Shown: in pieces, positions 1 through 64,000 of the stretch
Layout of the letters: the number at the start of each line of letters is the position of its first letter
Position numbering within the stretch: the first letter of the stretch is position 1
Assembly (NCBI GenBank): GCA_965649765.1
Contig: OZ287752.1
Span: forward strand, 25,792,001 to 25,856,000
DNA: 64,000 nt
Reading direction: 5' to 3'
DNA from: Bispira polyomma
Lineage: Eukaryota
Notes under the pieces: generated by a model
The model's database searches: none
What the model was told of the DNA's origin: nothing
The model's input: only the letters and a program-made list of their open reading frames with translations
Position numbers and translations under genes: made by a program

Positions 1-880
1 ACCATCATTGGAGAAAGTAGACACAATTGGCACACCACCAGCATTGGAGAAAGTAGACACAACAGGCACACCACCAGCATTGGAGAAAGCAGACACAACA
101 TCAGTAGTGCAGAAAGTAGACACAACATCAGGCTGAGCAGATGTGTCCAACAAGGAATTGTCCTTTAACATGCCTGGAGCTGGGGTAGAGGTAGAACTGT
201 GACATAACATAGACCTGTCCATGGGTGACATGTCCATCGAAGGCCAGACTGGTGAGGCTTGCTCTGAAAAACACTCGTTCACTTTAAGAATTCTGCTGGC
301 CTTGGAAACGCTAGACAAGGTCGCACTAGCCGACAGTTGTGGAAATTTGGATGGCCGGGTTGACCTCGGCAGGTACTTATCAACCACAGCTAACAAGTCC
401 TTTCTGCAGTCTAGCCAGTAGCAATCCTCGATGGCTTCAGCATCTGTACATAACATGTTAAAAAAAATGCTGACGACGACTGGTTTGCTTGCTTCTGACC
501 TCCTTGAAGTAGTCACTCATCTGTAGCTGCAGGTGTGTAGTGTCATTCAGCTGTTGCAATAGCTTACCCCTGATTGATTCACTCATAGAGCTGCGAGCAC
601 CTGACCCTTTGGGTGTTTGTGAACTAGATCTTGACAACTGCGAATCTGGGGTGCGTTCATCCTGCCCTTGCACATCATTCAAGGATCCTAAATGACTGCA
701 TGGCTCAGTGGATTGCTCAGTGGATTGCTCAGTGGATGATGGACTGACCCAAAATTTGGTCCGGCTGTACTTCAAGAGAGTGTTCTTTTTTGTCATCCGA
801 CTGATGTTGCCACTCAGGAAGGCACACTTTTCCAGAACCCAATTGACCCTCATCGTTTGTTTCGCAGGCGCAGATCCAGA
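1..880 (-). pseudogene. MADF/Myb-SANT-like protein of a Harbinger-type element (end of MADF domain plus BESS-like C-terminal region), one frameshift
   Basis: Minus-strand reading SGSAPAKQTMRVNWVLEKCAFLSGNI resembles the MADF C-terminal motif also seen at 49692-50135 (SGAGAGNITDRAKWIKSNMTFLEKHV). An extra T in a homopolymer at ~460-468 shifts the frame into NMLCTDAEAIEDCYWLDCRKDLLAVVDKY. It continues toward the window start. Confidence 0.6.
6..125. repeat. 36-bp minisatellite (~3 copies), probably coding on the minus strand (VVSTFSNAGGVP repeats)
   Basis: cattggagaaagtagacacaa recurs at 6, 42 and 78 (period 36). Confidence 0.85.
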
Positions 881-892
881 GGCTAATTATCC

Positions 893-1452
893 TAATCTAA
901 TTATCCAAACAAGACCCCGCTCTCTCACTATAGTCGGATAATATAGGGGCTAATTAGAATGGGGGAACAATCACATATAAAATGAAATATAATAGCAAGA
1001 TATTATCCAACACATTTTCACAGGTCAATATAATTATCCGAACAAGACCCCACTTCCTCACTATGGTCGGATAATAGAGGGGCTACATTAATTAATTAAA
1101 ATAGGGGAACAATGACATATAAAATGAAATATAATAGCAAGATAATATCCAACACATTTTCACAGATCAATCTAATTATACAAACAAGACCCCACTCCCT
1201 CACTATGGTCGGATAATAGAGGGGCTACATTAATTAATTAAAATGGGGGAACAATAACATATAAAATAACATATAATAGCAAGATAATATCCAATACATT
1301 TCTACACATCAATCTAATTATCCAAACAAGAGCCTACTCCCTCACTATGGCCAGATAATAGAGGGGCTACATTTATTAAAAGAGGAACAATGACATATAA
1401 AATGACATATAATATCAAGATATTCTCCCACATATTTCAACACATAAATCTA
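893..1452. repeat. ~140-bp tandem satellite, ~4 copies, with internal inverted repeat
   Basis: aattatccaaacaagacccc-like start recurs at ~899, ~1032, ~1174 and ~1315. Units carry attatccga...tcggataat (perfect in copy 2). Confidence 0.9.
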
Positions 1453-1544
1453 TGTAACGTTTATAACTGCATATGAACAAATGGGTTACAGTGTATATAC
1501 TTTTGGCAGCAGAGAACTGCATAGAAATGTTTTATCTGTACTTA

Positions 1545-1850
1545 TCCCCTCTCCAAGCCTCCACACAAACCTTATATCCGCCAACACACACACATATCAT
1601 ACTGGCCACATGACGCTCCTGATGTTTCATTGATGCAGTTATTAATACTTCTTTAGTGAAATAATAAATCACTTAAAATCAAATGACAAATAGCAATATA
1701 TACACATGATGATCTTTGGGTGTTAAGGTATAGTTAAGACATAAAGTATTGGGTATTTTTTACCAAAACTAATATTGAAATTGTAATTTCACATTAATTA
1801 AAGTTAAAAAATGCAATTGAAACCAAGATACTTGCTGCTCTTACAGATAA
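1545..1850 (+). repeat. Dispersed duplicate of 31805-32200
   Basis: Shared colinear blocks, e.g. gcctccacac...actggccacatgacgctcctgatgtttc...tgcagttat and atttcacattaat...aaaaaatgc.attgaaa.caagatact. Confidence 0.8.
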
Positions 1851-2523
1851 AATCATAATATTGTCGTGTATAGATACACAAAAGAACTTGAAAAAGGCTG
1901 TATGAGGACAAAACATGAAAATAAATATGGCACAATTATCTTTTCATATCTCTAATTAAGATTAATAGATCAGAAAACTTTTATATTAGGAATATTTCAT
2001 TTGTTGTATGGGTACATTTTAAAATCTGTTGTTTTGCTAATTTTCCCTTGTAACATGTATAGAGTATACTGTAACATACTAACTTCTACTTTGTAAAAAA
2101 CTATTTTGTTATTTATATCCTGTTAAACATAAGCAGTTTTAACATCAAATATAATTCACACAAAATATTACTTTTCACTCTTATTTGTTTTCATTTTGAT
2201 ATATATAACAAAATTGGCTCCAATTATGTCAACTCTCCATATAAATGGGTGAAGTTCATTCACTGCATATACATATTTCAAATATAAATAACTACAATCT
2301 CTTGATAGCCTACATTGACATTTTATCTCACTGGTGTCAGTGTTATTTTTCAGGAATTACTAAAAATTTCAATATTTTATAATTGAAAATGTTTGGGAAT
2401 GTTTTTCTTTTATATATGATACAAATATATATAATATACAAGCTTTATAGTACTTGGTACCCATATCAATCTGTGATTGTGCATAGCAGGACCTCTTCAA
2501 GGGACTGCTTGTTCAGTCCATAT

Positions 2524-2965
2524 TAGCCTAGGCTTCCTTTCAGCCGATATTTGTTGACCAAATATTTCAGTCTCTATTTGATGTTAGAAACTGCTTTCTC
2601 TTAACATATTTTTGCCGGATCATATGTCGGCAGACGTCTAATCCACCATGAGATGTAATCGGTCTGGGTACAAAAAAATCGGGAGTTCCATCTGACTTCT
2701 GACATAACTGTTACATTATATTATTATATTATTTCGTACTTTCCCTGGAAAGCTAATTTTCGTAGTTCTGATTTTCCAAAAAGTAAAGAGGGTTCCTGCC
2801 TATAAACTTAAATCTAAGCTATTTTTCATCGGATTTTAATGCTAACAAAAGCACAGTAATCACACCTGCCATTTTCAACATCTTACAAATATTGAGTATT
2901 TGTCGTAAGAAAGAAAGTGCTACATCGGCTGATGTCGGATCGGCTCGAATGTTAAGCTTAGGCTA
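2524..2965. mobile_element. MITE / non-autonomous DNA transposon with TAG...CTA termini (superfamily uncertain, Academ-like ends)
   Basis: Left end tagcctaggcttcctttcagccgat matches the reverse complement of the right end, tagcctaagcttaacattcgagccgat, giving ~25-bp imperfect TIRs. Confidence 0.65.
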
Positions 2966-3449
2966 ATTATTGTACACACATTAATTTCTCAGGTTTACCT
3001 AATCATCTATTCTTCTTTCCATCACTTTTTTCAATCGGATTCCCTTCTTCAATCACCTTTATTGTTAACTTGGAAGTCAAACGAATAAAAGGGCGAATAT
3101 ACCTGGCCGATTTTGCTTCCGTATCTGTTTCCGTCATTTGCAAAAATTGAAATATAATAAAAAAGAATACACCTGGCCCACAGCACCTCCAAATAGATTT
3201 TTTTGGGGATGACGAACGAGAATATGAAGTAAATATCATTGATTTTTTTTTCAAAACATGAATACTACCAAAATTGGACAGTTTTGTTGCATTTTAGTTT
3301 GTTTTTAATCAACATATAGACCTTTTAAAACCAGTACTTCAGTTCGATATTATGGGGAAAATGAAGAAGAAGACTCCTATCTACAACAAGTAAAGACAAA
3401 CATCAAGAAAAGTACATGCAAGACAGCCATAAACTCGTTAGATCTGTAG

Positions 3450-3552
3450 CAGGTAACTGGTAGCTTAGTGGTTTTCTCAGGTACTAAGCAGTTTCTTACT
3501 GTCGCATGCTGCCTCTTGACAACACGGTTGAGATGTTAAATATCTTGCTGAA
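3450..3552 (+). mobile_element. Degenerate SINE 3' half (V-domain-like)
   Basis: ggttttctcaggtact...gtttc resembles the central domain of V-type SINEs and is followed by an aaatatcttgctgaaa tail-like segment. No head is recognisable. Confidence 0.3.
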
Positions 3553-4239
3553 ATTAGAAGCATCCAACTTACCAAGTGAGTGGATAGATTTGAAGGGAAG
3601 ACCTATCATAACTGCATCCTATCGCATCTCCTCGGGTAATATACAAAAGGCGGACAAGCCAGCATTTTTTATTCATTCAGTTGCACCATCTCGAGAGTAC
3701 ACTTCAACTGGCAATCAAAGATTTTATAGAATTTTAATATTAGTGGGAAAGGGTGGTACTTTTTTTATGCCACAGCAACACCAACAGGCAGCACAGTATG
3801 TGTACCGCCAGCAACAGCTCAGACCATAGGTACCACAGCCTCTTCAGCAGTCACCTGTCAGGTCCACCATCTAGCTTGTCCAACAAGTGCCACAAATCAT
3901 CTGTGGAGGTTCCTCGACAGCAAGCACCAGTGGCACCAATCTCTCCAACCCACCCTCAGTGGAGTCCTACATCATAAACACATCATCAGTGTCGTCCTTT
4001 ACAAGGAAATTCGACATGGGCGGGGGGACATTAGCTACCAGAACATGGACACTCGCAATCCTATGATGCCTCTGACGCCTCATGACACAGACACAACCCA
4101 AAAAATTGGACCCAGGGAGCAGGGAAATAACCCTCTAATTAACCAAGCTTTCCACTTCAATCAAATTTAAAATCAAAAACTGTAGTGGGTCTCCTTTTAA
4201 CATTAAGGTGAGTCGACTTAACATGGTTCTACTTGAGGG

Positions 4240-4870
4240 GGTTTCCACATAAAATGGGATTTGACCTCAGAGTTCTACTTGTGGAAATCGCTCCCACCTT
4301 TCCTCGGACATTTAATAGCAATATACTTGCCGTCTATGGCTCCCATTGGAACATTCCAAATATTCCTAAAGACAGACTCAACCTTCTTCCAGTGCTCAGG
4401 GCTAGGGGGGCATTTGATGAATTCTTCCTGGTACTCATATATGATGGCATGACAAACCTGTGGCACAAACTTAGTGAGGGTTAACCTGTCCACTACGAAG
4501 GAGTACTGCAGTGATATGTATGACTCCCTAGTAGCCAAAATGTCTCAAAGTGATAGCTATCTTGAATCCAGGGGACAGTGGCTTCCTGTACCAGGTTGTC
4601 TGTCTCTGTATCCTGTTCCCCACCCTTCTCTCCATCTCCTGGGACACGTCAGGTGTCATCCTGTGAAAGTTGCAATATGACTGGACATCTTACAACTTCA
4701 TGCGTTGGATAAGTGCTGTGTAGTGTCTATGTTCTTCCCTCCCCCTGAGCCATGGCTTGACCCACAACCTTCACCTTGCTCTTCCTCTTCTGGCCACCTT
4801 TCCCTGAGCCTGTGGATTCTGTGCCTCCCATTGACTTCTTAATCTTCTTATTCTTCCCTCAATGTCTAAA
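4240..4870 (-). pseudogene. PIF/Harbinger transposase fragment (N-terminal half to first catalytic Asp)
   Basis: WVKPWL...EMERRVGHRIQRQTTWYRKPLSPGFKIAITLRHF / ATRESYISLQYSFVV...WNVPMGAIDGKYIAIKCPRKGGS (DDE_Tnp_4/HARBI1-like GAIDG motif), with stops and frameshifts. Confidence 0.9.
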
Positions 4871-5039
4871 ATAGCCTAAAATAGGTATTAATTGAATTAC
4901 TTATATGTACAGCCTTAAGTCTTGTTGCAATATTTATTCTCCCTATGTGTTATCATCTTTCTTACTTGACTTCTGAATTAAAACTGTCTGTATACAAGTT
5001 CTCCGCTCCCGTTTTAATGCTTTTGGTGGCTATTTTGAG

Positions 5040-5302
5040 CCTGACCAGAATTTTTTGTGACCAGAATTTGGTCCAGGACCAGGATCAGTAACTTCTGGAA
5101 ACTAATTTGGACAATTTATCCTATATATCCGGGTTTACCAATAAGTTATCTTATTGGTTGAAGCACAATATGAGTATAATCGTATGACACATTTTTTTCC
5201 TGCACTTTTCAGAATCAATCAGCGCAAAATGTCCACGATTAACCCCGATTATATAATCAGGCCATTGCCCCGACTAGTCCCTTGATGGTGGAACAGTACT
5301 GA
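5040..5302 (-). mobile_element. Probable Harbinger terminal region upstream of the 4.2-4.9 kb transposase
   Basis: Minus strand near 5300 reads gtactgttccacc, sharing ctgttccac with the end of the second Harbinger at ~9206. Confidence 0.4.
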
Positions 5303-6149
5303 GATAATGTCGCAGGATTCCGGTTTTCAAAAAAAAAGTTGTGTTACTTTTTATTGTATTTTTACACAGTGAACCTGTTCCTTGAGTTAAGGTGACCATA
5401 TACAAAAAAGCCCACATAAAAGCCCAGGTATGTTCGGGTTTACATTTACTTTGTTTTTGAATTTTGGAAATGTAAGCAACCGGAAATAAACAAAGTGAAT
5501 TTGGGGAAAGGTAATAAAATAATTAATGTATGAGATGTTTTATACACGTTTTGTACAAGTATTTAACAAGTTTTGGGAACTGTTTTAATTATGTTCGTTA
5601 TGTTAGCCAGGTTTTTAGATATGATCCATACGATTCCCTTACACATTTCATTCAGTTGCGATCTTGTTACAGACGTTTTGAATGGGTTGCATTCGCTTAA
5701 TTTACGTCTCTGGTTATTATTTGGATGTATAGTACCTGTTATATCCTTCATATAAGCATTGAAGACGTGCCAGACATGTCATACATTTGCTGCGCATGCA
5801 CCGACCGTTTTAGTGGAGATTGTTGAAAACGACTCCAACAACAGTTTCATTTCATGCTGCTCGAAATTATAGATTTTATCTTCATTTCTCTTCATTTTTC
5901 CTATGTTTTACTCATGAAAGCATACGTTTCTATATATGTTCAATAAGCAAAATCAGGTTCGTTTTGCAATTGTCTTAATCTAGTTTTATGTTAATCCTCA
6001 ATGAGCAGAAGCAGTAATATAATTTGCATCATACAGTTTAACATATTAATAATATATATCACAAGTCTCTACTGGTATGCACCATATTTTTAATTTTATG
6101 CAAACAGAATATGATTATGCAAATTAATAGTCCAATAGGAGGAAAGGTT

Positions 6150-7200
6150 TGTGATTAGAATGTTTTTAGTTTTTATTCTCTGAAACCTATAATACTTGTC
6201 TCAGTACAAAGACTGGCAGGATGACTATTTCATTCAGCAGGTGCTGCAACTTTAAATGATTTTGTAGCTGCAAGATTTTGAGGTAAACAGTCAGAGGCGG
6301 AGTAATGATTTCTGAGAATGATTGCTTAGACATAACACAGCTGATAAGTAGGCTGGCTGCTGTACATGGATAGTCTTACAAATGAGGGCATTACTTCGAA
6401 TTTTATACATAAATCAATCAGTAGCCAGTACAATAGGTTAAGGGGTTGTGTGTCAACACTGACCAGAATAACATAAAATTCTGGATTGTTTTAAATTGTC
6501 TGTAGTTTGTTGATTTGTCCCTGTTCGATGACATACAGTGGTTGCAGTAATCGACTAATCTTGCCAACAAGACATTAACAGCTGCAACATCATTTTCAAA
6601 AGTTAGGTGACGACTTACTTTATAAAAGTCACAAATGTTGCAGTAGCAATATATTTGAAACATGTATTTTAAAGGATAAATCAGAGTAAAAAAATCAGAG
6701 TAAACAATTTTTTGGCACTGTTGACAGGAGGAGTGTTGTTACTGAGAAGAATTACAGGTAGAACTTTTTCCCTTGGATGTTTTGTACCAATAAGAAGAAA
6801 GTCTGTTTTTCTTGGTTCAGATTTGTGTATGATCTGCATAAAGGGATAGCTGACATCCTGGTGTGAGGATAAGACTTGATCAAGTGGATGAGTGTAGAGT
6901 AAAAAAGAAGGGACCCAGGACATTTTATGTCAGGTAGAACAGGGCCAGTAGATTTATGAATGGTCTTATTTACTGTCTGCCATAATTTTCGAGAGAAATT
7001 AAAGAGTCGGGCTGGTTTTGGAAATGAGTAAATCATAATGTTCTTTCTTGACCATTAAAAGGAGCTTTTTATGATTCTTCACAGAAGCTCTGTAATGATC
7101 TGTCAATCCTAGATTTAGTAAGAGGCAAAATTCTCTGGAGGAACCTTTTCCGCATCTCAGCCACAAGGTTTCTAGTAGTGATCCAGCTGCTGTCTGGGTG
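6150..7200 (-). mobile_element. Highly degenerate L2-clade LINE ORF2 fragment with internal deletions
   Basis: Remnants SRKLWQTVNKTIHK (linker), LYTHPL..VLSSH, KTDFLLIGTK, SAKKL, LVDYCN and KVAAPA.xNSHP occur in correct RT order. Confidence 0.7.
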
Positions 7201-8246
7201 TGTGGAGTTTCATTTTATCACCATCATTTAAATATTTTTTTTGGCATTAAATGCAGAAGACTGTAAAAATGTACAAGCTTTACGCTAACATTATGTAGCT
7301 CACAAAAGTCAACACAGCAAATTACCACCTTGATTGAGCAGGAAAATCTCCCATCTGGAAAGTATTTTCATTACGAAGTTGAGCTTTGATCTAATCAAAT
7401 AGTATTATTGTGCTTGTATTTGAAGGTTTGATATATATATATACAGTATATACTTTACAATACTCTATAATGTCTTTCCAGAAGGTTTTACTTAAAGATT
7501 TTGCATATTGTCTTTGTGATCCTGTCTTAATCCCGAAAGATCTTCTTATTCCTACTTGCCACTTTAAGTTTACACAATTGTTTGCATGAACCACTATACC
7601 TTCCAGTTCACGATAAAAGAAGCCTTTGATAAATTGGTCACATATCTTCGATGGGACAAGACTCAAAATGTTCCTTACAAAAAGGGTAGGTGAAGCTATT
7701 GGTCAATCAGGGAATTTCTATGGCCAGTTAATTTCGTCAGTTGACATGTTTTTACAATATATAACATATTGGCTTAAAAATGCAGCCATAATATATAATT
7801 GATGTATATTATAATATTTTACATTAACTACATTCAAAAAATGCTTTATAAATTGGTTTATTTTGGGTGGTAAAATTCGCTGTTGGACTATAAAATTCAC
7901 TGAGCGAAATTCACTAGTATTCAGTGGAACAGATAATGCGTTGCCTATACCAATAAACCAAGTTACGGCACATGTGCCTCCAGGGAGACACATGCGGAGA
8001 CAAGGAGAAAGTTCATCACGAAAATGAACTTTTAAAACAGACATCTAGTCAGCTGTAGTGGCTAGCTATATTGGCAATGTAAGAAGATTTTATCAAGTTA
8101 CCTTGAAAACATTATCGTATAATTCACAATATTATTTAAGTACATATGCTGATATGTTTATAGTATATACATTGCTCTGAGTAGTCAATGTCTGGTACTG
8201 TGGTGGTTGATATGCCTGACACACACGTCACTTGGGTGTAACATAG

Positions 8247-8490
8247 TTGTGTGTTGACTGTTGCTACTGTGACTGTTGCTGTACCTACTGCTGTAGCTAT
8301 TGCTACATCTGCTGCCTAGACTGTTGCGTTTTCTGCTGTGTTGGCTGTTGCTGTATCTGTTGTTGTAGCTGCTGCGGTGTCTGCAGTGTTGTAAAGTGTG
8401 GCGGGTACATTTGGATAATGATCATTAATTTGGTGGAGGATCCATGGTGTCCAGCTGCTGCTGTGTTGCCTGCTGCTAGAGTTTGCACTG
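8247..8490. repeat. Degenerate CAG/CAA (CTG/TTG) trinucleotide low-complexity tract
   Basis: Reads poly-Q on the minus strand and poly-Cys on the plus strand. Confidence 0.7.
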
Positions 8491-8859
8491 ATAAAGAACT
8501 TTCATGAATGAAGTAGGTTGTTCTCAGAGTCCTTTAAAGCCAGTTCTAATTCTAGTCACCTTGCTATACTGGGTCCTTATCAACCTCCACAAGACACCTA
8601 AGTGGAGCACTGTAACATCCAGCCCACAGCCCACAATTTGCGGTAAAACATGGACCTCCTCTACCTTATACCCCATAATCACATACCCCTTGGGCCTCCT
8701 CTTGGCCTTTCCCCTCATCAATCATACTCTAGTCTGGTTTCAAGGCCTCTCACTGTATATTACAACAGTCTAGCAGTTCTTTAGTGGAATTCATTCAATG
8801 AACTTGTAATGCTTTAGAACAGTGTTTCTGTGTGCATATTCTTACAACACAAATACATT

Positions 8860-9203
8860 ACATGCAGAGAATGCTACGGAGGCTTCAAAGGTACAGTTTT
8901 ATATTGAAATACAAACCTGGTAAAGAACTGATTATTGCAGACACACTCCAGAGCACCATCTTCTGACACTGGTAGCTCGACAGAAGATAACATACAGCAA
9001 TATGTTCACACAGTGATCAGTAGCCTCCACATAGCTGCCAGTAGAGTGCAAGATATCAAGGCTGCTAAAGTTGGAGATGAAGATTTGTTTCAACTATTGA
9101 CCATCACACTAAATGGATGTCCAGACAACAAATCAGCCTCACCCCTTCAACTTTATGAGTACTGGAGTTGCAAAGATGAGCTGTCTGTAGCAGATGGTCT
9201 GAT
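8860..9203 (+). mobile_element. Ty3/Gypsy pol fragment (RNase H end to pre-integrase region), truncated by a Harbinger
   Basis: MQRMLRRLQRYSFILKYKPGKELIIADTL (frameshift) SRAP...DEDLFQLLTITLNGCPDNKSASPLQLYEYWSCKDELSVADGL, a typical Gypsy pol sequence. Confidence 0.85.
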
Positions 9204-9659
9204 GCGGCTGTTCCACTTAGCTGATTGATCGGGCTAGCCTCCCGATGATGTTATCGGGTACACTCGGCAGCATTTGCCCCCCATTCTTAAAGAAAAGCGC
9301 GGGAAAATCTGCGTCACGCGATTATAATCATGAAGAATCATGAAGAATCGTGAGTGGGATGATAATTCAGGGGGGCTCTCGATGGATCTTAACAATCAGC
9401 CCGGTTTGACATCCTGATGCACAAATTGCTGCCCCGAGCTTCCTGATCTGGGGTGATAAGTCGGTAGTACTGTTACAATTGTTAAGACAACTTAAGAGAC
9501 TCGGCGTGGTTCACTCTGACAAATTCTGGTAATTAACGTTGGTGGAAACCTTGAAATGTCCAAGATTGTCAGCTATGAACCCTATATGTAGGTTTCTTAA
9601 CTCAAATCCAGACAGATTTAATTGTCAAGATGGTTCTACAAAAAGTAATAGAGATTATG

Positions 9660-10950
9660 AGGTTACTTCAAGTTTTAATTGCTTCAATGCGACTGAAAGT
9701 GATGGTTTTTTTACATCAGCAAAGAAGAATAGACATGTTAAGAAGAGAGACAGACACAGAGAATACAGGTCTAGGGAAAGTCGTCAAACGAGGAAGAGCC
9801 AGATGTCGATTCTTGGTGAAGCCATGGCTCAAGCAATGTGAGTAACATGAGCATTACTCTGCATTTCTCCCCTGCCTGGAACTACTAGATAGGGTGTCAT
9901 ACCGTAACTTCCTGAGGATGTTCCCCGATGCATTCCAAGAGATGGAAAGGAGGGTTGGGCATAGGATCTAGACACAGGCCACTTGGTTTAGGAAGCCACC
10001 TTCCCCTGGACTGAAGATTGCCATAACATTGGAGCCATTTGGCCATTGGAGTGACCTACAGTTCTCTACATTGCTCCTTTGCAGTGGGGAGGTCCACCAA
10101 AACCAAGTTAGTCCCCTAAGTGTGCCAGACAATCATTGATGAATACTAGGAAGAATTCTTGGCTTGCCTGACAACTACACAGGGCTGGAAGAAGGTGGAG
10201 GCTCAGTATAGAATGTGCCCAATGCCTTGGGCTTGTGGGTAAACCATTTATCAATATCGTCAATATTTATTGTTTGGGATTCTGCATGCTGATATCGACG
10301 TGTAATAACAACATATCAATATTATAATAGACACATATTACACCTTGGGAAAACATTTATACAAAAATTTTTATTATATTTTATGGTTAATACCTTTTAA
10401 TTAACGAATGATGACCATTTTAAGGTCATTTGTACTTGTAAACTTATAGCGGTTCTCACTTCTGGTTTCATTCGGGCAGGTTTTTTTTTTGAGATACGTT
10501 TCACTTTCTTTACATTTTGTAACCTCCCGATATTGGGCAATATTGAAAAGTTATTTTACTTTCAATATTGATCTCCACCAGCCCAAACAATTTACCCACT
10601 ACCCTGGGGGTCCATCACTTTATTCTGGGTGATGGGGCATTTGCCCTAAAAACCTTGCTGATGAAGCCCCTCTCCAGATGAGGGATAGACTCCAACGAGC
10701 TCATATACAACTACAGAATTTCCCGGGGTAGAATGGTTGTGGAAAATTCATTTGGAATACTAGTCCAGAGGTTTTGTGTGTTGCTGTCAACAATGCAACA
10801 AGAACCACCAGTTGTAGCCACTACAAGCATGGCCTCTGTGATCTCAAACAATAAGATAAGGAGGGCCACCATCAACCAGGCAATGTCCCACGCAAACAAT
10901 GAAGAGGACCCACCCTCCACACAGGAGGAAGCTACTGATGGGGTACTTTC
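9660..10950 (+). pseudogene. PIF/Harbinger transposase, multiple stops/frameshifts and a MITE insertion
   Basis: LVKPWL...YRNFLRMFPDAFQEMERRVGHRI...RKPPSPGLKIAITL, then FILGDGAFALKTLLMKP...[23 protein letters not shown] (GD and VENxFG catalytic motifs). Confidence 0.9.
10228..10606. mobile_element. hAT-like MITE inserted in the Harbinger transposase
   Basis: gtgggtaaa (10235-10243) and tttacccac (10591-10599) are inverted repeats extending to gggc/gggt ends. The AT-rich interior interrupts the coding sequence. Confidence 0.55.
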
Positions 10951-11273
10951 TCAATGAGAGAGTAGTGCCGTCGCAGAACGACACACACCCTAATGTTCCA
11001 AAAACATTATCTGAGCTGTTTTCAAATAAAAAAAAACCCTCACTACAAGAATCAAACTGGCCCCACAAAATAAATTAGCTCACATACATACAATTAAAAA
11101 CAAAATTGAAACCCCTTCAAATACAACTGATTAATAAGAGCCCTTCCCAGTAAAAATATTTTAAATACTGGCCTCTTTACATACAACTCTTTTAGTAGTG
11201 GGCCCCTTTAAATAGACGTATGTCAGAAAAACTGCCAGCCCCCCCCCCCCCCCCTACACATGCAATGTATATG

Positions 11274-11424
11274 TAACAGACTTCCATTGAAGGGGCCATC
11301 TTCTAAACAGACTTCCATTTAAGATGCCATGTTCTCGGCAGACTTCCATTTAAGGGGACCAACCACTAAACAGACTTCTATTTAAGGGGGCCAACTACTA
11401 AACAAACTTCGATTTAAAAGGGCA
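11274..11424. repeat. ~31-bp minisatellite, 5 copies
   Basis: aacagacttccatttaagggg-like unit repeated. Confidence 0.85.
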
Positions 11425-12341
11425 TGTATGGCCCCCTGTTGAGCCCCTTCTTTCTGTATCTTGGGTCTCTGCGTCTTGCAGGGCTGTAAACTGAGATAAC
11501 TGGGTCACAATCAGAGCTTCTTCAGGTGTGTTAATATCAAAGTCCCTATCCTGCTCCTCATCATCTTAATTCACCATCTTCCTCATCCTTCCCCTCTTAT
11601 TGGGTGGCATATTTATTAAAAATTTACAATATAAAAACTTTTAATCTCAAGAAAACTAACAAGAAACAAAGCAAAATATATATGTATTGCAAAGTATATA
11701 TTGCCAGTTGCTGATGTGTACTCTTCGCTGCTAAAAATTTAATGAGGTGAAGATTACTGTCACAGCATCCTTTTATATGTTTCTCGTCCCCCGATTTGAC
11801 TCATGAGCAAATAAACATATGCTTCCGAGTTATCGTTGTCAACCCCGAGTTTTCTTTCGTGTTATCCTTACACCCGGCCGTGGCTTCCTACTTTGACCTG
11901 AGCTATCGGAAGCCACGCCCAAGTTATCTTCACACCCCAAGGACTTATCCTTAGCACATGACATGATAACTCAGGGCCAATGACCCATAAGTCGGTAGCT
12001 TCCCAACCTATTGTTAGGGATGGGGCAACACTCGGAATGGTTATCTTTGAATTGCTTCTGATTTTGGTCCTTGGCAGCAATGATTGTAAAGATAGGTTGT
12101 TAGGGCTGAACAATAAGTCATTGCAAGCGCCCAATTGCTCTAGTTATTGTGTGTGTATCACCCAATCCCAGAGGTTTTCAAACATGCTTAAAAACCTGAG
12201 CGAGTGGCCCGAATGCCCCTGATAGCTAAATATAACTCGTGAGCAACTCCCCATCCACCCAATTAAACCCACAGGGGCCAGGGTACGCAATGCGCCGAGA
12301 TACGGTGTAGAATTGCAGTACGTAATACCTAGCTATAGCAA

Positions 12342-13385
12342 TTTTGTAATTGTAATTGTCATCAGACTTTTATTGTGCTTAATCTCCCCTTAACAAAGGG
12401 GACTCTAAGGCGCACCAGCACAAAAGACAGTTATCCAATTTCCAAAATCAAGGGACAGAAAAAGGGTCAGCAACATAGAGCGCGCCGGGGGATGATTGAG
12501 ACTAAGGTGGATATGCTTTAGTGTACAAGTGGGTTTTAAGCTTCTTTCTAAAACAGGATAGTGAGGGGGAAGTACAAATCACATCAGGAAGACCATTCCA
12601 AACAATGGGAGCATCAAAAGCAAAGCTGTGACCAAACTGTTTTACCGACCTTTGAGTAGATGGGTGGAACTTCGGAACAACAAGGAAATTACTACCACTC
12701 TGACTACGTCTGGTATTGTAGGAACTACTGTAAGTGGAAAGATATGGGGCAAAATACTTTGGAAACCCAGTGTGGAGAAACTTATAAACAAGTGTAGCTG
12801 TCTTAAACACTGAACGCTGTCCAACAGGGAGCCAATGCAATTTCTTAAGAACAGGAGTTATACTAGTGTATCGACTGGTGTTTGACACAATTCTAGCTGC
12901 ACTATTTTGAATGCATTGTAATTTGCGTAAATTAAACTTTGAGAGACTCCTGAAAAGTGAATTGCAGTAATCCAGTCTACTACTGACAAAAGCACTGGCC
13001 ACAAGTATAGAAGCATCATAAGTGAGAAACCGTCTGACACGTCTAAAGTCACGGAGTTGCATAAAACAGCTTTTGCAGACACTCTGAACGTGTTTAGAAA
13101 AAGAAAAGTCAGAGTCAAACCATACACCCAGGTTCTTGACAGAATCAGCTGGACTGAAAGGGCTACCCAGGATGTCAACTGGAAACAATGCTTTTAACTT
13201 ATCCCTCTGTTGTTTTGAGCCAAAGATTATGAACTCAGTCTTGTCGGGATTAAGTTTGAGTTTACCAGTTGACATCCACTCTTTCACATCATCAATACAC
13301 CTGTTCAACTGTTCAAAGGCAGTAGATGTGTTTTTATGGGATAGGTGCACATAAATTTGGGTATCATCTGCATAAAAATGCATAA
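12342..13385 (-). mobile_element. 5'-truncated L2-clade LINE (RT C-terminal half, uninterrupted ORF 12502-13401) with 3' UTR stem-loop and (ACAATT)n tail
   Basis: HFYADDTQIY, KLNPDKTEF, SVKNLGVWFD, SRLDYCNSL, LHWLPV, FAFDAPIVWNGLP. The 3' UTR has a tcccct-ttgtta-agggga hairpin followed by acaatt repeats. Confidence 0.95.
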
Positions 13386-14494
13386 CGTATATATATATCA
13401 AGCGATGAAACTGAAACCGTACACATTGTGTTTTCAGTCAAAGTTACAAAATACTAAAGACACTTATAATAAAATAAAATGGTACATCTTAAACACAAGA
13501 CAACATACCACACTCGTTCATAAAGTACAACATCACTTACTGAACATTAGTTGTTATATTCATCAATTTACTTTGAAGTGACAATGTTTTGGCACATTGT
13601 GTGTCAATATGAAGAGTCATGTGACCTTTCTCTAACCAGTTTCTACGTAAAACTGCTTTCTGATTGGTCAGCTCCTCCCTAGAGACCGTGACATTCTTTT
13701 TTGTCAGAAATAGGTTCAAACTACACTGCCATGTAAAAAGTATTGAACAGCATTTATATCATTGTTTATACCATCGTACATCTTCATATACCAATTTTTC
13801 CATTCACGATGCAAGAAATATATGCAGAGAATCCACTGACATAGTAAGATGCTTTTTTAAAAGTTTTGAATATATGTATTTAGTATTTATGTAAAATATT
13901 TTGAGTAGTTTTATACATTTTCATTAACAATTTTTTTCATATTAATAATAATTAGACACAAACCGAATCTGAATTTCGCTAAAATGTTTTAAATATTCTC
14001 TTTTAATTTGAACTGTCTTTGTGATATGTATAAAATTGAAAACTAATTGACTTTTTTCATGAAACAGGAATAATATTTTTATATGTAATTATTTGACGGA
14101 CGGACATACTATTGCCTTGATAGAGTGTTCTTAATATTGTGTGTATTTATCACACACAAGAGTACTTTATATGTATGTTTATGAGAATAGTGTTGCAAAT
14201 AATATTGGGATAAATGATTACATGCAGTACATGGGTGAGAGAAAATCATGAGTTATATTATTGTAAATTAGTATGCGTCTATCAAAAAGTGATGAAATGA
14301 TATTCATATATATTTAAATTTTGTTTAACTTTGTGCTATATCTTTGTCAATTTAAATATCAGTTTAATTTGATTTCATTTTAATTAAATTTAGGACAAGA
14401 CAAAAATTATTTTCTCTCTACTATGTACGAGTTCAAAATCAAAAACTTTAAAAACATATATCAATGAGAGCGTGGGATATCGAGGAGCATCTGA

Positions 14495-15500
14495 CATTCG
14501 AGGATAGGCATTTTAGTTGCAATAAAAAGGTGTACTTTTACATGCTATGACACCTTCACAGACAAAGTTGTATGCAGTAGGGAACAATTTCCAATAACAC
14601 TGGCATTTGCGTTAACAATACACAAGGCTCAGGGAATGTCTCTGAATTATCTTGAGGTAGATTGTGCAACAATATTCTGTGCTGGGCAATTGGCTGTTGC
14701 TGTAGGTCGTGCTACAAACACACTTAGGTTAAGGGTGCTTAACTATAGCAGTTCTGCTGCCAAAATAAAACACGCCAGTAAGGTTAACTTGTTCTATGGT
14801 AAATTACATGAAGTGCAGAACACAAATGATTGCACATTAACATTTCCAGAGTCAAAGGGGTGCTGCAATGCAATTAGTTGCTCGAGTGTTGTATCTTGTG
14901 ACACACTTCCGAGTACAACACAACTTGTGCAACCACATCATTCAAATGTTGTTGACCAAAAAAGTAGTGAAATTCAAACTACCATTGTACAATCTTATCC
15001 TGTATTAAACATTCATGAAGTACCATCTCTCCCTGTACCAAAAATGCAAGAATTTTTCACATTTAATTTAGCATCACCAAATACAAAAATGCAAGAAGAT
15101 ATGGTGGATGCATTTTCTGACCTACAGCACAGTCCAAGATTTCCAAGATTTTGGAACAGCGTTCTTGCATTCACCTGTTCAGAATTAAGTGTTATGAATA
15201 AGCCCTCGAACAAAGAGTGGAATAACCATACCCAAAATTTTCATGACTATTTGACCAGTACAATTTTCAAACAATCGAAATCTGACCTTTTTGCAGACGT
15301 CAACTTAGATGATACTGTCATGCACAGCTTAGCATTCAAAATAGCTAAGAAGGCCAGGGATATAGCTCTTGTCACTAAAGCATATCCCCTTTGCTTGAAG
15401 TGGTAGAAGCAGATAAGGCTTTAGATGATACAGATTGTGTCCTGCTGCGTTACATTGCTGACTACACGATTGCTGCAGCCCGTAAAAGATACATAATGTA
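14495..15500 (+). pseudogene. Pif1-family helicase C-terminal block (motifs V-VI) plus extension; N-terminal helicase motifs absent; in-frame stop at 15404-15406
   Basis: The frame upstream of the listed ORF is open from 14495 and reads SREQFPITLAFALTIHKAQGMSLNYLEVDCATIFCAGQLAVAVGRATN, matching the Pif1 QFPLxLAxAxTIHKxQG and GQxxVAxxR motifs. Reading through the TAG gives LLRYIADYTIA. Confidence 0.85.
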
Positions 15501-15674
15501 TATATCAAGAGACAAATGTATGCTTTTCTATATCCCATTCCCTTTATTCTATTTCTTGTAATCCTTTAAGAATAAACTTTTTTATTAGTAATCACATTTG
15601 ACAACCCCCCCAAAAAAAAGTTATCACACCTAAGTTGACATTGTTTCTTGTAATTATTTTCTCTATTCAAACAG

Positions 15675-16478
15675 GTGTCATTCAGCATACGCAAAAAATC
15701 ATTAAGAAATATACTAACAAAGTGGCATCTCTTGAGATCGTTGACTGCCCCATACCAGCAAGTGATATCCATGACCAAGTATCCAGAAACATTTTCAGAA
15801 ATTAAGAGACATAACACCAGCGCTGGTGATGGCACCGGACTTACCTGTGTCAATGATGACACTTTTCACTTTTTCCTACAGCTGAACAAATTTGCACTTC
15901 AGTACGTTACTCAAAGTAACATAGACATTTACCAAGGGGAACTACATAAACTTGCTTTAAACAAAATTGCTACTAATGAAGATTTAATGCAAACATGGTT
16001 CGGACTGTTCAGTAATGATGTTGCCAGTGAAACTGATGAAGATCTATTTAATGTGAACTGCATTATTGTCTTTGAAGAATTGGTTTCTAAATTTTTAGTA
16101 ATTTTGTTAGCCGATACTAAGAAAAAATTGGTCGAAAGTAAGGGTACAGTTAAATGTAAAGCTTTAAGGAAAGAAATAACATGTGCTAACCCAGGTTTCA
16201 GTGAATGTATTAGTCAAACCAAGTCAGGTTATACAACATTGAAAAACGCTGTTAGTGAAATAGACTCAGACTACCCTTGTGGTACATGCGGCACAGAATG
16301 TGCTATAGACTGTATAGAATGCTCTCTCTGCAAATCGTGGTTTCATTACAACTGTTTGGGATTGGATGGAAGTGAAATTTTTATAACCAACATTAACATG
16401 GATTTCTACTGCCCAGACTGTGATGTTAAACCAAAACCTAGTAAAAAGAAAGGAAAAAAGAGAAAACACAATCAGTAA
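15675..16478 (+). CDS. Probable terminal exon with PHD finger and basic NLS-like tail (likely spliced to the Pif1 block)
   Basis: Follows a ttcaaacag acceptor. CGTCGTECAIDCIECSLCKSWFHYNCLG...FYCPDC is a C4HC3 PHD finger, followed by KPKPSKKKGKKRKH. Confidence 0.75.
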   Translation: MSFSIRKKSLRNILTKWHLLRSLTAPYQQVISMTKYPETFSEIKRHNTSAGDGTGLTCVNDDTFHFFLQLNKFALQYVTQSNIDIYQGELHKLALNKIATNEDLMQTWFGLFSNDVASETDEDLFNVNCIIVFEELVSKFLVILLADTKKKLVESKGTVKCKALRKEITCANPGFSECISQTKSGYTTLKNAVSEIDSDYPCGTCGTECAIDCIECSLCKSWFHYNCLGLDGSEIFITNINMDFYCPDCDVKPKPSKKKGKKRKHNQ

Positions 16479-16640
16479 CATAAAATTCATAACATAATGT
16501 AACAATTCATAATAATTATCCACTTTGTATACTTCCTAAACAAGCACCAATAATATTTGCAACATCATTCTTTGACTAGTGTTTAATTCTAAATTCAAGA
16601 GTTTGTGTAATATATTTGGATTCATTTACTATTTATTTAG

Positions 16641-18896
16641 GGTGTTGCAATGTTTGCAACGTGTGGAGGATTGTGATCCATTGCCTCTTAGGATAGCATA
16701 CGATGCCTACCGAGCTTCTTGCGCTACTTTTACAGTCGATGCTTGTTCCAAGGAACTTTTCTCCAAAGCCATCAATATTAAATTTCCAGCATGTAGAGTG
16801 AGGAGATTGTACAATGGCAGTAGCGAGGTCTGCTACAAAAACCTTGCTGCAAGAACTGATTTTATATATCGCATTGCCAGAGAACTATGTCCTTTTGGAA
16901 AAAGATACTCAGTACCTTCTTTTGTTAAAAAACACAGACATTATTGTAAGCAGTACTTACAGATTGCAAGTGAAAGTTAAAATTCAAAATTGTAAATGGG
17001 CTATGTTTGTGGGCGAAAAAGAAATTGATTTAAGTGCTTTGGGATTCTCAAGTAAATTTATTTGGAAGAAGAGTTGTCTATCATGTGTCATTTTTTTAGT
17101 GAATAACATCAGAATTTGCAAAGGGAAAGAACATGGTACAAATTCAAAGTATGTGTTCAATGAAACTACCACTTCCAACAGCAGCATCACCTCAACTTAC
17201 CGGAGCAAATATTGTTTAAAAGTTGTGTCACCTTTCTGTTATGGCAATGTTTGCTCCAACTGCATAAAGTATGTACCGAAGGTTGTTGACACCAAATCTT
17301 TGGAAAGTGTGACAAGTGCGACAGTAGAGTTTGATGATTACGATTCACATGATTTTCAAAGCGTGGCAGATTTTGCCTTGGCAAATGCCTCATCTGAGTT
17401 TCAATCATTTATTAATGGTCAAATTAAAAACATACAATAAACTCCCAAAGGCAGAAGGTGGGACCCATCATTTATTAACTTTTGTTTGGGTATATACATG
17501 AAGTCACCAAGTGTGTATGAGAAATTGCAGAATGGGGGTATGTTTATCTTACCAAGTGGCCACCTTCTTCAATACTATAAAAACAGTGTAAATCAGTCAA
17601 CAGGTTTAAAGGATGATGTGTTACTATGGATGAAGAAAGAGATCACAAGGTTAAAGATTTCGAGTGAGGGTTACTATGGGGGTTTCTTCTTGATGAGATG
17701 TCCATTCAACCTGATATTTCTATCAAAAAGTGTCACTCAACATTTCTATTGATTGGTCAGGCTGATATGGATGACACATCAAACCTAATGAACATAATTA
17801 CCCATGTAAAAAGTGAAATATCTTTATCCAAATATGTACTTCAGTATTTATTTCTGGGTCATACAGGTTTTAGGTTTCCTGTGGCACATTTTCCGTCAAT
17901 GGGAGCAAGTGCACACCAACTTTACAACACATTTTGGGATGAAGTAGACAAGCTATCAGAATATGGCTTTCATGTTGATTACTGTAGCTTGGATGGTGTC
18001 ATTTCAAACAGACAGTTTCGTTCTTTACATTTCACAGACTGTGATATCAGTGAAAAACAATTTGCTTCAGTCAGTTCAATCAACCCATCAAAATCTGTCA
18101 TATTCATACAAGACATCAAGCACAACCTGAAAAAAGTTTGTAATAGCTTAGTTAAAAGTAGTTCAACTTCAAACAATATTAGACATATAAAGCTTGATGG
18201 TAATTCTATTTTATGGTCCACATTTCGTCAATGTTATGAGTGGGACATTGAAAACCATGCTTTTCCCCTGTGCAGAAGTCTTTCTGAAGAACATTTTGAT
18301 TTGAGTAATTCCTCTAAAATGAGAAATAAGTTAGCAGAGGACGTACTGAATGATCAAATGTTAAACTTAATGTTACAATACCAGAAAACTATTAATCAGC
18401 CTGAGACACTTAATGGAGTAATAAAATTGTTGCAACATACTTCAATATTAGTTAAGTTTTCCCATGACTTAAAACCAGTATGTGATATCATTGATGAGAG
18501 ATTAAAAGACTTTGATAAAGTTGCAAAGTTTTTCAGTGAGTGGATAGGGAAAGATCAATTTTTACTCAGTAAAGAATGTCGTCAGGATTTACAGTCATAC
18601 CTCTCTGGTTTCAAAGGATTGTGTATTAAAGTATTTTCTCGTAATCAAGATAACTCATACTTAGTACCAGCCCGTATCAACAGTGATCCCATTGGAAATA
18701 GTTTTTGCCAGTATCGTGGTATAATGGGCTGAATACAAATCCTACATATGCTATGTATGGCCCCTCATCTACAACAGTTACACTGGATCAGAGTGTCGTA
18801 TCTAAAAAAAGAAATGCACATACACCTAGTAGGGGAAAAGAAAATGTAAAACCATTTGCCACATCAACACCAAATTCCTTGAGAAGAACGAACTAG
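16641..18896 (+). pseudogene. P-superfamily (THAP9-like) transposase preceded by an RFX-like winged-helix; several frameshifts/stops
   Basis: YDAYRASC...SKELFSKAINIKFPACRVRRL..GSSEVCYKNL (RFX-like); PKGRRWDP..CLGIYMKSPSVYEKL..LPS; DEMSI; LDGVISN; QDIKHNLKKVCN; KMRNKLA; NSDPIGNSFCQYR (catalytic E replaced by G); NTNPT. Confidence 0.85.
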
Positions 18897-19194
18897 CACA
18901 ATCTACAAAGGAAAGTACAATGGCTAAAGTTTTAAGATTATAATAAACTTAAAAATATGATGATTGCCTATATGGTTTTGAGTATTATTTTTGGTTACAA
19001 AATATCCTACTATATCTATATATTAAATAGAAAATGCAATGATTGCCTGTAAGGTTATAAGCGTGATTTTTATCGAAGAGGCCATTTATTTATGTATTAC
19101 TTTGTCCTTTACAATTGTTGACAATATCACTGCTTACATGGGTTAGCACATTCGTGGTTTTTTTTATTAGAAACTGTTATATATTGCTTGTATT

Positions 19195-19610
19195 TGTGAA
19201 TCCCCTAAGGGTGCCCACCTTAGGGCGTGCATGACATTCGTGAGAAGCATATGGTCTTACCGGGGCTAGTGTTATACTTGCAAGTATAAAGTGTATAAGC
19301 ATTGTTTGTATTGGTGCGAATATATATATATATAGGGACGGACAATATTCCATGTGTGAATCCCCTAAGGGTACCCACCTTAGGGCGTGCGTGAGATTCG
19401 TGAGAGCATATGGTCTTACCGGGGCTAGTGTTATACTTACAAGTATAAAAGTGTATAAGTATTGTTTGTATTGGTGCGAATACATATATATATAGAGACA
19501 GACTATATTCCATGTGTGAATCGCCTAAGGGTGCCCACCTTAGGGTGTGCGAGCAATTCGTGAGAAGCGTATAGTCTTACAGGGGCTAGTATAATACTTG
19601 CAAGTATAAA
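19195..19610. repeat. 160-bp tandem repeat, ~2.6 copies, palindrome-rich
   Basis: gtgaatcccctaagg recurs at ~19196, ~19356 and ~19516. Unit 1 contains the perfect palindrome ttatacttgcaagtataa, and the units carry a ccctaagg/ccttaggg hairpin. Confidence 0.95.
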
Positions 19611-20819
19611 AAGGCGAAGTTAGTGAAATACGTATAGATGGTGGAGCGGGCAGTACCATGTTTTTTCCCCAGCAAATTCTGTGACAATGTTGTATTACTG
19701 TCTGTAATAAATATTAAAATTGTTACATTTGCAGTAATTGACTACTATGGTTATTAGTAATATATTGAAATGTTATGGTATTAAACTTTTAATTAATGGT
19801 ACTATGGGTTGATTTCATTGCTAATGTCAACTTTCAATGTATAGTTAAAGAAAAGCGATGACTGCCTTATGCTTATGAGCAAAATTATTAGTGAGTAATA
19901 ATGTGTTCTGGGTTCCAATCCCAAATGAACTTTGACTGCAGTTTTTCATGGGGAATGTTCAGCAATTCACCTGTGTGTGCATTTGTGGGTCCTATATCTG
20001 TTTAATATTAACTGTCTGCACATATGCTGCTCTTTTATTTCAGCTAGGCATTCTTTCATTTATTTATATACTGGCAGAGAGATATTTTAAAATGTTTTTT
20101 TTTCTATCTTGATATAAATATGTACATTTCCCGCGTGACAGGTCAAAGGGTCAGAGGTCAAGAAAGCAAGATAGTAAGTAAGCAGAATGCGGTAAAATAT
20201 TTTATTGTTAGTCTATGTTAAACTACTATATACAACGTGACTTAAGGTCATGATAATTTGTAACTTTAAGTCATACTAAATTGAGTGAGAGTAATAAAAT
20301 ATTTTACATAACTTCAAAGAACAAGATAAGGTCACCCCAAGACAGTTTAAATAAGTGAAATGACAAAGCCCGTAGGGGACTTATAAATGGAGATGATCTT
20401 ATAATTTAGACTACAAAAAGGGGGGCTAAAGATCACCTTAAATACAGGTTAGTATACTAAATTTTTAACCCATAAGGGAATTACAAAATGAGGTGACCCT
20501 AAAATGTGTAGAAGAAGAGTTAAGTTGTAATTTTTCAGTTAATTACAGATTCTATTACCTTTTAATGAAACAGTTATTTCATGAAGTTGAATTACTAGTT
20601 GTAGCATACAATTACTAGGAAATAAAATACTACTGTGTGAAGTTAACTTTATAGTTGTAACATGAAATGACTAGCAAGTGAAATAATAATTGAAATTCTA
20701 TATGACACTATACATGACTAGCATGTGACTCCATGTAAAGCAAAAATTACATAATTATCTAGACTATGAAATATAGACTAAATTTTGAGTAGAAACACCC
20801 AAACCCAGCACGTAGGGAG

Positions 20820-21833
20820 CTAGGGAGAAGAAGTAGCAAGATGAAGGCGAAATGTGTCCGATACCTGCTGTCCCGCATCCACTGAGTCGGTAACATACCT
20901 CCACACGCAATCCGACGTCCAAGTGCCATGTTTTTGGATGTTCTGAATGCTGACGTTATGGTTAAAGGCAAAAGTGGCACCAGAACGTCGGAAAGCGTGC
21001 AGTGTGAGGCCAGAATCCTGCAACTGGAGCCTGGCAAATATCGTTTTGAAATGCCTGCGGACACGGGTGTCAGTAAGCGGAACCCAGTGAGATTTGTCTT
21101 TGAATTGAAATAAGGGTGAATTAGGTTCAGACGGAGTAAGAGCCATAATTGCCTGCAGTGACCCCACGGGGCAAAGAGGAGAACCCAGCAACCGTGGGAT
21201 AGTAATAAGTCTAATCTGATTATTACTCTGCATAGTTTTGGACCATTTTACCAAAAGGACAGCTTTGTCCCTGTGAAACATGACATCAGCCCTGGATAGA
21301 TGTCTCAAAGCAGAAAACTGAAGACAGGAATGGGGTACTAAATTGGATAACCTGAGGAAGGAAAAGTAGCTGACCAAATACACGGCCGTAAAGATAGGAC
21401 CCATGTAAGTGGTGTTGGAGACATTGACAATACTCGTCAGAAGAGGTATGTCTATAATCTTTTTGAGCTGAACATTTAAGGGGGCAGCCAATTGGACAGA
21501 CTTTTGATAGTAAGCCAAGCGAGGGTCACTGAAGGCAAGAATGGGCACATTGTATACAATACTCTTAGCTTTAATAGCAGTTAAATAATTAGCCATATGG
21601 GCAGGTTTTACAGAGTTAAAGTGTAAGAATTCTAAAAAAGCAAGAAGATCAATAGCTGTCACCTGGTCACAAGGCAGATCCGAGAAGGATGCATAAGCTT
21701 GGTACACCCTATACATCGCAGTATAAGATCTGTCCGTAGACCTGCAGAAGGCCAAGTGAAGCTTCTTCGTTGCATTTTGATATAATAACTGCTGCAGGGG
21801 AGTTGTAGCTATAACACAACACAAAGCAGACAA
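20820..21833 (-). CDS. Tyrosine recombinase (YR) of element 1; probably entered by splicing at 21808
   Basis: FLRLSNLVP (R), VKWSKT (K), LHAFRRSGAT (HxxR), HGTWTSDCVWRY (H/W, Y): the full catalytic set. The ORF begins at a TTG rather than an ATG. Confidence 0.95.
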   Translation of the reverse strand: MSALCCVIATTPLQQLLYQNATKKLHLAFCRSTDRSYTAMYRVYQAYASFSDLPCDQVTAIDLLAFLEFLHFNSVKPAHMANYLTAIKAKSIVYNVPILAFSDPRLAYYQKSVQLAAPLNVQLKKIIDIPLLTSIVNVSNTTYMGPIFTAVYLVSYFSFLRLSNLVPHSCLQFSALRHLSRADVMFHRDKAVLLVKWSKTMQSNNQIRLITIPRLLGSPLCPVGSLQAIMALTPSEPNSPLFQFKDKSHWVPLTDTRVRRHFKTIFARLQLQDSGLTLHAFRRSGATFAFNHNVSIQNIQKHGTWTSDCVWRYVTDSVDAGQQVSDTFRLHLATSSP

Positions 21834-21888
21834 AGTAACATTTGTAAAGGCTGATCAACATAATAGCATGCAAGCAGACAAGCAATAT

Positions 21889-24498
21889 CTAAATGTGGTG
21901 ATTGAGCCGTAAGTGGTCCTCCGTCAAGGCACACCATTGGACATCACCCACCAGCTCCTGTAAGAGAACATTATCCTTACTTGAATTTGTCCAACGAGAT
22001 AAGAGGTCAGCGGTGGTATTGTCATTTCCTAGAATATGAACCACCTGTATGTCTACATCGAGCTGGCTAGCCAGCATGAATATGTTCCGCGAGTACAGGG
22101 CTAATTCGCTATCTCTAGTTCTACCATGCGTAAGGACACTCACAACAGCCTGGTTATCACATTTAATTAACAGTCTACGTCCTTGCCAGTATTTGCCCCA
22201 CAACTTCAACGCCACATGAATGTTCAGCATCTCCAATGGAGCAATATTATGTTTGTGCATAGCAGCAGGAATGGGAAGGTAATATACTTGTTTGCCATAC
22301 ACTCCTCCCATGCCTGTTAGGCAGGCATCCAACTCTACAATGTCAGTGATGGGGGCATGATGAAAAAATGTCACCCCATTGTATTTCTGGAGAAACTGAA
22401 TGAACCAGTTAAGGTCCTTTTTGAAGTCAGGGTTAATTTTGATACTTGTTTTGTGGTGATTGCTTCGGAGGAGCTGCAACATCCGATTCAGAAAAAATCG
22501 TGAGTACTTCACGCATTTAGAAATATACAGCAAAGAACCCAATAAACATTGGAGCTCCCGCTTAGTACACTGCTTTTTATCACTCCAATTGGCACACATT
22601 TTTTGAACCTGAGCTAGTTTGTCCTCTGGTATCGATGTAGTGAACCGAACTGTATCTATAACTATACCTAGGCAGGTTACCCGGGTGGCTGGAGGAACCA
22701 GCTTCTTCTTGCTAAGAGTCAAAACCAACTCGGCCAAAAGGGCCTGCAGTCGGTGGTATGTTTCATAGATTTTTGAGGGAACAGAAGAACATAAGAGATC
22801 GTCGATATAGTTGGTGATTTTATGACCTTCACCTTCCATAATATACCGTATACTGTCAGAAATTCTCTGAAAAATCACTGAACCGTGTCGGTAGCCAAAG
22901 GGCAACGAGCCGTCGAGATAGTAGCCATCCCAGTATAAGCCCAGACGATTGATGTCTCTTGGGTCTATGGTCACGTGACGGAATGCGCGACTAATATCCG
23001 CTTTAAATAGCAAGGAGCCCCTACCGTTTTGCAACACTTGTTTGGTTATGTCATCTATAGAAGGGTAAGTAAGTACAAATTCCTTGTCCAGATACAAATT
23101 TGAGGACACCGCTGCATTAACCGAATGACCGATGGGCCAACTGAGATCTATTATAACTCGTCGGTTAACCGAGCTTGACTTGTCTCTAGTCATAAATGGA
23201 GATGTGTGGACATCATCAATTGGGGGATGGACGAAAGGTCCATACATAGCACCCATAGAACATTCTTCTTTCAGGTAATGGTTCACATGCTCAGGATATT
23301 GATTGGCTGAAGCATGATTGTTCAAGTCAGACTTGAAGTCATGTTCTTCATTACAGTCAAGAGGAAATCCGAATTTTATCAGTAAGGGGAGCTCCCAATC
23401 CCAATAATTCGCTAAATACTTTTCCCAGGCAGGGACCGTCAGTTGGGTGTGTATGGGAACTTGTAAACCCTTATAATTTGGTCTCCCATCCAATTTAAGG
23501 GCCTTATGCAGTGTAAACACATCTGTGATCAATTGGTTATTGGAGCAATCAATCACTGGGGTACCCCAGGAACTAGTTGGTATGAACCCATACTTCCCAC
23601 TATTCTGTATATCCCACAACTTGTAGGTCACATTATCTTTAGCTGCATTTAAGCGCTGTCTCTTATCAAGGCCTCCTGAGAGGTCCAGTACATACTTGTC
23701 ATCACACGGGTTAGATCTCTTGTTAGGTGGTGGAATAGTGCAATCGACCCTACCTAACGTGTCACTCGAGTCAGGAAGTGGAATAGGTGTGAAATCGACC
23801 TTACCGACCGTGTTAATAGATTCAGGAAGTTCTACATCAGGAATGTCTAGGCCACTAAACCGGTTATGCATGGGAAGGTGAAACCCACTATTGTTAGCAT
23901 TACTTGAAGTGGTACCCGCGCCAATTGTATTCACACGCAGAGAACCCCGCCGTTTAGGCCCCCCTTGGGCATCACTTAGTTCAATTGTTTTGGACACAAT
24001 TGGTTGATTTTGTAACACCCGGTTTGCATGGTTACCGACCCGCCTATTCACGGAAGTTTTCACACCACCCAAAGGTGTTTTTCTTAACACCTTTTGGGGA
24101 ATTGTTTTCTCACGTCGCCTGTCAGCTGGTGTATTTAACACTTTCACGGGTGAATGCCTCCCTCCCGACACCTTGTGCAATGAGGTATTATGGAACACAA
24201 GTTTGCTACCTTGTGGGGTTCTATTAACAGAAACAGGGTTAACTTCCCCCATTTCCCGGTTTTCACCAATCTCGATACCAGGAACCACAACGCCCTGTTG
24301 CAACACGTCCTGGTATGACCTGTTCAGTCGGGGTCCAGTATACATATTGTATTTACAACACACATGATCAAACAGTTTAAAATCCCTAAAAGTAGAATTA
24401 TATACAACTCTGGAGCAGGTTTCACGTACAAGTTTCTTAGCAGCCACTGCAATACTGCAGTGGCCCCTTAGTTTTTTGAGACCGATTTTTTGAAGCAC
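21889..24498 (-). CDS. Reverse transcriptase + RNase H (pol) of element 1, in the -1 frame relative to gag
   Basis: RRVIIDLS, KADISRAFR, LPFGYRHG, NYIDD, CLGIVID; RNase H ELDAC, LEMLN, CDNQAVV, ADLLSRW. Confidence 0.95.
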   Translation of the reverse strand: MLQKIGLKKLRGHCSIAVAAKKLVRETCSRVVYNSTFRDFKLFDHVCCKYNMYTGPRLNRSYQDVLQQGVVVPGIEIGENREMGEVNPVSVNRTPQGSKLVFHNTSLHKVSGGRHSPVKVLNTPADRRREKTIPQKVLRKTPLGGVKTSVNRRVGNHANRVLQNQPIVSKTIELSDAQGGPKRRGSLRVNTIGAGTTSSNANNSGFHLPMHNRFSGLDIPDVELPESINTVGKVDFTPIPLPDSSDTLGRVDCTIPPPNKRSNPCDDKYVLDLSGGLDKRQRLNAAKDNVTYKLWDIQNSGKYGFIPTSSWGTPVIDCSNNQLITDVFTLHKALKLDGRPNYKGLQVPIHTQLTVPAWEKYLANYWDWELPLLIKFGFPLDCNEEHDFKSDLNNHASANQYPEHVNHYLKEECSMGAMYGPFVHPPIDDVHTSPFMTRDKSSSVNRRVIIDLSWPIGHSVNAAVSSNLYLDKEFVLTYPSIDDITKQVLQNGRGSLLFKADISRAFRHVTIDPRDINRLGLYWDGYYLDGSLPFGYRHGSVIFQRISDSIRYIMEGEGHKITNYIDDLLCSSVPSKIYETYHRLQALLAELVLTLSKKKLVPPATRVTCLGIVIDTVRFTTSIPEDKLAQVQKMCANWSDKKQCTKRELQCLLGSLLYISKCVKYSRFFLNRMLQLLRSNHHKTSIKINPDFKKDLNWFIQFLQKYNGVTFFHHAPITDIVELDACLTGMGGVYGKQVYYLPIPAAMHKHNIAPLEMLNIHVALKLWGKYWQGRRLLIKCDNQAVVSVLTHGRTRDSELALYSRNIFMLASQLDVDIQVVHILGNDNTTADLLSRWTNSSKDNVLLQELVGDVQWCALTEDHLRLNHHI
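24443..24477 (-). promoter_or_regulatory. -1 programmed ribosomal frameshift signal (A_AAA_AAC + 6-nt spacer + 9-bp hairpin)
   Basis: Minus strand reads tcA AAA AAC taa ggg GCCACTGCA gtat TGCAGTGGC. The -1 frame is the pol ORF. Confidence 0.8.
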
Positions 24499-25463
24499 AA
24501 CTTGGTTTGATGCGGGCCACCACAGCTCTCACAGCAGTGTTTGAACCACTGTCCAGAAGTGCGATGGCTGGCATCAAATTTACACGTGCCTTCCTGAAAA
24601 AATCGACAGTTTACTCCCGCTGTTTTCATCGAGGTTTTACCCCTACTGCCAATATTGCTTCTAGAAAGGCCAGACCCACTAGCTGAGGACGTTACATGAC
24701 GCTGTGCATGAGCGCGCCTTATCCGGTCGACCTTTTCGACATCCGTCCAATTCAGTCGGTCCATTTCCATGTTGGTCAACAAAATGGCGTGAGCGGCTTT
24801 GGCGGCATCCCACGAAAAATCATGGGCGTCATCCATCAGGCATGCCAGATATTCCAACATAGCCTCGCGGACCGAGGAGTCTTTTTGCTCTTGCGTACAG
24901 CGAACAAACCCGGAAATGAACTGAACCAAAGTAAGGTCATCGTAAGTGGGTCTAACCTTTTTTACACCCGACAAGACAAAATTTTGTGGCCAATCAACAT
25001 GACGTTTAACGGGAGCTTCCGCGCCACCTCTTTGGGATTTCAGTTTACCTCCCGTTAAATCGTGGAGTTGTTGCAGTTGCAGCAAACGCTGGTCTACCTG
25101 ACTTTGTAAGCTGGAATTTGAACGCAGGTAATCTAGGGAGGGCACAACGGCCTCAATCACTGGTTCACTAACACTAGGGACATTAGATACAGATTTAGAA
25201 ACTGTATTACATGCCTGCGCGCTGGGTTTACACAGCGCCGCCTCAGTAGCTTGTACTCGTTGATCCATGCTGTCCATCTTCTCGTTCATTACAACCAGTT
25301 GTTGAAGTATCAAACTAGATACGGAATCAGAAACAGCAGGCACAGCAGGATCAACGGCAGCCACCTCATCAGCGACGCTGTCCAACGGATTAAATTTACA
25401 TTTCTTTCCAACTGGACGTCCGTGCCGACCAGAACATACACTACACGGGTATTCCTTAGGCAT
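24468..25463 (-). CDS. Gag-like ORF1 of element 1 (ATG at MPKEYPC)
   Basis: N-terminal CSVCSGRHGRPVGKKC, coiled-coil segments, WPQ..YDDLTLVQF core and a C-terminal CRFFQEGTC...H...HCCESC...H..C Cys/His cluster. Confidence 0.85.
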   Translation of the reverse strand: MPKEYPCSVCSGRHGRPVGKKCKFNPLDSVADEVAAVDPAVPAVSDSVSSLILQQLVVMNEKMDSMDQRVQATEAALCKPSAQACNTVSKSVSNVPSVSEPVIEAVVPSLDYLRSNSSLQSQVDQRLLQLQQLHDLTGGKLKSQRGGAEAPVKRHVDWPQNFVLSGVKKVRPTYDDLTLVQFISGFVRCTQEQKDSSVREAMLEYLACLMDDAHDFSWDAAKAAHAILLTNMEMDRLNWTDVEKVDRIRRAHAQRHVTSSASGSGLSRSNIGSRGKTSMKTAGVNCRFFQEGTCKFDASHRTSGQWFKHCCESCGGPHQTKLCFKKSVSKN

Positions 25464-26869
25464 GACTACACCTTCAACTAAAATATAAACAATATCTGGG
25501 TAGTAAAAGCCCTGGGTAGTAAAAACCCCAATTGTAAAAACACTTGTATCTATGAACTGTTTTTCACTAATGATGGCGCCTGTTGGCGGCAATCCCTTTT
25601 ATACTTGCCCCCGTGACCCCAGGTGGCTTAATTAGCCTCTCAGTGACCTGCCACCAGAACTGAGGGGGGCTGTCGCACGGGCGTCAGCCCACCAAAAATG
25701 GTTACTGTTTACCCAGTACCCAGCTCAGTGGCAAGTCCAGAAAGGTAAGTAAAGGTACCCTCAAGATATAAGACAATTTGAGGGATAAAAAAAAAATTTA
25801 TTTACATGTTAGTAAAAATATTACATTTACTAGTTTTTTAGAGTGACTACTTTTATATACAGTCTGTGGTCATCGTAAACTAACTAAGGTGAGCAGATTA
25901 AGTTTCTACTTCAATACGTTGAAGTTAAGGTCACCATTTGAGCAATCTTAACTAAGGTGACTTTAAGTTAAGGTGAGTTACAGTTTCTAGATTTTACATG
26001 CAATTTAAGTTAAGGTTACTAACTTTACTAAGGTAAACTTAATTAAAGTTAAGCTTACGTAAAACATATACATGCAATAAAAGAGTATAATTACAGAACG
26101 TATAATTGCAGTAAAACAAGATTAATTACAGATGAAAGATAAGATCAGAATGATTTGTTATTCTGATATAAACTGCATTATATATTTACCATACTGATTA
26201 TTTGTGTAAATATACCTTTTTAACCAAATATGATATTTACTGTTAGTGTATAAAACCACCAATTAAAAACAACATATAAGGAAGATGTAAAAGTTTATAC
26301 TAAAATACTAAGAAAATTTAAAATATTGATTTAATTACAGAAAAGACTGCATGCACATGCGGCACAGGAAGATCCCCTAGCTCAGCTGGAACAGTCCTGT
26401 GTGGCCGAACAATACGACCCCTTATGGCCTTAGTTACAGAAATCTCAGCAAACAAACGATTGGGATCAGTGCACTATCAGCCCCTCTGTTGTAAACCTTT
26501 ATTATGAATATCAGCTGGGATGTACCAACACCAACGACCAACGTTCACAGGAGGTGATGAAACCCCACGAAGATGACACACACTTGCACCCCAGCTAGTA
26601 GGATCAGTCATGATTGGTAAGGATGCACCCCAAATCTACTGGGTGATCCGATCGCTGCATGAGCGACGAGAAAGCTGGGCATTACTTGCCAGCAGCCATG
26701 AACACACTAGATTCATCCACACAACATCATACTCAATTGAGCATTTGATTTGATAGACATTACACTCTTTAAGCACAAGCACAATATACGAGCCCCAGGG
26801 GGCGATTTGAGGAACAGAACTTGGGTTGGCAGTATTGTGCTGAAAGCCACATCCCTTTTCATCCTGCAA

Positions 26870-27225
26870 GAAGGAATCTATTTTTGGGAGCGGCTCTCCT
26901 GGTTTTGACATTGCACTTGTAGTAACTCAAGTGTGGTTCAAAGTATTTAAGCTAACCTGAATCGAGAAACTTATATACTATTGTAGTTTTAAAAACACAC
27001 CAAAATCTAACAGGGAGCCAGTGGAGTGACTTCAGAATCGGTGAAGCATTTGAAAGCTGAGCAGAACAACTGACCAGGCGTGCCAATGAGTTCTGGATGC
27101 ATTGCAATTTCTTTAGGTCCTTTTTGGTCAAGCTGCGATACAGTGAATTGCAGTAGTCCAGTCTGCTACCAACCAGAGCATTTGCTGCAGTTATTGCAAC
27201 CGATTTTGGAAGGTACCCATGAAGC
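26870..27225 (-). mobile_element. L2-clade LINE RT C-terminal fragment
   Basis: ANALVGSRLDYCNSLYRSL..LQCIQNSLAR..LHWLPV...TRR. Confidence 0.9.
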
Positions 27226-27960
27226 ATGAAGAAGTCAAAACAGAGTCACCAAGATCCACTTCTTGGAATTCTGAAATACAGAAATACCCCGATAGACGAC
27301 TTGGCTTTAACTGTTGAACTCTTGATGACAAGGAAGTTGAATTCACTACTTCCAATGACACAAAGGGGTCTCAAACCCAAAGTATTGACACAACAAAACA
27401 CAGGTATGAAGCTTAGAAGGAAGAAAGTAAAGCAAAAAACATTATTATGACAGGCACAGCAAACCACTTAAGAAGGTTTTTTCTAGGGAGAAGGTCAGGA
27501 TTCTTCACCAACAAAAGTGGCAAACCGGTTAAATAGAAGCTGGACATTTCATGATCTTACATTGTTGAGACACCTAATGGTCGGGGCCGCGGTGGCCTGG
27601 TGGTTAGCAAGCATTGCGCTTCATAATCACTGGTCTTTCACCTCTGAGCGGCGTGAGTTTGAATCCCGTCGATGCCTATGTGGGAAAGGTGGTAGTTCCT
27701 TACTGTGGGCAGCTGGTTTCTCTGCAGAACCTTGACCGACTGTATGCAGTGTTTCCTCCAGCGTTTCCAACTACCCGTCCCAATATAACCTACTAAAAGG
27801 TACTAGAGAGGACGTTAAATATCCAAATTCAAATTCAAAGAGACACCTAATGGTGGTGTATACAGACGCAACAGGTCTCACATTCTAAAGTCAGGTGAGA
27901 AAGATTCCACCAGTGCTGAAAGTCTGAAGAATGACACTAGCACTACTGCTAGCACTACTA
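27226..27960 (+). mobile_element. Ty3/Gypsy integrase C-terminal fragment, interrupted by a SINE
   Basis: DPLLGILKYRNTP..ELLMTRKLNSLLP..KQKHYYDR..SYIVETPNG [SINE] ETPNGGVYRRNRSHI. Confidence 0.85.
27582..27839 (+). mobile_element. Full-length tRNA-derived SINE (258 bp) with 15-bp TSD
   Basis: A box tggcctggtgg, B-box-like gtttgaatcc, central ggtttctct...gtttcctcca and (caaatt)n tail. TSD gagacacctaatggt lies at 27567-27581 and 27840-27854. Confidence 0.92.
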
Positions 27961-28872
27961 GTCAAACCAGTGAAAAGATTTTAATGCCTTAAAAATGTAA
28001 CAATGAAAAGTCTTCTTATTAATTGTTAATAATAACACAATTTAAATGGAAACCTTAATGGTAGTTAAGAATTTTCTTCTTTTACTTTTATGTATATACA
28101 TATATTTTGGTTAGAAAAACAACTGTAAATATGTGTAGTTGTATACAGTGTTTGTAGGGACATGCCAAGTGAAAAAGTCTAATAAGCAAACTTTAAGTTT
28201 CTATTTCTCTAAAAGGTAAACTAATCATGATTATTTGATTAAAAGGTATCAAATGTAACACAAATTAATCAACAATTAAACTTATTACACACAATACAAA
28301 AGTGCCTTTTTCTTATAACAATATCCTTTGGAGAATAGTGTATTTTGGGGAGGTGTGTGTGTGGGTGTTTAAAAACAAAACAAAACAAGAATCTCATTCT
28401 TGTTGTTTAATCTAGGAACAGTTTAGACAGTTTGAGAAAATGTGTGCTATTTATACTGACATGTACAGTGCACAGCCACCAGTATATCCTGTATTACACT
28501 GTCACTGAGAATAATGACTCCAACACCCAAGTGACTTCTCTTGTCCTAGATTTAGGTGGATACCACTGCATTGATACTAGCATGTGTGTTTCATTGGAAT
28601 TTCAAAATGTTTGTACAGGATAATTTTTTATACTTCCTCATTTTGAAAGCCTGAATTGATGTATAATTCAGTTACAAAAGGGGCCCGACGTTAGACGTGG
28701 ATGGAATAATTTATATTAATGAATAGTAAAGTTTTCAATCAATAAAATACCACCAAGGGGATATGGGGACAACAGAAAAAGGTGAGTTTGGTCAGTCGTT
28801 AAATAAAAACAGTAAAACAAATACAACGAGTGGAGACGATCTCACTACTTACTGGGACTTCCTCGCTACCTA

Positions 28873-29449
28873 CACCCGTGGACATTGATTGGAACGATTT
28901 TTTTGGTTTTTTATTATTTAGAGCTACTATTTATTTTGTATTTGTATTTTATAAAATAGGTTATATGACAGCACATTTAATAAATAATAAAAAAAGGTTT
29001 GAAATATTTGATGATTATTCTAGAAATGAAAAGGTTCCTTCAAATTTTCAAAATCAAAGTGGACATTAATTGGAACACTTTTTTTTCTTTGCTCATTTTT
29101 TTACAATGCTTCTTCATATTAACCAATAACTATCAATGAAATTATTCTAAATTACATAATTGGCTATGTAGCCCAATTTGGTAAAAATTGTGACAGTAAA
29201 TCTAAAAAAATCAGCCTGAATAAAAAATAGGCATCCATATTGTCATATTTCGGGTTAAGAATAAATAAAATTGCTTTAACATTTTGTTATTGTTTAACAG
29301 GGACATTTATAAGACATAATTATAACGGCTTGTTATAAAATATATGCCAGTGGAATTTTATTATAAATTTGTTTTATTTAAGCTATAACCTTGCAATTTA
29401 CTGTAAAATCGTTCCAATTAATGTCCGTTCCAATCAATGTCCACGGGTG
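28873..29449. mobile_element. Tc1/mariner-type MITE (577 bp), 24-bp perfect TIRs, TA TSD
   Basis: TA|cacccgtggacattgattggaacg ... cgttccaatcaatgtccacgggtg|TA. Inner copies of the TIR core sit at ~29061 and ~29410. Confidence 0.92.
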
Positions 29450-29519
29450 TACTACTACATATAGCTACTTACTGATACGTCTATGCTACTTTGGGAAACG
29501 TTCGTGGACGAACAGAGAA

Positions 29520-29617
29520 ATGGGGAGAAACGGAAGCTGTGGCTGTAGCGTTTCAAACTGTTTGAAAAACTATATGAAAATGACGAAACAGAGATGTTTT
29601 CGGAACGATTTTAGTGG
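29520..29617 (+). other. Possible first exon of a THAP-like zinc finger in a DNA transposon remnant
   Basis: MGRNGSCGCSVSNCLKN resembles the THAP N-terminal CxxxC start. Nothing downstream is recognisable. Confidence 0.25.
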
Positions 29618-29699
29618 GTATTCCCTTATTGTGTAATACTCTATTCATTGTTTTTTTTTAAATTTTGCTTGTAGTCGCAATATTTGGTGCAGATACGTC

Positions 29700-31250
29700 T
29701 AAATCTCATGCCTTAAATTTGGCAAGGGCTGTGGTGGACTGATGTATAGTGTAGGTACAGATGTGTATCTGTAGGTTTTTTATATAAGGTAGTAATATAA
29801 GGTAGTATAAATCTACCGGTCGTTCAATCAATTTTGACTGCTGTACCAAGGAAGTTGAATTTTGTATCACTTGATTTGTGTATGAACTTAATGGCTGGGT
29901 GTATGCCATTTAGATAGACTATGGATTTGGTTAGTTAGTCTTGACCATACCATAAATATGTCATCTATGAATCTGACCCATAAGAGGGGTTTTAAGGGCC
30001 AATTATTGATGGTTGTTGTTTTGAATCTGTCTATAAACAGGTTGGCATAGTTAGGGGCTGTGGCAGTGCCCATGGATGTACCACCAATTGAAAGGTAATA
30101 ATCCCCATTGAAGTTAAAGTTCATTGAGTGTAGAACCATTTTAAGGAGTCTGAGTATGAAATGTCCTACAACTTGTTTATGTGGATCAGTCCTTAGATGG
30201 TCAGCTATAGCTAATATTACTTCATGGTTTGGGATATTAGTGTATAGTTAACTCACATTTAAGGTTACTAGGATGGCTCAATCAGGAATATCGTCCAATG
30301 CCTTTATACAACTAATAAAATGTTATGTGTCTCTCACATATGATTTGGTAAGGGGCACATATTTTTTATATGTTCCTCGATAAATTTACTTATGTTGATG
30401 TTTGTATCATCTGATGATTAATAGAGCTGCATATTGGTCTACCTGGTATATCTTTTTGTGGTAGTAAGTAAAACCTACCTTTTTTCGTTCTTTTATGTTA
30501 AGGTAATCAAAAGTTTTTTTTTGGTGATCTGATTTCGCTTAGAGTAGAGGCTATCTTCTCAGATAATCTTATAGTGGGGTCTTCTTTTAAATGTTGGTAA
30601 AAGTTCTGGTTACTAAATTGTCTGTAACCTTCTTCGAGGTTGTCTTTAGTGTTCATAAATATAATTGCTGACCAACTTTTCAGCTTTTTTGATAACTATG
30701 TCCTGATTGTTACTTAATTCTTGAAGACAAAATCTCTCACTTTTGGTAAAATTATTTGTCTTAGATTTTTTAATTTAACATTTCAATTGAAAGATATGTT
30801 TCCAGAGTTTTATTTGGAGGGTTTTGTCTCCAAGTAGACATGGGATTGAATTTTTGATTGATAGTTTTATTTTTATCAATTTTTGAGATTTGGTTTTCAG
30901 GCGTGTTATCGTTTTTGTTCATGAAATATATCAGGATTTGTCCTATGTCAAGATTATTGAGGTCATGTTTTTCATGTTAATTGGAAGAAGTGCTGCATAA
31001 GCTCCATTCTTCAACTGAATTATTTAAAATCCATCAAAATTTGGGCTCTATCTGGTAGTCCTGATTTTGGGCAAAAAGTCAGCCCCTTTTCTAGTGCTCT
31101 GATTTGTATTTCAGTTATAGTAGTATCAGATATATTGATCACAGTATGGCGTATATAACTATCAAACTTTGTACCAGGGGGTAGTATACCTGGTGAGGCT
31201 GTTTGTGTCTTCAGCCTGAAGAGGTCTTGTATAGTAGTTTACTCTACAAT
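29700..31250 (-). mobile_element. Penelope-like retroelement, degenerate RT region
   Basis: VINISDTTITEIQIRALEKGLTFCP; IVIKKA..; FYQHLKEDPT; GTSMGTATAPNYANLF; WVRFIDDIFMVW; KPTDTHLYL. Confidence 0.9.
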
Positions 31251-32289
31251 GGTTATGTTATGGTCAGTACACAGGGTTTTTTTCTTAAGGTACTAATTAT
31301 GTGTGAGTGGTATACCGCTTTGTTGACGTGGTATACTGGTATAGAGTAGAGAAAAGAGTTTTGCTGATGTGTTTTAGAGATTTTTTTTTTCTTGAAATTT
31401 TTAATCAAGAACTATTGGTGTGGGAAAAAAAATATGAGATTTATACAACAAACAACTATAGGTTATAAATTGGTAAAGAATCTTGATATTAAGACTTAAA
31501 TATGTACTAGGTCTAAAATGTTATTTTAAAATATCACTAAGGGTGGATAGGAGGCTTCAATTTTGTGGCCAGGATTTCTTCCATTATGCCTTGGGTTCCT
31601 GTTAGGGAATTGGTGAGGTCTGTCGTTCTAGAATCTTTTAGTGCCTTTACCATTAGGTTGAAATCTTGGGTTGAATTGTTTCTCCTTTCTTTGCATCTGG
31701 ACAGGTGACAGACAGAAGTTACTATCGTATCAGGCTTTTTTTACCCCTGCTTACTTATATATACATAGAGACAAGTCATGCCAACATACAAATGTTATTA
31801 GTGACTCCCAGCCTCCACACTTATATTAGATATCCCCCCCCCCTCCCCCTAAATAGACTGGACACATGGCGCTCCTGATGTTTCTTCGTTGCAGTTATCA
31901 ATACATTCTTAATGAAATAATTGGAACAGTATTGGAACATTACAAATGCCATGGTGAAAGACTACTGGCTGAAGTATGAAGCATTTTCATTGCCAAGAGC
32001 TTTTTCTGGATCTAAATATCTTCCTGGTTTTTAAAAAGACAGGTCAAAGGCACATTTTATTACACATCATATTGATTACAGGCCATAAGTATTGTTAAGA
32101 ATATGTTATCAGGTTGTTTTCACCAAAAATAATACTGATGTTATTTCACATTAATGAAAATTAAAAAATGCCATTGAAAGCAAGATACTCGCTTTTACAG
32201 AGCATGCACAAGTTATGTTAAATATTTTACAAATATTAAAAAAATAGTTAGAAAGTGTACATGATAGTGGCACAAAAGCTACTCCATAA

Positions 32290-32870
32290 CAGGTCTGTCG
32301 ATTTTTGGAGTGATGTAAAAAGGATTAGGGGTGTGAAGTGTACCTATCCATATAAAGTAGATGGTATTAAAGGACAAGTGCCTAGCTATTAGTAATCTAT
32401 TTGCAGATAAGTACGAGGAATTATATAACTTTGTGTCTTATAATATGAATGATCTAGAAGTGCTTTAAAATTATTTTAAAAATGGTATACATGATAGATG
32501 TGTCTCTTGAAAATGTTCATTTAAGCATGTTTTTACTGTACAGAATGTATTAGATGCAGTTAAAATATTAAAACATCACCAAAGCCATGGTTGACATGCT
32601 CAGTGTTCAGAGTACTTAATAAATGGAAGTCACAAGCTAATGGTACATTTAAGTCTTCTGGTCAACATGATGTTAACGCATGGTAGAAGTCCTGGCGACT
32701 TACTTAATGCTATTAGTATCCCTATACCAAAAGATAAAAGAAAATCACAGAATAACTCTAGTAACTTTAGAAGTATTCCTATTGAGTACTATAATGCCAA
32801 TAATACTAATACCGTAATGATGATGCGAGATGCAAGTAAGACATTCGATCGGGTTAACTACATAAAACAA
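32290..32870 (+). mobile_element. Non-LTR retrotransposon RT fragment (clade uncertain, RTEX/CR1-like)
   Basis: LFADKYEELYN; IPIPKDKRKSQNNSSNFRSI; DASKTFDRVN, with internal deletions. Confidence 0.75.
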
Positions 32871-33879
32871 AATGTACCATGTAGTAGTAATCCATTTATT
32901 AAACTATGTTGATGAAGGGTAGTACATCTAATGTATGCAACAATGTTATTGTCATATGTCAAGAATAAAAGTGTACAAGAGATACAGTATCTTTGCCACC
33001 AAATATATTTAAACGGTTTTTAGATAATAATTGTTCCAAAAATATGCACGACGAAAAGGATTTATCAGCAGTTGAGATCATAAAGATTCAATGTTTATTA
33101 CCAACCATACCAAATATCTGTGTACTGTGTAAAAATGTTTTGTGTTGTTCTTTGGTCTTTTTATTCTTAATAAAATTGGGTTGTATTAATCATGTGTCTT
33201 GAGGACGATATGTATGAATAAATGAAAATATTAAATATACAATGTTTTATATATGCTGAATAAATAGCTGTTGTTGTTAGAATATGAAGGCTTGTTTTTC
33301 ACAATAACAAACACCCACTAATACATCATTAATTGCAACAAAATTCATTAATTACTACTAATTAGCACTAATGGGAAACGAGGCAGAACCAGCAAACACA
33401 ACCTGCTACTGACGGGAAAAGTTCAAAAACAAGCAAAGACATATTCCTCTCTGCCCCCTTTCCCCCAAAACCCCTCACAAACAAGCATTAGTCCCTAACA
33501 ATTTTTGAACATTTCAAAACTTTCATGTTGACAAGATTGATGCTCACATATATCAACGAAGGATATCAAATGTAGACAGTTCTGAAACAAAGTTGAAATG
33601 TCACTGATCATTGCAACAATATATCTGGAGCTTTTGTCATGACTATCTGTGTAAATGGGACTAAGTAAAAGATATATTTTGGTTAAACTCTGCGCATTCG
33701 TTTTTCTGCAAATTTCGCTTTCCCATTTCCGCTATGTGACTTCTTACACATATTTTTGGTTCTATAACTGTTTTATATATACAATATTACACATTCTGCT
33801 TTCTGCGATTGTTTGACTGTATATATTTTTACTTTAATTTTACTTTTGTTACTTTTGTAATTTTTTCCTGATCTTTGAT

Positions 33880-36760
33880 ATGTGGAAGTACTGTCTTGTA
33901 CTGCTGCCTTGTATGGTTCTGGCCGGTGTCAGAATACACACCTGGAGCGCCTGCTCACCTTCTGCTAAACCGTTTCTTGACCCATTTTTACTTGGTCCAT
34001 CTTTCCTCGCCTCCCTAGACAAGGTGAACACCTCAATCCTTTGCTTTCAACTTCATATAACCCGTCACCCTAACCCCCAGGTACACAGTGTGTGGATTCC
34101 CCTGCTGACTGCTCTCTGCTGGGATGTCAGCATTAATCCAGGCCCCCCAGCATCCATGCTTAAGATCAGTGCGTTTAACGCCTGTTCCCTGCAGCACAAG
34201 GCGCCTGCTGCTATTGATCTTTCAAGGCGCTCCAGGCTGCTGCTATTGATTACTGACTGATATAACTCCTCTGGGTTATAAATTTTTTCAGTTTCCTAGG
34301 TTGCAAAAACGCGGAGGAGGAGTAGGTATCTTTGTAAAAAATGTTGTCTCCTATGAAATTTAAAAAAAACAGTCCTATTTGTCTTTGAATCCATCACATG
34401 CAAAATTTCAGATGGCTATCACTCATTCCTGGTTTCCTCTTTTTATCGACCACCCGTCCCATCTCTAGCCACCTATACCCAAGAGTTCTCTGAATTCCTT
34501 GAGACCCTCGACCTTTTCCAATTTTAAGCTGTCATCCTTGTTGATTTCAACATCAAGGTTGATATAAAAAATACTGTATAAGATTTTATTAACCTCTCAA
34601 CACTTTCGGTTTCTCACAGTTCATTTCAAGTTCAACCCACCTCCATAATCATATACTTGATCTGGTAATTGCAAGACCAGATTCAAATCTCATCAGTGAA
34701 TCATGGGTAACTGATGGGATTTCGGATCATCTAGCAACGTTTGCCTATTTAAAGCTACCTGCCTCATAAAGACCTTGTGTCATAAAATACAGAAATATCA
34801 GAAAAATCAATATTAATAGATGCAGAGATGACATTCTTGCATCCAATCTCATAAAATATCCTTGCAAAAACGTGAATACCCTCAGCTTACAATACAATAA
34901 CAGCCTTTCTACTATACTAGATAAACATGCTCCGTGGTTATCTAAAACCCTTCCCACAACAAATCCCCATGAATGGACCAATGCTGCCATCACAGGGGCT
35001 AAAAGACACAAACGCCAACTCGAGCGTCAATGGCATCACACCAAATTTTCTTTTGATAGAAGCCGGTACCTCATTGCTACAAACAATTTTAACAGGCTAA
35101 TATCTAGTGCCAAAAAGGAGCAGTATGACTCTATCATCAGTGACAATAAAGACAATCCCAAAAGGCTATGGGCTTCCATCAATAAAATTTTGCATCGAAC
35201 ATCCGAGAAAGTTTTCCCCATAAACCATTATCTCGTATTTAGCGGATAAATTTAGCTTCGTGACGGTTTCTTAACTATCACTTCTGTCCTCCAACCCTAG
35301 GGTATAAGGTTTCTAACCTGCTACATGTCAGCACACTCTCTGAGCAGGATGTTCTAAAACTCATAAAATCCTCTCCCATTCGATCTATCCCAGCAGTTAA
35401 TCTAAATCAATGCCTTGACATTCTTGTCACATCCATAACCAACATATTTAATCTTTCTCTTCAGGAGGGTATTTTTTCCACCTGTTTCAATACTGCATTT
35501 GTAACTCTCTTGATAAAAAAACAAGGGCTTGATAAGAACCAGCTCAAAAACTACAGACCGGTGTCAAATCTTGACAAAACATCGAAAATCGTCACCGATC
35601 TGCTTAAAGAAAATTCCACTCCACAGAAAGTGCCTTCTTTTCTATCAGCAATGATATCAATCTTGCACTGGACCGCAATGACACAGTGGCCCTCACCCTT
35701 CTGGATCTTTCAGCAGCATTTAACACCATTGATCATGGCCTGCTCTGTGACACTCTCAAGCAGTGGTTTGGAATAAATGGCAGTGTCCTTAAATGGATCA
35801 GATCCTACCTTACTTTTAGAGCACAAATAATTAAATTAGATGATCACCTATCATCCTCGATTAACCTACCATACAGAGTACCCCAGGGATCCGTCCTTGG
35901 GGCCTCTACCTTTTACCCGTTATGCACATCCTCTCAGCACTGTTATCAACAATCGTAATATAAAACACCACATGTATGCCGATGACACTCAAATCTATCT
36001 CTCTCTCTCAACCCTCAAAACACAAATAAAAATATTGACCTACTCGCAGACTGATTGATACTCATATTGCCAACGTCTGTTGTTCCTACTATTACCACAT
36101 ACATGACATAAAAAAAATCCGAAACCACCTGTCAAGGGACACTGCGATAACTATGGCTAATGCCCTTGTGAGCAGCTGTCTCAACTACTGCAACTCTCTT
36201 CTTAATGGAGTTAACAAGTCACAGATTAAAAAGCTCCAGTCCATTCAAAACTACCTATGCAGGGTTATTTTTCGACTGAGTAGTTGTACAAACATCAATC
36301 CTTATCTCAAAAAATGACACTGGTTGCTCATTCACTCTTGTATTTTGTTTAAAATACATATTACCACTTTTAAGGCTGTAGTCGCTCAACAGCACTCCTA
36401 CCTTCTTTCATTTAGTAACCGTAAGAGAGGCAACACACTCTCTTTCTCTTCGGTCAGACCCATCAGGAAGGCGGGATCCAGAGCGTTCTCCTTTGCAGCT
36501 CCTTTGTTATGGAACAGTCTCCCAGTTAACCCTTAGATCAGTTGATACACTCATCGGTTTTAGAAAAAAGCTTAAAACCCATCTTTTTAATCTTGCCTAC
36601 CCACCTTAGCATATCTTGTGCATGCACCCACCTCTTTCCTTACAACTCTGCTATGCCCATAGATTTTACGATTGGATCAATAATTCTGCTGTTGTGCTTT
36701 AGAAGATGCCTAGAATCAATAAAGCACGTTAAAAATTCATAACAATAAATAATAATAATA
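33880..36760 (+). mobile_element. Near full-length but degenerate L2-clade ORF2 (2A-like leader, APE, RT) with 3' tail
   Basis: DVSINPGP, FNACSL, RGGGVG, YRPP, DFN, LDL, SDH; NYRPVSNL, LLDLSAAFNTIDH, VPQGSVLG, YADDTQIY, AFSFAAPLLWNSLP. It ends in aataaagcacgttaaaaat + (aat)n. Confidence 0.92.
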
Positions 36761-37086
36761 AACTTTTAAAAAAAGTATAACTCTCTGATCATTTGATGGA
36801 AATGAAATGTGTCATGATTAATATGTAGAAGTTGTGAGATGAGTTAAAAAAGGCCTTTAGATGTTATCTGTGTGTTTACTGGGCAGTCCAATTGCACCAT
36901 ATTTTTTCCTACTTTGGTTGTGTGGCTGCTGGGCTGATATTAACTACACACACTAAGGTGTTATCAAGCTGTTCTAATTCTACCCACATGTTGCTGTTTT
37001 AAAAGTATTTTTAAAAGTGATGTAAGTGATATTACTACTTAAAGATATTTTCCAAACATTGAACCCCATTTTACTTTCTCTTCCAG

Positions 37087-37476
37087 TGTATGTCACCCTG
37101 ATGTTACTAAAGTTATTGGTAGCTGTAAATGGACAACGACCTGAATTCCTTGGCCAGATAGTGCGCATATTGAATGGAACAAAGTCTGTAGAATTATCCT
37201 GTGGTCAAGTACCTGATGTTGCAGAAGCCATAGAGTGGAAGATTTATAATACCAATAGCAGTGACTTGAAAACTATAGTCAAGATTTATCACACAATCTC
37301 TGGTAGAACTCCCAGTTACAGAAATGGTTATACAGAAGAGAAGTATACTATTAGTGCATCTGTGAATACATCACTGGTGGTAAAAGATATCAACTTAGCA
37401 AACGATGCTTGGTTTCTTTGTGGCTCAACCGGAGGAAGTGTCGAATATCTATACAGTGTCCTGGTATTGGTTAATG
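37087..37476 (+). CDS. Host gene exon: signal-peptide end + Ig V-like domain
   Basis: Acceptor ttttactttctcttccag and donor aatg|gtaagt (phase 1). VELSC..IEWK..SLVVKDINLANDAWFLCG gives the Ig C-W-D-x-x-x-x-C pattern. Confidence 0.8.
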
Positions 37477-37844
37477 GTAAGTAAACTGCTGTTATATTAA
37501 ATAAATTCGTAAATTTTTCTGGCAAATATAAATGTTTTCATAATAATTTTAAGCTATACTAAAAGTGATTACTATATGGTAACTGATTAAAGGCTAGATA
37601 GCATATAAAATAAAGGTTATTCTATAATTTTAATGTTTATATTGTTTGGTTCAAAATCTTTTTATTATTATTTTCTTTGAACTTTTAGTATGTGTGAATT
37701 CCTTCACCAGAGTGGCTACGTAACCCCTGAGTAAGTTTAAAACAGATTTAAGCACAAATGATGAAAATGCCAGTGAACTTTAAATGGTTACAAATGGCTA
37801 TAAAATGGGTGTCACCAAGCAGTTTTCACATAATTTTCACACAT

Positions 37845-38080
37845 CGTGGTTGTTGGTCTGGTCATCAGAACATTCCCGGTTCAATTTCCACTTGGGCGTT
37901 GGGGATTGGCTCAACTATAGGTTGAGCCGCTAGGTTCAGTGGTAGGATGACATCCTTTGGCAAGATGTGAACAAGTTGTTGCCTTCTGATTATGACCTAG
38001 ACAATGTTGTATGACTATCCATTTTGGAGAATGAGCCAGTCAGAAAATGATATATCAAGAAGGCGCTATATAAATATACC
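37845..38080 (+). mobile_element. Degenerate tRNA-derived SINE (CORE-like centre, L2-like 3' tail)
   Basis: B-box-like ggttcaatttcc, tcctttggcaag (CORE-like) and a gcgctatataaat L2-type end. There is an internal hairpin ggctcaac-tatag-gttgagcc. Confidence 0.5.
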
Positions 38081-38859
38081 CTAATAAAAAGATAAGTTTC
38101 ATTATGGATCGAAGGACACAGTTGTATGATTTATTTGAGGAACACATCTGTCAGAAAAGTACAGGAAATCTTGTTGTATATCTATAAAACACGAATGATA
38201 GGTTTTGTGTTCTTTCCATTTCTTAAAATTTTCCGATTGGACTTTCTAACAAACTAACAATACTATTTGGTAGGATTTGAAATTCCACTAGTTGCAAGTT
38301 CAATTGGACTTTCTGCCAACATAAACTTGGTACAAATGCCAACTGGACTTTATACTGGTAGAATTAAAGTGCAAAAATATCAAATTCTACCATGACATCT
38401 ACATCAGAATGCTTACTAGTCCCTAATGTTTGTAAAAACTGCAAAGATATTCATTTAAATCTTTAGGTTTGCAGCTCCAACAGTGGAAAAATCATTGTAT
38501 ATCCCTGTTTCAGAATGCGTTATTACCTATTAAAAGCATAGCTTAAATTTCGAAATATTAAAATTAAACAGTTTTAGTGAAGGAATTACATTATGGAGTG
38601 TAAAATAACATTAGAGAGGAATACAGTCTCTGATGTTGTAACATTGTGATCCAAGATTTTACCATACTTCTAAACCAATCAGAATTGATGACACCAGCTT
38701 GTCTTATTGGGATAATAGATTGAAATAAAATTATGGAATATCAATACAAATACATTTTGCTCTAGACCAAGTACTGTTAGAGCCTAATATGATTTTTTTT
38801 AAATTCTTTAAAAATTTAGATTTAGATTACCAATTTAGATTAAAACAGTACTTACATAG

Positions 38860-39240
38860 TTGGGTTATTTGATAATGCTTCTTGTTACAGATGTAAGGAT
38901 CAAGTTGAAAATTTAATGCATATGTTTATTGAATGTGAGCTGGTTGAAGCTCTTTGGGTTAAATTAGAGAATTATATATTGGAAAAGGTTAATCTTATGA
39001 TAAATTTTACTTGCTTAACTATTATCTTGGGATACAACTTACAATATCAACATAGAATCCCAATAAATACACTTATTATGATAACCAAGAAGTATTTGAT
39101 TCATCTAAATTTAATACTAGACTAAATTATTTTGCTCTTAAATATATATTCTACCAGGTAAACATTGATGAAAATCTTCTTTTAAAAATTGACAACTTGG
39201 AAGAAAAATTTAAAAACATTTGGAAAGGTGGGAACCTATG
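38860..39240 (+). mobile_element. Tx1/L1-type LINE ORF2 C-terminal zinc-knuckle (zf-RVT) remnant
   Basis: CYRCKDQVENLMHMFIECELVEALW...IILG...NTLIMITKKY. Confidence 0.75.
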
Positions 39241-39914
39241 TTTATGAATTATTTAGAAAAATAGCAAAACAAAAGTATTTGTACAAATTTCCATTGAGAT
39301 GTGGCTGGCCAAAAATTAACAACATTCTAGTTATTAAAGTAACCAAATAAAGTAACAAAATTTGTTTGATGCATTTGTAGATTGTTGTATATGTATTATA
39401 TATGTAACTACATATCTATATATGTTATTGCCAATGTAAACATATATGTAAGTTAAGATTTGTATGTACAGAAAATATGTGATAATATGCTATATGAATA
39501 AGTAATTGAAACACTATATCTCAGAAACCACTTAACAGTGAAAGTTGCTTTATTGCACTAATATTTTTTTATGCGGATGAAACTCCAGTTAAAAATCCAT
39601 ATACCTCCATATAGATTTTTAACACTAAACAGATATTTAATTTATAATTATATATTTTTAAAAACAATTTTTATAGAAAAAGAACATTGTAAAAATAAAA
39701 TGATGTTTGATGACAATTGACACATAAACTTTTGTCTTGGTTGGGACCCAATCCTTAATGAAAGCCTTTGAAAAGATGTCTAGATAATTACCTAGATAAT
39801 TACCTAGATCCCTAAATCACTTGGAGTCAGTCTTGTTAATCAAATAGTTTCAGGGTGAAATATAAGTTGAATACTTAAGATCAGCAGCATTGTTACTGTG
39901 CTGTACTTAAATTA

Positions 39915-41125
39915 TTATACATTTTTAACGCGCTTTATTGAAGGCGTTTCTTACCTTATACTCCAACAGGAGCGAAGAGGATAAGTAAGTAATAGTCCAT
40001 GGTCACAGCAAGGTCATAAGAAAAAACGTGGGGGTATACAGGAGGGAACTAAGGTAGGTAAGCAGGGCTAACAAGAAAGGTTTGAAGTTTTTTCTGAAAA
40101 CCGATTAATGTTTCTTGAGATCTGAGGTCACCTGGGAGACTGTTTCATAACAAGGGGGTTGCAATAAAGAAAGCTTTGTATCCTACCTTCCTGGTGGGTT
40201 TAACAGAAGAAACCAATTATGTGACCTCTCTTCAGGTTACTGAAAGAGTGAAGGGAAGCGAAGTAGGACAGCTGTTGTTTGACTATAGCCTTCAATGTGG
40301 TGACATGCATTTCGAACTAAATTCTGTAGTGAATGGGAAGCCAATGTAGTTTATTGAGGTATAGAGTGACATCTGTGCGAGTGCTTAGGCAAAAAATGAC
40401 CCTGTATAGATAGTTTTGAATGGACCTTTCATCTGTGAATGATTTACTACAGACCAAAGGGAGTTGCAGTAGTCAAGATAGCTACTAAAAAGGGGATTTG
40501 CCATAGTTATAGAAGTGTTTAGTGACAATTAGTTTCTGATTATTTAATGTCACAAATATGATAATAGCTGGAGCAACAGATGTTGCCAATATGATTGTCA
40601 AACGAGAAGGCAAAAGTGACAGCAAGGTTTTTGGTATTTTCGGAAAGTAATATATCTTTATCCAGAAGAGAGATGGTGAATAAGGATTTCTATAGATCAC
40701 TGTGTTTCTTATTTCCACTTAGAATTAATTAAGTTCTGTCAGGATTTAATTTCAATTTGGAGTAGTTTATCCGCACCTGGATAGGGGACATACAGTGAGC
40801 AAGTAGATCAATATTTTTATGTGCATTTTGAGGGTTCAGAGAGAGTTAGACTCAAATATCATCGGCATACATTTGGTGTTTAATTTTATGATTGGCCAGT
40901 GCTGAGGGAATGTGTATAGAGGGTAAAAGTAGAGGCCCAAGGACAAACCTGGGGTACGCCATATGGTAGGTTAAAGGAGGATGATAAGTGATCATCTAAT
41001 TTGATTTTTTGTGCTCTAACAGTACGATAAGATCTGATCCAGTCAATGACAATGCCATTAAGTCTGAACCCTTGTTTAAAGGTGTCACAACGTAAGCCAT
41101 GGTCGATGGTATCAAAGGGTGAGGG
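39915..41125 (-). mobile_element. 5'-truncated L2 LINE, same family as 33880-36760
   Basis: FDTIDHGLRCDTFKQGF..WIRSY..AQKIKLDDHLSSSFNLPYGVPQ is closely similar to the 35.7-35.9 kb copy, and it has the same aataaagc.cgttaaaaat 3' end. Confidence 0.9.
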
Positions 41126-41708
41126 CGACGGTTGTATCACATTCTGATGAGTGTATTTAAGAGCTTGAACAGTTAAATTTATCTGCAAGTAATGTGCTGA
41201 GGGCTTTGCCCTCAGCTTCAGTCAAAGCAAGACTCTTTACCCCCTAGTAGTGGGTGGTCTGTATGTGTGCGTTATGGTTATCAGGGCTTCTATTGGGCCT
41301 AATGTGGTAATGTAAATATTGCAAAGTAATATTGGTATACTGGCTAGAATAGTTCAGACATAGAGATCAGAGTCATGTGAGGTTGCATGGCTCCTTGTAT
41401 GGTTGTATTCATGTAGTTCCGGCTAGACAGTCACAAGTCTTGTATGGCTAGCTATATGGTTGAATGTTAGGCTGTCATCAGGTGGTCATCAAAGCATGGT
41501 CAATGCTTCATTGTATTAAAAGTTGGCAGGGGGGAAAGTTGTTTTGACAGAGCTTTCTACTGAAGACCAGGCTGTATATACACTTTCCTTCCCCCAGCTT
41601 TATCATATGATACGCTGAGTTTTACTGTTTTTCGGAGGTGACTTCACCGGTTTTTTTAATGTTTGAGCTTAAGATATTTTGGCATTTGTTAAAAATTAAA
41701 AATGCCAC

Positions 41709-42866
41709 ATGACCAAATGCCACCTGGCTAAGCAAGTTGCACATTGCGACCGATGTAACTTTAAGCACCAGAGACCAGTTAGGGAAGAATGCCCTTTCAC
41801 TGCTGACACAGAAGCTATCTCCAACGCACATGTGTCAGATGATGATTCAGCGTCCTCCCTTCTCCAGCTGGGACAGACAGCACGGGATTCCCCTAGCAAG
41901 GACACTGCCACTACTGAAGAGTGCAGACCTGGGATATCAGCAGCGCCGTCGGAGATGTCAATGATCCTGCACCACTTGCAGCGGCTCGAAAGGCAGATTG
42001 AGGAGGTAAAGAATGACGGGCGTCGTGAGGGTGAGACCATTACACATGCTAACCCAAGCCCCTCAGGGGTCGTCGTTAACCCCCTGGCTCAGAGCGTTTC
42101 ACCCCACAATGTAACACCCCAGAGTAGTGACAACCCCCATGCAGGTGCTGGCATCCACACGGCAGCTGCCAATCGCCCTGTAGCCGCGGCCGGAGTCGAC
42201 CAGGCGATTCTCCCATCCCTGGCCTTTCTGTGCGACAACGCACACCTTCAACGAAGGGTAGATCAACAGCTGCAACTACTGGAGGAAGCAGACAAGCTGG
42301 ACATTTCTGGTAAGAAGATTAAGTCTGGTCTCTATCGTTCAGGGGAGCTCCAGGTGAAATTTGAAGTAAACTGGCTTCATGAGTATGTTTTAAATAGTGA
42401 CAGACAGGCAATTCAGTATGATAATTTAACACCAGTACAATTTAGTCAAGGTTTATTGCAATGTATTTTGGAAGAAGCGGACCCAAAAGTTATGTTGCAA
42501 AATGGGGTACAATTATTCCAAGATTGTCAGGAAACTAATTGGTATACTGCCCGTTCGGCCCACAAAGTTGTTCTCCAACAAGTAGAAAGAGGTAAACTCG
42601 ACGGGAGTAATAAAGGCGATATCAATAACACTAGAGCTCGATTCACGCAGAGAACTATATACCCTAGTAGTACTACAAAAACAGCCACGGCTAAACCTGT
42701 TGGCAACCCCTGTTTGGATTATAACAAAGGCTTTTGCCCCTCTAAATCTGACCACACGGAAAATGGTTCCCTTATGAAACATGGTTGCTCTCATTGTTTT
42801 AAACAAGAAGTGAAGTGTAATAAAAAAGTGGCAATTTGCCAAAAAACTGAGAAAGCCAGTGAATAG
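41709..42866 (+). CDS. Gag-like ORF of element 2 (small C-terminal deletion/frameshift)
   Basis: CDRCNFKHQRPVREEC; LQRRVDQQL; YDNLTPVQF; CLDYNKGFC..H..HGCSHC, all homologous to the element 1 gag. Confidence 0.8.
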   Translation: MTKCHLAKQVAHCDRCNFKHQRPVREECPFTADTEAISNAHVSDDDSASSLLQLGQTARDSPSKDTATTEECRPGISAAPSEMSMILHHLQRLERQIEEVKNDGRREGETITHANPSPSGVVVNPLAQSVSPHNVTPQSSDNPHAGAGIHTAAANRPVAAAGVDQAILPSLAFLCDNAHLQRRVDQQLQLLEEADKLDISGKKIKSGLYRSGELQVKFEVNWLHEYVLNSDRQAIQYDNLTPVQFSQGLLQCILEEADPKVMLQNGVQLFQDCQETNWYTARSAHKVVLQQVERGKLDGSNKGDINNTRARFTQRTIYPSSTTKTATAKPVGNPCLDYNKGFCPSKSDHTENGSLMKHGCSHCFKQEVKCNKKVAICQKTEKASE

Positions 42867-45320
42867 TTCAAGTAGTGAGACTGTATCTAGAGTAGTATGG
42901 AATTCGAGTTATAATCACTGTGACCAACAGAAACGGACTCCTATAAAATCTTATGTTGTAGATACTAATGTACAAGTTATATATCATGTTAGTGGTTTGT
43001 CCAGTAGCAAAATTCATAAACATGATTGTGCTACAAATGGCGCGTTTAGTGTGAAAAACAGTGCATGTAATTCTTTTTCAGCAACAGGCAGCAATACTGG
43101 TGAGTCGTATACACAAAGCCCTGGTAATATTGTCCATTGCTCTCGTGTTAACCTAGACATAGACAACTTGAATCAGAGGACCCAAAATGGAAGTGATGAA
43201 GCACATGACTATGATCATGGCAATATTTTGGCAGATTTAAATGATCCCCTTGTTAAACTAATTAAAACTGCTGCAGACGGCATGAACAGTACTGCTGCTT
43301 GGGGGGGGGGGGGGGGGAAGGGGGCTGACCCTAAATATGGGTTATACAGCACGTGTGTGCAGTGGCATTAGAAATGTTAGTTCTAAAAAATATGATCCTA
43401 ATAAGATGCCTGGTGGAAATCAGTGTGCTGATATTTCTGAAAACTCTGATATAGTGGCTATATATTCTGCTGTCGAGAATAAAAACATTTTTTCAGTTAC
43501 TCAAGGAACAATATGGTGACAGAGTGTTAAGAAACCCATCATTATGCAAGAGTATAATGGTAAAGCATTTGCTGGATCACTGACACAGGAGTTCGGCTTT
43601 ATTAATACTTGTAGTACTGATTATTATCTGGCTGGTACTTATACAGTACTTGAAAGCTCTAGTTTCAATGACTGGGTTATTCAGGCTCATAACATAGTAA
43701 AAGCCAGTGGTTGTCATAATTATCAGAAGGCGAGAGTTAAAGTCCCTTCCAGCTACAACTTCCCTGTGCTTTATAATTTGCTCAAGAACTACAAAGACCC
43801 AAAATTATTTGAATACTTGTTATTCGAGTTCCCCTTGTGTGTAGATTATAATAGTTTCACTTATAATGAAGCTGCTTGTAACCACGCATCTTCACTCAAA
43901 TATCCAGATGACATTCAGATATATATAGACACAGAAATCGCTCACAAAGCTTTAGCAGGACCGTTTTGTAAATAAAAACCCTCTTACCACTTCATGTTTC
44001 CCCCCTTCTTTCCTGACCTAAACCGGGGTCCAGTAGGAGGGTTATAGTCAATTTGTCGCATCCGTACGGCTCATCCGTAAACAGTAATGTGTTGGACGGC
44101 ATATATGACGACCATGAATTTGAACTCAGTTATCCGAACGTTGATGATATTGTGGCTGAAATAGTGTGTATTGGGCCGGAAGCTAAGTTGTTCAAGCTGG
44201 ACATCAGTCGCGCTTTTTGAAACGTAAAGATAGATCCAAGAAACTATGATGTCACTGCCCTTTATTGGGATGACGCTTATTATCTAGACGCCAGTACCGT
44301 GTTCAGCTATAAACACGGATCTGTTCAGATGCAAAGACTAGTCGACCTAATCAGGGACGTTTTAGGTCAGCAGGGCTACGCCATTAAAGGATACGTCAAC
44401 GACGTGATTGGAATAGCGTCACCCAGTACTGCTGACGCAGGGTTTGCTTCCCTAGTCAATTTGATTGATGCTATGGACCTTCCTATTAATTTAAAAAAGC
44501 TTGAACCTCCCAGGGAAACTGTCACGTGTATGGGCATTGTGGTTAAGGCCAGGGAGGGTAAGATCGAAATCTTAACTGAAAAATTAGAAGAGGTAAAAAG
44601 ATGTTGTGCCTCATGGATTGGTCGAACACAGGTGAGTCAACGTGACCTCCCATCTCTTTTGGGTCGCCTTCTTTATATACATAAAGGTGTTGTCTCTGCA
44701 CGTCTTTTCGTTAATAGAATGCTTAGTACCCTTAGGGGCTCCCATAACAGCCGTCTTATTGAGCTTGACAGTGAATTCCATAAGGATATCTGGTGGTTTC
44801 ACACCTTCTTGGAGCACTTTAACGGGGTGGTATTAATACACAAAATGGTAACCCCTGATGTTCAGGTCAAGGTTGATGCTAGCCTTACTGGGGTAGGTGC
44901 CATATGGGAAAACAATGTATATGCAGCCACGGTCCCACTCGAATTAATACAACAATGTACTATTGTTCATCTAGAAATGGCAAACATCTTGGTTACGCTT
45001 AATGTTTGGGGCCATTTATGGCGAGGTAAATATGTCGAAATTCTGTGTGATAATTGGGCAGTGGTCCAGGTCATGTCATATGGCTGTACTAGAGTCAAAA
45101 TATTGATGTCATATGCACGCACTATCTGGTGGATTTTGGCCTGTAATGATATTAAGTTGAAAGTGGTCCATATTATAGGAGTGGATAATGGGGAAGCAGA
45201 TTGCCTCTCGCGTTGGTTTAGTGGGGGTACTAGTAGAATACTTGTGAAGTAATTGTCAAAAGCTCACTGGTGGATGGTCACAAAAGATCACTTCTTACCA
45301 GATTGTTCTATTTAATTCTA
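42859..45320 (+). pseudogene. RT/RNase H of element 2, fragmented
   Basis: NYQKARVKVPS, RRVIVNLS, KLDISRAF*, GYVNDVIG (YIDD mutated), VDASLTG, LEMAN, CDN, ADCLSRW. A poly-G run lies at ~43300-43317. Confidence 0.9.
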
Positions 45321-45333
45321 TTTTTAACCCTAG

Positions 45334-46112
45334 GTCCTTCCATGGCAAACAGACTGCTTAGGCAAGCTGAGTTGAAAATCCCTCTGGCCCATAAACCCCG
45401 CACCAGGGTAGCTTATGCTTCACAATTTAAAACTTATTTGGCTCTAGCTTTATTTTGGGATATACAGGATTTTACTACTCTTTCCGTTGTGTTGATTTTT
45501 ATTGAATTTCTTGCAACTTCGGGGTTGTCCCACCCTAGTATTCAAAATTATATATCTAGTGTTAAGCACTATTTCATATTCTTTGGATTACCTCCGACTG
45601 TTTTCACTCACCTTAAAGTGAAAATGTTCCTCAAATCTATTGCTATTAATTCTCCCTTTATACCCAGAATAAAAGGAGTCATTACTATTAGTATGCTAGA
45701 ACAGTTAATACTTAAATGTGCACCTATTCGAGATGTAATTGTTTATAAGGCATTGTTCTTGGTTTCCTTTTTTGGTCAAAGACCATACAAAGATATGATC
45801 AATTCCAAATTGTTCAATTGCCTCGGTTACTAAATAGGGCAATTTGCCCTACCAAGGCCCTTAAAGACATGTTTAATGCCTGCCCTTCACTTCCATCTCA
45901 CCCCGTGTTTCTGTTACGTTTAAAGTTGGGGCTGCGTCCCCTGTTGGCCTCTAAGGCGCGTCAAGTGTTGGCTGCTTTATGGCTTTCGTTGGGCTACCAG
46001 CTTCCTTCGTATCCATGGTAATTGGAAGAGTGATGCTATATTTGCAAATTTAGAGCAAAACAATTCGGCTAACAAAGTTGCCACTAGTTTCCAACAAATC
46101 CTTTTAAATTAA
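45334..46112 (+). pseudogene. YR of element 2 with two internal deletions removing the catalytic R and HxxR segments
   Basis: AHKPRTRVAY..FIEFL..NYISSVK..FLVSFFG jumps to WSKTIQ..LPRL..ICP, then jumps to HGNWKSDAI. Confidence 0.85.
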
Positions 46113-46468
46113 ATTCAAATTACCTCAAAATTTACAATCATACCCCTACTTTTGGGTTTGGGGCTTCTCCTCCATATCTTTATTTTAGTGTAACTGTAGA
46201 GTGTAAGATTATTGTTATGTAGTTGAAGTATAAAGATATGCCCAAAATTGTTAATAAATATTAATAGATAAACTTACTCTCTTTATCATGTGTAAGTCAC
46301 TAATGGCTTTTAGTGCAACTCTCCTGTGTTACCCAGTTATTACTGAAACTTAAAATACATCACTTTTAGGTGATCTTAAACTCGACAGGATGTCGACAAG
46401 GTAATCTTTTGTTCTTTATTGGACTGCTAATGACAAGTAATGATATTGTTGTATTTATGGTTTTATAG

Positions 46469-46596
46469 GTATTGATAATCTACTTGAATTGACTGCAACT
46501 TATACAACATCCTTTCAATGTACAGATAACACTTCTGCACTCATCGGTGGAGCTAATCTTATATTGGAATTTGACTATGGATATGAACATCACCAA
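46469..46596 (+). CDS. Putative exon 2 of the Ig-domain gene (phase 1 to phase 0, GC donor)
   Basis: ttttatag acceptor, open frame GIDNLLELTATYTTSFQC...LILEFDYGYEHHQ, ending caa|gcaagt. Phases match both neighbouring exons. Confidence 0.45.
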
Positions 46597-47020
46597 GCAA
46601 GTGTTTTTCTTTTCACATAGTGCTGGGAATGAGATTGCTTAGAATATCATCAACTTCTAGTTGAAAAATGCGATTTATTACACCTGGTTTTAATTACAGA
46701 GAGCCTGCATGATAAAATTATATTTATGGAGTTTACTTTACTCAGTCAACTGATCTTAGATCGTTAATAATCAGTTTTGACGTTGTACATGAATAGATAT
46801 TGTGAGATATCTATGCTCTTGGGTTTACATTGGGTCAAAAATATCTTAATGTGATTGTGTATACTGTGTTGCAGATGTTGCCCAAATAACAAAAAAAAAA
46901 ATGACTGTGCCAAATTTCTTCAATCTGATTTGTAGCAAGTCTGATATCCCCTTAATTGTTCTGTAAATGTTATTTATGTGTTAATGACTAAAAATTTCCT
47001 GCTTTAAGAAAATTTTAACC

Positions 47021-47350
47021 TTAACCCCTTAATGGCCTAGTCCATCAACCAGCAGTTGATGACTGATTCTTTTCGCCAATGCCATATCCATTGGCCAGCA
47101 GTCAACGCTATATAATATTATTATATACCTCCCTCAGTATAAATAATGCTTTTAACATAAAGGTGAAGCTTGTTTATGTTAAATTCTAACTTAATTTAAA
47201 ATAATTAATTGACTGATAATTAGTTGAAAAGCTGCCATATCCATTGGCCAGCAGTTGACGGTATATAATATTACTATATAGCTCCCTCAGTATAATTCTT
47301 TTTAACATAAAGGTGCAGCTTGACTATTTCAAATTCAAACCTAATTCTGA
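47021..47350. repeat. ~153-bp tandem duplication preceded by a piggyBac-like TTAA-CCC end
   Basis: gccatatccattggccagcagt...ctccctcagtataa...aacataaaggtg occurs at ~47081 and ~47234; ttaacccctt lies at 47021. Confidence 0.6.
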
Positions 47351-47445
47351 AAAATATTTGTGACTGTGAGATGTGCATATTTACTGATGATTAATTCAAA
47401 AGCTTGGCTTTTTAAAGTTTGGTTGTTCTTATCTTGTATATTCAG

Positions 47446-47701
47446 CTGCGAAGTTTTCACCTCCGCGAAATAGACCAAAGACGCCACATGTTTGACTTTG
47501 AAAACCTTACTGGTACTGGCACGCCCTATATTAAAGATACAGAGTTTAAAAGGTTAAAGTCATTCAAATGGACACATACGGGAATAAAGTTTGTTATAGA
47601 AGATATCAGCAAAAATATAGACCTGGGCAGATACCAGGGTGTAATCGAAGGTCCAGATGGTGAATACAATGCTAAAACAATTGAAATCACGGAAATCTTA
47701 G
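47446..47701 (+). CDS. Putative exon 3 of the Ig-domain gene (C-terminal part of an Ig-like domain)
   Basis: ttcag acceptor (phase 0) and g|gttagt donor (phase 1). IKFVIEDISKNIDLGRYQG matches the Ig E/F-strand DxGxY motif without Cys. Confidence 0.6.
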
Positions 47702-48101
47702 GTTAGTACTCTCTGTAATTCAGCACAAGTAATTTATTTCTCCTTAGTTTAGTTCATGCTTTACACAGTCATTAATTAAGCATGGCATTACACCTACGAT
47801 AGTTCCTGATGTAATATAGGTGAAGTCAAACACATTAGAACAAACAGTTGAACCTTTATAAGTGAAACCTCAAAGAATCAGGAGAAATAACTTCCACTTT
47901 ATTGTGTGGATTTTAAAAGAAAATGCACTTGTGTGGGAATAATTACTTCAAAATTATTCCATCCTTGACATCACTGATAAGAATGTAATCTTTTTTAATT
48001 TTGTCCTTCTTTCTTGAAAGTGAATATGGGGAATCAATATGTATTTAAATATATTAATTATTATTGAAACAGTATTGTTATGTTTACACCTGCTTTTGTA
48101 G

Positions 48102-48450
48102 ATCCCCCGGCTGAGGTGAAACTTACCAAACAGAGCGATACGCGTAATAGGCCTGTTTATTTAGATAAAGGTTTTGGTGAATACATATTCCAAGCTTCGG
48201 CAGAATCCTACTCTGCCATACAGTGTAACAGTGTTATAATAACTTGGACCTGCATTGGTGATTTGTCCAGTAGCTATAACCGGATGTCCTGTTCAGCAGG
48301 TATGGAAAGGTCAAACTCTTGTTTACTTACAATGGCACTTACAATACCGACCATATCATCATAATGTCCAACTTGTTTTTTTAATTACTAAATGTGGAAC
48401 CGCATTGACAGAAACAGATTTAACTTATGTTTTTCAAGAGTCTGTCAGCG
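48102..48450 (+). pseudogene. Putative exon 4 of the Ig-domain gene with a frameshift near 48260-48290
   Basis: ttttgtag acceptor (phase 1), DPPAEVKL...IITWTC. The 3' half is conserved with the 58.5-kb paralog in the second frame (QTLVYLQWHLQYRPYHHNV). Confidence 0.5.
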
Positions 48451-48649
48451 GGAAGGGATTTAAAATGTCATGGTATCACCTCAGGCGTGATATTGGCTCT
48501 TAGATGCAGTGCTATGACATTAAGTTAACACTTTTGCTTCATAATTCATGTAGACTGTATTTAGTTATGCAGTTACTTACTTATTTTATCATTATCATTA
48601 AATTTGAGGCATCTATTTGATGGCCTTGCATTCACATCTTCACATTCTG

Positions 48650-50583
48650 TAGGGCCTTTTACTCCTGAATTGAAGAATGTGTATGAACTGGAGTAAACGA
48701 GTCACATTTGGGCATAAACTGGGAAGATCAGTTAGAATGGGAGGCAGAGCTGGAAATTTTGAACATGTTCAAAACTTAGGTAATGAACTCTGTAAACATA
48801 TCTTGAGAGGACTGTAGAAAAAGGGTGTGGTCATGGACTAAACAGGGCTTAAACTGCTTATGGGGCCTTCGCACTGTTACTTTTGTGCCCACGTTGTCCA
48901 GCCATTATGTAACGGAGGTCTATCTGTCTGTGTGACGTGTCGTGAGGGATCACTCTATATCGCTTCAGTAAGTGACTGGAAGGGTGATCACTGATCCGGA
49001 AAGCGAGGTTTATTCTCCAAAAAGCTCACAATGGATCTGCTCGTCTCCTCGTAGTTACATAGTGTTGGTCTCGGTTTGCTTTTGGGGCTATGGAGCCTAT
49101 CCGGAACATATCTGGAACAAACTGGGGCCCATATATTACCCCAAAAATATTTCCGAATACAACTTTGCGTGTCTTTTTGTAACTTTTTTCCCCATTTATT
49201 TTGTCACATACATTTCATGTGACACTTCGATCACAATAGGAAGCCATGCTATTGGTACTTTGTTACTGTTGGAAGGCATCCATTGCTTATCCTTTTCCGT
49301 CACAAGCAATCCGTTTGTAATTCATTGGTACCCCGAGTAATCCGGTGACAATACATTCCCATCCGAAGTCATACTTTTCCACCCTGTGACTTCCAAAGCC
49401 ATTCCGGTGACGGATGTGGCATCCTCAGCAACTTTCATCCCCCTTGTCCTCCGAGGCCCCACCAATAACGGGACAGGAGACACAGCAGGAGACACAGCGT
49501 GATGATCTTGCGAGGGAAAGAGGAAACCGTGATGCCCCACTCTTCTTGGAGAATAAGGTGGAGGAGGCTTTACTGGAGTGGGTGGAGGCGAACCCCATAC
49601 TTTACAACAGGGGCTGCTCCCACTACAAAGACTTTTAAAAAAGGGAAAGGATGTGGCAGGAGAAGGCTGAAGAGATCTGGCAGGGGTTAGGTTGAAGGTG
49701 TGGTACCAGGGGGTGCATGACTATTACGTAAAAATATCTGCACCAGAGAAGACTGGCAAATCAGGCGCTGGAGCAGGCAACATAACAGACAGGGCCAAAT
49801 GGATAAAATCCAATATGACCTTCTTGGAGAAACACGTCTACAGGGTGCACAGCAAACCAACCATGAGCCAGCCTCCTTCCAAAAGAATAGACAGCCGGGC
49901 AAGCAGTCGAGACGACCAGCCAGAGGACCAGGGTGTGTTAATACCAGAAAATGTTATTGATGTGGACAGTGATGTGAAGAGCTCTACCCCAGTGAACACT
50001 GGAAGGAGGTTGGCAAAGAAGACCACACCCATCCCTACCATCACCGATGAACTAATGGTGCTCCTGAGGCAAAAGGGCCAAGACCAGCCAGACAATGGAG
50101 ACCCAGTTGCAGGAGTTCATGCACAAGCCCACTGAAGAGTCGGCCCAAGATGCCTGGGCGGGTTTAATATTGGCCCAAATCAAGACAAACCACCCGAAGT
50201 TCATGACATGTTCAAGACGGACAGCTTCTTAATGATGCAGAATGACACCATGAAGTCTGACGACCACAGAGAGCAGGAGCAGCAGAAGAAGGCGAGGGAA
50301 GGTAGTGCTCCCAGACAAGAAAGACCCCAGATGGAGAATTCCACGCCACCCCAATACCTCAGACCACTACCTTACACCCCAAGTCCAGTACCAAGCACCA
50401 GCTAAAGCAGCGGGGATCCAGTTGCATCTGGAGCCATCCGAGTTGAAACCACCACCAAAAGGGATTCACCTCATCACCATCTTATCTGAGCTGGCAGGTT
50501 ACAACACCTCAGCAGACAACGTATTGACCACTTCCGGCCCAATATTCCGTGATGAGCTCAACACACTAACACACTCGTATTAA
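48650..50583 (+). pseudogene. Harbinger-type element end plus MADF (Myb/SANT-like) protein gene at ~49414-50583, with stops/frameshifts
   Basis: EEALLEWVEANPILYNRGCSHYKDF*KRERMWQEKA...LKVWYQGVHDYYVK...KSGAGA...WIKSNMTFL is a MADF domain. A possible terminus agggccttttactcc lies at ~48651. Confidence 0.75.
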
Positions 50584-50619
50584 CCAGAGCTTGTGATAAC
50601 TCACTTAAAGGTAACTCCC

Positions 50620-51900
50620 CTACAAGTAACATTGATTGATTTTCATTTAATTTTGACATATGTGCGTCTTTGAGACTGATCGATATAGCCTAGTTCATGA
50701 TCTTTATCAGAAAATAAATTTTTATAAAAATTTATGACCTCCTGTAAAATGTTTTTTGGTTAGTTATTGGTTTAATATAATTTTATGGTCTTTTCTAGAT
50801 AATTTTTATTCTCAATCGAGCAAAAATATCTTGTCGGTTTTTCACCCTCTCTTGTCCACTGAAAATTGGACCTTATCATATGACCTTTCATTTTAATTTC
50901 TCTTATCTCATTTAGTTGTTGCCTTTTCAGAGTTAGTGTTTCAAGAAGTTTGTCAGCAGGGTCCAGTTGAGATTCCAATTGATCAATCTCTTGTATTAGC
51001 TTTTGTTCTAGATCCTGACTTTTACGTTTGATATTTGAGTACTTTATAGTTTCCCCTCTTATTCTAAGAAACAAACATTCAAACAAGAGATTGTCATCTA
51101 CAGAAAATTGTATTTTGTGATCGTGGATGTCCGTCGAGCTATCCAAATTGTAAATTGGTAGAGAATATTTCGTATATTATAGTTTTTATATTTAGTTTTT
51201 TATCATCTATAGCATTGTTAATTAAATTCAAATATTGATGGTAAATATGATGGAACTTCATAATTTAATTGATCTGTACAGAAAATACAATCCAAATATT
51301 GATGGTCCTTTAATAAATTTGTGTTTATTTTCCAAATGTCTTTTTCTCTTTCAAACTTATCTAGAGTCAATGACAACTCAATGATAGAATGATCAGTTCT
51401 TTATCCAGGTAGTACTTTACAACTATGAGTAACATCAAAGTGTTTAAAACCAATAAATAGTCGAGTCTTGCTTGTTTCAGCGGGCTTTTTCGCCTCCAAG
51501 TATTTCGTTTCTTATTTGGATTGTATTTTCTGTACAGATCAATTAAATTATAAAGTTCCATCTTATTTAGCATGTATTGTCTTGATTTAGGATTTACTAT
51601 TTATATTACAATAATTCATTTAGTCCATACATGAGTTAAGAACTGAATTAAAGTCTCCACAGATAATTACATACTGTTGGTTGTTAGACTCTATATAATT
51701 ATTAACTGTCGTGCAAAACTCAGGTCTATCTCTATTTGGTGCATGTATGACTATAGGTCTTAATGACAGAGAGATTAATTGCATATCTATTACTAGTAAA
51801 TTTCCATTTGGGTCTTTGAAAACTTCGCTAATACTATACTCATAGTTATCACCTATTAAGACTGCGGTTTCTCTACTATTTGTACTTTTTCTGTGCTTTT
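50620..51900 (-). mobile_element. Tx1/L1-type LINE ORF2 fragment (AP endonuclease + linker)
   Basis: DPNGN, HAPN.D.P.F, ICGDFN, LIDLYR..NP..NTW, QARLDY; IRGETIKYS, IRSNFQWTREGEKPTRYF. Confidence 0.9.
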
Positions 51901-52028
51901 TTTTTAGTTTAATTATTCTAAATTGACTGAATGGATTTATTATCATTTTGTGTTCAATGAGTATCTTTAAGACATAGTACACTAGATTTCATTGAATTTA
52001 AATATTCTATTACATCTTATTGTTTTTA

Positions 52029-52850
52029 ACAAGTGAGCAGCCTAGGACAAGCTAGAGGCGCTCACTCATTGATGCTCACTCATTGATGCAATTGGCCAGA
52101 ATCTGTTCCGGAATATCATTTTCATAAAATCAGCCCGAAAATTCAACTTCATACTTACCAGGTAGCCTTCTTTAATTCTGGGGATAATGCAGTCGATTTG
52201 TTATTTTAATAAAAAAAACTATTATTACAGTTTTAAACATCTAGGCCTTACTGACATAACTTTTGATATAGTAAGGACTTACTTCATTTTCTAGCCCTGC
52301 TGAGATGCAAAAATTATATTAACGCTGTAGATATGCGAAAAATCAATAAAAATATATCTAACCATGACAGATAGTCTATTAGATCTGTAAGTTTATTTTA
52401 ATAAATTATACAGTTACAAACGATTTTAGTGAGAATTGTTTACATTCGGACATTTTGGAAGTGACTCCATCGTCCCTAGCGAGTTCTACGAAACAATAAA
52501 ATTCTAGAGTCCAAACAAAACAAAACAACCAAAAAATGGAAATCTCAGAGTGTTTCTGGAAGTCTGCTGTGTCTCTATATTCTAGTTACCTGCAACGAGA
52601 TCGTTCAAAATTATTACTGACTACATACAGCCAACAACAAGGGAACCACAATTTATTTTGTATACATTTTTAAAAGCCCCTGTTTTTTTTACAATAAAAA
52701 TGCATCATTTCCACTTGAATATCTCAGCCGGTTCTTAACCGATTTTGATGAAACAAAAAGCATAATAATCACAATAAATTAAGCTTTCTCAACATATTTT
52801 TATCAAATTTTTTACATTTATTAATTGCGAAGTTATTATTAATTGTGCTT

Positions 52851-52904
<54 letters not shown>

Positions 52905-55130
52905 GGGTCGATTCTAATAAAGAATCCACAAATATTGGTGTTTTTAGCACACAGTAATTACAATAAATAAACTTTCTCACCATATTGTTATCAAATTATA
53001 GAGTTATTAATATTATGGGGATGTTCTGGCCGTTTACACATCCGTTTTACGTATACGATTTCATGAAACCCGGATGTTGGGGATTACTACTAAAACATGC
53101 GATATTCGCGCAAAACATCTTATTTTATGCCCGAAAATTGATCAAGTGACTGTATCTTAATGAATACTTAACCTAAAATTTTTGTTTTAGTATCATCAGA
53201 AAGCTCTTACTTTGTGCTTTATAATAAGTTTCACCAATTTCAATTCTAATAAACTAGTGAAGAACATTTTGTTAGTTAAAGTTGGACTGAATTTCTAATT
53301 CGCTAAAAAGGACAATTTTTAGAGTGAGGGTTATTAATTATATCATCATTTTACAGTAAGTATAGGTGATGCATGTTTTCTGATTACATATTCAGGAAGC
53401 CAGAAACATATGCTTTCTGATAAATTTTACAAAACAAAATATATCTATGATAGCTAGTATAACAATATTAAGGGGGAATGCAATCGATTTAATGTTTCTT
53501 TCTCAGACACTATAAAACCTAAACACACCAGCCATATATGATAATAAAGACAACATTTTCCAGCTTAATTCGATGAGTTTTATATTTAAGTGGATATTCA
53601 TGATTGACTGAACTTATTTTGATAGTTTGATTTGATACGCAGTCACTAAATGTACTTGACAAATTTTACTAAATCTCAATATTGAAGGGAATGCAATCGA
53701 TTTAATGTTCCTTTCTCAAACACTATAAAACCTTGAAAAAAATATTTAAATGGATATTCAAGCTTGAGTGAAAATATTTTGATAGTTGGATTCGATACTT
53801 GCGCAAAAAAATGTTTTTAATTTAATGGCATTTTCCCTGCAAATTCCAATTGATGACATGGCTGTATTTAGAAGAATACTTAGCCTAAAATTTTCATTTT
53901 AATATTACCAGAAAGCTCTTAGTTTATCCTTTATGATAAGTTTCCTTCATTTAATAGCATTTTCCCTCAAAATTCCAATTGATGAAATGGCTGTATCTAG
54001 AACAATACAGCCTAACATTTTCGTTTAGTATTACCAAAAAGCTCTCACTTTGTCCTTTATATTAAGTTTCACCAATGTAATTCTTATGAAATAGTGATGA
54101 AGATTTTGTTAGTTAAAATTGGACTGTATTTCTAAATTGCTAAAAATGACAATTTTTAGAGTGAGGGTTATTAATTGGATTATCATTTTACAGTAAGTAT
54201 AGATGATGCATGCTTTCTGATTACACATATTCAGGAAGCCAGATACATATGCTTCCTCATAAATTTTACAAAACAAAAATATATCTACGATAGCTGAGAA
54301 AGTTTTATTTGAAAACAGTCACTAGATGTACTTGACAAAGTGTACTAATTATCAATATTGAGGGGAATACAACCGATTTAATGTTTCTTTCTCCGACACT
54401 ATAAAACCTAAACACACCAGCCATATATGATAATAAAGACAACATTTTCCAGCTTAATTCGATGAGTTTTATATTTAAATAGATATTCAAGATTGACTGA
54501 ACTTATTTTGATAGTTTGATTCAATATGCAGTCACCAGACATACTTGACAAATTTTACTAAATCTCAATATTGAAGGGAATGCCATTGTTTTAATGTTCC
54601 TTTCTCAAACACTATAAAACCTCAATACAAAGTCATATATGATATTAAAGACAATATATTCTAGTTACAATTGTTGGTTAATTTTAAATGAATTTAAGAT
54701 TGATGGAAATTATATTTCAATTCGATGCTTGGACTAGAAACTTGTCAAATAAAATTATTTTAAGCTTAAGCTGAGATGAACTTAAGCTATTTCAAGTTTA
54801 AGCTGAACTTAACTTACAGTAAATGTCTTATAATAGGGTTACCTACTGGATAATTACACCCATTTAAGGTAAGTATCATGATGATTTGAATTATAATTGA
54901 CGTTAACGGGCGATTATTGCACTCATGAATTTGGTGTCGTCCCAGATGGGGAGTGCATTCGATACTAGCACAATGAAACTTATTAAAAATGGCTTGCAAT
55001 TTGCTTAATAGGCATAAAATATTGTGAACCATCATACTTGTTTTGTTAGACTTGCAAGATCCGATTCCTAACTATTTTATTCAAATTACTTAACTAAGCG
55101 AAGCGAGTATTGGACCAATTCATCGGTCAC
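52029..55130. mobile_element. Probable non-autonomous Helentron/HINE-like element containing a composite satellite
   Basis: The left end aacaagtgagc...gcgctcac has a hairpin/subTIR arrangement after a T-run, and gcgaagcgag lies near 55100. There are internal tandem arrays. Classification is by resemblance only. Confidence 0.35.
53130..54730. repeat. Higher-order tandem repeat (~840-890-bp unit built from shorter subunits)
   Basis: 53176-53456 matches 54014-54296 and ~53465-53800 matches ~54355-54730. Subunits such as aatgcaatcgatttaatgtt..acactataaaacct and cagaaagctctta recur within units. Confidence 0.9.
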
Positions 55131-57217
55131 TGGATGCTTGTTCATATCTTGTAGGCCCTGACAGTTTACTGACAATGCTTTTAAACTATTTTAAATTGAC
55201 ATGTTTATAATTTATAGGGCAGATTGCTGACTATGCGATAAAAAAGGGTTTATCGTGCTTAAAGTTTACGATATTGAACCATTCAAATGATTTTAGTAAC
55301 TTTTGATTCTGAAAAATTTGTAAGTTTACATAAAACTTTGTGATACTGTTTTCACTAAACGCATAACATAACAAAATAAAATGCTTAAAAATCAAATAAA
55401 TATGGCTAGCAAGTAGACATGAAGCATACACTACAGAAGATGCATAATATACAGTACATATGTACAAAAATAAATCAGCATGTATACACATGCCAGTTGC
55501 CAACATTACATGAATTATGTCAATAGCATAATTATATGCTTAATAAATAGCACAAAGATAACCTGAAGAAGCGTACTAAAAAACTTCTATTTACCTAGGT
55601 AATATGCGCACTGTTGATATAACACAATTTGAAAATTATTTATGTTTTATATAAAATATTTAGTGGGTAATTACATATGTCAAAAGCTATAACTTATTTC
55701 AAATATACATACTTTTAGACAACTTCTACTAAAGTAAGGTGATACTTTTTAGTAAAACAGTGTTCCACCCAGAGGGGTTCAACTATAGACCAGTTTTTCA
55801 ATGATAGTTATACATCTAAACAAGGCTAACATGAAAAGGAGTACTCAAATCTATTTATCAAAATGTTTTAAATAACTATTGGTACCTATAAAACTATAAA
55901 TTTTAACAGTTCAAAAACTGTAATATGTTTGAAGAGTATGTATTTATAGACAATTTTGACTTAAGGTTTAACACTTGAAAACTGTTTTTACTATACATTT
56001 CAAGAAACAAACAAAACTGACAGGTGTTTGCAGAATATGTTTTTATAGATACTTTTTTAAAGACTAATACCGGATATATTATTCTTATACATCAAAAAAG
56101 AATTATTCAAGAGCATACATATATCTAAATGCTCATCATAGATAGAAGGCTTTCAGTTTTACTGCAATAGGTCTAAAAGGGCACCAATATAAAACAGATA
56201 GAGCTATATTAGAAGACACCATAAAAGAAGTTTACATTGTTTTCCCTTTTTTCCTTTTTCTTCTCCCTTCTCTAAAGTGTATATTATTAATTAGCACAGA
56301 AGGCCTGAACAGATTCTATAGATTTTAAGGCATTTATTTGTTCAAAATTTGTACATTCAAGACCATGACACAAGTATTGAAACAATTGCTGTCATAATGT
56401 GGACATTCTGTCTCTTTGCCTATACTTCTAGGGAAGGCTAAGGCAGAGTAAACAAAATTGTGTGTTTTCAAAATTGAAAAAAAAAAAAAATGTATCTGAA
56501 TGCTAAATAATATTATTTTAATTATATATATGTTTAAGAAGTAACACATCCATGACTAATGAAACACTCCAATCTTTTACTATTGCTTTTTTTCTAAGTG
56601 AATCAAATTAAATGTGAAATATACAACAGATGTTCTGAATGTTAAATAATTTTTATAACAGTCTATGTGTTCAAAAAGAAGCACATCAATAACTCAAAAA
56701 CACTCCAATCATTTACTGATTTTTGTCGAATAATTCAAATCAAATTTTGACAAATATATAACATACAATCATAAACAGTATAGATCTGCCTAATAAGTCA
56801 AATTAAATGTTAAAAAATAACATACAGCCATATATAGACAATACATAAAGAAAGGGGATTTGATAGACAAAATTGAAGATACCAAATCTTCGAAGGAGTT
56901 TAGTGATTTAAAAAAAAGAAAAGATTTTACTATCTGTACACAAACTGTTACTAATGTTTAACACAAATTTGACATGTCAACCTGGTAACAGTTAAATAAA
57001 CAATACGTATAAAATTAATTATAACAGTAATTTCATGCCTATGCTTAACTTGAAAACACTAAAATACAATAATAAATTCATTACACATACATCTTTGATG
57101 AAGATATAATATTTAGTGTTTTTTTCTTTAGAAAATGTCAGTGTCTGAGGTAATAGAATTTTACTCTACTTACTATAATTTGTTTTTAAGATTATTCCTT
57201 ATCATTCAATATGTCTT

Positions 57218-58247
57218 TTAGGCCAATAACTGCCTAACACTCTGAAAAACTTTGCCAAAGATATTTTTACCTTTCCATTTTTCTGAGTTGAAAGTGAGGG
57301 TATTTTGAAGAAAAGTTCCAGTTCCGTACACTGTGTCAGTGGGACTTGCGGCTGCCAGTAGGGTTCTCCCTCTTCTTAGTAAGGCTTCTTGCAAACAGAA
57401 ATTCTGTGAAAACCTTGCACAAGTCCCATTGAACAGTTCTCCTTCAATTACCTTATTCAAGCGCTCTGGATCAAACCACGAATACTACATCTTTGCTTCT
57501 TGTTTTCAACTTGAACAAGCTCCTTGAGGATGTTGCTTGCTGTATCCACGTCCTTGAATACGATTGCTTTCTTGTCCATTAGGTGTTGTTCCCCGCTTGA
57601 GAAATTGACATCATCAACACTGAAGGAACACTTGGTCTTGTGATTACTAAACACAGAATATTTAGTGTAGAAGGCTGTAACTCCATCTTTTTCTTTCACA
57701 AATACATTTTTGAGTCTAAGTTTTTCATTTGGAAGTTGATCCAATGTGTCCACATTGTAGAATTTACCATCAAGTAAGAATTTGTCTATCAGCAACTTCA
57801 TTTTTAAGTTTGGGTACATATCTAGTGCTTTGAAGAAAGTTAAAAGAATGAGTCTACCTTGCTCAGTTACTGCTTGTGGAAAGTCTTTAGTAATGTATAC
57901 ATTACTTTGCATAAAATTCTTTTTCTGTGAGTAGACTCTTACTTTATCCTTCAGATGATGAAACCTCATAATCACAGGTCTAGTTGAATTCTTACTCTAT
58001 GAACATTTACTAAATCCCTGGCTTGGAGATAAATATTGTATTTTAGTAACAGTTGCAAAACTTTTTCCTCTGGCTCTTCATTTCTTTCCTCGGGTATTCT
58101 CCACAGCTTCAGGTTGTTCTTTCTTATATACAACTCCAATTTGTCAGCATTTTCTTGTAACTGTTTTTTCTCTTTCTGTAGGGTTGTTATCTCCACCTTA
58201 CAGTCTTGTAGTTGTTTCTTCAAATCTTTCTTCAAAAATGCACCCAC
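57218..58247 (-). pseudogene. LINE ORF1-like protein (coiled coil + RRM + CTD, L1/Tnp22-like) fused to a C-terminal NADAR (YbiA-like) domain; frameshifted
   Basis: Coiled coil; RKNNLKLWRIPE; NVHRV; RPVIMRF; VYITKDFP; DKFLLDGKFY. Then AFYTKYSVFSN..FSVDDVNFSSGEQHLMDKKAIVFKD..ASNIL..RFSQN..L..ALL..G..LAAASPTDTVYGTG..WKGKNIFGK..VRQLL (NADAR motif series). Confidence 0.85.
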
Positions 58248-58539
58248 TTAAGCTTATAGTCCGAGTCCACTAAGGCTAAGAGAACCACGGAGTAAAAGCA
58301 TTTTCTTCCATTCTCTCCTGATCAGCCAAGGTTTAATGTTTTGGAGTAAACTGGTATAAACGTGGTGAGAACTTGGACAGTGTGAATGCCATGTTACTCT
58401 ATGTTTTTCTCTGACCATTAGTACTACAAAAAGCATAACATTAGTGACCATGAAAAAGCAATGGTGTCTTAATATCATGGCCAAGCATTTTATTCCCTAA
58501 TGACCACTGTGATATTTTACTGTGAGTTAGGCCCTCCAA

Positions 58540-58830
58540 TCACCAGATACTTTTTTACTTACACTGGCATTCACAATACCGACCAGTTCATCATAATGTC
58601 TGACTAGTTATGTCATTACTACATGTCAAAATGCATTGACAAAAACATATTTAATTAATGGTTTTCAATCAGGGGCTTTCTGTCGGGAAGTGGAATATCA
58701 TGATATCACCTCCGGCTTGATACTGGTTCTTAATTGCAGTGTTATGACAATAAGTTAACAATTCGGCTTAATAATTCATGTATACTTTATTTAGTTATGC
58801 AGTTTCCTACTTATTTTAGTTATCATTTCA
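58540..58830 (+). pseudogene. Paralogous copy of the 3' half of Ig-gene exon 4 and flanking intron (48310-48600)
   Basis: QILFYLHWHSQYRPVHHNV* vs QTLVYLQWHLQYRPYHHNVQ. The downstream tatcacctc..gata..gg.tctta..tgcagtg..atgac..taagttaac..aattcatg..tatttagttatgcagtt is shared. Confidence 0.85.
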
Positions 58831-59045
58831 GTCTACAAGCCAAAATCTAAAGAGCAGAAGCTCTGTTCTGCTAATGCCTAATCAGGTTCTGTCATGAAGT
58901 TTAGATCATAAAATAATGACAACAAGATGAATAACACATTGGTGCATTTTTATTAATACATCATTACATATTAATAACAATCACTAAGATGGTTAAAACT
59001 ACCAGGTTAGTCTGTTAGCTATATACAACAAGTTCCCAAACCCAA

Positions 59046-60056
59046 TTACGTTGTAGTGATATGTTTTTTGAAAATGCAGGCAACTGAGGCCGCCGCTTCG
59101 GGTGTAGTTTCTAGATAGTGCCAAATTGCCTGACTCTTCCACCCCCCATGGGCCTGAATACTCTGCAACTGCAAATTTTTATTAAACACAAAAGAAGCGC
59201 CCGAACGCCTAAAGGCATGAAACCCATAATTTGTATATTTAATCTGCAATTTATTCAATATAACAGCCAGACCTTTTCTAACTTTGTATGCAGTAAGAGG
59301 TACCAGTGTTTTGCCTTTTGGTATTACAAACAAGGGAGAATTACCTGTGATTTGAAAAACATTTATCAGTTTTTTGATTGCATGAACAGGACACAAGGCT
59401 GAGTGTTCTAATTTAGGAATTTGCACTATCTGCACTTTGTTTGAACCCTGCATGGCTTTTTGCCATTTGACCACCAAGTGAGCCCCTGGAGCTGCAAATA
59501 TGACATCATTTACAGTAAAGTGTCTAGTCATGTCAAACGAATACATTGAGTTTGGAACCATATTGGACAATCTGAAAAATTCATAATATGCTACCAAAAA
59601 GATAGCTCTATACACCACTTCATTGTTAAGATCCCTGCAAGCCAATGATATGCTCTCAATGTCCTGTATACTAAAAACTCCTTTGATTTTAGGTGCATAA
59701 GGTGAATTGATAGCCACCGACTTAATAAATAACCCAATTTTCCTGTGAGCAAAGTGTGTGGTTGACAACCCATATAAACAGAAGAAATGCTTGATAGCCG
59801 AGACATAATTCTGCAACCCCTGTGCTGCATTACCCTGTAGCACCAAATACTCTAAGAACATTAGCAAGGCATGGAGGGATTTATAGGACACACGAAAATA
59901 TATTGTAAAAGCAAGAAACAAATTAAATTTGCCTTTATAAGCACTGGTTGTACGTGGTCTTAAGGCACAATCTATTCTTGCATCTGCCCCTCGCAGTAGC
60001 TGATTGCCCATCTTAGTACCTACAATTTTAAATAGTAAAATCTGGCAAAAATGCAC
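59046..60056 (-). CDS. Tyrosine recombinase of element 3 (probably entered by splicing at 60019)
   Basis: FFRLSNMVP, VKWQK, LCPV, FHAFRRSGAS, HGGWKSQAIWHY. Confidence 0.92.
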   Translation of the reverse strand: MHFCQILLFKIVGTKMGNQLLRGADARIDCALRPRTTSAYKGKFNLFLAFTIYFRVSYKSLHALLMFLEYLVLQGNAAQGLQNYVSAIKHFFCLYGLSTTHFAHRKIGLFIKSVAINSPYAPKIKGVFSIQDIESISLACRDLNNEVVYRAIFLVAYYEFFRLSNMVPNSMYSFDMTRHFTVNDVIFAAPGAHLVVKWQKAMQGSNKVQIVQIPKLEHSALCPVHAIKKLINVFQITGNSPLFVIPKGKTLVPLTAYKVRKGLAVILNKLQIKYTNYGFHAFRRSGASFVFNKNLQLQSIQAHGGWKSQAIWHYLETTPEAAASVACIFKKHITTT

Positions 60057-62782
60057 TATGCTCTACAGGCCACCATGTGCACTGTTGCAACTCCTCAATT
60101 ACTTCTTTATGAACTAATTTTCCAGAAAACCACCTAGAAAGGGCATCTGCATGACTATTTTCTTGACCATAAATATGCCTGTATTCTAGAGTTATGTCAT
60201 ACTTCGCAGTCAGACCCCAGATGGTCCTAGCACAAGCCATAAGAATATCATTCCACATACGACCCGAATTAAGCGCATGTACCACTGCCATGTTGTCACA
60301 CCATATGCATACCTTCTTGTTGACCCACAGCTTAGCCCAAATTCTCAAAGCTACCAATACATTTAGTATCTCAAAATGGACTATAGTAAGTCCCCCAGAT
60401 GCTTCCGGTAGGTAAGCAGCTGCATATACATTGTTTTGCCATTTAACTCCAATACCTGTCAGAGAAGCATCGACATATACTTCCAGCTGTGGCTTTGCTG
60501 CATTTATGACCACCTTGCCATTGTAATCTTGTATAAAACTATTGAACCACCTGAGGTCCCTAAAGAAGGACTGTGTCAATTGAATTCTGCCAGGGCCCTT
60601 AATTCCCCTCAACAATTGCAACATTCGGTTTACAAACAACCTGGCCGGATGTATACATTTATGAAGATAAAGCAACCTGCCCAATAGACTTTGTAATTCC
60701 CTTTTTGACGCCCTAGTTTTGATTTTCCAATCATGACAGACCTGTATAATTTCCTGTAGTTTATCACTTGGAATGGAAATAATACCTGTAACCACGTCAA
60801 CATGAATACCCATGCACACAAGCTGTGTGGAGGGAGGGTCCAACTTATCCGGGTTAATAGGAAGACCCAGGTAGGTGAACAATTCCTGCAATTTTTTGTA
60901 AGCTTTCTGTGCGTCTTGTGACGTCACAATACCGATTACGTCATCGATATAGTTCATTACACAAAACCCTGTGACGTCATAGCGTCATGCAATACGTCCA
61001 TTACGCGCTGGCATAAGGCACTTCCGGTTTTTAACCCGAACGCAATGCTTAAATCAACATAGGTTTTATCTTGATGCTTTATGCCCATGATATCATAGTC
61101 ACCCGGGTCTAATCGCAAATTTCTGAATGCCCTACTTATGTCAGTTTTGAAGAGATGCGCCTGAGGACCTAGTTCTGCAATTTTTTCTACAATGTTATCA
61201 ATTGTTGGATATTTTAAACTGAAATGTTGGCCATCATACATATCATCACTAATAGCCGAGTTAACCGAATTTCCATGTGGCCAATTTAAAACAATAATAA
61301 TGCGTCTGGATGCATTTGGCTTAGGTCATGAAAGCATGGGAGAGTAATGTAGCAACTCGAAAATATTAGGATCACAAGGACCCACTATGGCTTTATGCTT
61401 TAACTCCTTGTTCAAGTAAACATTAACATCATCCGGGAACTGATCCGCAGAGAAGTGATTTTTTGAGTCCCTATTGTGGACAAAAGTACTCCTGTCTATT
61501 CCCAAAGGAAATCCAAATTCCAGATAATTAATTAATGCTACATCCTCATGGTTACTTAGCAATGTTTTCCAATTATCTATGCAGAGATCAGATGGGACAG
61601 GAATGCGCTCCTGCATGTAATTAGGTTTACCACTACCCTTGACCATGCCATGGACCTTGGCCACCCAGTCATGCATCAAGTTGGCTGAGACTGTTTGTGT
61701 TATTCTCGAGTTAACTTGCCTATAGATAGGGACAGAAATAAATCCGACACTTCTATTAGAACATTTCATTATATTTGAGTTACAATTGTTATGTTCACGG
61801 TCATTTTGCAGACCTATAACAGTTTGAGTTGTGGGAACTCCAATGGAATCAGCACTCACGGATCCCTGTATAACCTGCTTTAGTGGCAGTTTGGCACTGC
61901 TGTTACTGATATCATTGCCTTGCTTTGGCAAAGCTCTATCCTTGTAACCAGTATCTTGAATTGTAAAATTTTTACAACATATATTCTCATCCTGACAGTT
62001 ATGATTTTCAGTACATTGTAGAACGAGTACATTATGACTATCTGGTTGTCCTTCCTGCCTAAAATCACTAAGATTGTCACTCTCGTTAAGCATTTCATGC
62101 TGTGACTGACTACTAATTACATAGCCACCAACTGTGTTATTTTGATTACATACACTTAAATGTTGTTTGTGGTTAAAATCTTTTTGTTCACTAAAAGATT
62201 CTGAGAATTTAACTGCCTGTCATTACACAGGGCTGTGTGTGAAGGCAGCTTTGTGACAGAAATAGCTGATTCTGATTTGCAATACGAATCCCTCATATGG
62301 TGAACATGATTTTTATGACACCTCACTGGGTGATTTTTACAATGTATTTTAAGGGACGAACTCCCGCTGTACTGAAGATCTACTGCCACCAAGCTGTCAC
62401 CATTCCTCCCTAGATTAATATTTTCTAGCACTGAACAAGTATCAGCTGAAATGCAGTCATGCTTCAACACACACGTGGTGCGTACTTTGGCCTCAAAACA
62501 CTCTTTCTCTCCAATACTGGAATAATACTCATCGTCACATACAGACACCCCTGCACGTGGTTTACACATGTTAAAACATTGAACATTATTAACACTATCA
62601 CACAAATGTACAGATACAGGTTCACTCCAAGGGGTGTGATGAGTGCCCAGCACTCGAGTTCCCTTAGACACACGTTTAGAAACATTAAAATTAGTTTTTC
62701 TACTACTAAAATTGTCTTTGTTATACTTGTTCATATAATTTACGCACGTGGACTTGGAAGATCTTTTTTCTCCCCGTTTTTT
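60028..62782 (-). pseudogene. RT/RNase H of element 3 in several pieces
   Basis: PNYMQERIPVPS, FGFPLG, KTDISRAFR, AFGLKTGS, MNYIDD, VDASLTG, FEILN, CDN, ADALSRW. Confidence 0.92.
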
Positions 62783-63733
62783 GACATTCTATTACATTCA
62801 CATTGTTTGTGGGGCAGAAACCTTTTTGTTGTATTAAAACAATACAAACAAGCATGTTTCATTATTTTTCCCCCTCTGCGTGATCTACATGAGAGCTGCA
62901 AGTGTTGTTATTAAACTTCAAACAAATGACTTCCTTTTTCCCTTGCCCCGCAGAATATTTACCCCACTGCTGATTTCCGTTGCTTTGCAACGTGCGTTGC
63001 GTATTTCGCATGCGAATTCGATCAATTGTCTCAAAATTTAGCCAAGTACACTTGCCACGCTCCATGGTTTGGAGAACTATACTATGAGCTCGTTTAACCG
63101 TACCCCAGTTGGTCTCCATGGCATCCTGCATTAGCAGTTTTAAATACTCTAGCATATTGTCCTTGACCTTTTTACTGGTTTCTTCCTGTACACAACCAAT
63201 GGACCCAAACATAAATTGGAAGGGGGTAAGCTCTTCGTACTTGGGATTTCTCCCACTCATACCAGTATAACAAAACTCATGGGGCCAAGCCACGTGGGCC
63301 TTATTCTTTTGCTCATTAACACGTAATAAACCTGATTTAGAGTCCCGTTCACAACCATGTAAGTTCTTGATCTGTAACTGTACTTGCTTCTGGATCTCCT
63401 CGTTGTTCTTCAGAAACTGTGGATCTGGCATGACACTGTCATTCTCTTCATCTGATAAATTCTCGTAAATAGTAGCCACCTTTCTGGTAGACACGTGGAA
63501 CCTTTTGGAGCAATTTTTTGTAAAATCAAAGTCAATGGATCAGCCCCTGTGGTCGCAGACGTGGCCATCTGTAGATTGGGTCCCCCAGTAGCACCTTCAG
63601 TTTCTGTGACTTCTCCTTCTACTTCTTCCCGCTCAGTTGTCTCGTTTCTCCTGCAATTCCTCCCCACAGGACGCACATGTAGTGGTTCTTTCCCCAACTT
63701 CTCACACGCTGTACAGTGAAATGTACTCGTACT
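62740..63733 (-). pseudogene. Gag-like ORF of element 3 (two frameshifts)
   Basis: CTACEKLGKEPLHVRPVGRNC; FLKNNEEIQKQV; WPHEF..YEELTPFQF; CLKFNNNTC..H; ends ..MSKNG. Confidence 0.8.
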
Positions 63734-64000
63734 GGAAAATAAGAGAAGTCCTCTCTCTCGCAACAAAACCTGGCTTGTCAAATTGAATATCAGTTGCACA
63801 AGGCAGTAGCAAACTTAGAATCTTCCTCTGAATTTAGCCTGATATTCTACAATAACAGAGCTTTTTCCAAGCCCGACAAGCCGCGCTTGTTGCAGAAAAA
63901 GAACTGTTTCCTCAGCTATTGCTACCTTCACACTGACTAGTATTTGCAAAGCAAAGCCCCACCCCAACATTTTGACCCAGTATTCACCCATGTGCTAGAG

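Follow-up and report, generated by a model that had tools for sequence, protein, structure and literature searches.

A lineage of P superfamily transposons encoding a transposase and a predicted Pif1-family helicase in marine invertebrates

The window, a 64,000-nucleotide stretch of Bispira polyomma contig OZ287752.1, carries on its + strand, at 12270–20124, a decayed and 3'-truncated copy of a P superfamily transposon. We interpret it as the remnant of a cut-and-paste DNA transposon of roughly 10 kb, belonging to a lineage that encodes two cooperating proteins, and we give this explanation as a whole a probability of about 0.6. The element is a real transposon that is common in marine invertebrates, and the two-protein P superfamily lineage is new: no description of a Pif1 helicase in a P-type transposon was found in the literature searched (Repbase lay outside that search). 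P elements are a textbook case among transposons and a standard tool of geneticists, and THAP9, their relative in humans, remains poorly understood. The original prediction, made from the letters of the window, had placed a two-gene P lineage with a helicase partner at 14495–18896. The lineage is backed by linkage, shared terminal inverted repeats (TIRs) and co-divergence, and there is an element at that place, but it extends further in both directions. The blocks that had been predicted are all present and co-oriented on the + strand, where they were placed through exact peptide matches (Table 1).

Table 1. Features of the transposon copy, in positions of the window
Feature	Position	Strand	Details
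5' TIR	12270–12298	+	CACAGGGGCCAGGGTACGCAATGCG...; the same sequence bounds copies C4, C1 and C8
Foreign insertion, LINE reverse-transcriptase C-terminal fragment	12341–13377	-	Interrupts the 5' region of the element
5' leader, upstream of the helicase gene	13378–14515	+	95.8–96% identical to copies C8 and C1
Junction of 2.2-kb internal deletion	14513–14515		3-bp microhomology
Predicted Pif1-family helicase core remnant (end of 2B/2A domain, motifs V and VI)	14516–14800	+	98% identical to C8 ORF residues 305–360
Pif1 motif V	14615–14641	+	TIHKAQGMS
Pif1 motif VI	14684–14713	+	GQLAVAVGRA
Module X, all-helical, between helicase and PHD finger	15116–16223	+	Profile matches
Module X, first piece	15116–15373	+	
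Module X, second piece	15397–15510	+	LLRYIADY at 15442–15465
Module X, third piece	15684–16220	+	GLTCVNDDTFHFF at 15837–15875
PHD finger	16272–16427	+	
Basic NLS-like tail	16428–16475	+	KPKPSKKKGKKRKHNQ; stop codon ends at 16478
Transposase N-terminus with RFX-type winged helix	16579–16860	+	Domain core 16678–16848
Transposase middle region	16862–17611	+	tblastn to family B N-terminal exon, 30% identity, E 7e-31
Cys cluster	17108–17272	+	ICKGK...C..C; four Cys nearly invariant in 17 relatives
P-type HTH region	17549–17584	+	LPSGHLLQYYKN
P-type catalytic core	17612–18896	+	45% identical to family B exon, E 3e-89
160-bp subterminal tandem repeat	19195–19611	+	2.6 copies (TRF)
3' truncation point	20124		Copies C4 and C8 run on to their 3' TIR

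The limits of the element are set by sister copies in the same genome, which have the same ends as the window element, TIRs of 25–29 bp starting with CACAG and 8-bp target site duplications (TSDs). The 5' TIR in the window matches the 3' TIR of these copies over 25 bp perfectly, or over 29 bp with one mismatch. Four copies in this genome have 8-bp TSDs, namely C4 (9896 bp, TSD GCCTGATG), C1 (4613 bp, TSD GTCAATCT) and two others (TSDs AAAAAACA and GATGTACC); in one additional case the TSD is 8 or 9 bp, and the C8 copy is bounded by TIRs with no TSD seen. The sister copies differ from one another through internal deletions with microhomology. In the window, homology to C8, C4 and C1 breaks off at 12340 and picks up again at 13378, and a reverse-transcriptase-like ORF lies on the minus strand at 12502–13401. 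No protein domains were found in the 5' leader. The subterminal 160-bp repeat is present in more copies in C4 and C8, as judged from repeated BLAST matches. The final ~750 bp with the 3' TIR are missing, and no match to them lies anywhere in the window.

This copy had been described as dead, and so it is. The catalytic Glu of its transposase is replaced by Gly (NSDPIGNSF, 18679–18705; PIENTF in C4), the reading frame shifts near 16860, 17690 and 18723, and the first catalytic Asp lies past a frameshift. Its helicase is without the N-terminal half (motifs I–IV) because of the 2.2-kb deletion; copies C8 and C1 still have this half, within ~2.2 kb that include a 388-aa PIF1 ORF.

Do the two genes belong together? 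In this genome 17 of the 21 P-type helicase matches have a P-type transposase match no more than 6.1 kb away, and these 17 loci show four gene arrangements. The four unlinked matches are copies of family A, the window's own family, and two of them (C8 and C1:15.8 Mb) are TIR-bounded deletion derivatives. Among the transposase matches, 13 of 30 are without a nearby helicase match, and therefore helicase-free relatives may exist. Elements of Haliotis, Dreissena, Mya, Ptychodera and Porites, from three phyla, contain both genes between a single pair of TIRs starting with CACAG, and TSDs are found in four of these five (8 bp in Haliotis and Dreissena, 7 of 8 bp in Ptychodera and Mya), the Porites copy being TIR-bounded with no TSD seen. 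The original prediction had named consistent linkage and TIRs with 7–8-bp TSDs as points to check; the former is seen here and in all five other species, the latter here and in four. Elements of the lineage are 8–15 kb, with TIRs of up to 663 bp. The helicase and transposase identities are correlated (r 0.84, exact Mantel 1/5040), which shows co-divergence of the two genes. The copies in Haliotis, Dreissena and Porites, with their long, near-identical TIRs and long open frames, suggest recent activity.

Gene 2 encodes a predicted P superfamily transposase, whose P-type part lies at about 17549–18890 in the window. Its catalytic core has the order RNase H N-terminal part, GTP-binding insertion domain, RNase H C-terminal part and short basic tail. 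In the family B exon the domains TNP-like_RNaseH_N and TNP-like_GBD (PF21787 and PF21788) score above the Pfam cut-offs; all 32 relatives have the first and nine have the second. Across 32 sequences the D, D, E triad of that exon is preserved, with D28/E29 and D128 nearly invariant and E356 invariant. Foldseek matches the transposase model to 6pe2/6p5a (E 3.8e-17), and VIA aligns the family B exon model with 6p5a_A over 346 residues, Drosophila residues 207–565 (Z 33.6, rmsd 2.9 A), the runner-up fold being Transib at Z 13.4. The P-type RNase H-fold transposase of the original prediction thus has the agreement of Pfam domains, Foldseek and VIA. The structured part of the model stops at the position matching Drosophila residue 565, all full-length relatives terminate 70–85 residues beyond the catalytic Glu motif NSDxxENxF, and Tnp_P_element_C is found in no full-length relative. 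The transposase stops shortly past its catalytic Glu and therefore has no counterpart of the helical C-terminal domain (CTD) found in the Drosophila P transposase.

The N-terminus of the transposase is more variable. A THAP domain is typical of the P superfamily, yet it is not part of the catalytic definition, and neither the ORFs of the elements nor the 32 relatives gave a THAP match. An RFX-like domain had been proposed to replace it. This holds for family A, where the Pfam RFX_DNA_binding domain scores 34 bits in the window (cut-off 27, E 4.5e-8) and 28.6 bits in C4 (cut-off 27), and where RFX5 in the PDB matches the winged helix at E 6e-4. It does not hold for the related families, as Pfam finds no RFX domain in families B and C or in the other species and a profile built from three families has no match in the PDB. 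The N-terminal region of these families can be aligned weakly.

Gene 1 encodes, in order, a predicted SF1B helicase of the Pif1 family, the helical module X and a PHD finger, in a product of about 1,050–1,150 aa across the lineage. The helicase ORF of C8 matches Pfam PIF1 at 1.4e-21, with Pif1_2B in addition, and human and yeast PIF1 at 1.6e-34; helicases of the lineage match PF05970 at 1.4e-21 to 2.9e-36, together with the 2B domain PF21530. The Walker A motif, the DE of motif II, the PFGG(I/V)Q...QLPPV signature region and the Arg of motif VI are all present, and motif VI has the form GQxxVAxGRA throughout the lineage. All ten long proteins with module X have the arrangement PIF1-2B-X (in two of them, which are cut at the N-terminus, only the 2B domain is visible). 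The C-terminal PHD finger was detected in five of the ten, and a Rep or P-type RNase H domain in none.

Module X, which is found in 1290 protein clusters and has an intron-like gap at ~15498–15674 in the window, was modelled once with AlphaFold from 12 sequences (pLDDT 75). Among 48,161 chains the best VIA match to this model is the CTD of the Drosophila P transposase (6p5a_B, residues 617–733), with 117 of 118 residues aligned at rmsd 3.0 A and with Z 9.7, a range in which helical domains may match by chance. It is the sole chain with Z of at least 8, and it is 3.3 Z above the next match to the same part of the model. On this model the second half of module X appears to have the P-transposase CTD fold. 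The segments LRYIADY and GLTCVNDDTFHFF had been said to resemble the C-terminal region of P transposases, and the structural comparison agrees, but sequence profiles do not: no likeness between module X and the P CTD was found by Pfam (E <= 10) or by profile searches of the PDB, whether or not the PHD finger was included. Foldseek, and a VIA re-examination of the Foldseek list, did not see it either, and the ESM Atlas returned generic helical matches only. The PHD finger matches Pfam PHD at E 0.0024 in the window, and the Ptychodera copy passes the Pfam cut-off at 4e-7; a profile of the finger matches the PHD finger of Pygopus at 8.8e-9. Those PHD fingers that act as readers of histone H3 tails are Cys4-His-Cys3 zinc fingers with a Trp before the His. 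The Trp of WxH is present here, and the domain is of the PHD fold family, with a putative role in histone reading.

From these observations we infer how such an element might move. The transposase would excise and insert the element as P elements do, with 8-bp TSDs as the result, and failed gap repair would leave internally deleted copies. The helicase protein would join the transpososome through its CTD-like module. This docking would put a 5'-3' motor at the staggered-cut ends that need unwinding, or at the repair synthesis of the donor gap across an 8–15-kb element, and the PHD finger may steer the complex toward open chromatin methylated at H3K4. The CTD of the Drosophila P transposase acts next to the other subunit and touches single-stranded transposon DNA (PMC7776569). 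The lineage would then have an obligate two-subunit eukaryotic DDE transposase, in which a P-type core has ceded its DNA-contacting CTD to a Pif1 helicase, and the SF1B motor and PHD finger are a built-in subunit of the transpososome. We consider this tentative, at slightly less than an even chance. No description of such a two-subunit case among eukaryotic cut-and-paste transposons was found in the literature searched.

Is the helicase instead a true conserved passenger that acts only after excision? It would then assist repair or replication, for instance by driving D-loop synthesis in donor-gap repair or by clearing obstacles, with no structural part in the transpososome, and the likeness to the CTD would be a chance helical match. 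Linkage and co-divergence are equally compatible with this, the CTD match is silent in sequence and below the Z that is safe for helical matches, and a host helicase, the Bloom's syndrome homologue, already works in the repair of P-element breaks (PMC7776569). However, it leaves unexplained that every transposase of the clade lacks the CTD and that an unbiased search of 48,161 chains picks exactly the missing domain, and we regard it as unlikely.

A docked helicase and a post-excision accessory both treat the pair as functional. Alternatively, one P family could have captured a host PIF1-PHD gene in a single event (transduplication) and carried it as non-functional cargo. The bit scores by which we judged the affinity of the helicase, to solved structures and to Rep-linked loci, are 123 to human and yeast PIF1, 47 to Helraiser and 33–50 to the Rep-linked helicases of the same genome. 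The helicase is thus nearer to cellular PIF1 than to Helitron helicases, and an origin from a cellular gene is therefore plausible. Capture as inert cargo is contradicted by open frames of 700–1150 aa that are maintained at 28–47% identity, with the helicase motifs kept, in molluscs, a hemichordate and a cnidarian, by the pair staying together through the four gene arrangements, and by module X accompanying the helicase in every long protein examined. We think it very improbable.

Among transposons, Pif1-type helicases are otherwise a Helitron feature, and the window copy is fragmentary and lies in a repeat-rich region with nested insertions, so a Helitron or host PIF1 gene fragment might have come to lie beside, or nest with, an unrelated P element. 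Such chance adjacency is next to impossible, given one TIR pair around both genes here and in five other species (with TSDs except in the C8 and Porites copies), the linked helicase matches with none near Rep, the co-divergence of the two genes, and helicase proteins that begin 30–50 residues ahead of Walker A and therefore have no room for a Rep domain.

Helitrons end in 5'-TC and CTRR-3' with a 3' hairpin, and they have neither TIRs nor a TSD. They and the Helentrons resemble the present lineage in having a Pif1-family SF1B helicase within a eukaryotic transposon, but theirs is fused to the DNA-cutting Rep and here it is a separate protein. Elsewhere in this genome 22 of 42 other PIF1 matches are within 6 kb of a Rep match. 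No Helitron Rep (PF14214) was found within 85 kb of the P-linked helicases, the nearest being 85 kb away. The original prediction had raised clustering with Rep-bearing Helitrons as the outcome that would speak against it; the distance to Rep and the bit scores point the other way. Helitron identity was rejected on the lack of an HUH Rep, the TIRs starting with CACAG with their 7–8-bp TSDs, and the closer relation of the helicase to cellular PIF1.

How does the lineage compare with other known systems? The Drosophila P element and THAP9 have a THAP domain, which is missing here, where family A has an RFX-type winged helix. The Drosophila P element has the CTD on its transposase, whereas here the transposase stops before the CTD and it is the helicase protein that has a CTD-like fold. 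The second gene, for a Pif1 helicase with a CTD-like module and PHD finger, the size of 8–15 kb and the long TIRs starting with CACAG are further differences from the Drosophila P element and THAP9. Galileo and 1360 also combine a P-type transposase with unusually long TIRs; to our knowledge each has a single gene, with THAP, and lacks a helicase. AcademH and KolobokH are likewise cut-and-paste DDE transposons with a helicase gene beside the transposase, but they are of other superfamilies and their helicases are not Pif1. We know of no CTD-like module or PHD finger reported in either. Their helicases are of the DEAD/Helicase_C type (PMC10799480). MuB of Mu, TnsC of Tn7 and IstB of IS21 are functional analogues only, in that a DDE transposase relies on an element-encoded, NTP-driven partner; they are AAA+ regulators of bacterial hosts, not SF1B helicases, and there is no homology. 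If the two-subunit reading is true, an obligate P core plus helicase would be the eukaryotic counterpart of these bacterial transposase-plus-ATPase systems.

A widespread sister lineage with a CTD-like fold on its helicase would be a natural experiment on the role of the CTD. It may throw light on the opening of staggered P-type cuts, or on the way in which an element of 8–15 kb is restored after excision. For annotation, a Pif1-type helicase among repeats is no proof of a Helitron, and many 'PIF1-like' or 'uncharacterized' proteins of molluscs, cnidarians and hemichordates belong to a two-gene P transposon. Two-gene P elements are also a possible vector system for large cargo.

Exons were searched and aligned individually, with gene models and splicing inferred from ORFs and from the annotated proteins of other species. 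The sequences used contained no runs of N and no contigs resembling human DNA. The three sequencing runs that contain the element are DNA, with even depth over the introns.

The P-type element in the window is a single repeat unit running from 12270 to 20124, as judged by aligning sister copies from the same genome onto it. Such copies are few (DNA search of 1.035 Gb in 75 contigs). The blocks listed in the original prediction were all found on the plus strand at the positions assigned to them, but the extent it proposed was too short. The ends and the lesions of this copy are given in the table, together with the related elements. The LINE fragment sits in the 5' leader of the element. Two of the sister copies, designated C4 and C1, are 9896 bp and 4613 bp long and have GCCTGATG and GTCAATCT, respectively, on either flank. 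The sister copies differ by internal deletions, joined with short filler or with an overlap of 3-8 bp, as is typical of cut-and-paste elements following failed gap repair. The shared ends, the target-site duplications (TSDs) and these internal deletions show that one mobile element, bounded by terminal inverted repeats (TIRs) and TSDs, holds both the Pif1 helicase and the transposase blocks, and thus rule out two adjacent repeats. As predicted, the window copy is dead, and long since inactive. Its divergence from the sister copies is ~4-5%, and among the copies in this genome none from its family, family A, was found intact.

Features of the window element and of related loci (L-numbers denote fetched locus DNA)
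Feature	Position	Strand	Details
Element left end	12270	+	CACAGGGGCCAGGGTACGCAATGCG; inverted at far end of C4, C1 and C8 copies
LINE insertion	12341-13377	-	RT C-terminal fragment, ORF 12502-13401; not in C8, C4 or C1 copies
Internal deletion	14513-14515		2.2 kb gone from window, kept in C8 and C1 copies
160-bp tandem repeat, 3' subterminal	19195-19611		2.6 copies
160-bp tandem repeat, 3' subterminal	L042 about 1500-2800
3' truncation	20124		Final ~750 bp absent from window
Tyrosine-recombinase ORF	20820-21833	-	~700 bp downstream of the 20124 cut-off
Haliotis cracherodii element, 7.9 kb	L053 8841-16696		TIR 330 bp, 100% identical; TSD GTCTCAGT, 8 bp
Ptychodera flava element, 14.8 kb			TIR 318 bp; TSD 7 bp
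Dreissena polymorpha element, 13.3 kb			TIR 663 bp; TSD GTTCCGGC
Mya arenaria element, 9.6 kb			TIR 39 bp; TSD 7 of 8
Porites harrisoni element, 11.6 kb	L055 7399-18975		TIR 636 bp; TSD none seen
Third-kind Pif1-like genes	C1:28930045-28931040, C8:12377244-12378254, C3:70885302-70886312, C5:11526993, C12:32104398

The subterminal repeat also gives several further offset matches in the C4 and C8 copies, and could be a set of candidate transposase binding sites. The tyrosine-recombinase ORF may be part of the sequence that replaces the 3' end of the element.

Protein searches of the same genome located 21 helicase loci (at least 34% identity) and 30 transposase loci. A transposase locus lies 2.8-6.1 kb away from 17 of the helicase loci; the four unlinked ones all belong to family A, two of them being TIR-bounded deletion derivatives. 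The helicase precedes the transposase in family A and follows it in the related family B, and the two genes are head-to-head in family C. Elements of families B and C are ~11 kb, with TIRs of 139-144 bp beginning CACAG and with TSDs of AAAAAACA and GATGTACC; one more case is 8 or 9 bp.

Transposase relatives occur in many molluscs, in cnidarians, and in one hemichordate, one brachiopod and one priapulid. Five loci from other species, three picked via the transposase and two via the helicase, were examined with their surrounding DNA. All five contain both genes, 1-5 kb apart and enclosed by long TIRs beginning CACAG. The pairing anticipated by the original prediction is thus consistent here and elsewhere. 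Was the helicase instead captured repeatedly and independently? Over seven elements, pairwise identity of the helicase tracks that of the transposase (r 0.84, a value reached in an exact Mantel test by only 1 of 5040 permutations). Divergence of the two genes has therefore gone hand in hand, which does not fit repeated capture.

The copy in H. cracherodii, with long open helicase-gene frames including one of 627 aa for module X (the conserved helical region between helicase and PHD finger) and the PHD finger, looks like a very recent insertion. In P. harrisoni the TIRs are 99.5% identical, yet the flanking TSD is absent, perhaps through recombination between two copies. In D. polymorpha (L056 10127-20393) and M. 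arenaria (L057 10076-16978) the antisense transposase gene separates the helicase-core exons from those for module X and the PHD finger, looking as though it sat within a helicase-gene intron.

The first gene encodes a Pif1 helicase. In the C8 sister copy an open frame of 388 aa is preserved; it contains Walker A, motif II and the PFGGVQ...QLPPV region, continues into motifs V-VI as in the window and is matched in Pfam by PIF1 (1.4e-21) and Pif1_2B. The nearest solved structures are human and yeast PIF1 (E 1.6e-34, 123 bits), followed by Bacteroides Pif1; Helraiser gives just 47 bits across 90 residues. The protein starts 30-50 residues ahead of Walker A, so that there is no space for an HUH domain. 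None of the 21 helicase loci has a Helitron Rep match within 85 kb, in agreement with the earlier claim that this is not a Helitron. Among the 42 other PIF1 matches in the genome, 22 are within 6 kb of a Rep match, and no P transposase lies close to any of the 42; the Rep-linked helicases share only 24-27% identity with the P-linked helicase. PIF1 frames of 899-921 aa, situated away from both Rep and P-type transposase matches, form a third kind of Pif1-like gene.

The helicase is followed by an acidic linker, module X, a PHD finger and a basic tail. Exons were searched and aligned singly rather than as joined proteins, and the gene models are predicted; the database proteins P0091 and P0211 hold helicase and module X in one polypeptide, and P0213 holds module X and the PHD finger. 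Judged by its profile matches, the PHD finger is genuine: that of Ptychodera is above the Pfam cut-off (4e-7), and the profile matches the Pygopus PHD (8.8e-9) and numerous H3K4me-reading PHD fingers. A module X profile searched against 1.84 billion representatives matched 1290 clusters, of which 229 reach E <= 1e-30. Ten long matches were examined. All have the PIF1-2B-X layout, two with a cut N-terminus showing 2B alone; a C-terminal PHD was detected in five, and a Rep or P-type RNase H domain in none. Module X was also detected in Porites and Mya, both outside the set from which the profile was built.

The second gene encodes the transposase. TNP-like_RNaseH_N and TNP-like_GBD are matched by the 344-aa frame of the window and by intact relatives. 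The catalytic exon of family B, modelled with AlphaFold (pLDDT 87), matches Drosophila P transposase in Foldseek (E 3.8e-17) and in the structure-alignment search VIA (Z 33.6, with 346 residues aligned onto Drosophila 207-565 at rmsd 2.9 A); the runner-up folds in VIA were Transib, RAG1 and Hermes at Z 10-13. The original prediction of an RFX-like domain in place of THAP holds for family A only. There an RFX-type winged helix forms the N-terminus (34 and 28.6 bits, cut-off 27), and no THAP domain was found in the element ORFs or in 32 relatives, but in families B and C this region aligns weakly and has no RFX match. In a literature search that left Repbase aside, no published description of a Pif1 helicase in a P-type transposon was found. 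AcademH and KolobokH are known helicase-bearing cut-and-paste elements, but they belong to other superfamilies, and their helicases are of the DEAD/Helicase_C type (PMC10799480).

All full-length transposase relatives (670-790 aa) stop 70-85 residues past the catalytic NSDxxENxF, with a short basic tail, and beyond the position matching Drosophila residue 565 the transposase model is disordered. The helical C-terminal domain (CTD, Drosophila residues 617-733) is therefore missing from the transposases in this lineage. A module X model (pLDDT 75, from 12 sequences) was aligned to one representative per 40% PDB cluster. Among 48,161 chains only 6p5a_B, from a Drosophila P transposase structure, reached Z >= 8, and the match is the CTD (Z 9.7, rmsd 3.0 A, 117 of 118 residues onto model residues 123-324); for these model residues the second-best match scores Z 6.4. 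The same part of module X carries LRYIADY and GLTCVNDDTFHFF, the module X motifs that had been likened to the P-transposase C-terminal region. That likeness stands at the level of structure but not of sequence, where no method detects it.

In Drosophila the CTD is attached via a flexible linker and touches target DNA as well as the single strand looped out at the transposon end (PMC7776569), which makes a CTD supplied in trans by a second protein sterically plausible. The transposase would follow the cut-and-paste route of P elements. In the simplest reading the helicase protein would be a second subunit, its CTD-like module docking at the position of the Drosophila CTD. An SF1B motor of 5'-3' polarity would thereby reach the single-stranded end of the transposon. 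This motor could separate the strands of the staggered cut, which is 17 nt in Drosophila (PMC7776569), or drive repair synthesis over the long donor gap, and the PHD finger would tend to direct the complex to H3K4-methylated chromatin. In a weaker alternative, the helicase is confined to a role in repair, and module X resembles the CTD by chance, which is possible at Z 9.7 because the fold is all-helical.

In one family B element (L045), short repeats of very high copy lie at 6300-6700, 3300-3700 and 1700-1900. Their depth in DNA runs sums to 1e4-1e6, and they probably represent SINE- or MITE-like sequences nested in the element.

Follow-up and report, generated by a model that had tools for sequence, protein, structure and literature searches.

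Ngaro elements (order DIRS) have in common with the elements described here a gag gene, a pol gene with reverse transcriptase (RT) as well as RNase H and without methyltransferase, a tyrosine recombinase (YR) gene in last position, and split direct repeats. The excerpts available from PMC4157794 and PMC6681497 include split direct repeats in the order A1-ORFs-B1-A2-B2 among the defining features of Ngaro. In the excerpts available from PMC3783388, PMC8547959 and bioRxiv 2021.08.05.455354, the Ngaro YR is described as a third open reading frame (ORF), in frame or frameshifted; these excerpts contain neither a splice nor a Gag-YR fusion, both of which are predicted here. DIRS-1 of Dictyostelium and the PAT-like elements are also three-ORF YR retrotransposons, and PAT shares the split direct repeats. 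According to the accessible part of PMC5633606, both carry a methyltransferase, and DIRS-1 possesses inverted repeats and an ORF3 overlapping ORF2. In contrast, the elements described here lack a methyltransferase, and their repeats are direct.

The part of PMC7192593 that could be accessed mentions no natural splice in DIRS-1, splicing there being that of a reporter intron. Similarly, no natural splice to YR is described in the accessible parts of PMC7192593, PMC9341512, PMC4157794, PMC4495291, bioRxiv 2021.08.05.455354 and PMC6681497, or in those of PMC8547959, PMC12477816, PMC3783388, PMC3266345 and PMC5633606. Neither literature searches nor these portions of the YR-retrotransposon literature gave a description of spliced YR expression, and these portions contain no account of how the third ORF of such elements is translated or how the recombinase reaches the cDNA; an earlier mention in the original Ngaro work, the 2015 review or Repbase is possible. 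A conserved splice would be a concrete answer to both questions, testable by one PCR.

LTR elements bring integrase to the cDNA by placing it in Gag-Pol. In the env mRNA of retroviruses and the pol mRNA of foamy viruses, the downstream gene is reached by splicing out most of gag-pol; the product is envelope or Pol with at most a few Gag residues, whereas here a structured Gag part of 140-270 aa is predicted to be carried by the recombinase. In Ty1/Copia, a spliced subgenomic gag RNA reportedly sets protein ratios. That splice gives Gag alone and integrase stays in the Pol polyprotein, whereas the splice predicted here would give the N-terminal part of Gag fused to YR (GagN-YR).

Ngaro-like elements in the analysed window

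The window, that is the whole stretch of DNA analysed, comprises 64,000 nt of the Bispira polyomma genome (GCA_965649765.1, 1.04 Gb; contig OZ287752.1, positions 25,792,001-25,856,000, forward strand). Three Ngaro-like YR retrotransposons are present within these 64 kb. Element 1 extends from repeat A1 to repeat B1 (25694-20125, minus strand), and its gag, pol (RT and RNase H) and YR frames are all open. It belongs to a young family, for which the genome search gave at least 22 near-full-length copies with 96-100% identity. Elements 2 and 3 are older; pol is broken in both of them, and in element 2 YR is broken as well.

The gag of element 1 encodes 331 aa from ATG to stop (24468..25463, minus), in which no Pfam family was found. 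The pol frame (21889..24528, minus; 879 aa from stop to stop) contains RT and RNase H, the only families that Pfam gives there; no methyltransferase follows the RNase H, and pol ends about 40 aa past the RNase H motif ADLLSRW. The YR exon (20820..21808, minus), identified by Pfam and alignment, possesses the catalytic R, K, HxxR, H/W and Y residues. Repeat A1 (25532..25694, minus; 163 nt) recurs at 98.8% identity 3' of B1 in the sister copies L002, L014, L025 and L028, and B1 (20125..20801, minus) measures about 677 nt. The complete layout A1-ORFs-B1-A2-B2 was found in sisters of element 1, with A of 163 nt and B of about 676 nt, 99-100% identical within a copy. The window copy retains A1 and B1 only, without A2 and B2. 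Full-length copies contain about 570 nt between A2 and B2, including an 86-nt tandem repeat (L014:7231-7800).

Gag, RT/RNase H and YR follow one another in this order on one strand, as in Ngaro, and by gene order, domains and repeat layout the elements fit Ngaro, as judged from the published feature descriptions. A DIRS1-like assignment of element 1 was rejected, since its repeats are direct, not inverted, and methyltransferase is missing; a PAT-like assignment agrees with the repeats and was rejected for the missing methyltransferase.

Copies of family 1 begin after TGGT, or TAGT in one of them (5' junctions in the window at 25694-25698, minus, and in L003-L019). TGGT is also found at their B1/A2 junction, and this recurrence suggests recombination into a short target motif. 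A 160-nt tandem unit in three to four copies adjoins element 1 (19192-19610). Decayed ORFs at 14495-18732 (plus) resemble the end of a PIF1-like helicase, a PHD finger and a transposase of THAP/P type, and fragments at 12502-13437 (minus) and 57457-57996 (minus) are what we take to be LINE reverse transcriptase and LINE ORF1/NADAR-type proteins. Genome-wide, each full YR query gave about 13,000 first-look candidates, with many young families possessing intact ORFs. As far as the genome sequence can tell, the Ngaro-like elements of this species are an unusually large and recent radiation.

Predicted splice donor in gag and acceptor before YR

Loci were picked by YR similarity alone, to test whether G/GTAA (the slash marks the exon boundary) is a mere Gly-Lys pair. 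The sample consisted of 123 loci of this genome, corresponding to 53 families at 85% nucleotide identity and 34 at 75%. The YR proteins of 26 representatives are 26-81% identical (median 37%), and synonymous divergence between pairs is 0.54-0.91. A donor region could be read in 88 of the 123 loci and 41 of the 53 families. The donor was defined by amino acids only, as the last Gly within 10 residues before a KS[GQ] motif, and the definitions of donor and acceptor were both written after the sequences had been viewed. In L135 this rule took another GGT, the locus's own site being mutated. L130 was left out of all counts; refetched as L167, it possesses both donor and acceptor and stands outside the tallies. 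In alignment A1, frames starting with TTG or CTG are displayed as M and are not real ATGs.

The predicted donor of element 1, GAG/GTAAAC (25043..25051, minus; last exon base 25049), is in phase 1 and present in 22 of 22 family copies. That of element 2, CTG/GTAAGA (42307..42315, plus; 42309/42310), is in phase 1 from the ATG at 41709. Both donors lie at the homologous Gly, which is found family-wide. The coding distance from the gag ATG to the donor is 415 nt in element 1 and 601 nt in element 2. The original prediction placed a phase-1 donor in every gag of the window and an in-frame join in all three elements, which holds for elements 1 and 2. In element 3, however, the homologous donor is missing from the corresponding gag region (63330..63356, minus), through a 15-nt deletion near 63340 relative to its sisters. 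The candidates put forward for this element, ATG/GTTGTG at 63355 and CAG/GTTTAT at 63331, are not at the homologous site, as revealed by the sisters L081 and L165, which carry a G/GTACG donor at the homologous Gly. A further sister, L160, lost the donor through another deletion.

The donor Gly, at the end of the Gag N-terminal helix, is encoded by GGT in 40 of 41 families, or in 25 of 26 at 75% clustering. The third base of the preceding codon (donor position -2) is A in 34 of 41 families, and position +3 is A in 41 of 41, though the residue that follows may be K, M, T, I or R. The distance from the donor to KS[GQ] varies from 3 to 9 codons among families. By comparison, GGT accounts for 1081 of 3232 other Gly codons in the same elements (33%), 73 of 269 other Gly-Lys pairs (27%), 13 of 31 codons for the neighbouring Gly of KSG, and 7 of 21, 10 of 26 and 6 of 25 codons at three conserved YR glycines; A precedes other Gly codons in 25% of cases. 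The excess of GGT at the donor has p values of 3e-18 against other Gly codons and 7e-22 against Gly-Lys pairs, which are nominal since the families are related. The donor bases are conserved at synonymous positions beyond these controls, and the constraint acts on the nucleotides.

The lone exception is the L097 family, in which one of six copies (L163, with an intact gag end) carries the donor. The other five (L097, L098, L161, L162 and L164) are more than 99% identical to each other, have a broken gag-pol besides lacking the donor, and are spread over three contigs; they were probably moved in trans or duplicated. An intact or lost donor could serve as a sequence marker for classing copies. 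The strength of the donor is moderate, and 14 of 15 elements contain, within gag or ahead of it, some other GT whose match to the U1 motif is as good or better; among the alternative GT sites of these 15 elements, none was seen to recur at a homologous place across clades.

Before YR, phase-1 acceptors are present in all three elements, exactly where they had been predicted. In element 1 a T-rich tract is followed by TTATAG/CT (21804..21833, minus; 21809/21808, first exon base 21808), found in 22 of 22 family copies. Element 2 has CCCTAG/GT (45310..45344, plus; 45333/45334), and element 3 has TTGTAG/GT at the start of its YR frame (59046..60040, minus; 60020/60019). Throughout the sample, a phase-1 YAG lies 9 or 12 nt before a reference YR codon in 50 of 53 families, and any other YAG offset from -60 to +30 occurs in at most 13. 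The first 29 families served to set these offsets; of the 24 families that came later, 22 conform to them. One of the three misses, L079, is shifted by one base next to a run of A; the other two, L125 and L137, have internal deletions. T occupies position -6 in 48 of 50 families and -5 in 46 of 50, and G follows at +1 in 40 of 50. The 20 nt upstream are poor in AG (13 vs 50 in a control window), and the branch-point-like motif YTRAY is enriched (24 vs 9 of 50). The features of a GT-AG intron found in the sequence are donor and acceptor consensus, matching phase, a T-rich tract and AG exclusion, and the predicted splice pair is beyond reasonable chance.

In 39 families, 375 TTNYAG sites were scanned from the donor to YR; none of them was a conserved phase-1 acceptor before pol, so that the gag donor has a single evident partner. 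A layout in which one donor serves several acceptors was rejected for pol.

The predicted GagN-YR protein

Because synonymous positions are conserved (in 41-53 families), the phases match, the start codon is missing and the stretch before the first Met is constrained (see below), it is highly probable that YR is made from a spliced RNA as a GagN-YR fusion, joining the gag donor to the YR acceptor, in agreement with the central claim of the original prediction. Unspliced RNA would provide Gag, Gag-Pol (by -1 frameshift or stop readthrough, depending on the family) and the genome. Removal of an intron of 2.7-3.3 kb would give GagN-YR starting at the gag ATG, with a length of 467 aa in element 1 by phase arithmetic.

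The predicted coding part of exon 1 in element 1 (25049..25463, minus), deduced from alignment A2, a model and phase arithmetic, comprises 138 codons plus 1 nt. It encodes a C2HC zinc finger (aa 7-22) and a coiled-coil helix (aa 45-77), followed by a conserved helix (aa 110-137), the end of which coincides with the donor. The predicted intron (21809..25048, minus; 3240 nt) contains the Gag helical core, the C-terminal Cys/His motifs of Gag and the whole of pol. The Gag core predicted to be spliced out was modelled as four helices with a pLDDT of 77, in addition to the Cys/His motifs. The structure search gave no Foldseek match at E 0.001, and sequence searches likewise gave nothing clear; the best VIA match had a Z of 5.5 (rmsd 3.3, 81 aligned) and was among unrelated helical proteins. 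The capsid label for this core is given by position only.

For pol of element 1, a -1 frameshift signal is predicted at the gag stop (24442..24477, minus), consisting of the heptamer A AAA AAC (24477-24471) and a hairpin. This hairpin, of 10 bp and 3' of the slippery site, is found in the clade of element 1 and is kept through paired changes in L074. Related families, including the loci L101, L104, L108, L153, L159, L100, L179 and L181, would reach pol in two ways. A -1 frameshift for pol, as originally proposed, agrees with the slippery heptamer in 13 of the 25 families with an intact gag end. It does not extend to 6 of the 25, in which pol lies in frame behind a single stop, as it also does in two elements from a metagenome (L179 and L181); this arrangement suggests stop readthrough. 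One transcript may support a three-protein program with two recoding modes, -1 frameshift or readthrough according to family.

The coiled coil is common to GagN-YR and full-length Gag, and through it the recombinase would co-assemble with Gag and Gag-Pol and be brought to the cDNA. This tethering is the weakest step of the proposed mechanism, and we favour it only slightly. The GagN monomer was modelled with a mean pLDDT of 71 and a pTM of 0.24. The three-copy model contains a coiled-coil bundle at aa 48-77 with a score of 0.44, against 0.01 for the best control; its pLDDT is 43, and low-pLDDT coiled coils are a class that readily associates in such models. Of 30 solved homo-pairs, 21 attained the score mark, and of 23 single chains none did; runs agree in at least 44% of contacts. 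The tether role suggested earlier for the Gag piece is weakly supported by this model.

Alternatively, the splice may only borrow the gag start codon and set YR dosage, the Gag piece having no tethering role, a reading that competes with the tethering step only and that we regard as possible, if somewhat doubtful. It would fit the varying length of exon 1, about 140-270 aa among families, and the composition of the Gag N-terminus. The original prediction named a zinc finger and coiled coil as the fused part, which is correct for element 1; the finger is not universal, since one clade (L101, L104, L108, L121, L155 and L157) has a long basic Gag N-terminus without C2HC finger and with the donor position unchanged. 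Moreover, Gag needs these modules anyway, which makes their conservation uninformative on the fusion. Against mere borrowing of a start codon, the donor is always located just after the last conserved Gag helix, at a domain boundary and away from the ATG, and the coiled coil self-associates in the model. For the animal Ngaro-like group, we consider it evenly balanced whether YR is delivered as a spliced, coiled-coil co-assembling GagN-YR, with three Gag-anchored proteins per transcript through splicing and recoding, and database YR ORFs short by 140-270 N-terminal residues. If the predicted splice takes place, the protein for biochemists to express would be GagN-YR, not the ORF3 call, and Ngaro YR annotation models would be truncated.

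Translation of YR and relatives in other genomes

Element 1 lacks an ATG at the start of its YR frame, as had been stated, its first Met being codon 32 after the acceptor. Similarly, in 35 of 50 families the 31 codons that follow the acceptor contain no Met; the first Met is often found at codon 54-191 or not at all within 200. Invariant residues are nevertheless present between acceptor and first Met in the YR alignment, and the pN/pS of this stretch is 0.14, 0.36, 0.27 and 0.46 in four clades (disjoint pairs). The stretch is under purifying selection in 4 of 4 clades tested. Since it is constrained coding sequence without Met, YR translation must enter from upstream in phase 1.

Entry from unspliced RNA, by re-initiation past the pol stop, by a frameshift or readthrough that continues from pol, or by a non-AUG start, would leave the splice motifs incidental and is very unlikely. 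It would agree with the in-frame Met found upstream of the acceptor in 11 of 50 families and in 10 of 22 copies of family 1, and with the genomic searches and DNA-like runs, which revealed no spliced copy or read. However, 26 of 50 families lack both an upstream Met and an early one, and in the spacer upstream of the acceptor an in-frame stop usually occurs within 2-30 codons. The frame of this spacer shifts through one-base indels even among sisters that are 96-99% identical. The T tracts of family 1 differ by a one-base indel: in 10 of 22 copies it brings the upstream ATG in frame, and in the others the ATG is out of frame, as is more to be expected of a non-coding than of a coding tract. 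Furthermore, YAG, T tract, AG exclusion and the codon bias at the donor would have no protein-level explanation.

The searches for spliced products covered databases, this genome and sequencing runs. None of 270 database proteins, apparently ORF calls made on DNA, matches both the GagN and YR profiles, and looking for longer, fused proteins by alignment gave none. A probe for spliced genomic copies (donor without G) had 0 matches among the best-scoring candidates in this genome. Six YR matches (L121-L126) and three gag matches (L168-L170) with long frames correspond to mutations, deletions or tandem copies and show no splice join, and no donor-acceptor join was found in eight family-1 gag matches (L171-L178). 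The joint 21808/25049 is absent from three sequencing runs that behave as genomic DNA, with the flanks covered and the element about 15-20 times higher in cover, and this absence has no bearing on expression.

Still less credible is an acceptor that is real and joined to a non-coding leader, as a cis exon or trans-spliced, with YR beginning at its own ATG. A Met within 18 codons of the acceptor was found in 15 of 50 families, including elements 2 and 3 (ATG at codon 4, 45342 and 60011), and the five donor-less copies of the L097 family have a Met at codon 7. Nonetheless, this explanation fails because the Met-less stretch past the acceptor is under purifying selection, and it leaves the conserved gag donor unexplained. 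Conservation of the sites in other families, a check named in the original prediction, came out in favour of GagN-YR. That GGT is fixed by another RNA signal (packaging, structure), or that the donor pairs with an acceptor elsewhere, would agree with the moderate donor strength and is the least probable reading of all, the constrained positions being those of a 5' splice site and no conserved phase-1 acceptor preceding pol in 39 families.

Signs of the same splice sites were found beyond this genome. A scan of an unrelated metagenome sample revealed five loci, three of them clear relatives with YR 29-37% identical. All three possess a phase-1 YAG before YR and no early Met. The two relatives with gag (L179 and L181) carry CAAG/GTAAT and TCAG/GTAAT just past the helix; these donors were chosen by eye, and in L179 the Gly rule would select a GGC. 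In Gag proteins of other genomes, the linker contains a Gly in 62 of 70, followed by K, N, T, M or I, residues with codons that start with A, in 54 of 62 (background 25%). The YR proteins of other genomes show [FILV][SVALTIP]G, the trace of TTNYAG/G, in 13 of the 17 (out of 120) that reach far enough upstream, against a background of 2%. These protein traces are indirect and point to the splice as a group-wide trait.

Follow-up and report, generated by a model that had tools for sequence, protein, structure and literature searches.

The window, that is, the whole 64,000-nt stretch of Bispira polyomma DNA that was analysed, contains three tyrosine-recombinase (YR) retrotransposons of the DIRS order, referred to here as E1, E2 and E3, together with other decayed mobile DNA and minisatellites (Table 1). 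The three elements are of the Ngaro type; the class was assigned by architecture as described for Ngaro (PMC8547959, PMC3783388, PMC6681497, 10.1101/2021.08.05.455354, in the portions available). Results of Pfam searches with E1 and its relatives gave the ORF order gag, RT/RNase H and YR, all co-oriented, which is the Ngaro layout. The YR match stays under the gathering cut-off (E 4e-5 to 5e-3), and the H-x-x-R motif is present. Split direct repeats (A1...B1-A2...B2) were found within the 9-kb cuts in 25 of 63 families from the same genome, including relatives of E1, E2 and E3. No Dam or other methyltransferase (MT) domain was matched in Pfam, pol stopping about 30 aa past RNase H, and no DDE integrase was found in these elements. 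The aspartic protease motif, which the earlier note had failed to see between gag and RT, is absent from 36 intact representatives, as expected of YR elements (PMC3783388, in part). The elements thus share with the Ngaro superfamily, as far as these sources describe it, the order and orientation of the ORFs, the A1-ORFs-B1-A2-B2 arrangement in relatives and the lack of MT, protease and DDE integrase. Membership of the DIRS1-like group was rejected, since there are direct split repeats instead of inverted terminal repeats (ITRs) at the element ends and no MT domain. A 15-bp inverted match (19600/25594) was discarded as an ITR, because it lies partly outside E1.

E1 lacks the A2 and B2 repeats, both of which occur in the relatives L002, L006 and L007. 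Seven of the ten compared relatives (L003, L004, L008-L011, L014) terminate, as E1 does, at the B1 end without A2-B2; such ends may stem from recombination at a B/A junction, of which a circular intermediate would hold two. Fold-back (inverted) rearranged copies of the E1 family (L214, L215, L001) were noticed on contig C10, and an inverted pair of about 1 kb (35719-36663 / 39996-41116, 72-79% identity) lies just upstream of E2. Identity over RT/RNase H is 41% between E1 and E2, 37% between E1 and E3 and 45% between E2 and E3.

The family is large: more than 15,000 first-look candidates for this RT were counted in the 1.04-Gb genome, and a profile search with gag reached 2,244 clusters of gag with E values of at most 1e-10. 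Seven RT searches of the genome supplied our sample of 200 loci, each 9 kb long; it is not random, as loci were hand-picked for long open frames and diversity. Own-genome copies (n=203) were clustered at 80% RT identity, with the 34 that have no readable zinc knuckle left out.

Table 1. Positions of the features discussed, numbered from the first letter of the window.
Feature	Position	Strand	Remarks
Minisatellites	894-1452, 19192-19611, 53136-54716		
LINE-type reverse transcriptase fragment	12502-13437	-	
Decayed DNA-transposon-like region	14495-18732	+	weak ORF matches to PHD finger and to P-element-type transposase RNase H
E1, young Ngaro-type copy, A1-gag-pol-YR-B1	20124..25697	-	ends from alignment with 10 relatives, 92-98% identity
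A1 repeat	25532..25694	-	contains TATAAAA 25603-25597
gag, 331 aa from ATG	24468..25463	-	C-terminal CCCH + CCHC-type fingers; no Pfam match
Predicted phase-1 splice donor, mid-gag	25043..25051	-	first intron base 25048
Zinc knuckle H-x-C-x2-C-x3-H-x4-C	24495..24539	-	sets gag frame
Slippery heptamer A_AAA_AAC	24471..24477	-	gag register (TCA AAA AAC TAA)
Spacer, 6 nt	24465..24470	-	holds gag stop TAA; 6 nt in 13/13 aligned clade sequences
Stem-loop, predicted frameshift stimulator	24443..24464	-	9 bp (24464-24456/24451-24443), 4-nt loop
pol ORF, -1 frame	21889..24528	-	879 codons stop to stop; open through RT/RNase H
RVVYNS motif in pol	24411-24394	-	upstream of first AUG (44 codons past site)
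RT in pol	about 23070-22660	-	
RNase H in pol	about 22338-21991	-	
Predicted splice acceptor before YR, phase 1	21809..21830	-	pyrimidine tract, AG 21810-21809
Tyrosine recombinase coding part	20820..21808	-	no AUG near start; YR ORF 21854-20820
B1 repeat	20124..20801	-	
E2, decayed copy	41193..46426	+	predicted donor 42310 and acceptor ending 45333 still present
E2 heptamer	42841..42847	+	out of gag register in this copy; no hairpin
E3, decayed copy running off window	58829..64000	-	predicted acceptor ends 60020; donor gone in small deletion
E3 heptamer	62776..62782	-	in register with knuckle; no hairpin at canonical spacing

The -1 site and its stem-loop

The earlier note had proposed that a slippery heptamer, AAAAAAC, joins gag to pol in all three elements. 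Its three positions were confirmed (Table 1), and E1 has the classic layout described there: an in-register heptamer, a 6-nt spacer with the gag stop and a 9-bp hairpin, which folds at -22.5 kcal/mol (z -4.56; none of 200 shuffles equally good). The gag register claimed for all three holds in E1 and in E3, where the break in gag lies upstream of the knuckle. In E2 it does not: a knuckle deletion and a frame-breaking lesion immediately precede the heptamer, a stop follows it, and the register is visible only in the sister copies L048 and L060 (about 92-96% identical). The -1 frame is pol, open to RT/RNase H, in E1; in E2 and E3 it is a pol N-terminal fragment interrupted before RT. Shuffle folding gave no downstream hairpin in E2 (z +0.40) or E3 (z -0.91), so that the complete cassette is confined to E1 among the three. 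Within the E1 family, 25 of 30 copies keep heptamer, spacer and stem exactly, and of the remaining five, three break off or turn round at the site or ahead of it.

Junctions of the sampled copies were aligned, as the earlier note had called for genome-wide, and the heptamer proved to be conserved in register in 29 of the 35 -1-side families (A_AAA_AAC in 28, G_GAA_AAC in one; 99 of 122 copies), 3-11 codons past the zinc knuckle. Elsewhere in gag, in-frame A_AAA_AAC occurs at 2 per 10,095 codon triples, and at two of 45 other Lys-Asn dipeptides, which puts the pattern well outside chance. Throughout the 28 families AAA is the sole codon for Lys at this site and AAC for Asn, and the codon before them invariably ends in A: TCA, GCA, ACA, CCA, ATA or TTA (S, A, T, P, I, L); it is CCG in the G_GAA_AAC family. 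The background product for this codon choice is 0.066 per family; such chance figures are overstated, since the families share ancestry and were scored positive from a single copy with the motif. Codons for the knuckle Cys and His residues vary in the same families, with TGT at one Cys kept in 25 of 29, and this comparison indicates that inheritance and codon bias account for part, not all, of the constancy of the heptamer. Among the copies sampled, a clean motif is missing in six families on the -1 side and two on the +1 side (see below). In one of the six the site reads A_AAA_ACC, one has lost an A and one has A_AAA_AAT or A_AAA_AAA; in two more an intact heptamer is immediately preceded by a stop, and the last has nothing at the site.

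A stop occurs within 20 codons of the site in the -1 frame of only 2 of 29 families, as against 25 of 29 for the +1 frame, and 14 of 18 families have a conserved R-x-x-Y-N-S-like pol motif ahead of the first AUG. In 91 copies pol is open all the way from the end of gag to RT; of these, 60 have it in the -1 frame (53 with the heptamer), 23 in the +1 frame (21 with GTT-/CTT-stop) and eight in the gag frame (seven with TGA). Results of a search in a global protein library showed K-N just past the knuckle in 64 of 112 gag representatives (38 of the 150 have no terminal knuckle and fall outside this count), where about 3% is expected from the gag body, whereas the gag tail is Lys-rich.

Several single copies depart from this pattern. 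A gag stop stands directly before an intact heptamer in several families (L015, L021, L023, L025, L036, L069, L184), leaving the shift site unreachable. In L005, L020, L027, L043, L090, L091, L096 and L126 a junction indel merges gag and pol into one frame. The single-copy locus L098, in the E3 clade, has pol in the -1 frame, A_AAA_ACC in place of the heptamer and a gag that ends in GTT-TAG, which is possibly a coincidence or an intermediate.

The stem does not extend to all of these families. Ranked against windows of the same element, it falls within the top 5% in 13 of 14 E1-clade families and in none of 15 of the E2/E3 group, so that the cassette of slippery site plus stem put forward in the earlier note stands for the former only. 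The covariation test proposed there was also run. For 13 aligned E1-clade sequences, 94% of cells are paired, and eight cells carry double changes, a number matched by none of 500 shuffles; C-G, G-C and U-A exchanges occur at the stem base. Yet double changes fall in only two of the nine pairs, and this measure is not above shuffles (321/500). Five core pairs are invariant, and the same bases encode a conserved H-C-x-x-A-V in the pol frame. Four families have different stem sequences at similar spacing. In E2/E3-type families, searches for a hairpin and, by a crude heuristic, for a pseudoknot, a longer fold or a 5′ structure placed 0, 0, 1 and 3 of 15 in the top 10%, and those for pseudoknots, longer folds and 5′ structures were negative in the +1 and UGA classes as well. 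We infer that E2/E3-type families would use some stimulator yet to be found, or none.

The register, the invariant synonymous sites and the open -1 frame strongly support the earlier proposal that Gag-Pol is made by -1 programmed ribosomal frameshifting (PRF). From these sequence features, -1 PRF is very likely the mode of the E1 clade, and it is likely, at a somewhat lower confidence, in the stem-less group of E2/E3 type.

Two further types of gag-pol junction

The earlier note overlooked that the -1 site is one of three junction types in the family and that YR probably comes from a spliced RNA. A +1 clade, monophyletic at 100/99, is sister to the E2/E3 group at 98/94. GTT plus a stop closes gag in 17 of its 19 families and 42 of its 47 copies (CTT in one further copy); the two families without it are single decayed copies. 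All three stop codons are used, followed by U in 14 of 17 families and by C in two. GTT makes up 28% of other Val codons, compared to 17 of 17 at the gag end of this clade, and Val-stop ends in representatives of -1 families are GTG or GTC (5/5), never GTT. In 17 of 17 families the +1 pol frame is open from the TTT overlap onwards, with frame 0 closed in 13, and of 17 intact copies, 14 have an S-x-F-W pol motif ahead of their first AUG. Two codons upstream of the site C-A-G is preferred, and a C-rich patch lies 12-22 nt past the stop (0.44 vs. at most 0.26). In other organisms, Gag proteins belonging to this clade have V, I or L as the last residue, which would be compatible with NUU codons. 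We consider it probable that the sister clade uses +1 slippage in the P site, going from GUU to UUU while the stop codon occupies the A site. A site of this kind is described in closteroviruses, where GUU before the ORF1 stop (GUU_stop_C) is invariant and a GUU to UUU P-site slip was proposed (PMC3542737, in part). Common to both are, on that description, the invariant GUU, any of the stop codons and a next ORF in +1 without an AUG; the present site differs in belonging to an animal retrotransposon, in the C after the stop not being kept (mostly U, 14/17) and in the C-A-G two codons upstream.

The third type was found in metagenome relatives. Of 12 loci, eight have a visible junction: in all eight, gag, a single TGA and pol lie in one frame. 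They come from three assemblies (five of the eight from one), and gag of L163 is internally deleted. At the third base past the stop, 7 of 7 have T. That these hosts read UGA as sense was rejected, as each pol has 8-15 TGG codons and no internal TGA. Readthrough of UGA in these other lineages appears fairly likely. In known readthrough systems, such as gammaretrovirus UAG and type II UGA (PMC3542737, PMC5009743, in the portions available), there is likewise a single in-frame stop between gag and pol; the UGA relatives differ from them in having no CGG or CUA context and no detectable stem. Among 40 further loci of this genome, picked with UGA-type queries, none had a UGA-type junction; the candidate L197 was dismissed, being in frame only through an indel and retaining the heptamer. 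No relatives were found in viral contigs, nor in a first metagenome scan. Between UGA and RT, the pol N-terminal region of L166 and L169 has several Cys-rich finger-like motifs. The UGA relatives lie mostly near the base of the tree, with one inside, and at least three mode changes are needed; no ancestral mode was assigned, because the root rests on long branches.

A predicted intron upstream of YR

An early AUG is often missing from the YR ORF, whose frame relative to pol is not constant. As that frame differs within families, readthrough from pol into YR was rejected. At 263-270 codons upstream of the catalytic His, 33 of 34 families have a candidate acceptor (YAG and a pyrimidine tract) in phase 1; in the other two phases acceptors are found in one and seven families. 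A matching donor was located in mid-gag, where 45 of 46 families encode a homologous Gly by GGT, vs. 39% of other gag Gly codons. This GGT is followed by A in one alignment column in 36 of the 46, and in nine of the remaining ten the donor is at a Gly before K-x-K-S that the aligner had misplaced. Donor scores on a splice-site matrix are moderate. The donor is common to all three junction classes. In E1 the predicted intron (25048-21809, 3.24 kb) begins upstream of the recoding site, and its removal would give a GagN-YR protein of 467 aa. The 30 best gag matches of the E1 family include no spliced retro-copy, with 40 of about 290 candidates scored in each search. Three runs of unknown kind on E1 contained no joint at the predicted intron, which bears neither way on expression or splicing. 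The conserved signals argue strongly for YR being made from a spliced RNA that joins the first half of gag to YR.

Expression scheme and alternative explanations

The explanation that we favour, with high confidence, is that the unspliced RNA gives Gag and a minority of Gag-Pol by -1 slippage, and that YR comes from a spliced RNA. Translation of the unspliced RNA would yield mostly Gag; at A_AAA_AAC, tRNA-Lys and tRNA-Asn would slip in tandem, assisted by the stem in E1-type families. The E1 junction would read S-K-N and then L-R-G-H, in a fusion of about 1,190 aa. At the homologous position, the sister clade would use the +1 slip from GUU to UUU and other lineages UGA readthrough. Splicing of the E1 intron would remove the shift site and all of pol, leaving GagN-YR. 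According to the parts of PMC3542737 and PMC5009743 available, canonical -1 PRF has X_XXY_YYZ and a stem 5-9 nt downstream, A_AAA_AAC is among the shiftiest heptamers for mammalian ribosomes, and each of the three recoding mechanisms is known from viruses and LTR elements. The heptamer pattern, the stem spacing of the E1 clade and the expected Gag to Gag-Pol ratio are shared with -1 PRF of retroviruses, astroviruses and LTR elements in those accounts; the present sites differ in that no protease follows, and half of the -1 families have no detectable stimulator.

Conservation at the junction could also reflect the protein, if the K-N and Q-R-V ends of Gag were kept for their function and pol started at its own AUG (by a subgenomic RNA, leaky scanning or reinitiation). 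The V, I or L ends of gags near the +1 clade in other organisms would fit a hydrophobic C-terminal motif, and in a few families an AUG falls within or close to the overlap. However, protein constraint cannot fix synonymous positions, and the Val-stop ends of -1 representatives are never the GTT of the +1 clade. In frameshift families the first AUG is not reached until 11-288 codons downstream, at positions unrelated to one another, and conserved pol motifs precede it, which makes this reading very unlikely. Slightly less credible again is translation of pol from a spliced mRNA, with the GTT of the +1 clade as donor or the pyrimidine patch past the stop as acceptor. Conserved splice signals do exist in the elements, nine of 17 +1 families have an acceptor-like site at +30 to +59 nt past the stop, and the C-rich window at +12 to +22 would suit an acceptor. 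But GTT fits the donor consensus just as a random GT does (3.9 vs. 3.8 of 9), the AGs about 24 nt past the stop are in phase 2 whereas the conserved donor is in phase 1, and neither a conserved donor near the gag end nor a conserved acceptor at -1 junctions was found. The +1 frame, moreover, is open from the UUU codon itself.

The A6 run might instead be lengthened by RNA polymerase slippage, as in potyviruses, with no ribosomal frameshift. Changes of A-run length are seen in the genomic copies L043, L090 and L091, and the lack of a stimulator in E2/E3-type families would agree with this. Polymerase slippage needs neither the fixed register nor the terminal C, though; one family has G_GAA_AAC, with four A only, and the stem sits at ribosomal spacing. 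We regard it as the least probable of the three.

Ribosomal recoding for Pol and splicing for YR thus remain our preferred scheme. More broadly, we lean, by a little, towards regarding the gag-pol junction as a recoding switch that changed at least three times among -1 (with or without stem), +1 and UGA modes at 37-49% RT identity, with one conserved intron supplying the recombinase. In the literature searched, from whose coverage the founding Ngaro descriptions and supplements fall out, no gag-pol recoding in DIRS-order elements was found, nor was an account of how YR retrotransposons express ORF2 and ORF3. The available portions of PMC6681497, PMC8547959, PMC3783388, PMC3266345, PMC2632668, PMC7192593 and the Xenopus preprint mention no such signal; as far as available, the Ngaro literature gives the ORF layout and overlaps, and the gag-pol recoding signal and the spliced YR are features predicted for the present elements.

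The analysis offers a full scheme that can be tested, with recoding for Pol and splicing for YR. About 50 natural, alignable cassettes of three types at one homologous position could be used to test whether recoding modes are interchangeable, and the GUU-stop sites would give an independent test of the closterovirus +1 mechanism, called unresolved by a 2012 review in the portion available. If the scheme is true, a GUU-stop +1 site is decoded by animal ribosomes, and structure-free A_AAA_AAC sites would point to a stimulator still to be found. Any annotation of this large family in which pol or YR begins at the first AUG is probably mistaken.
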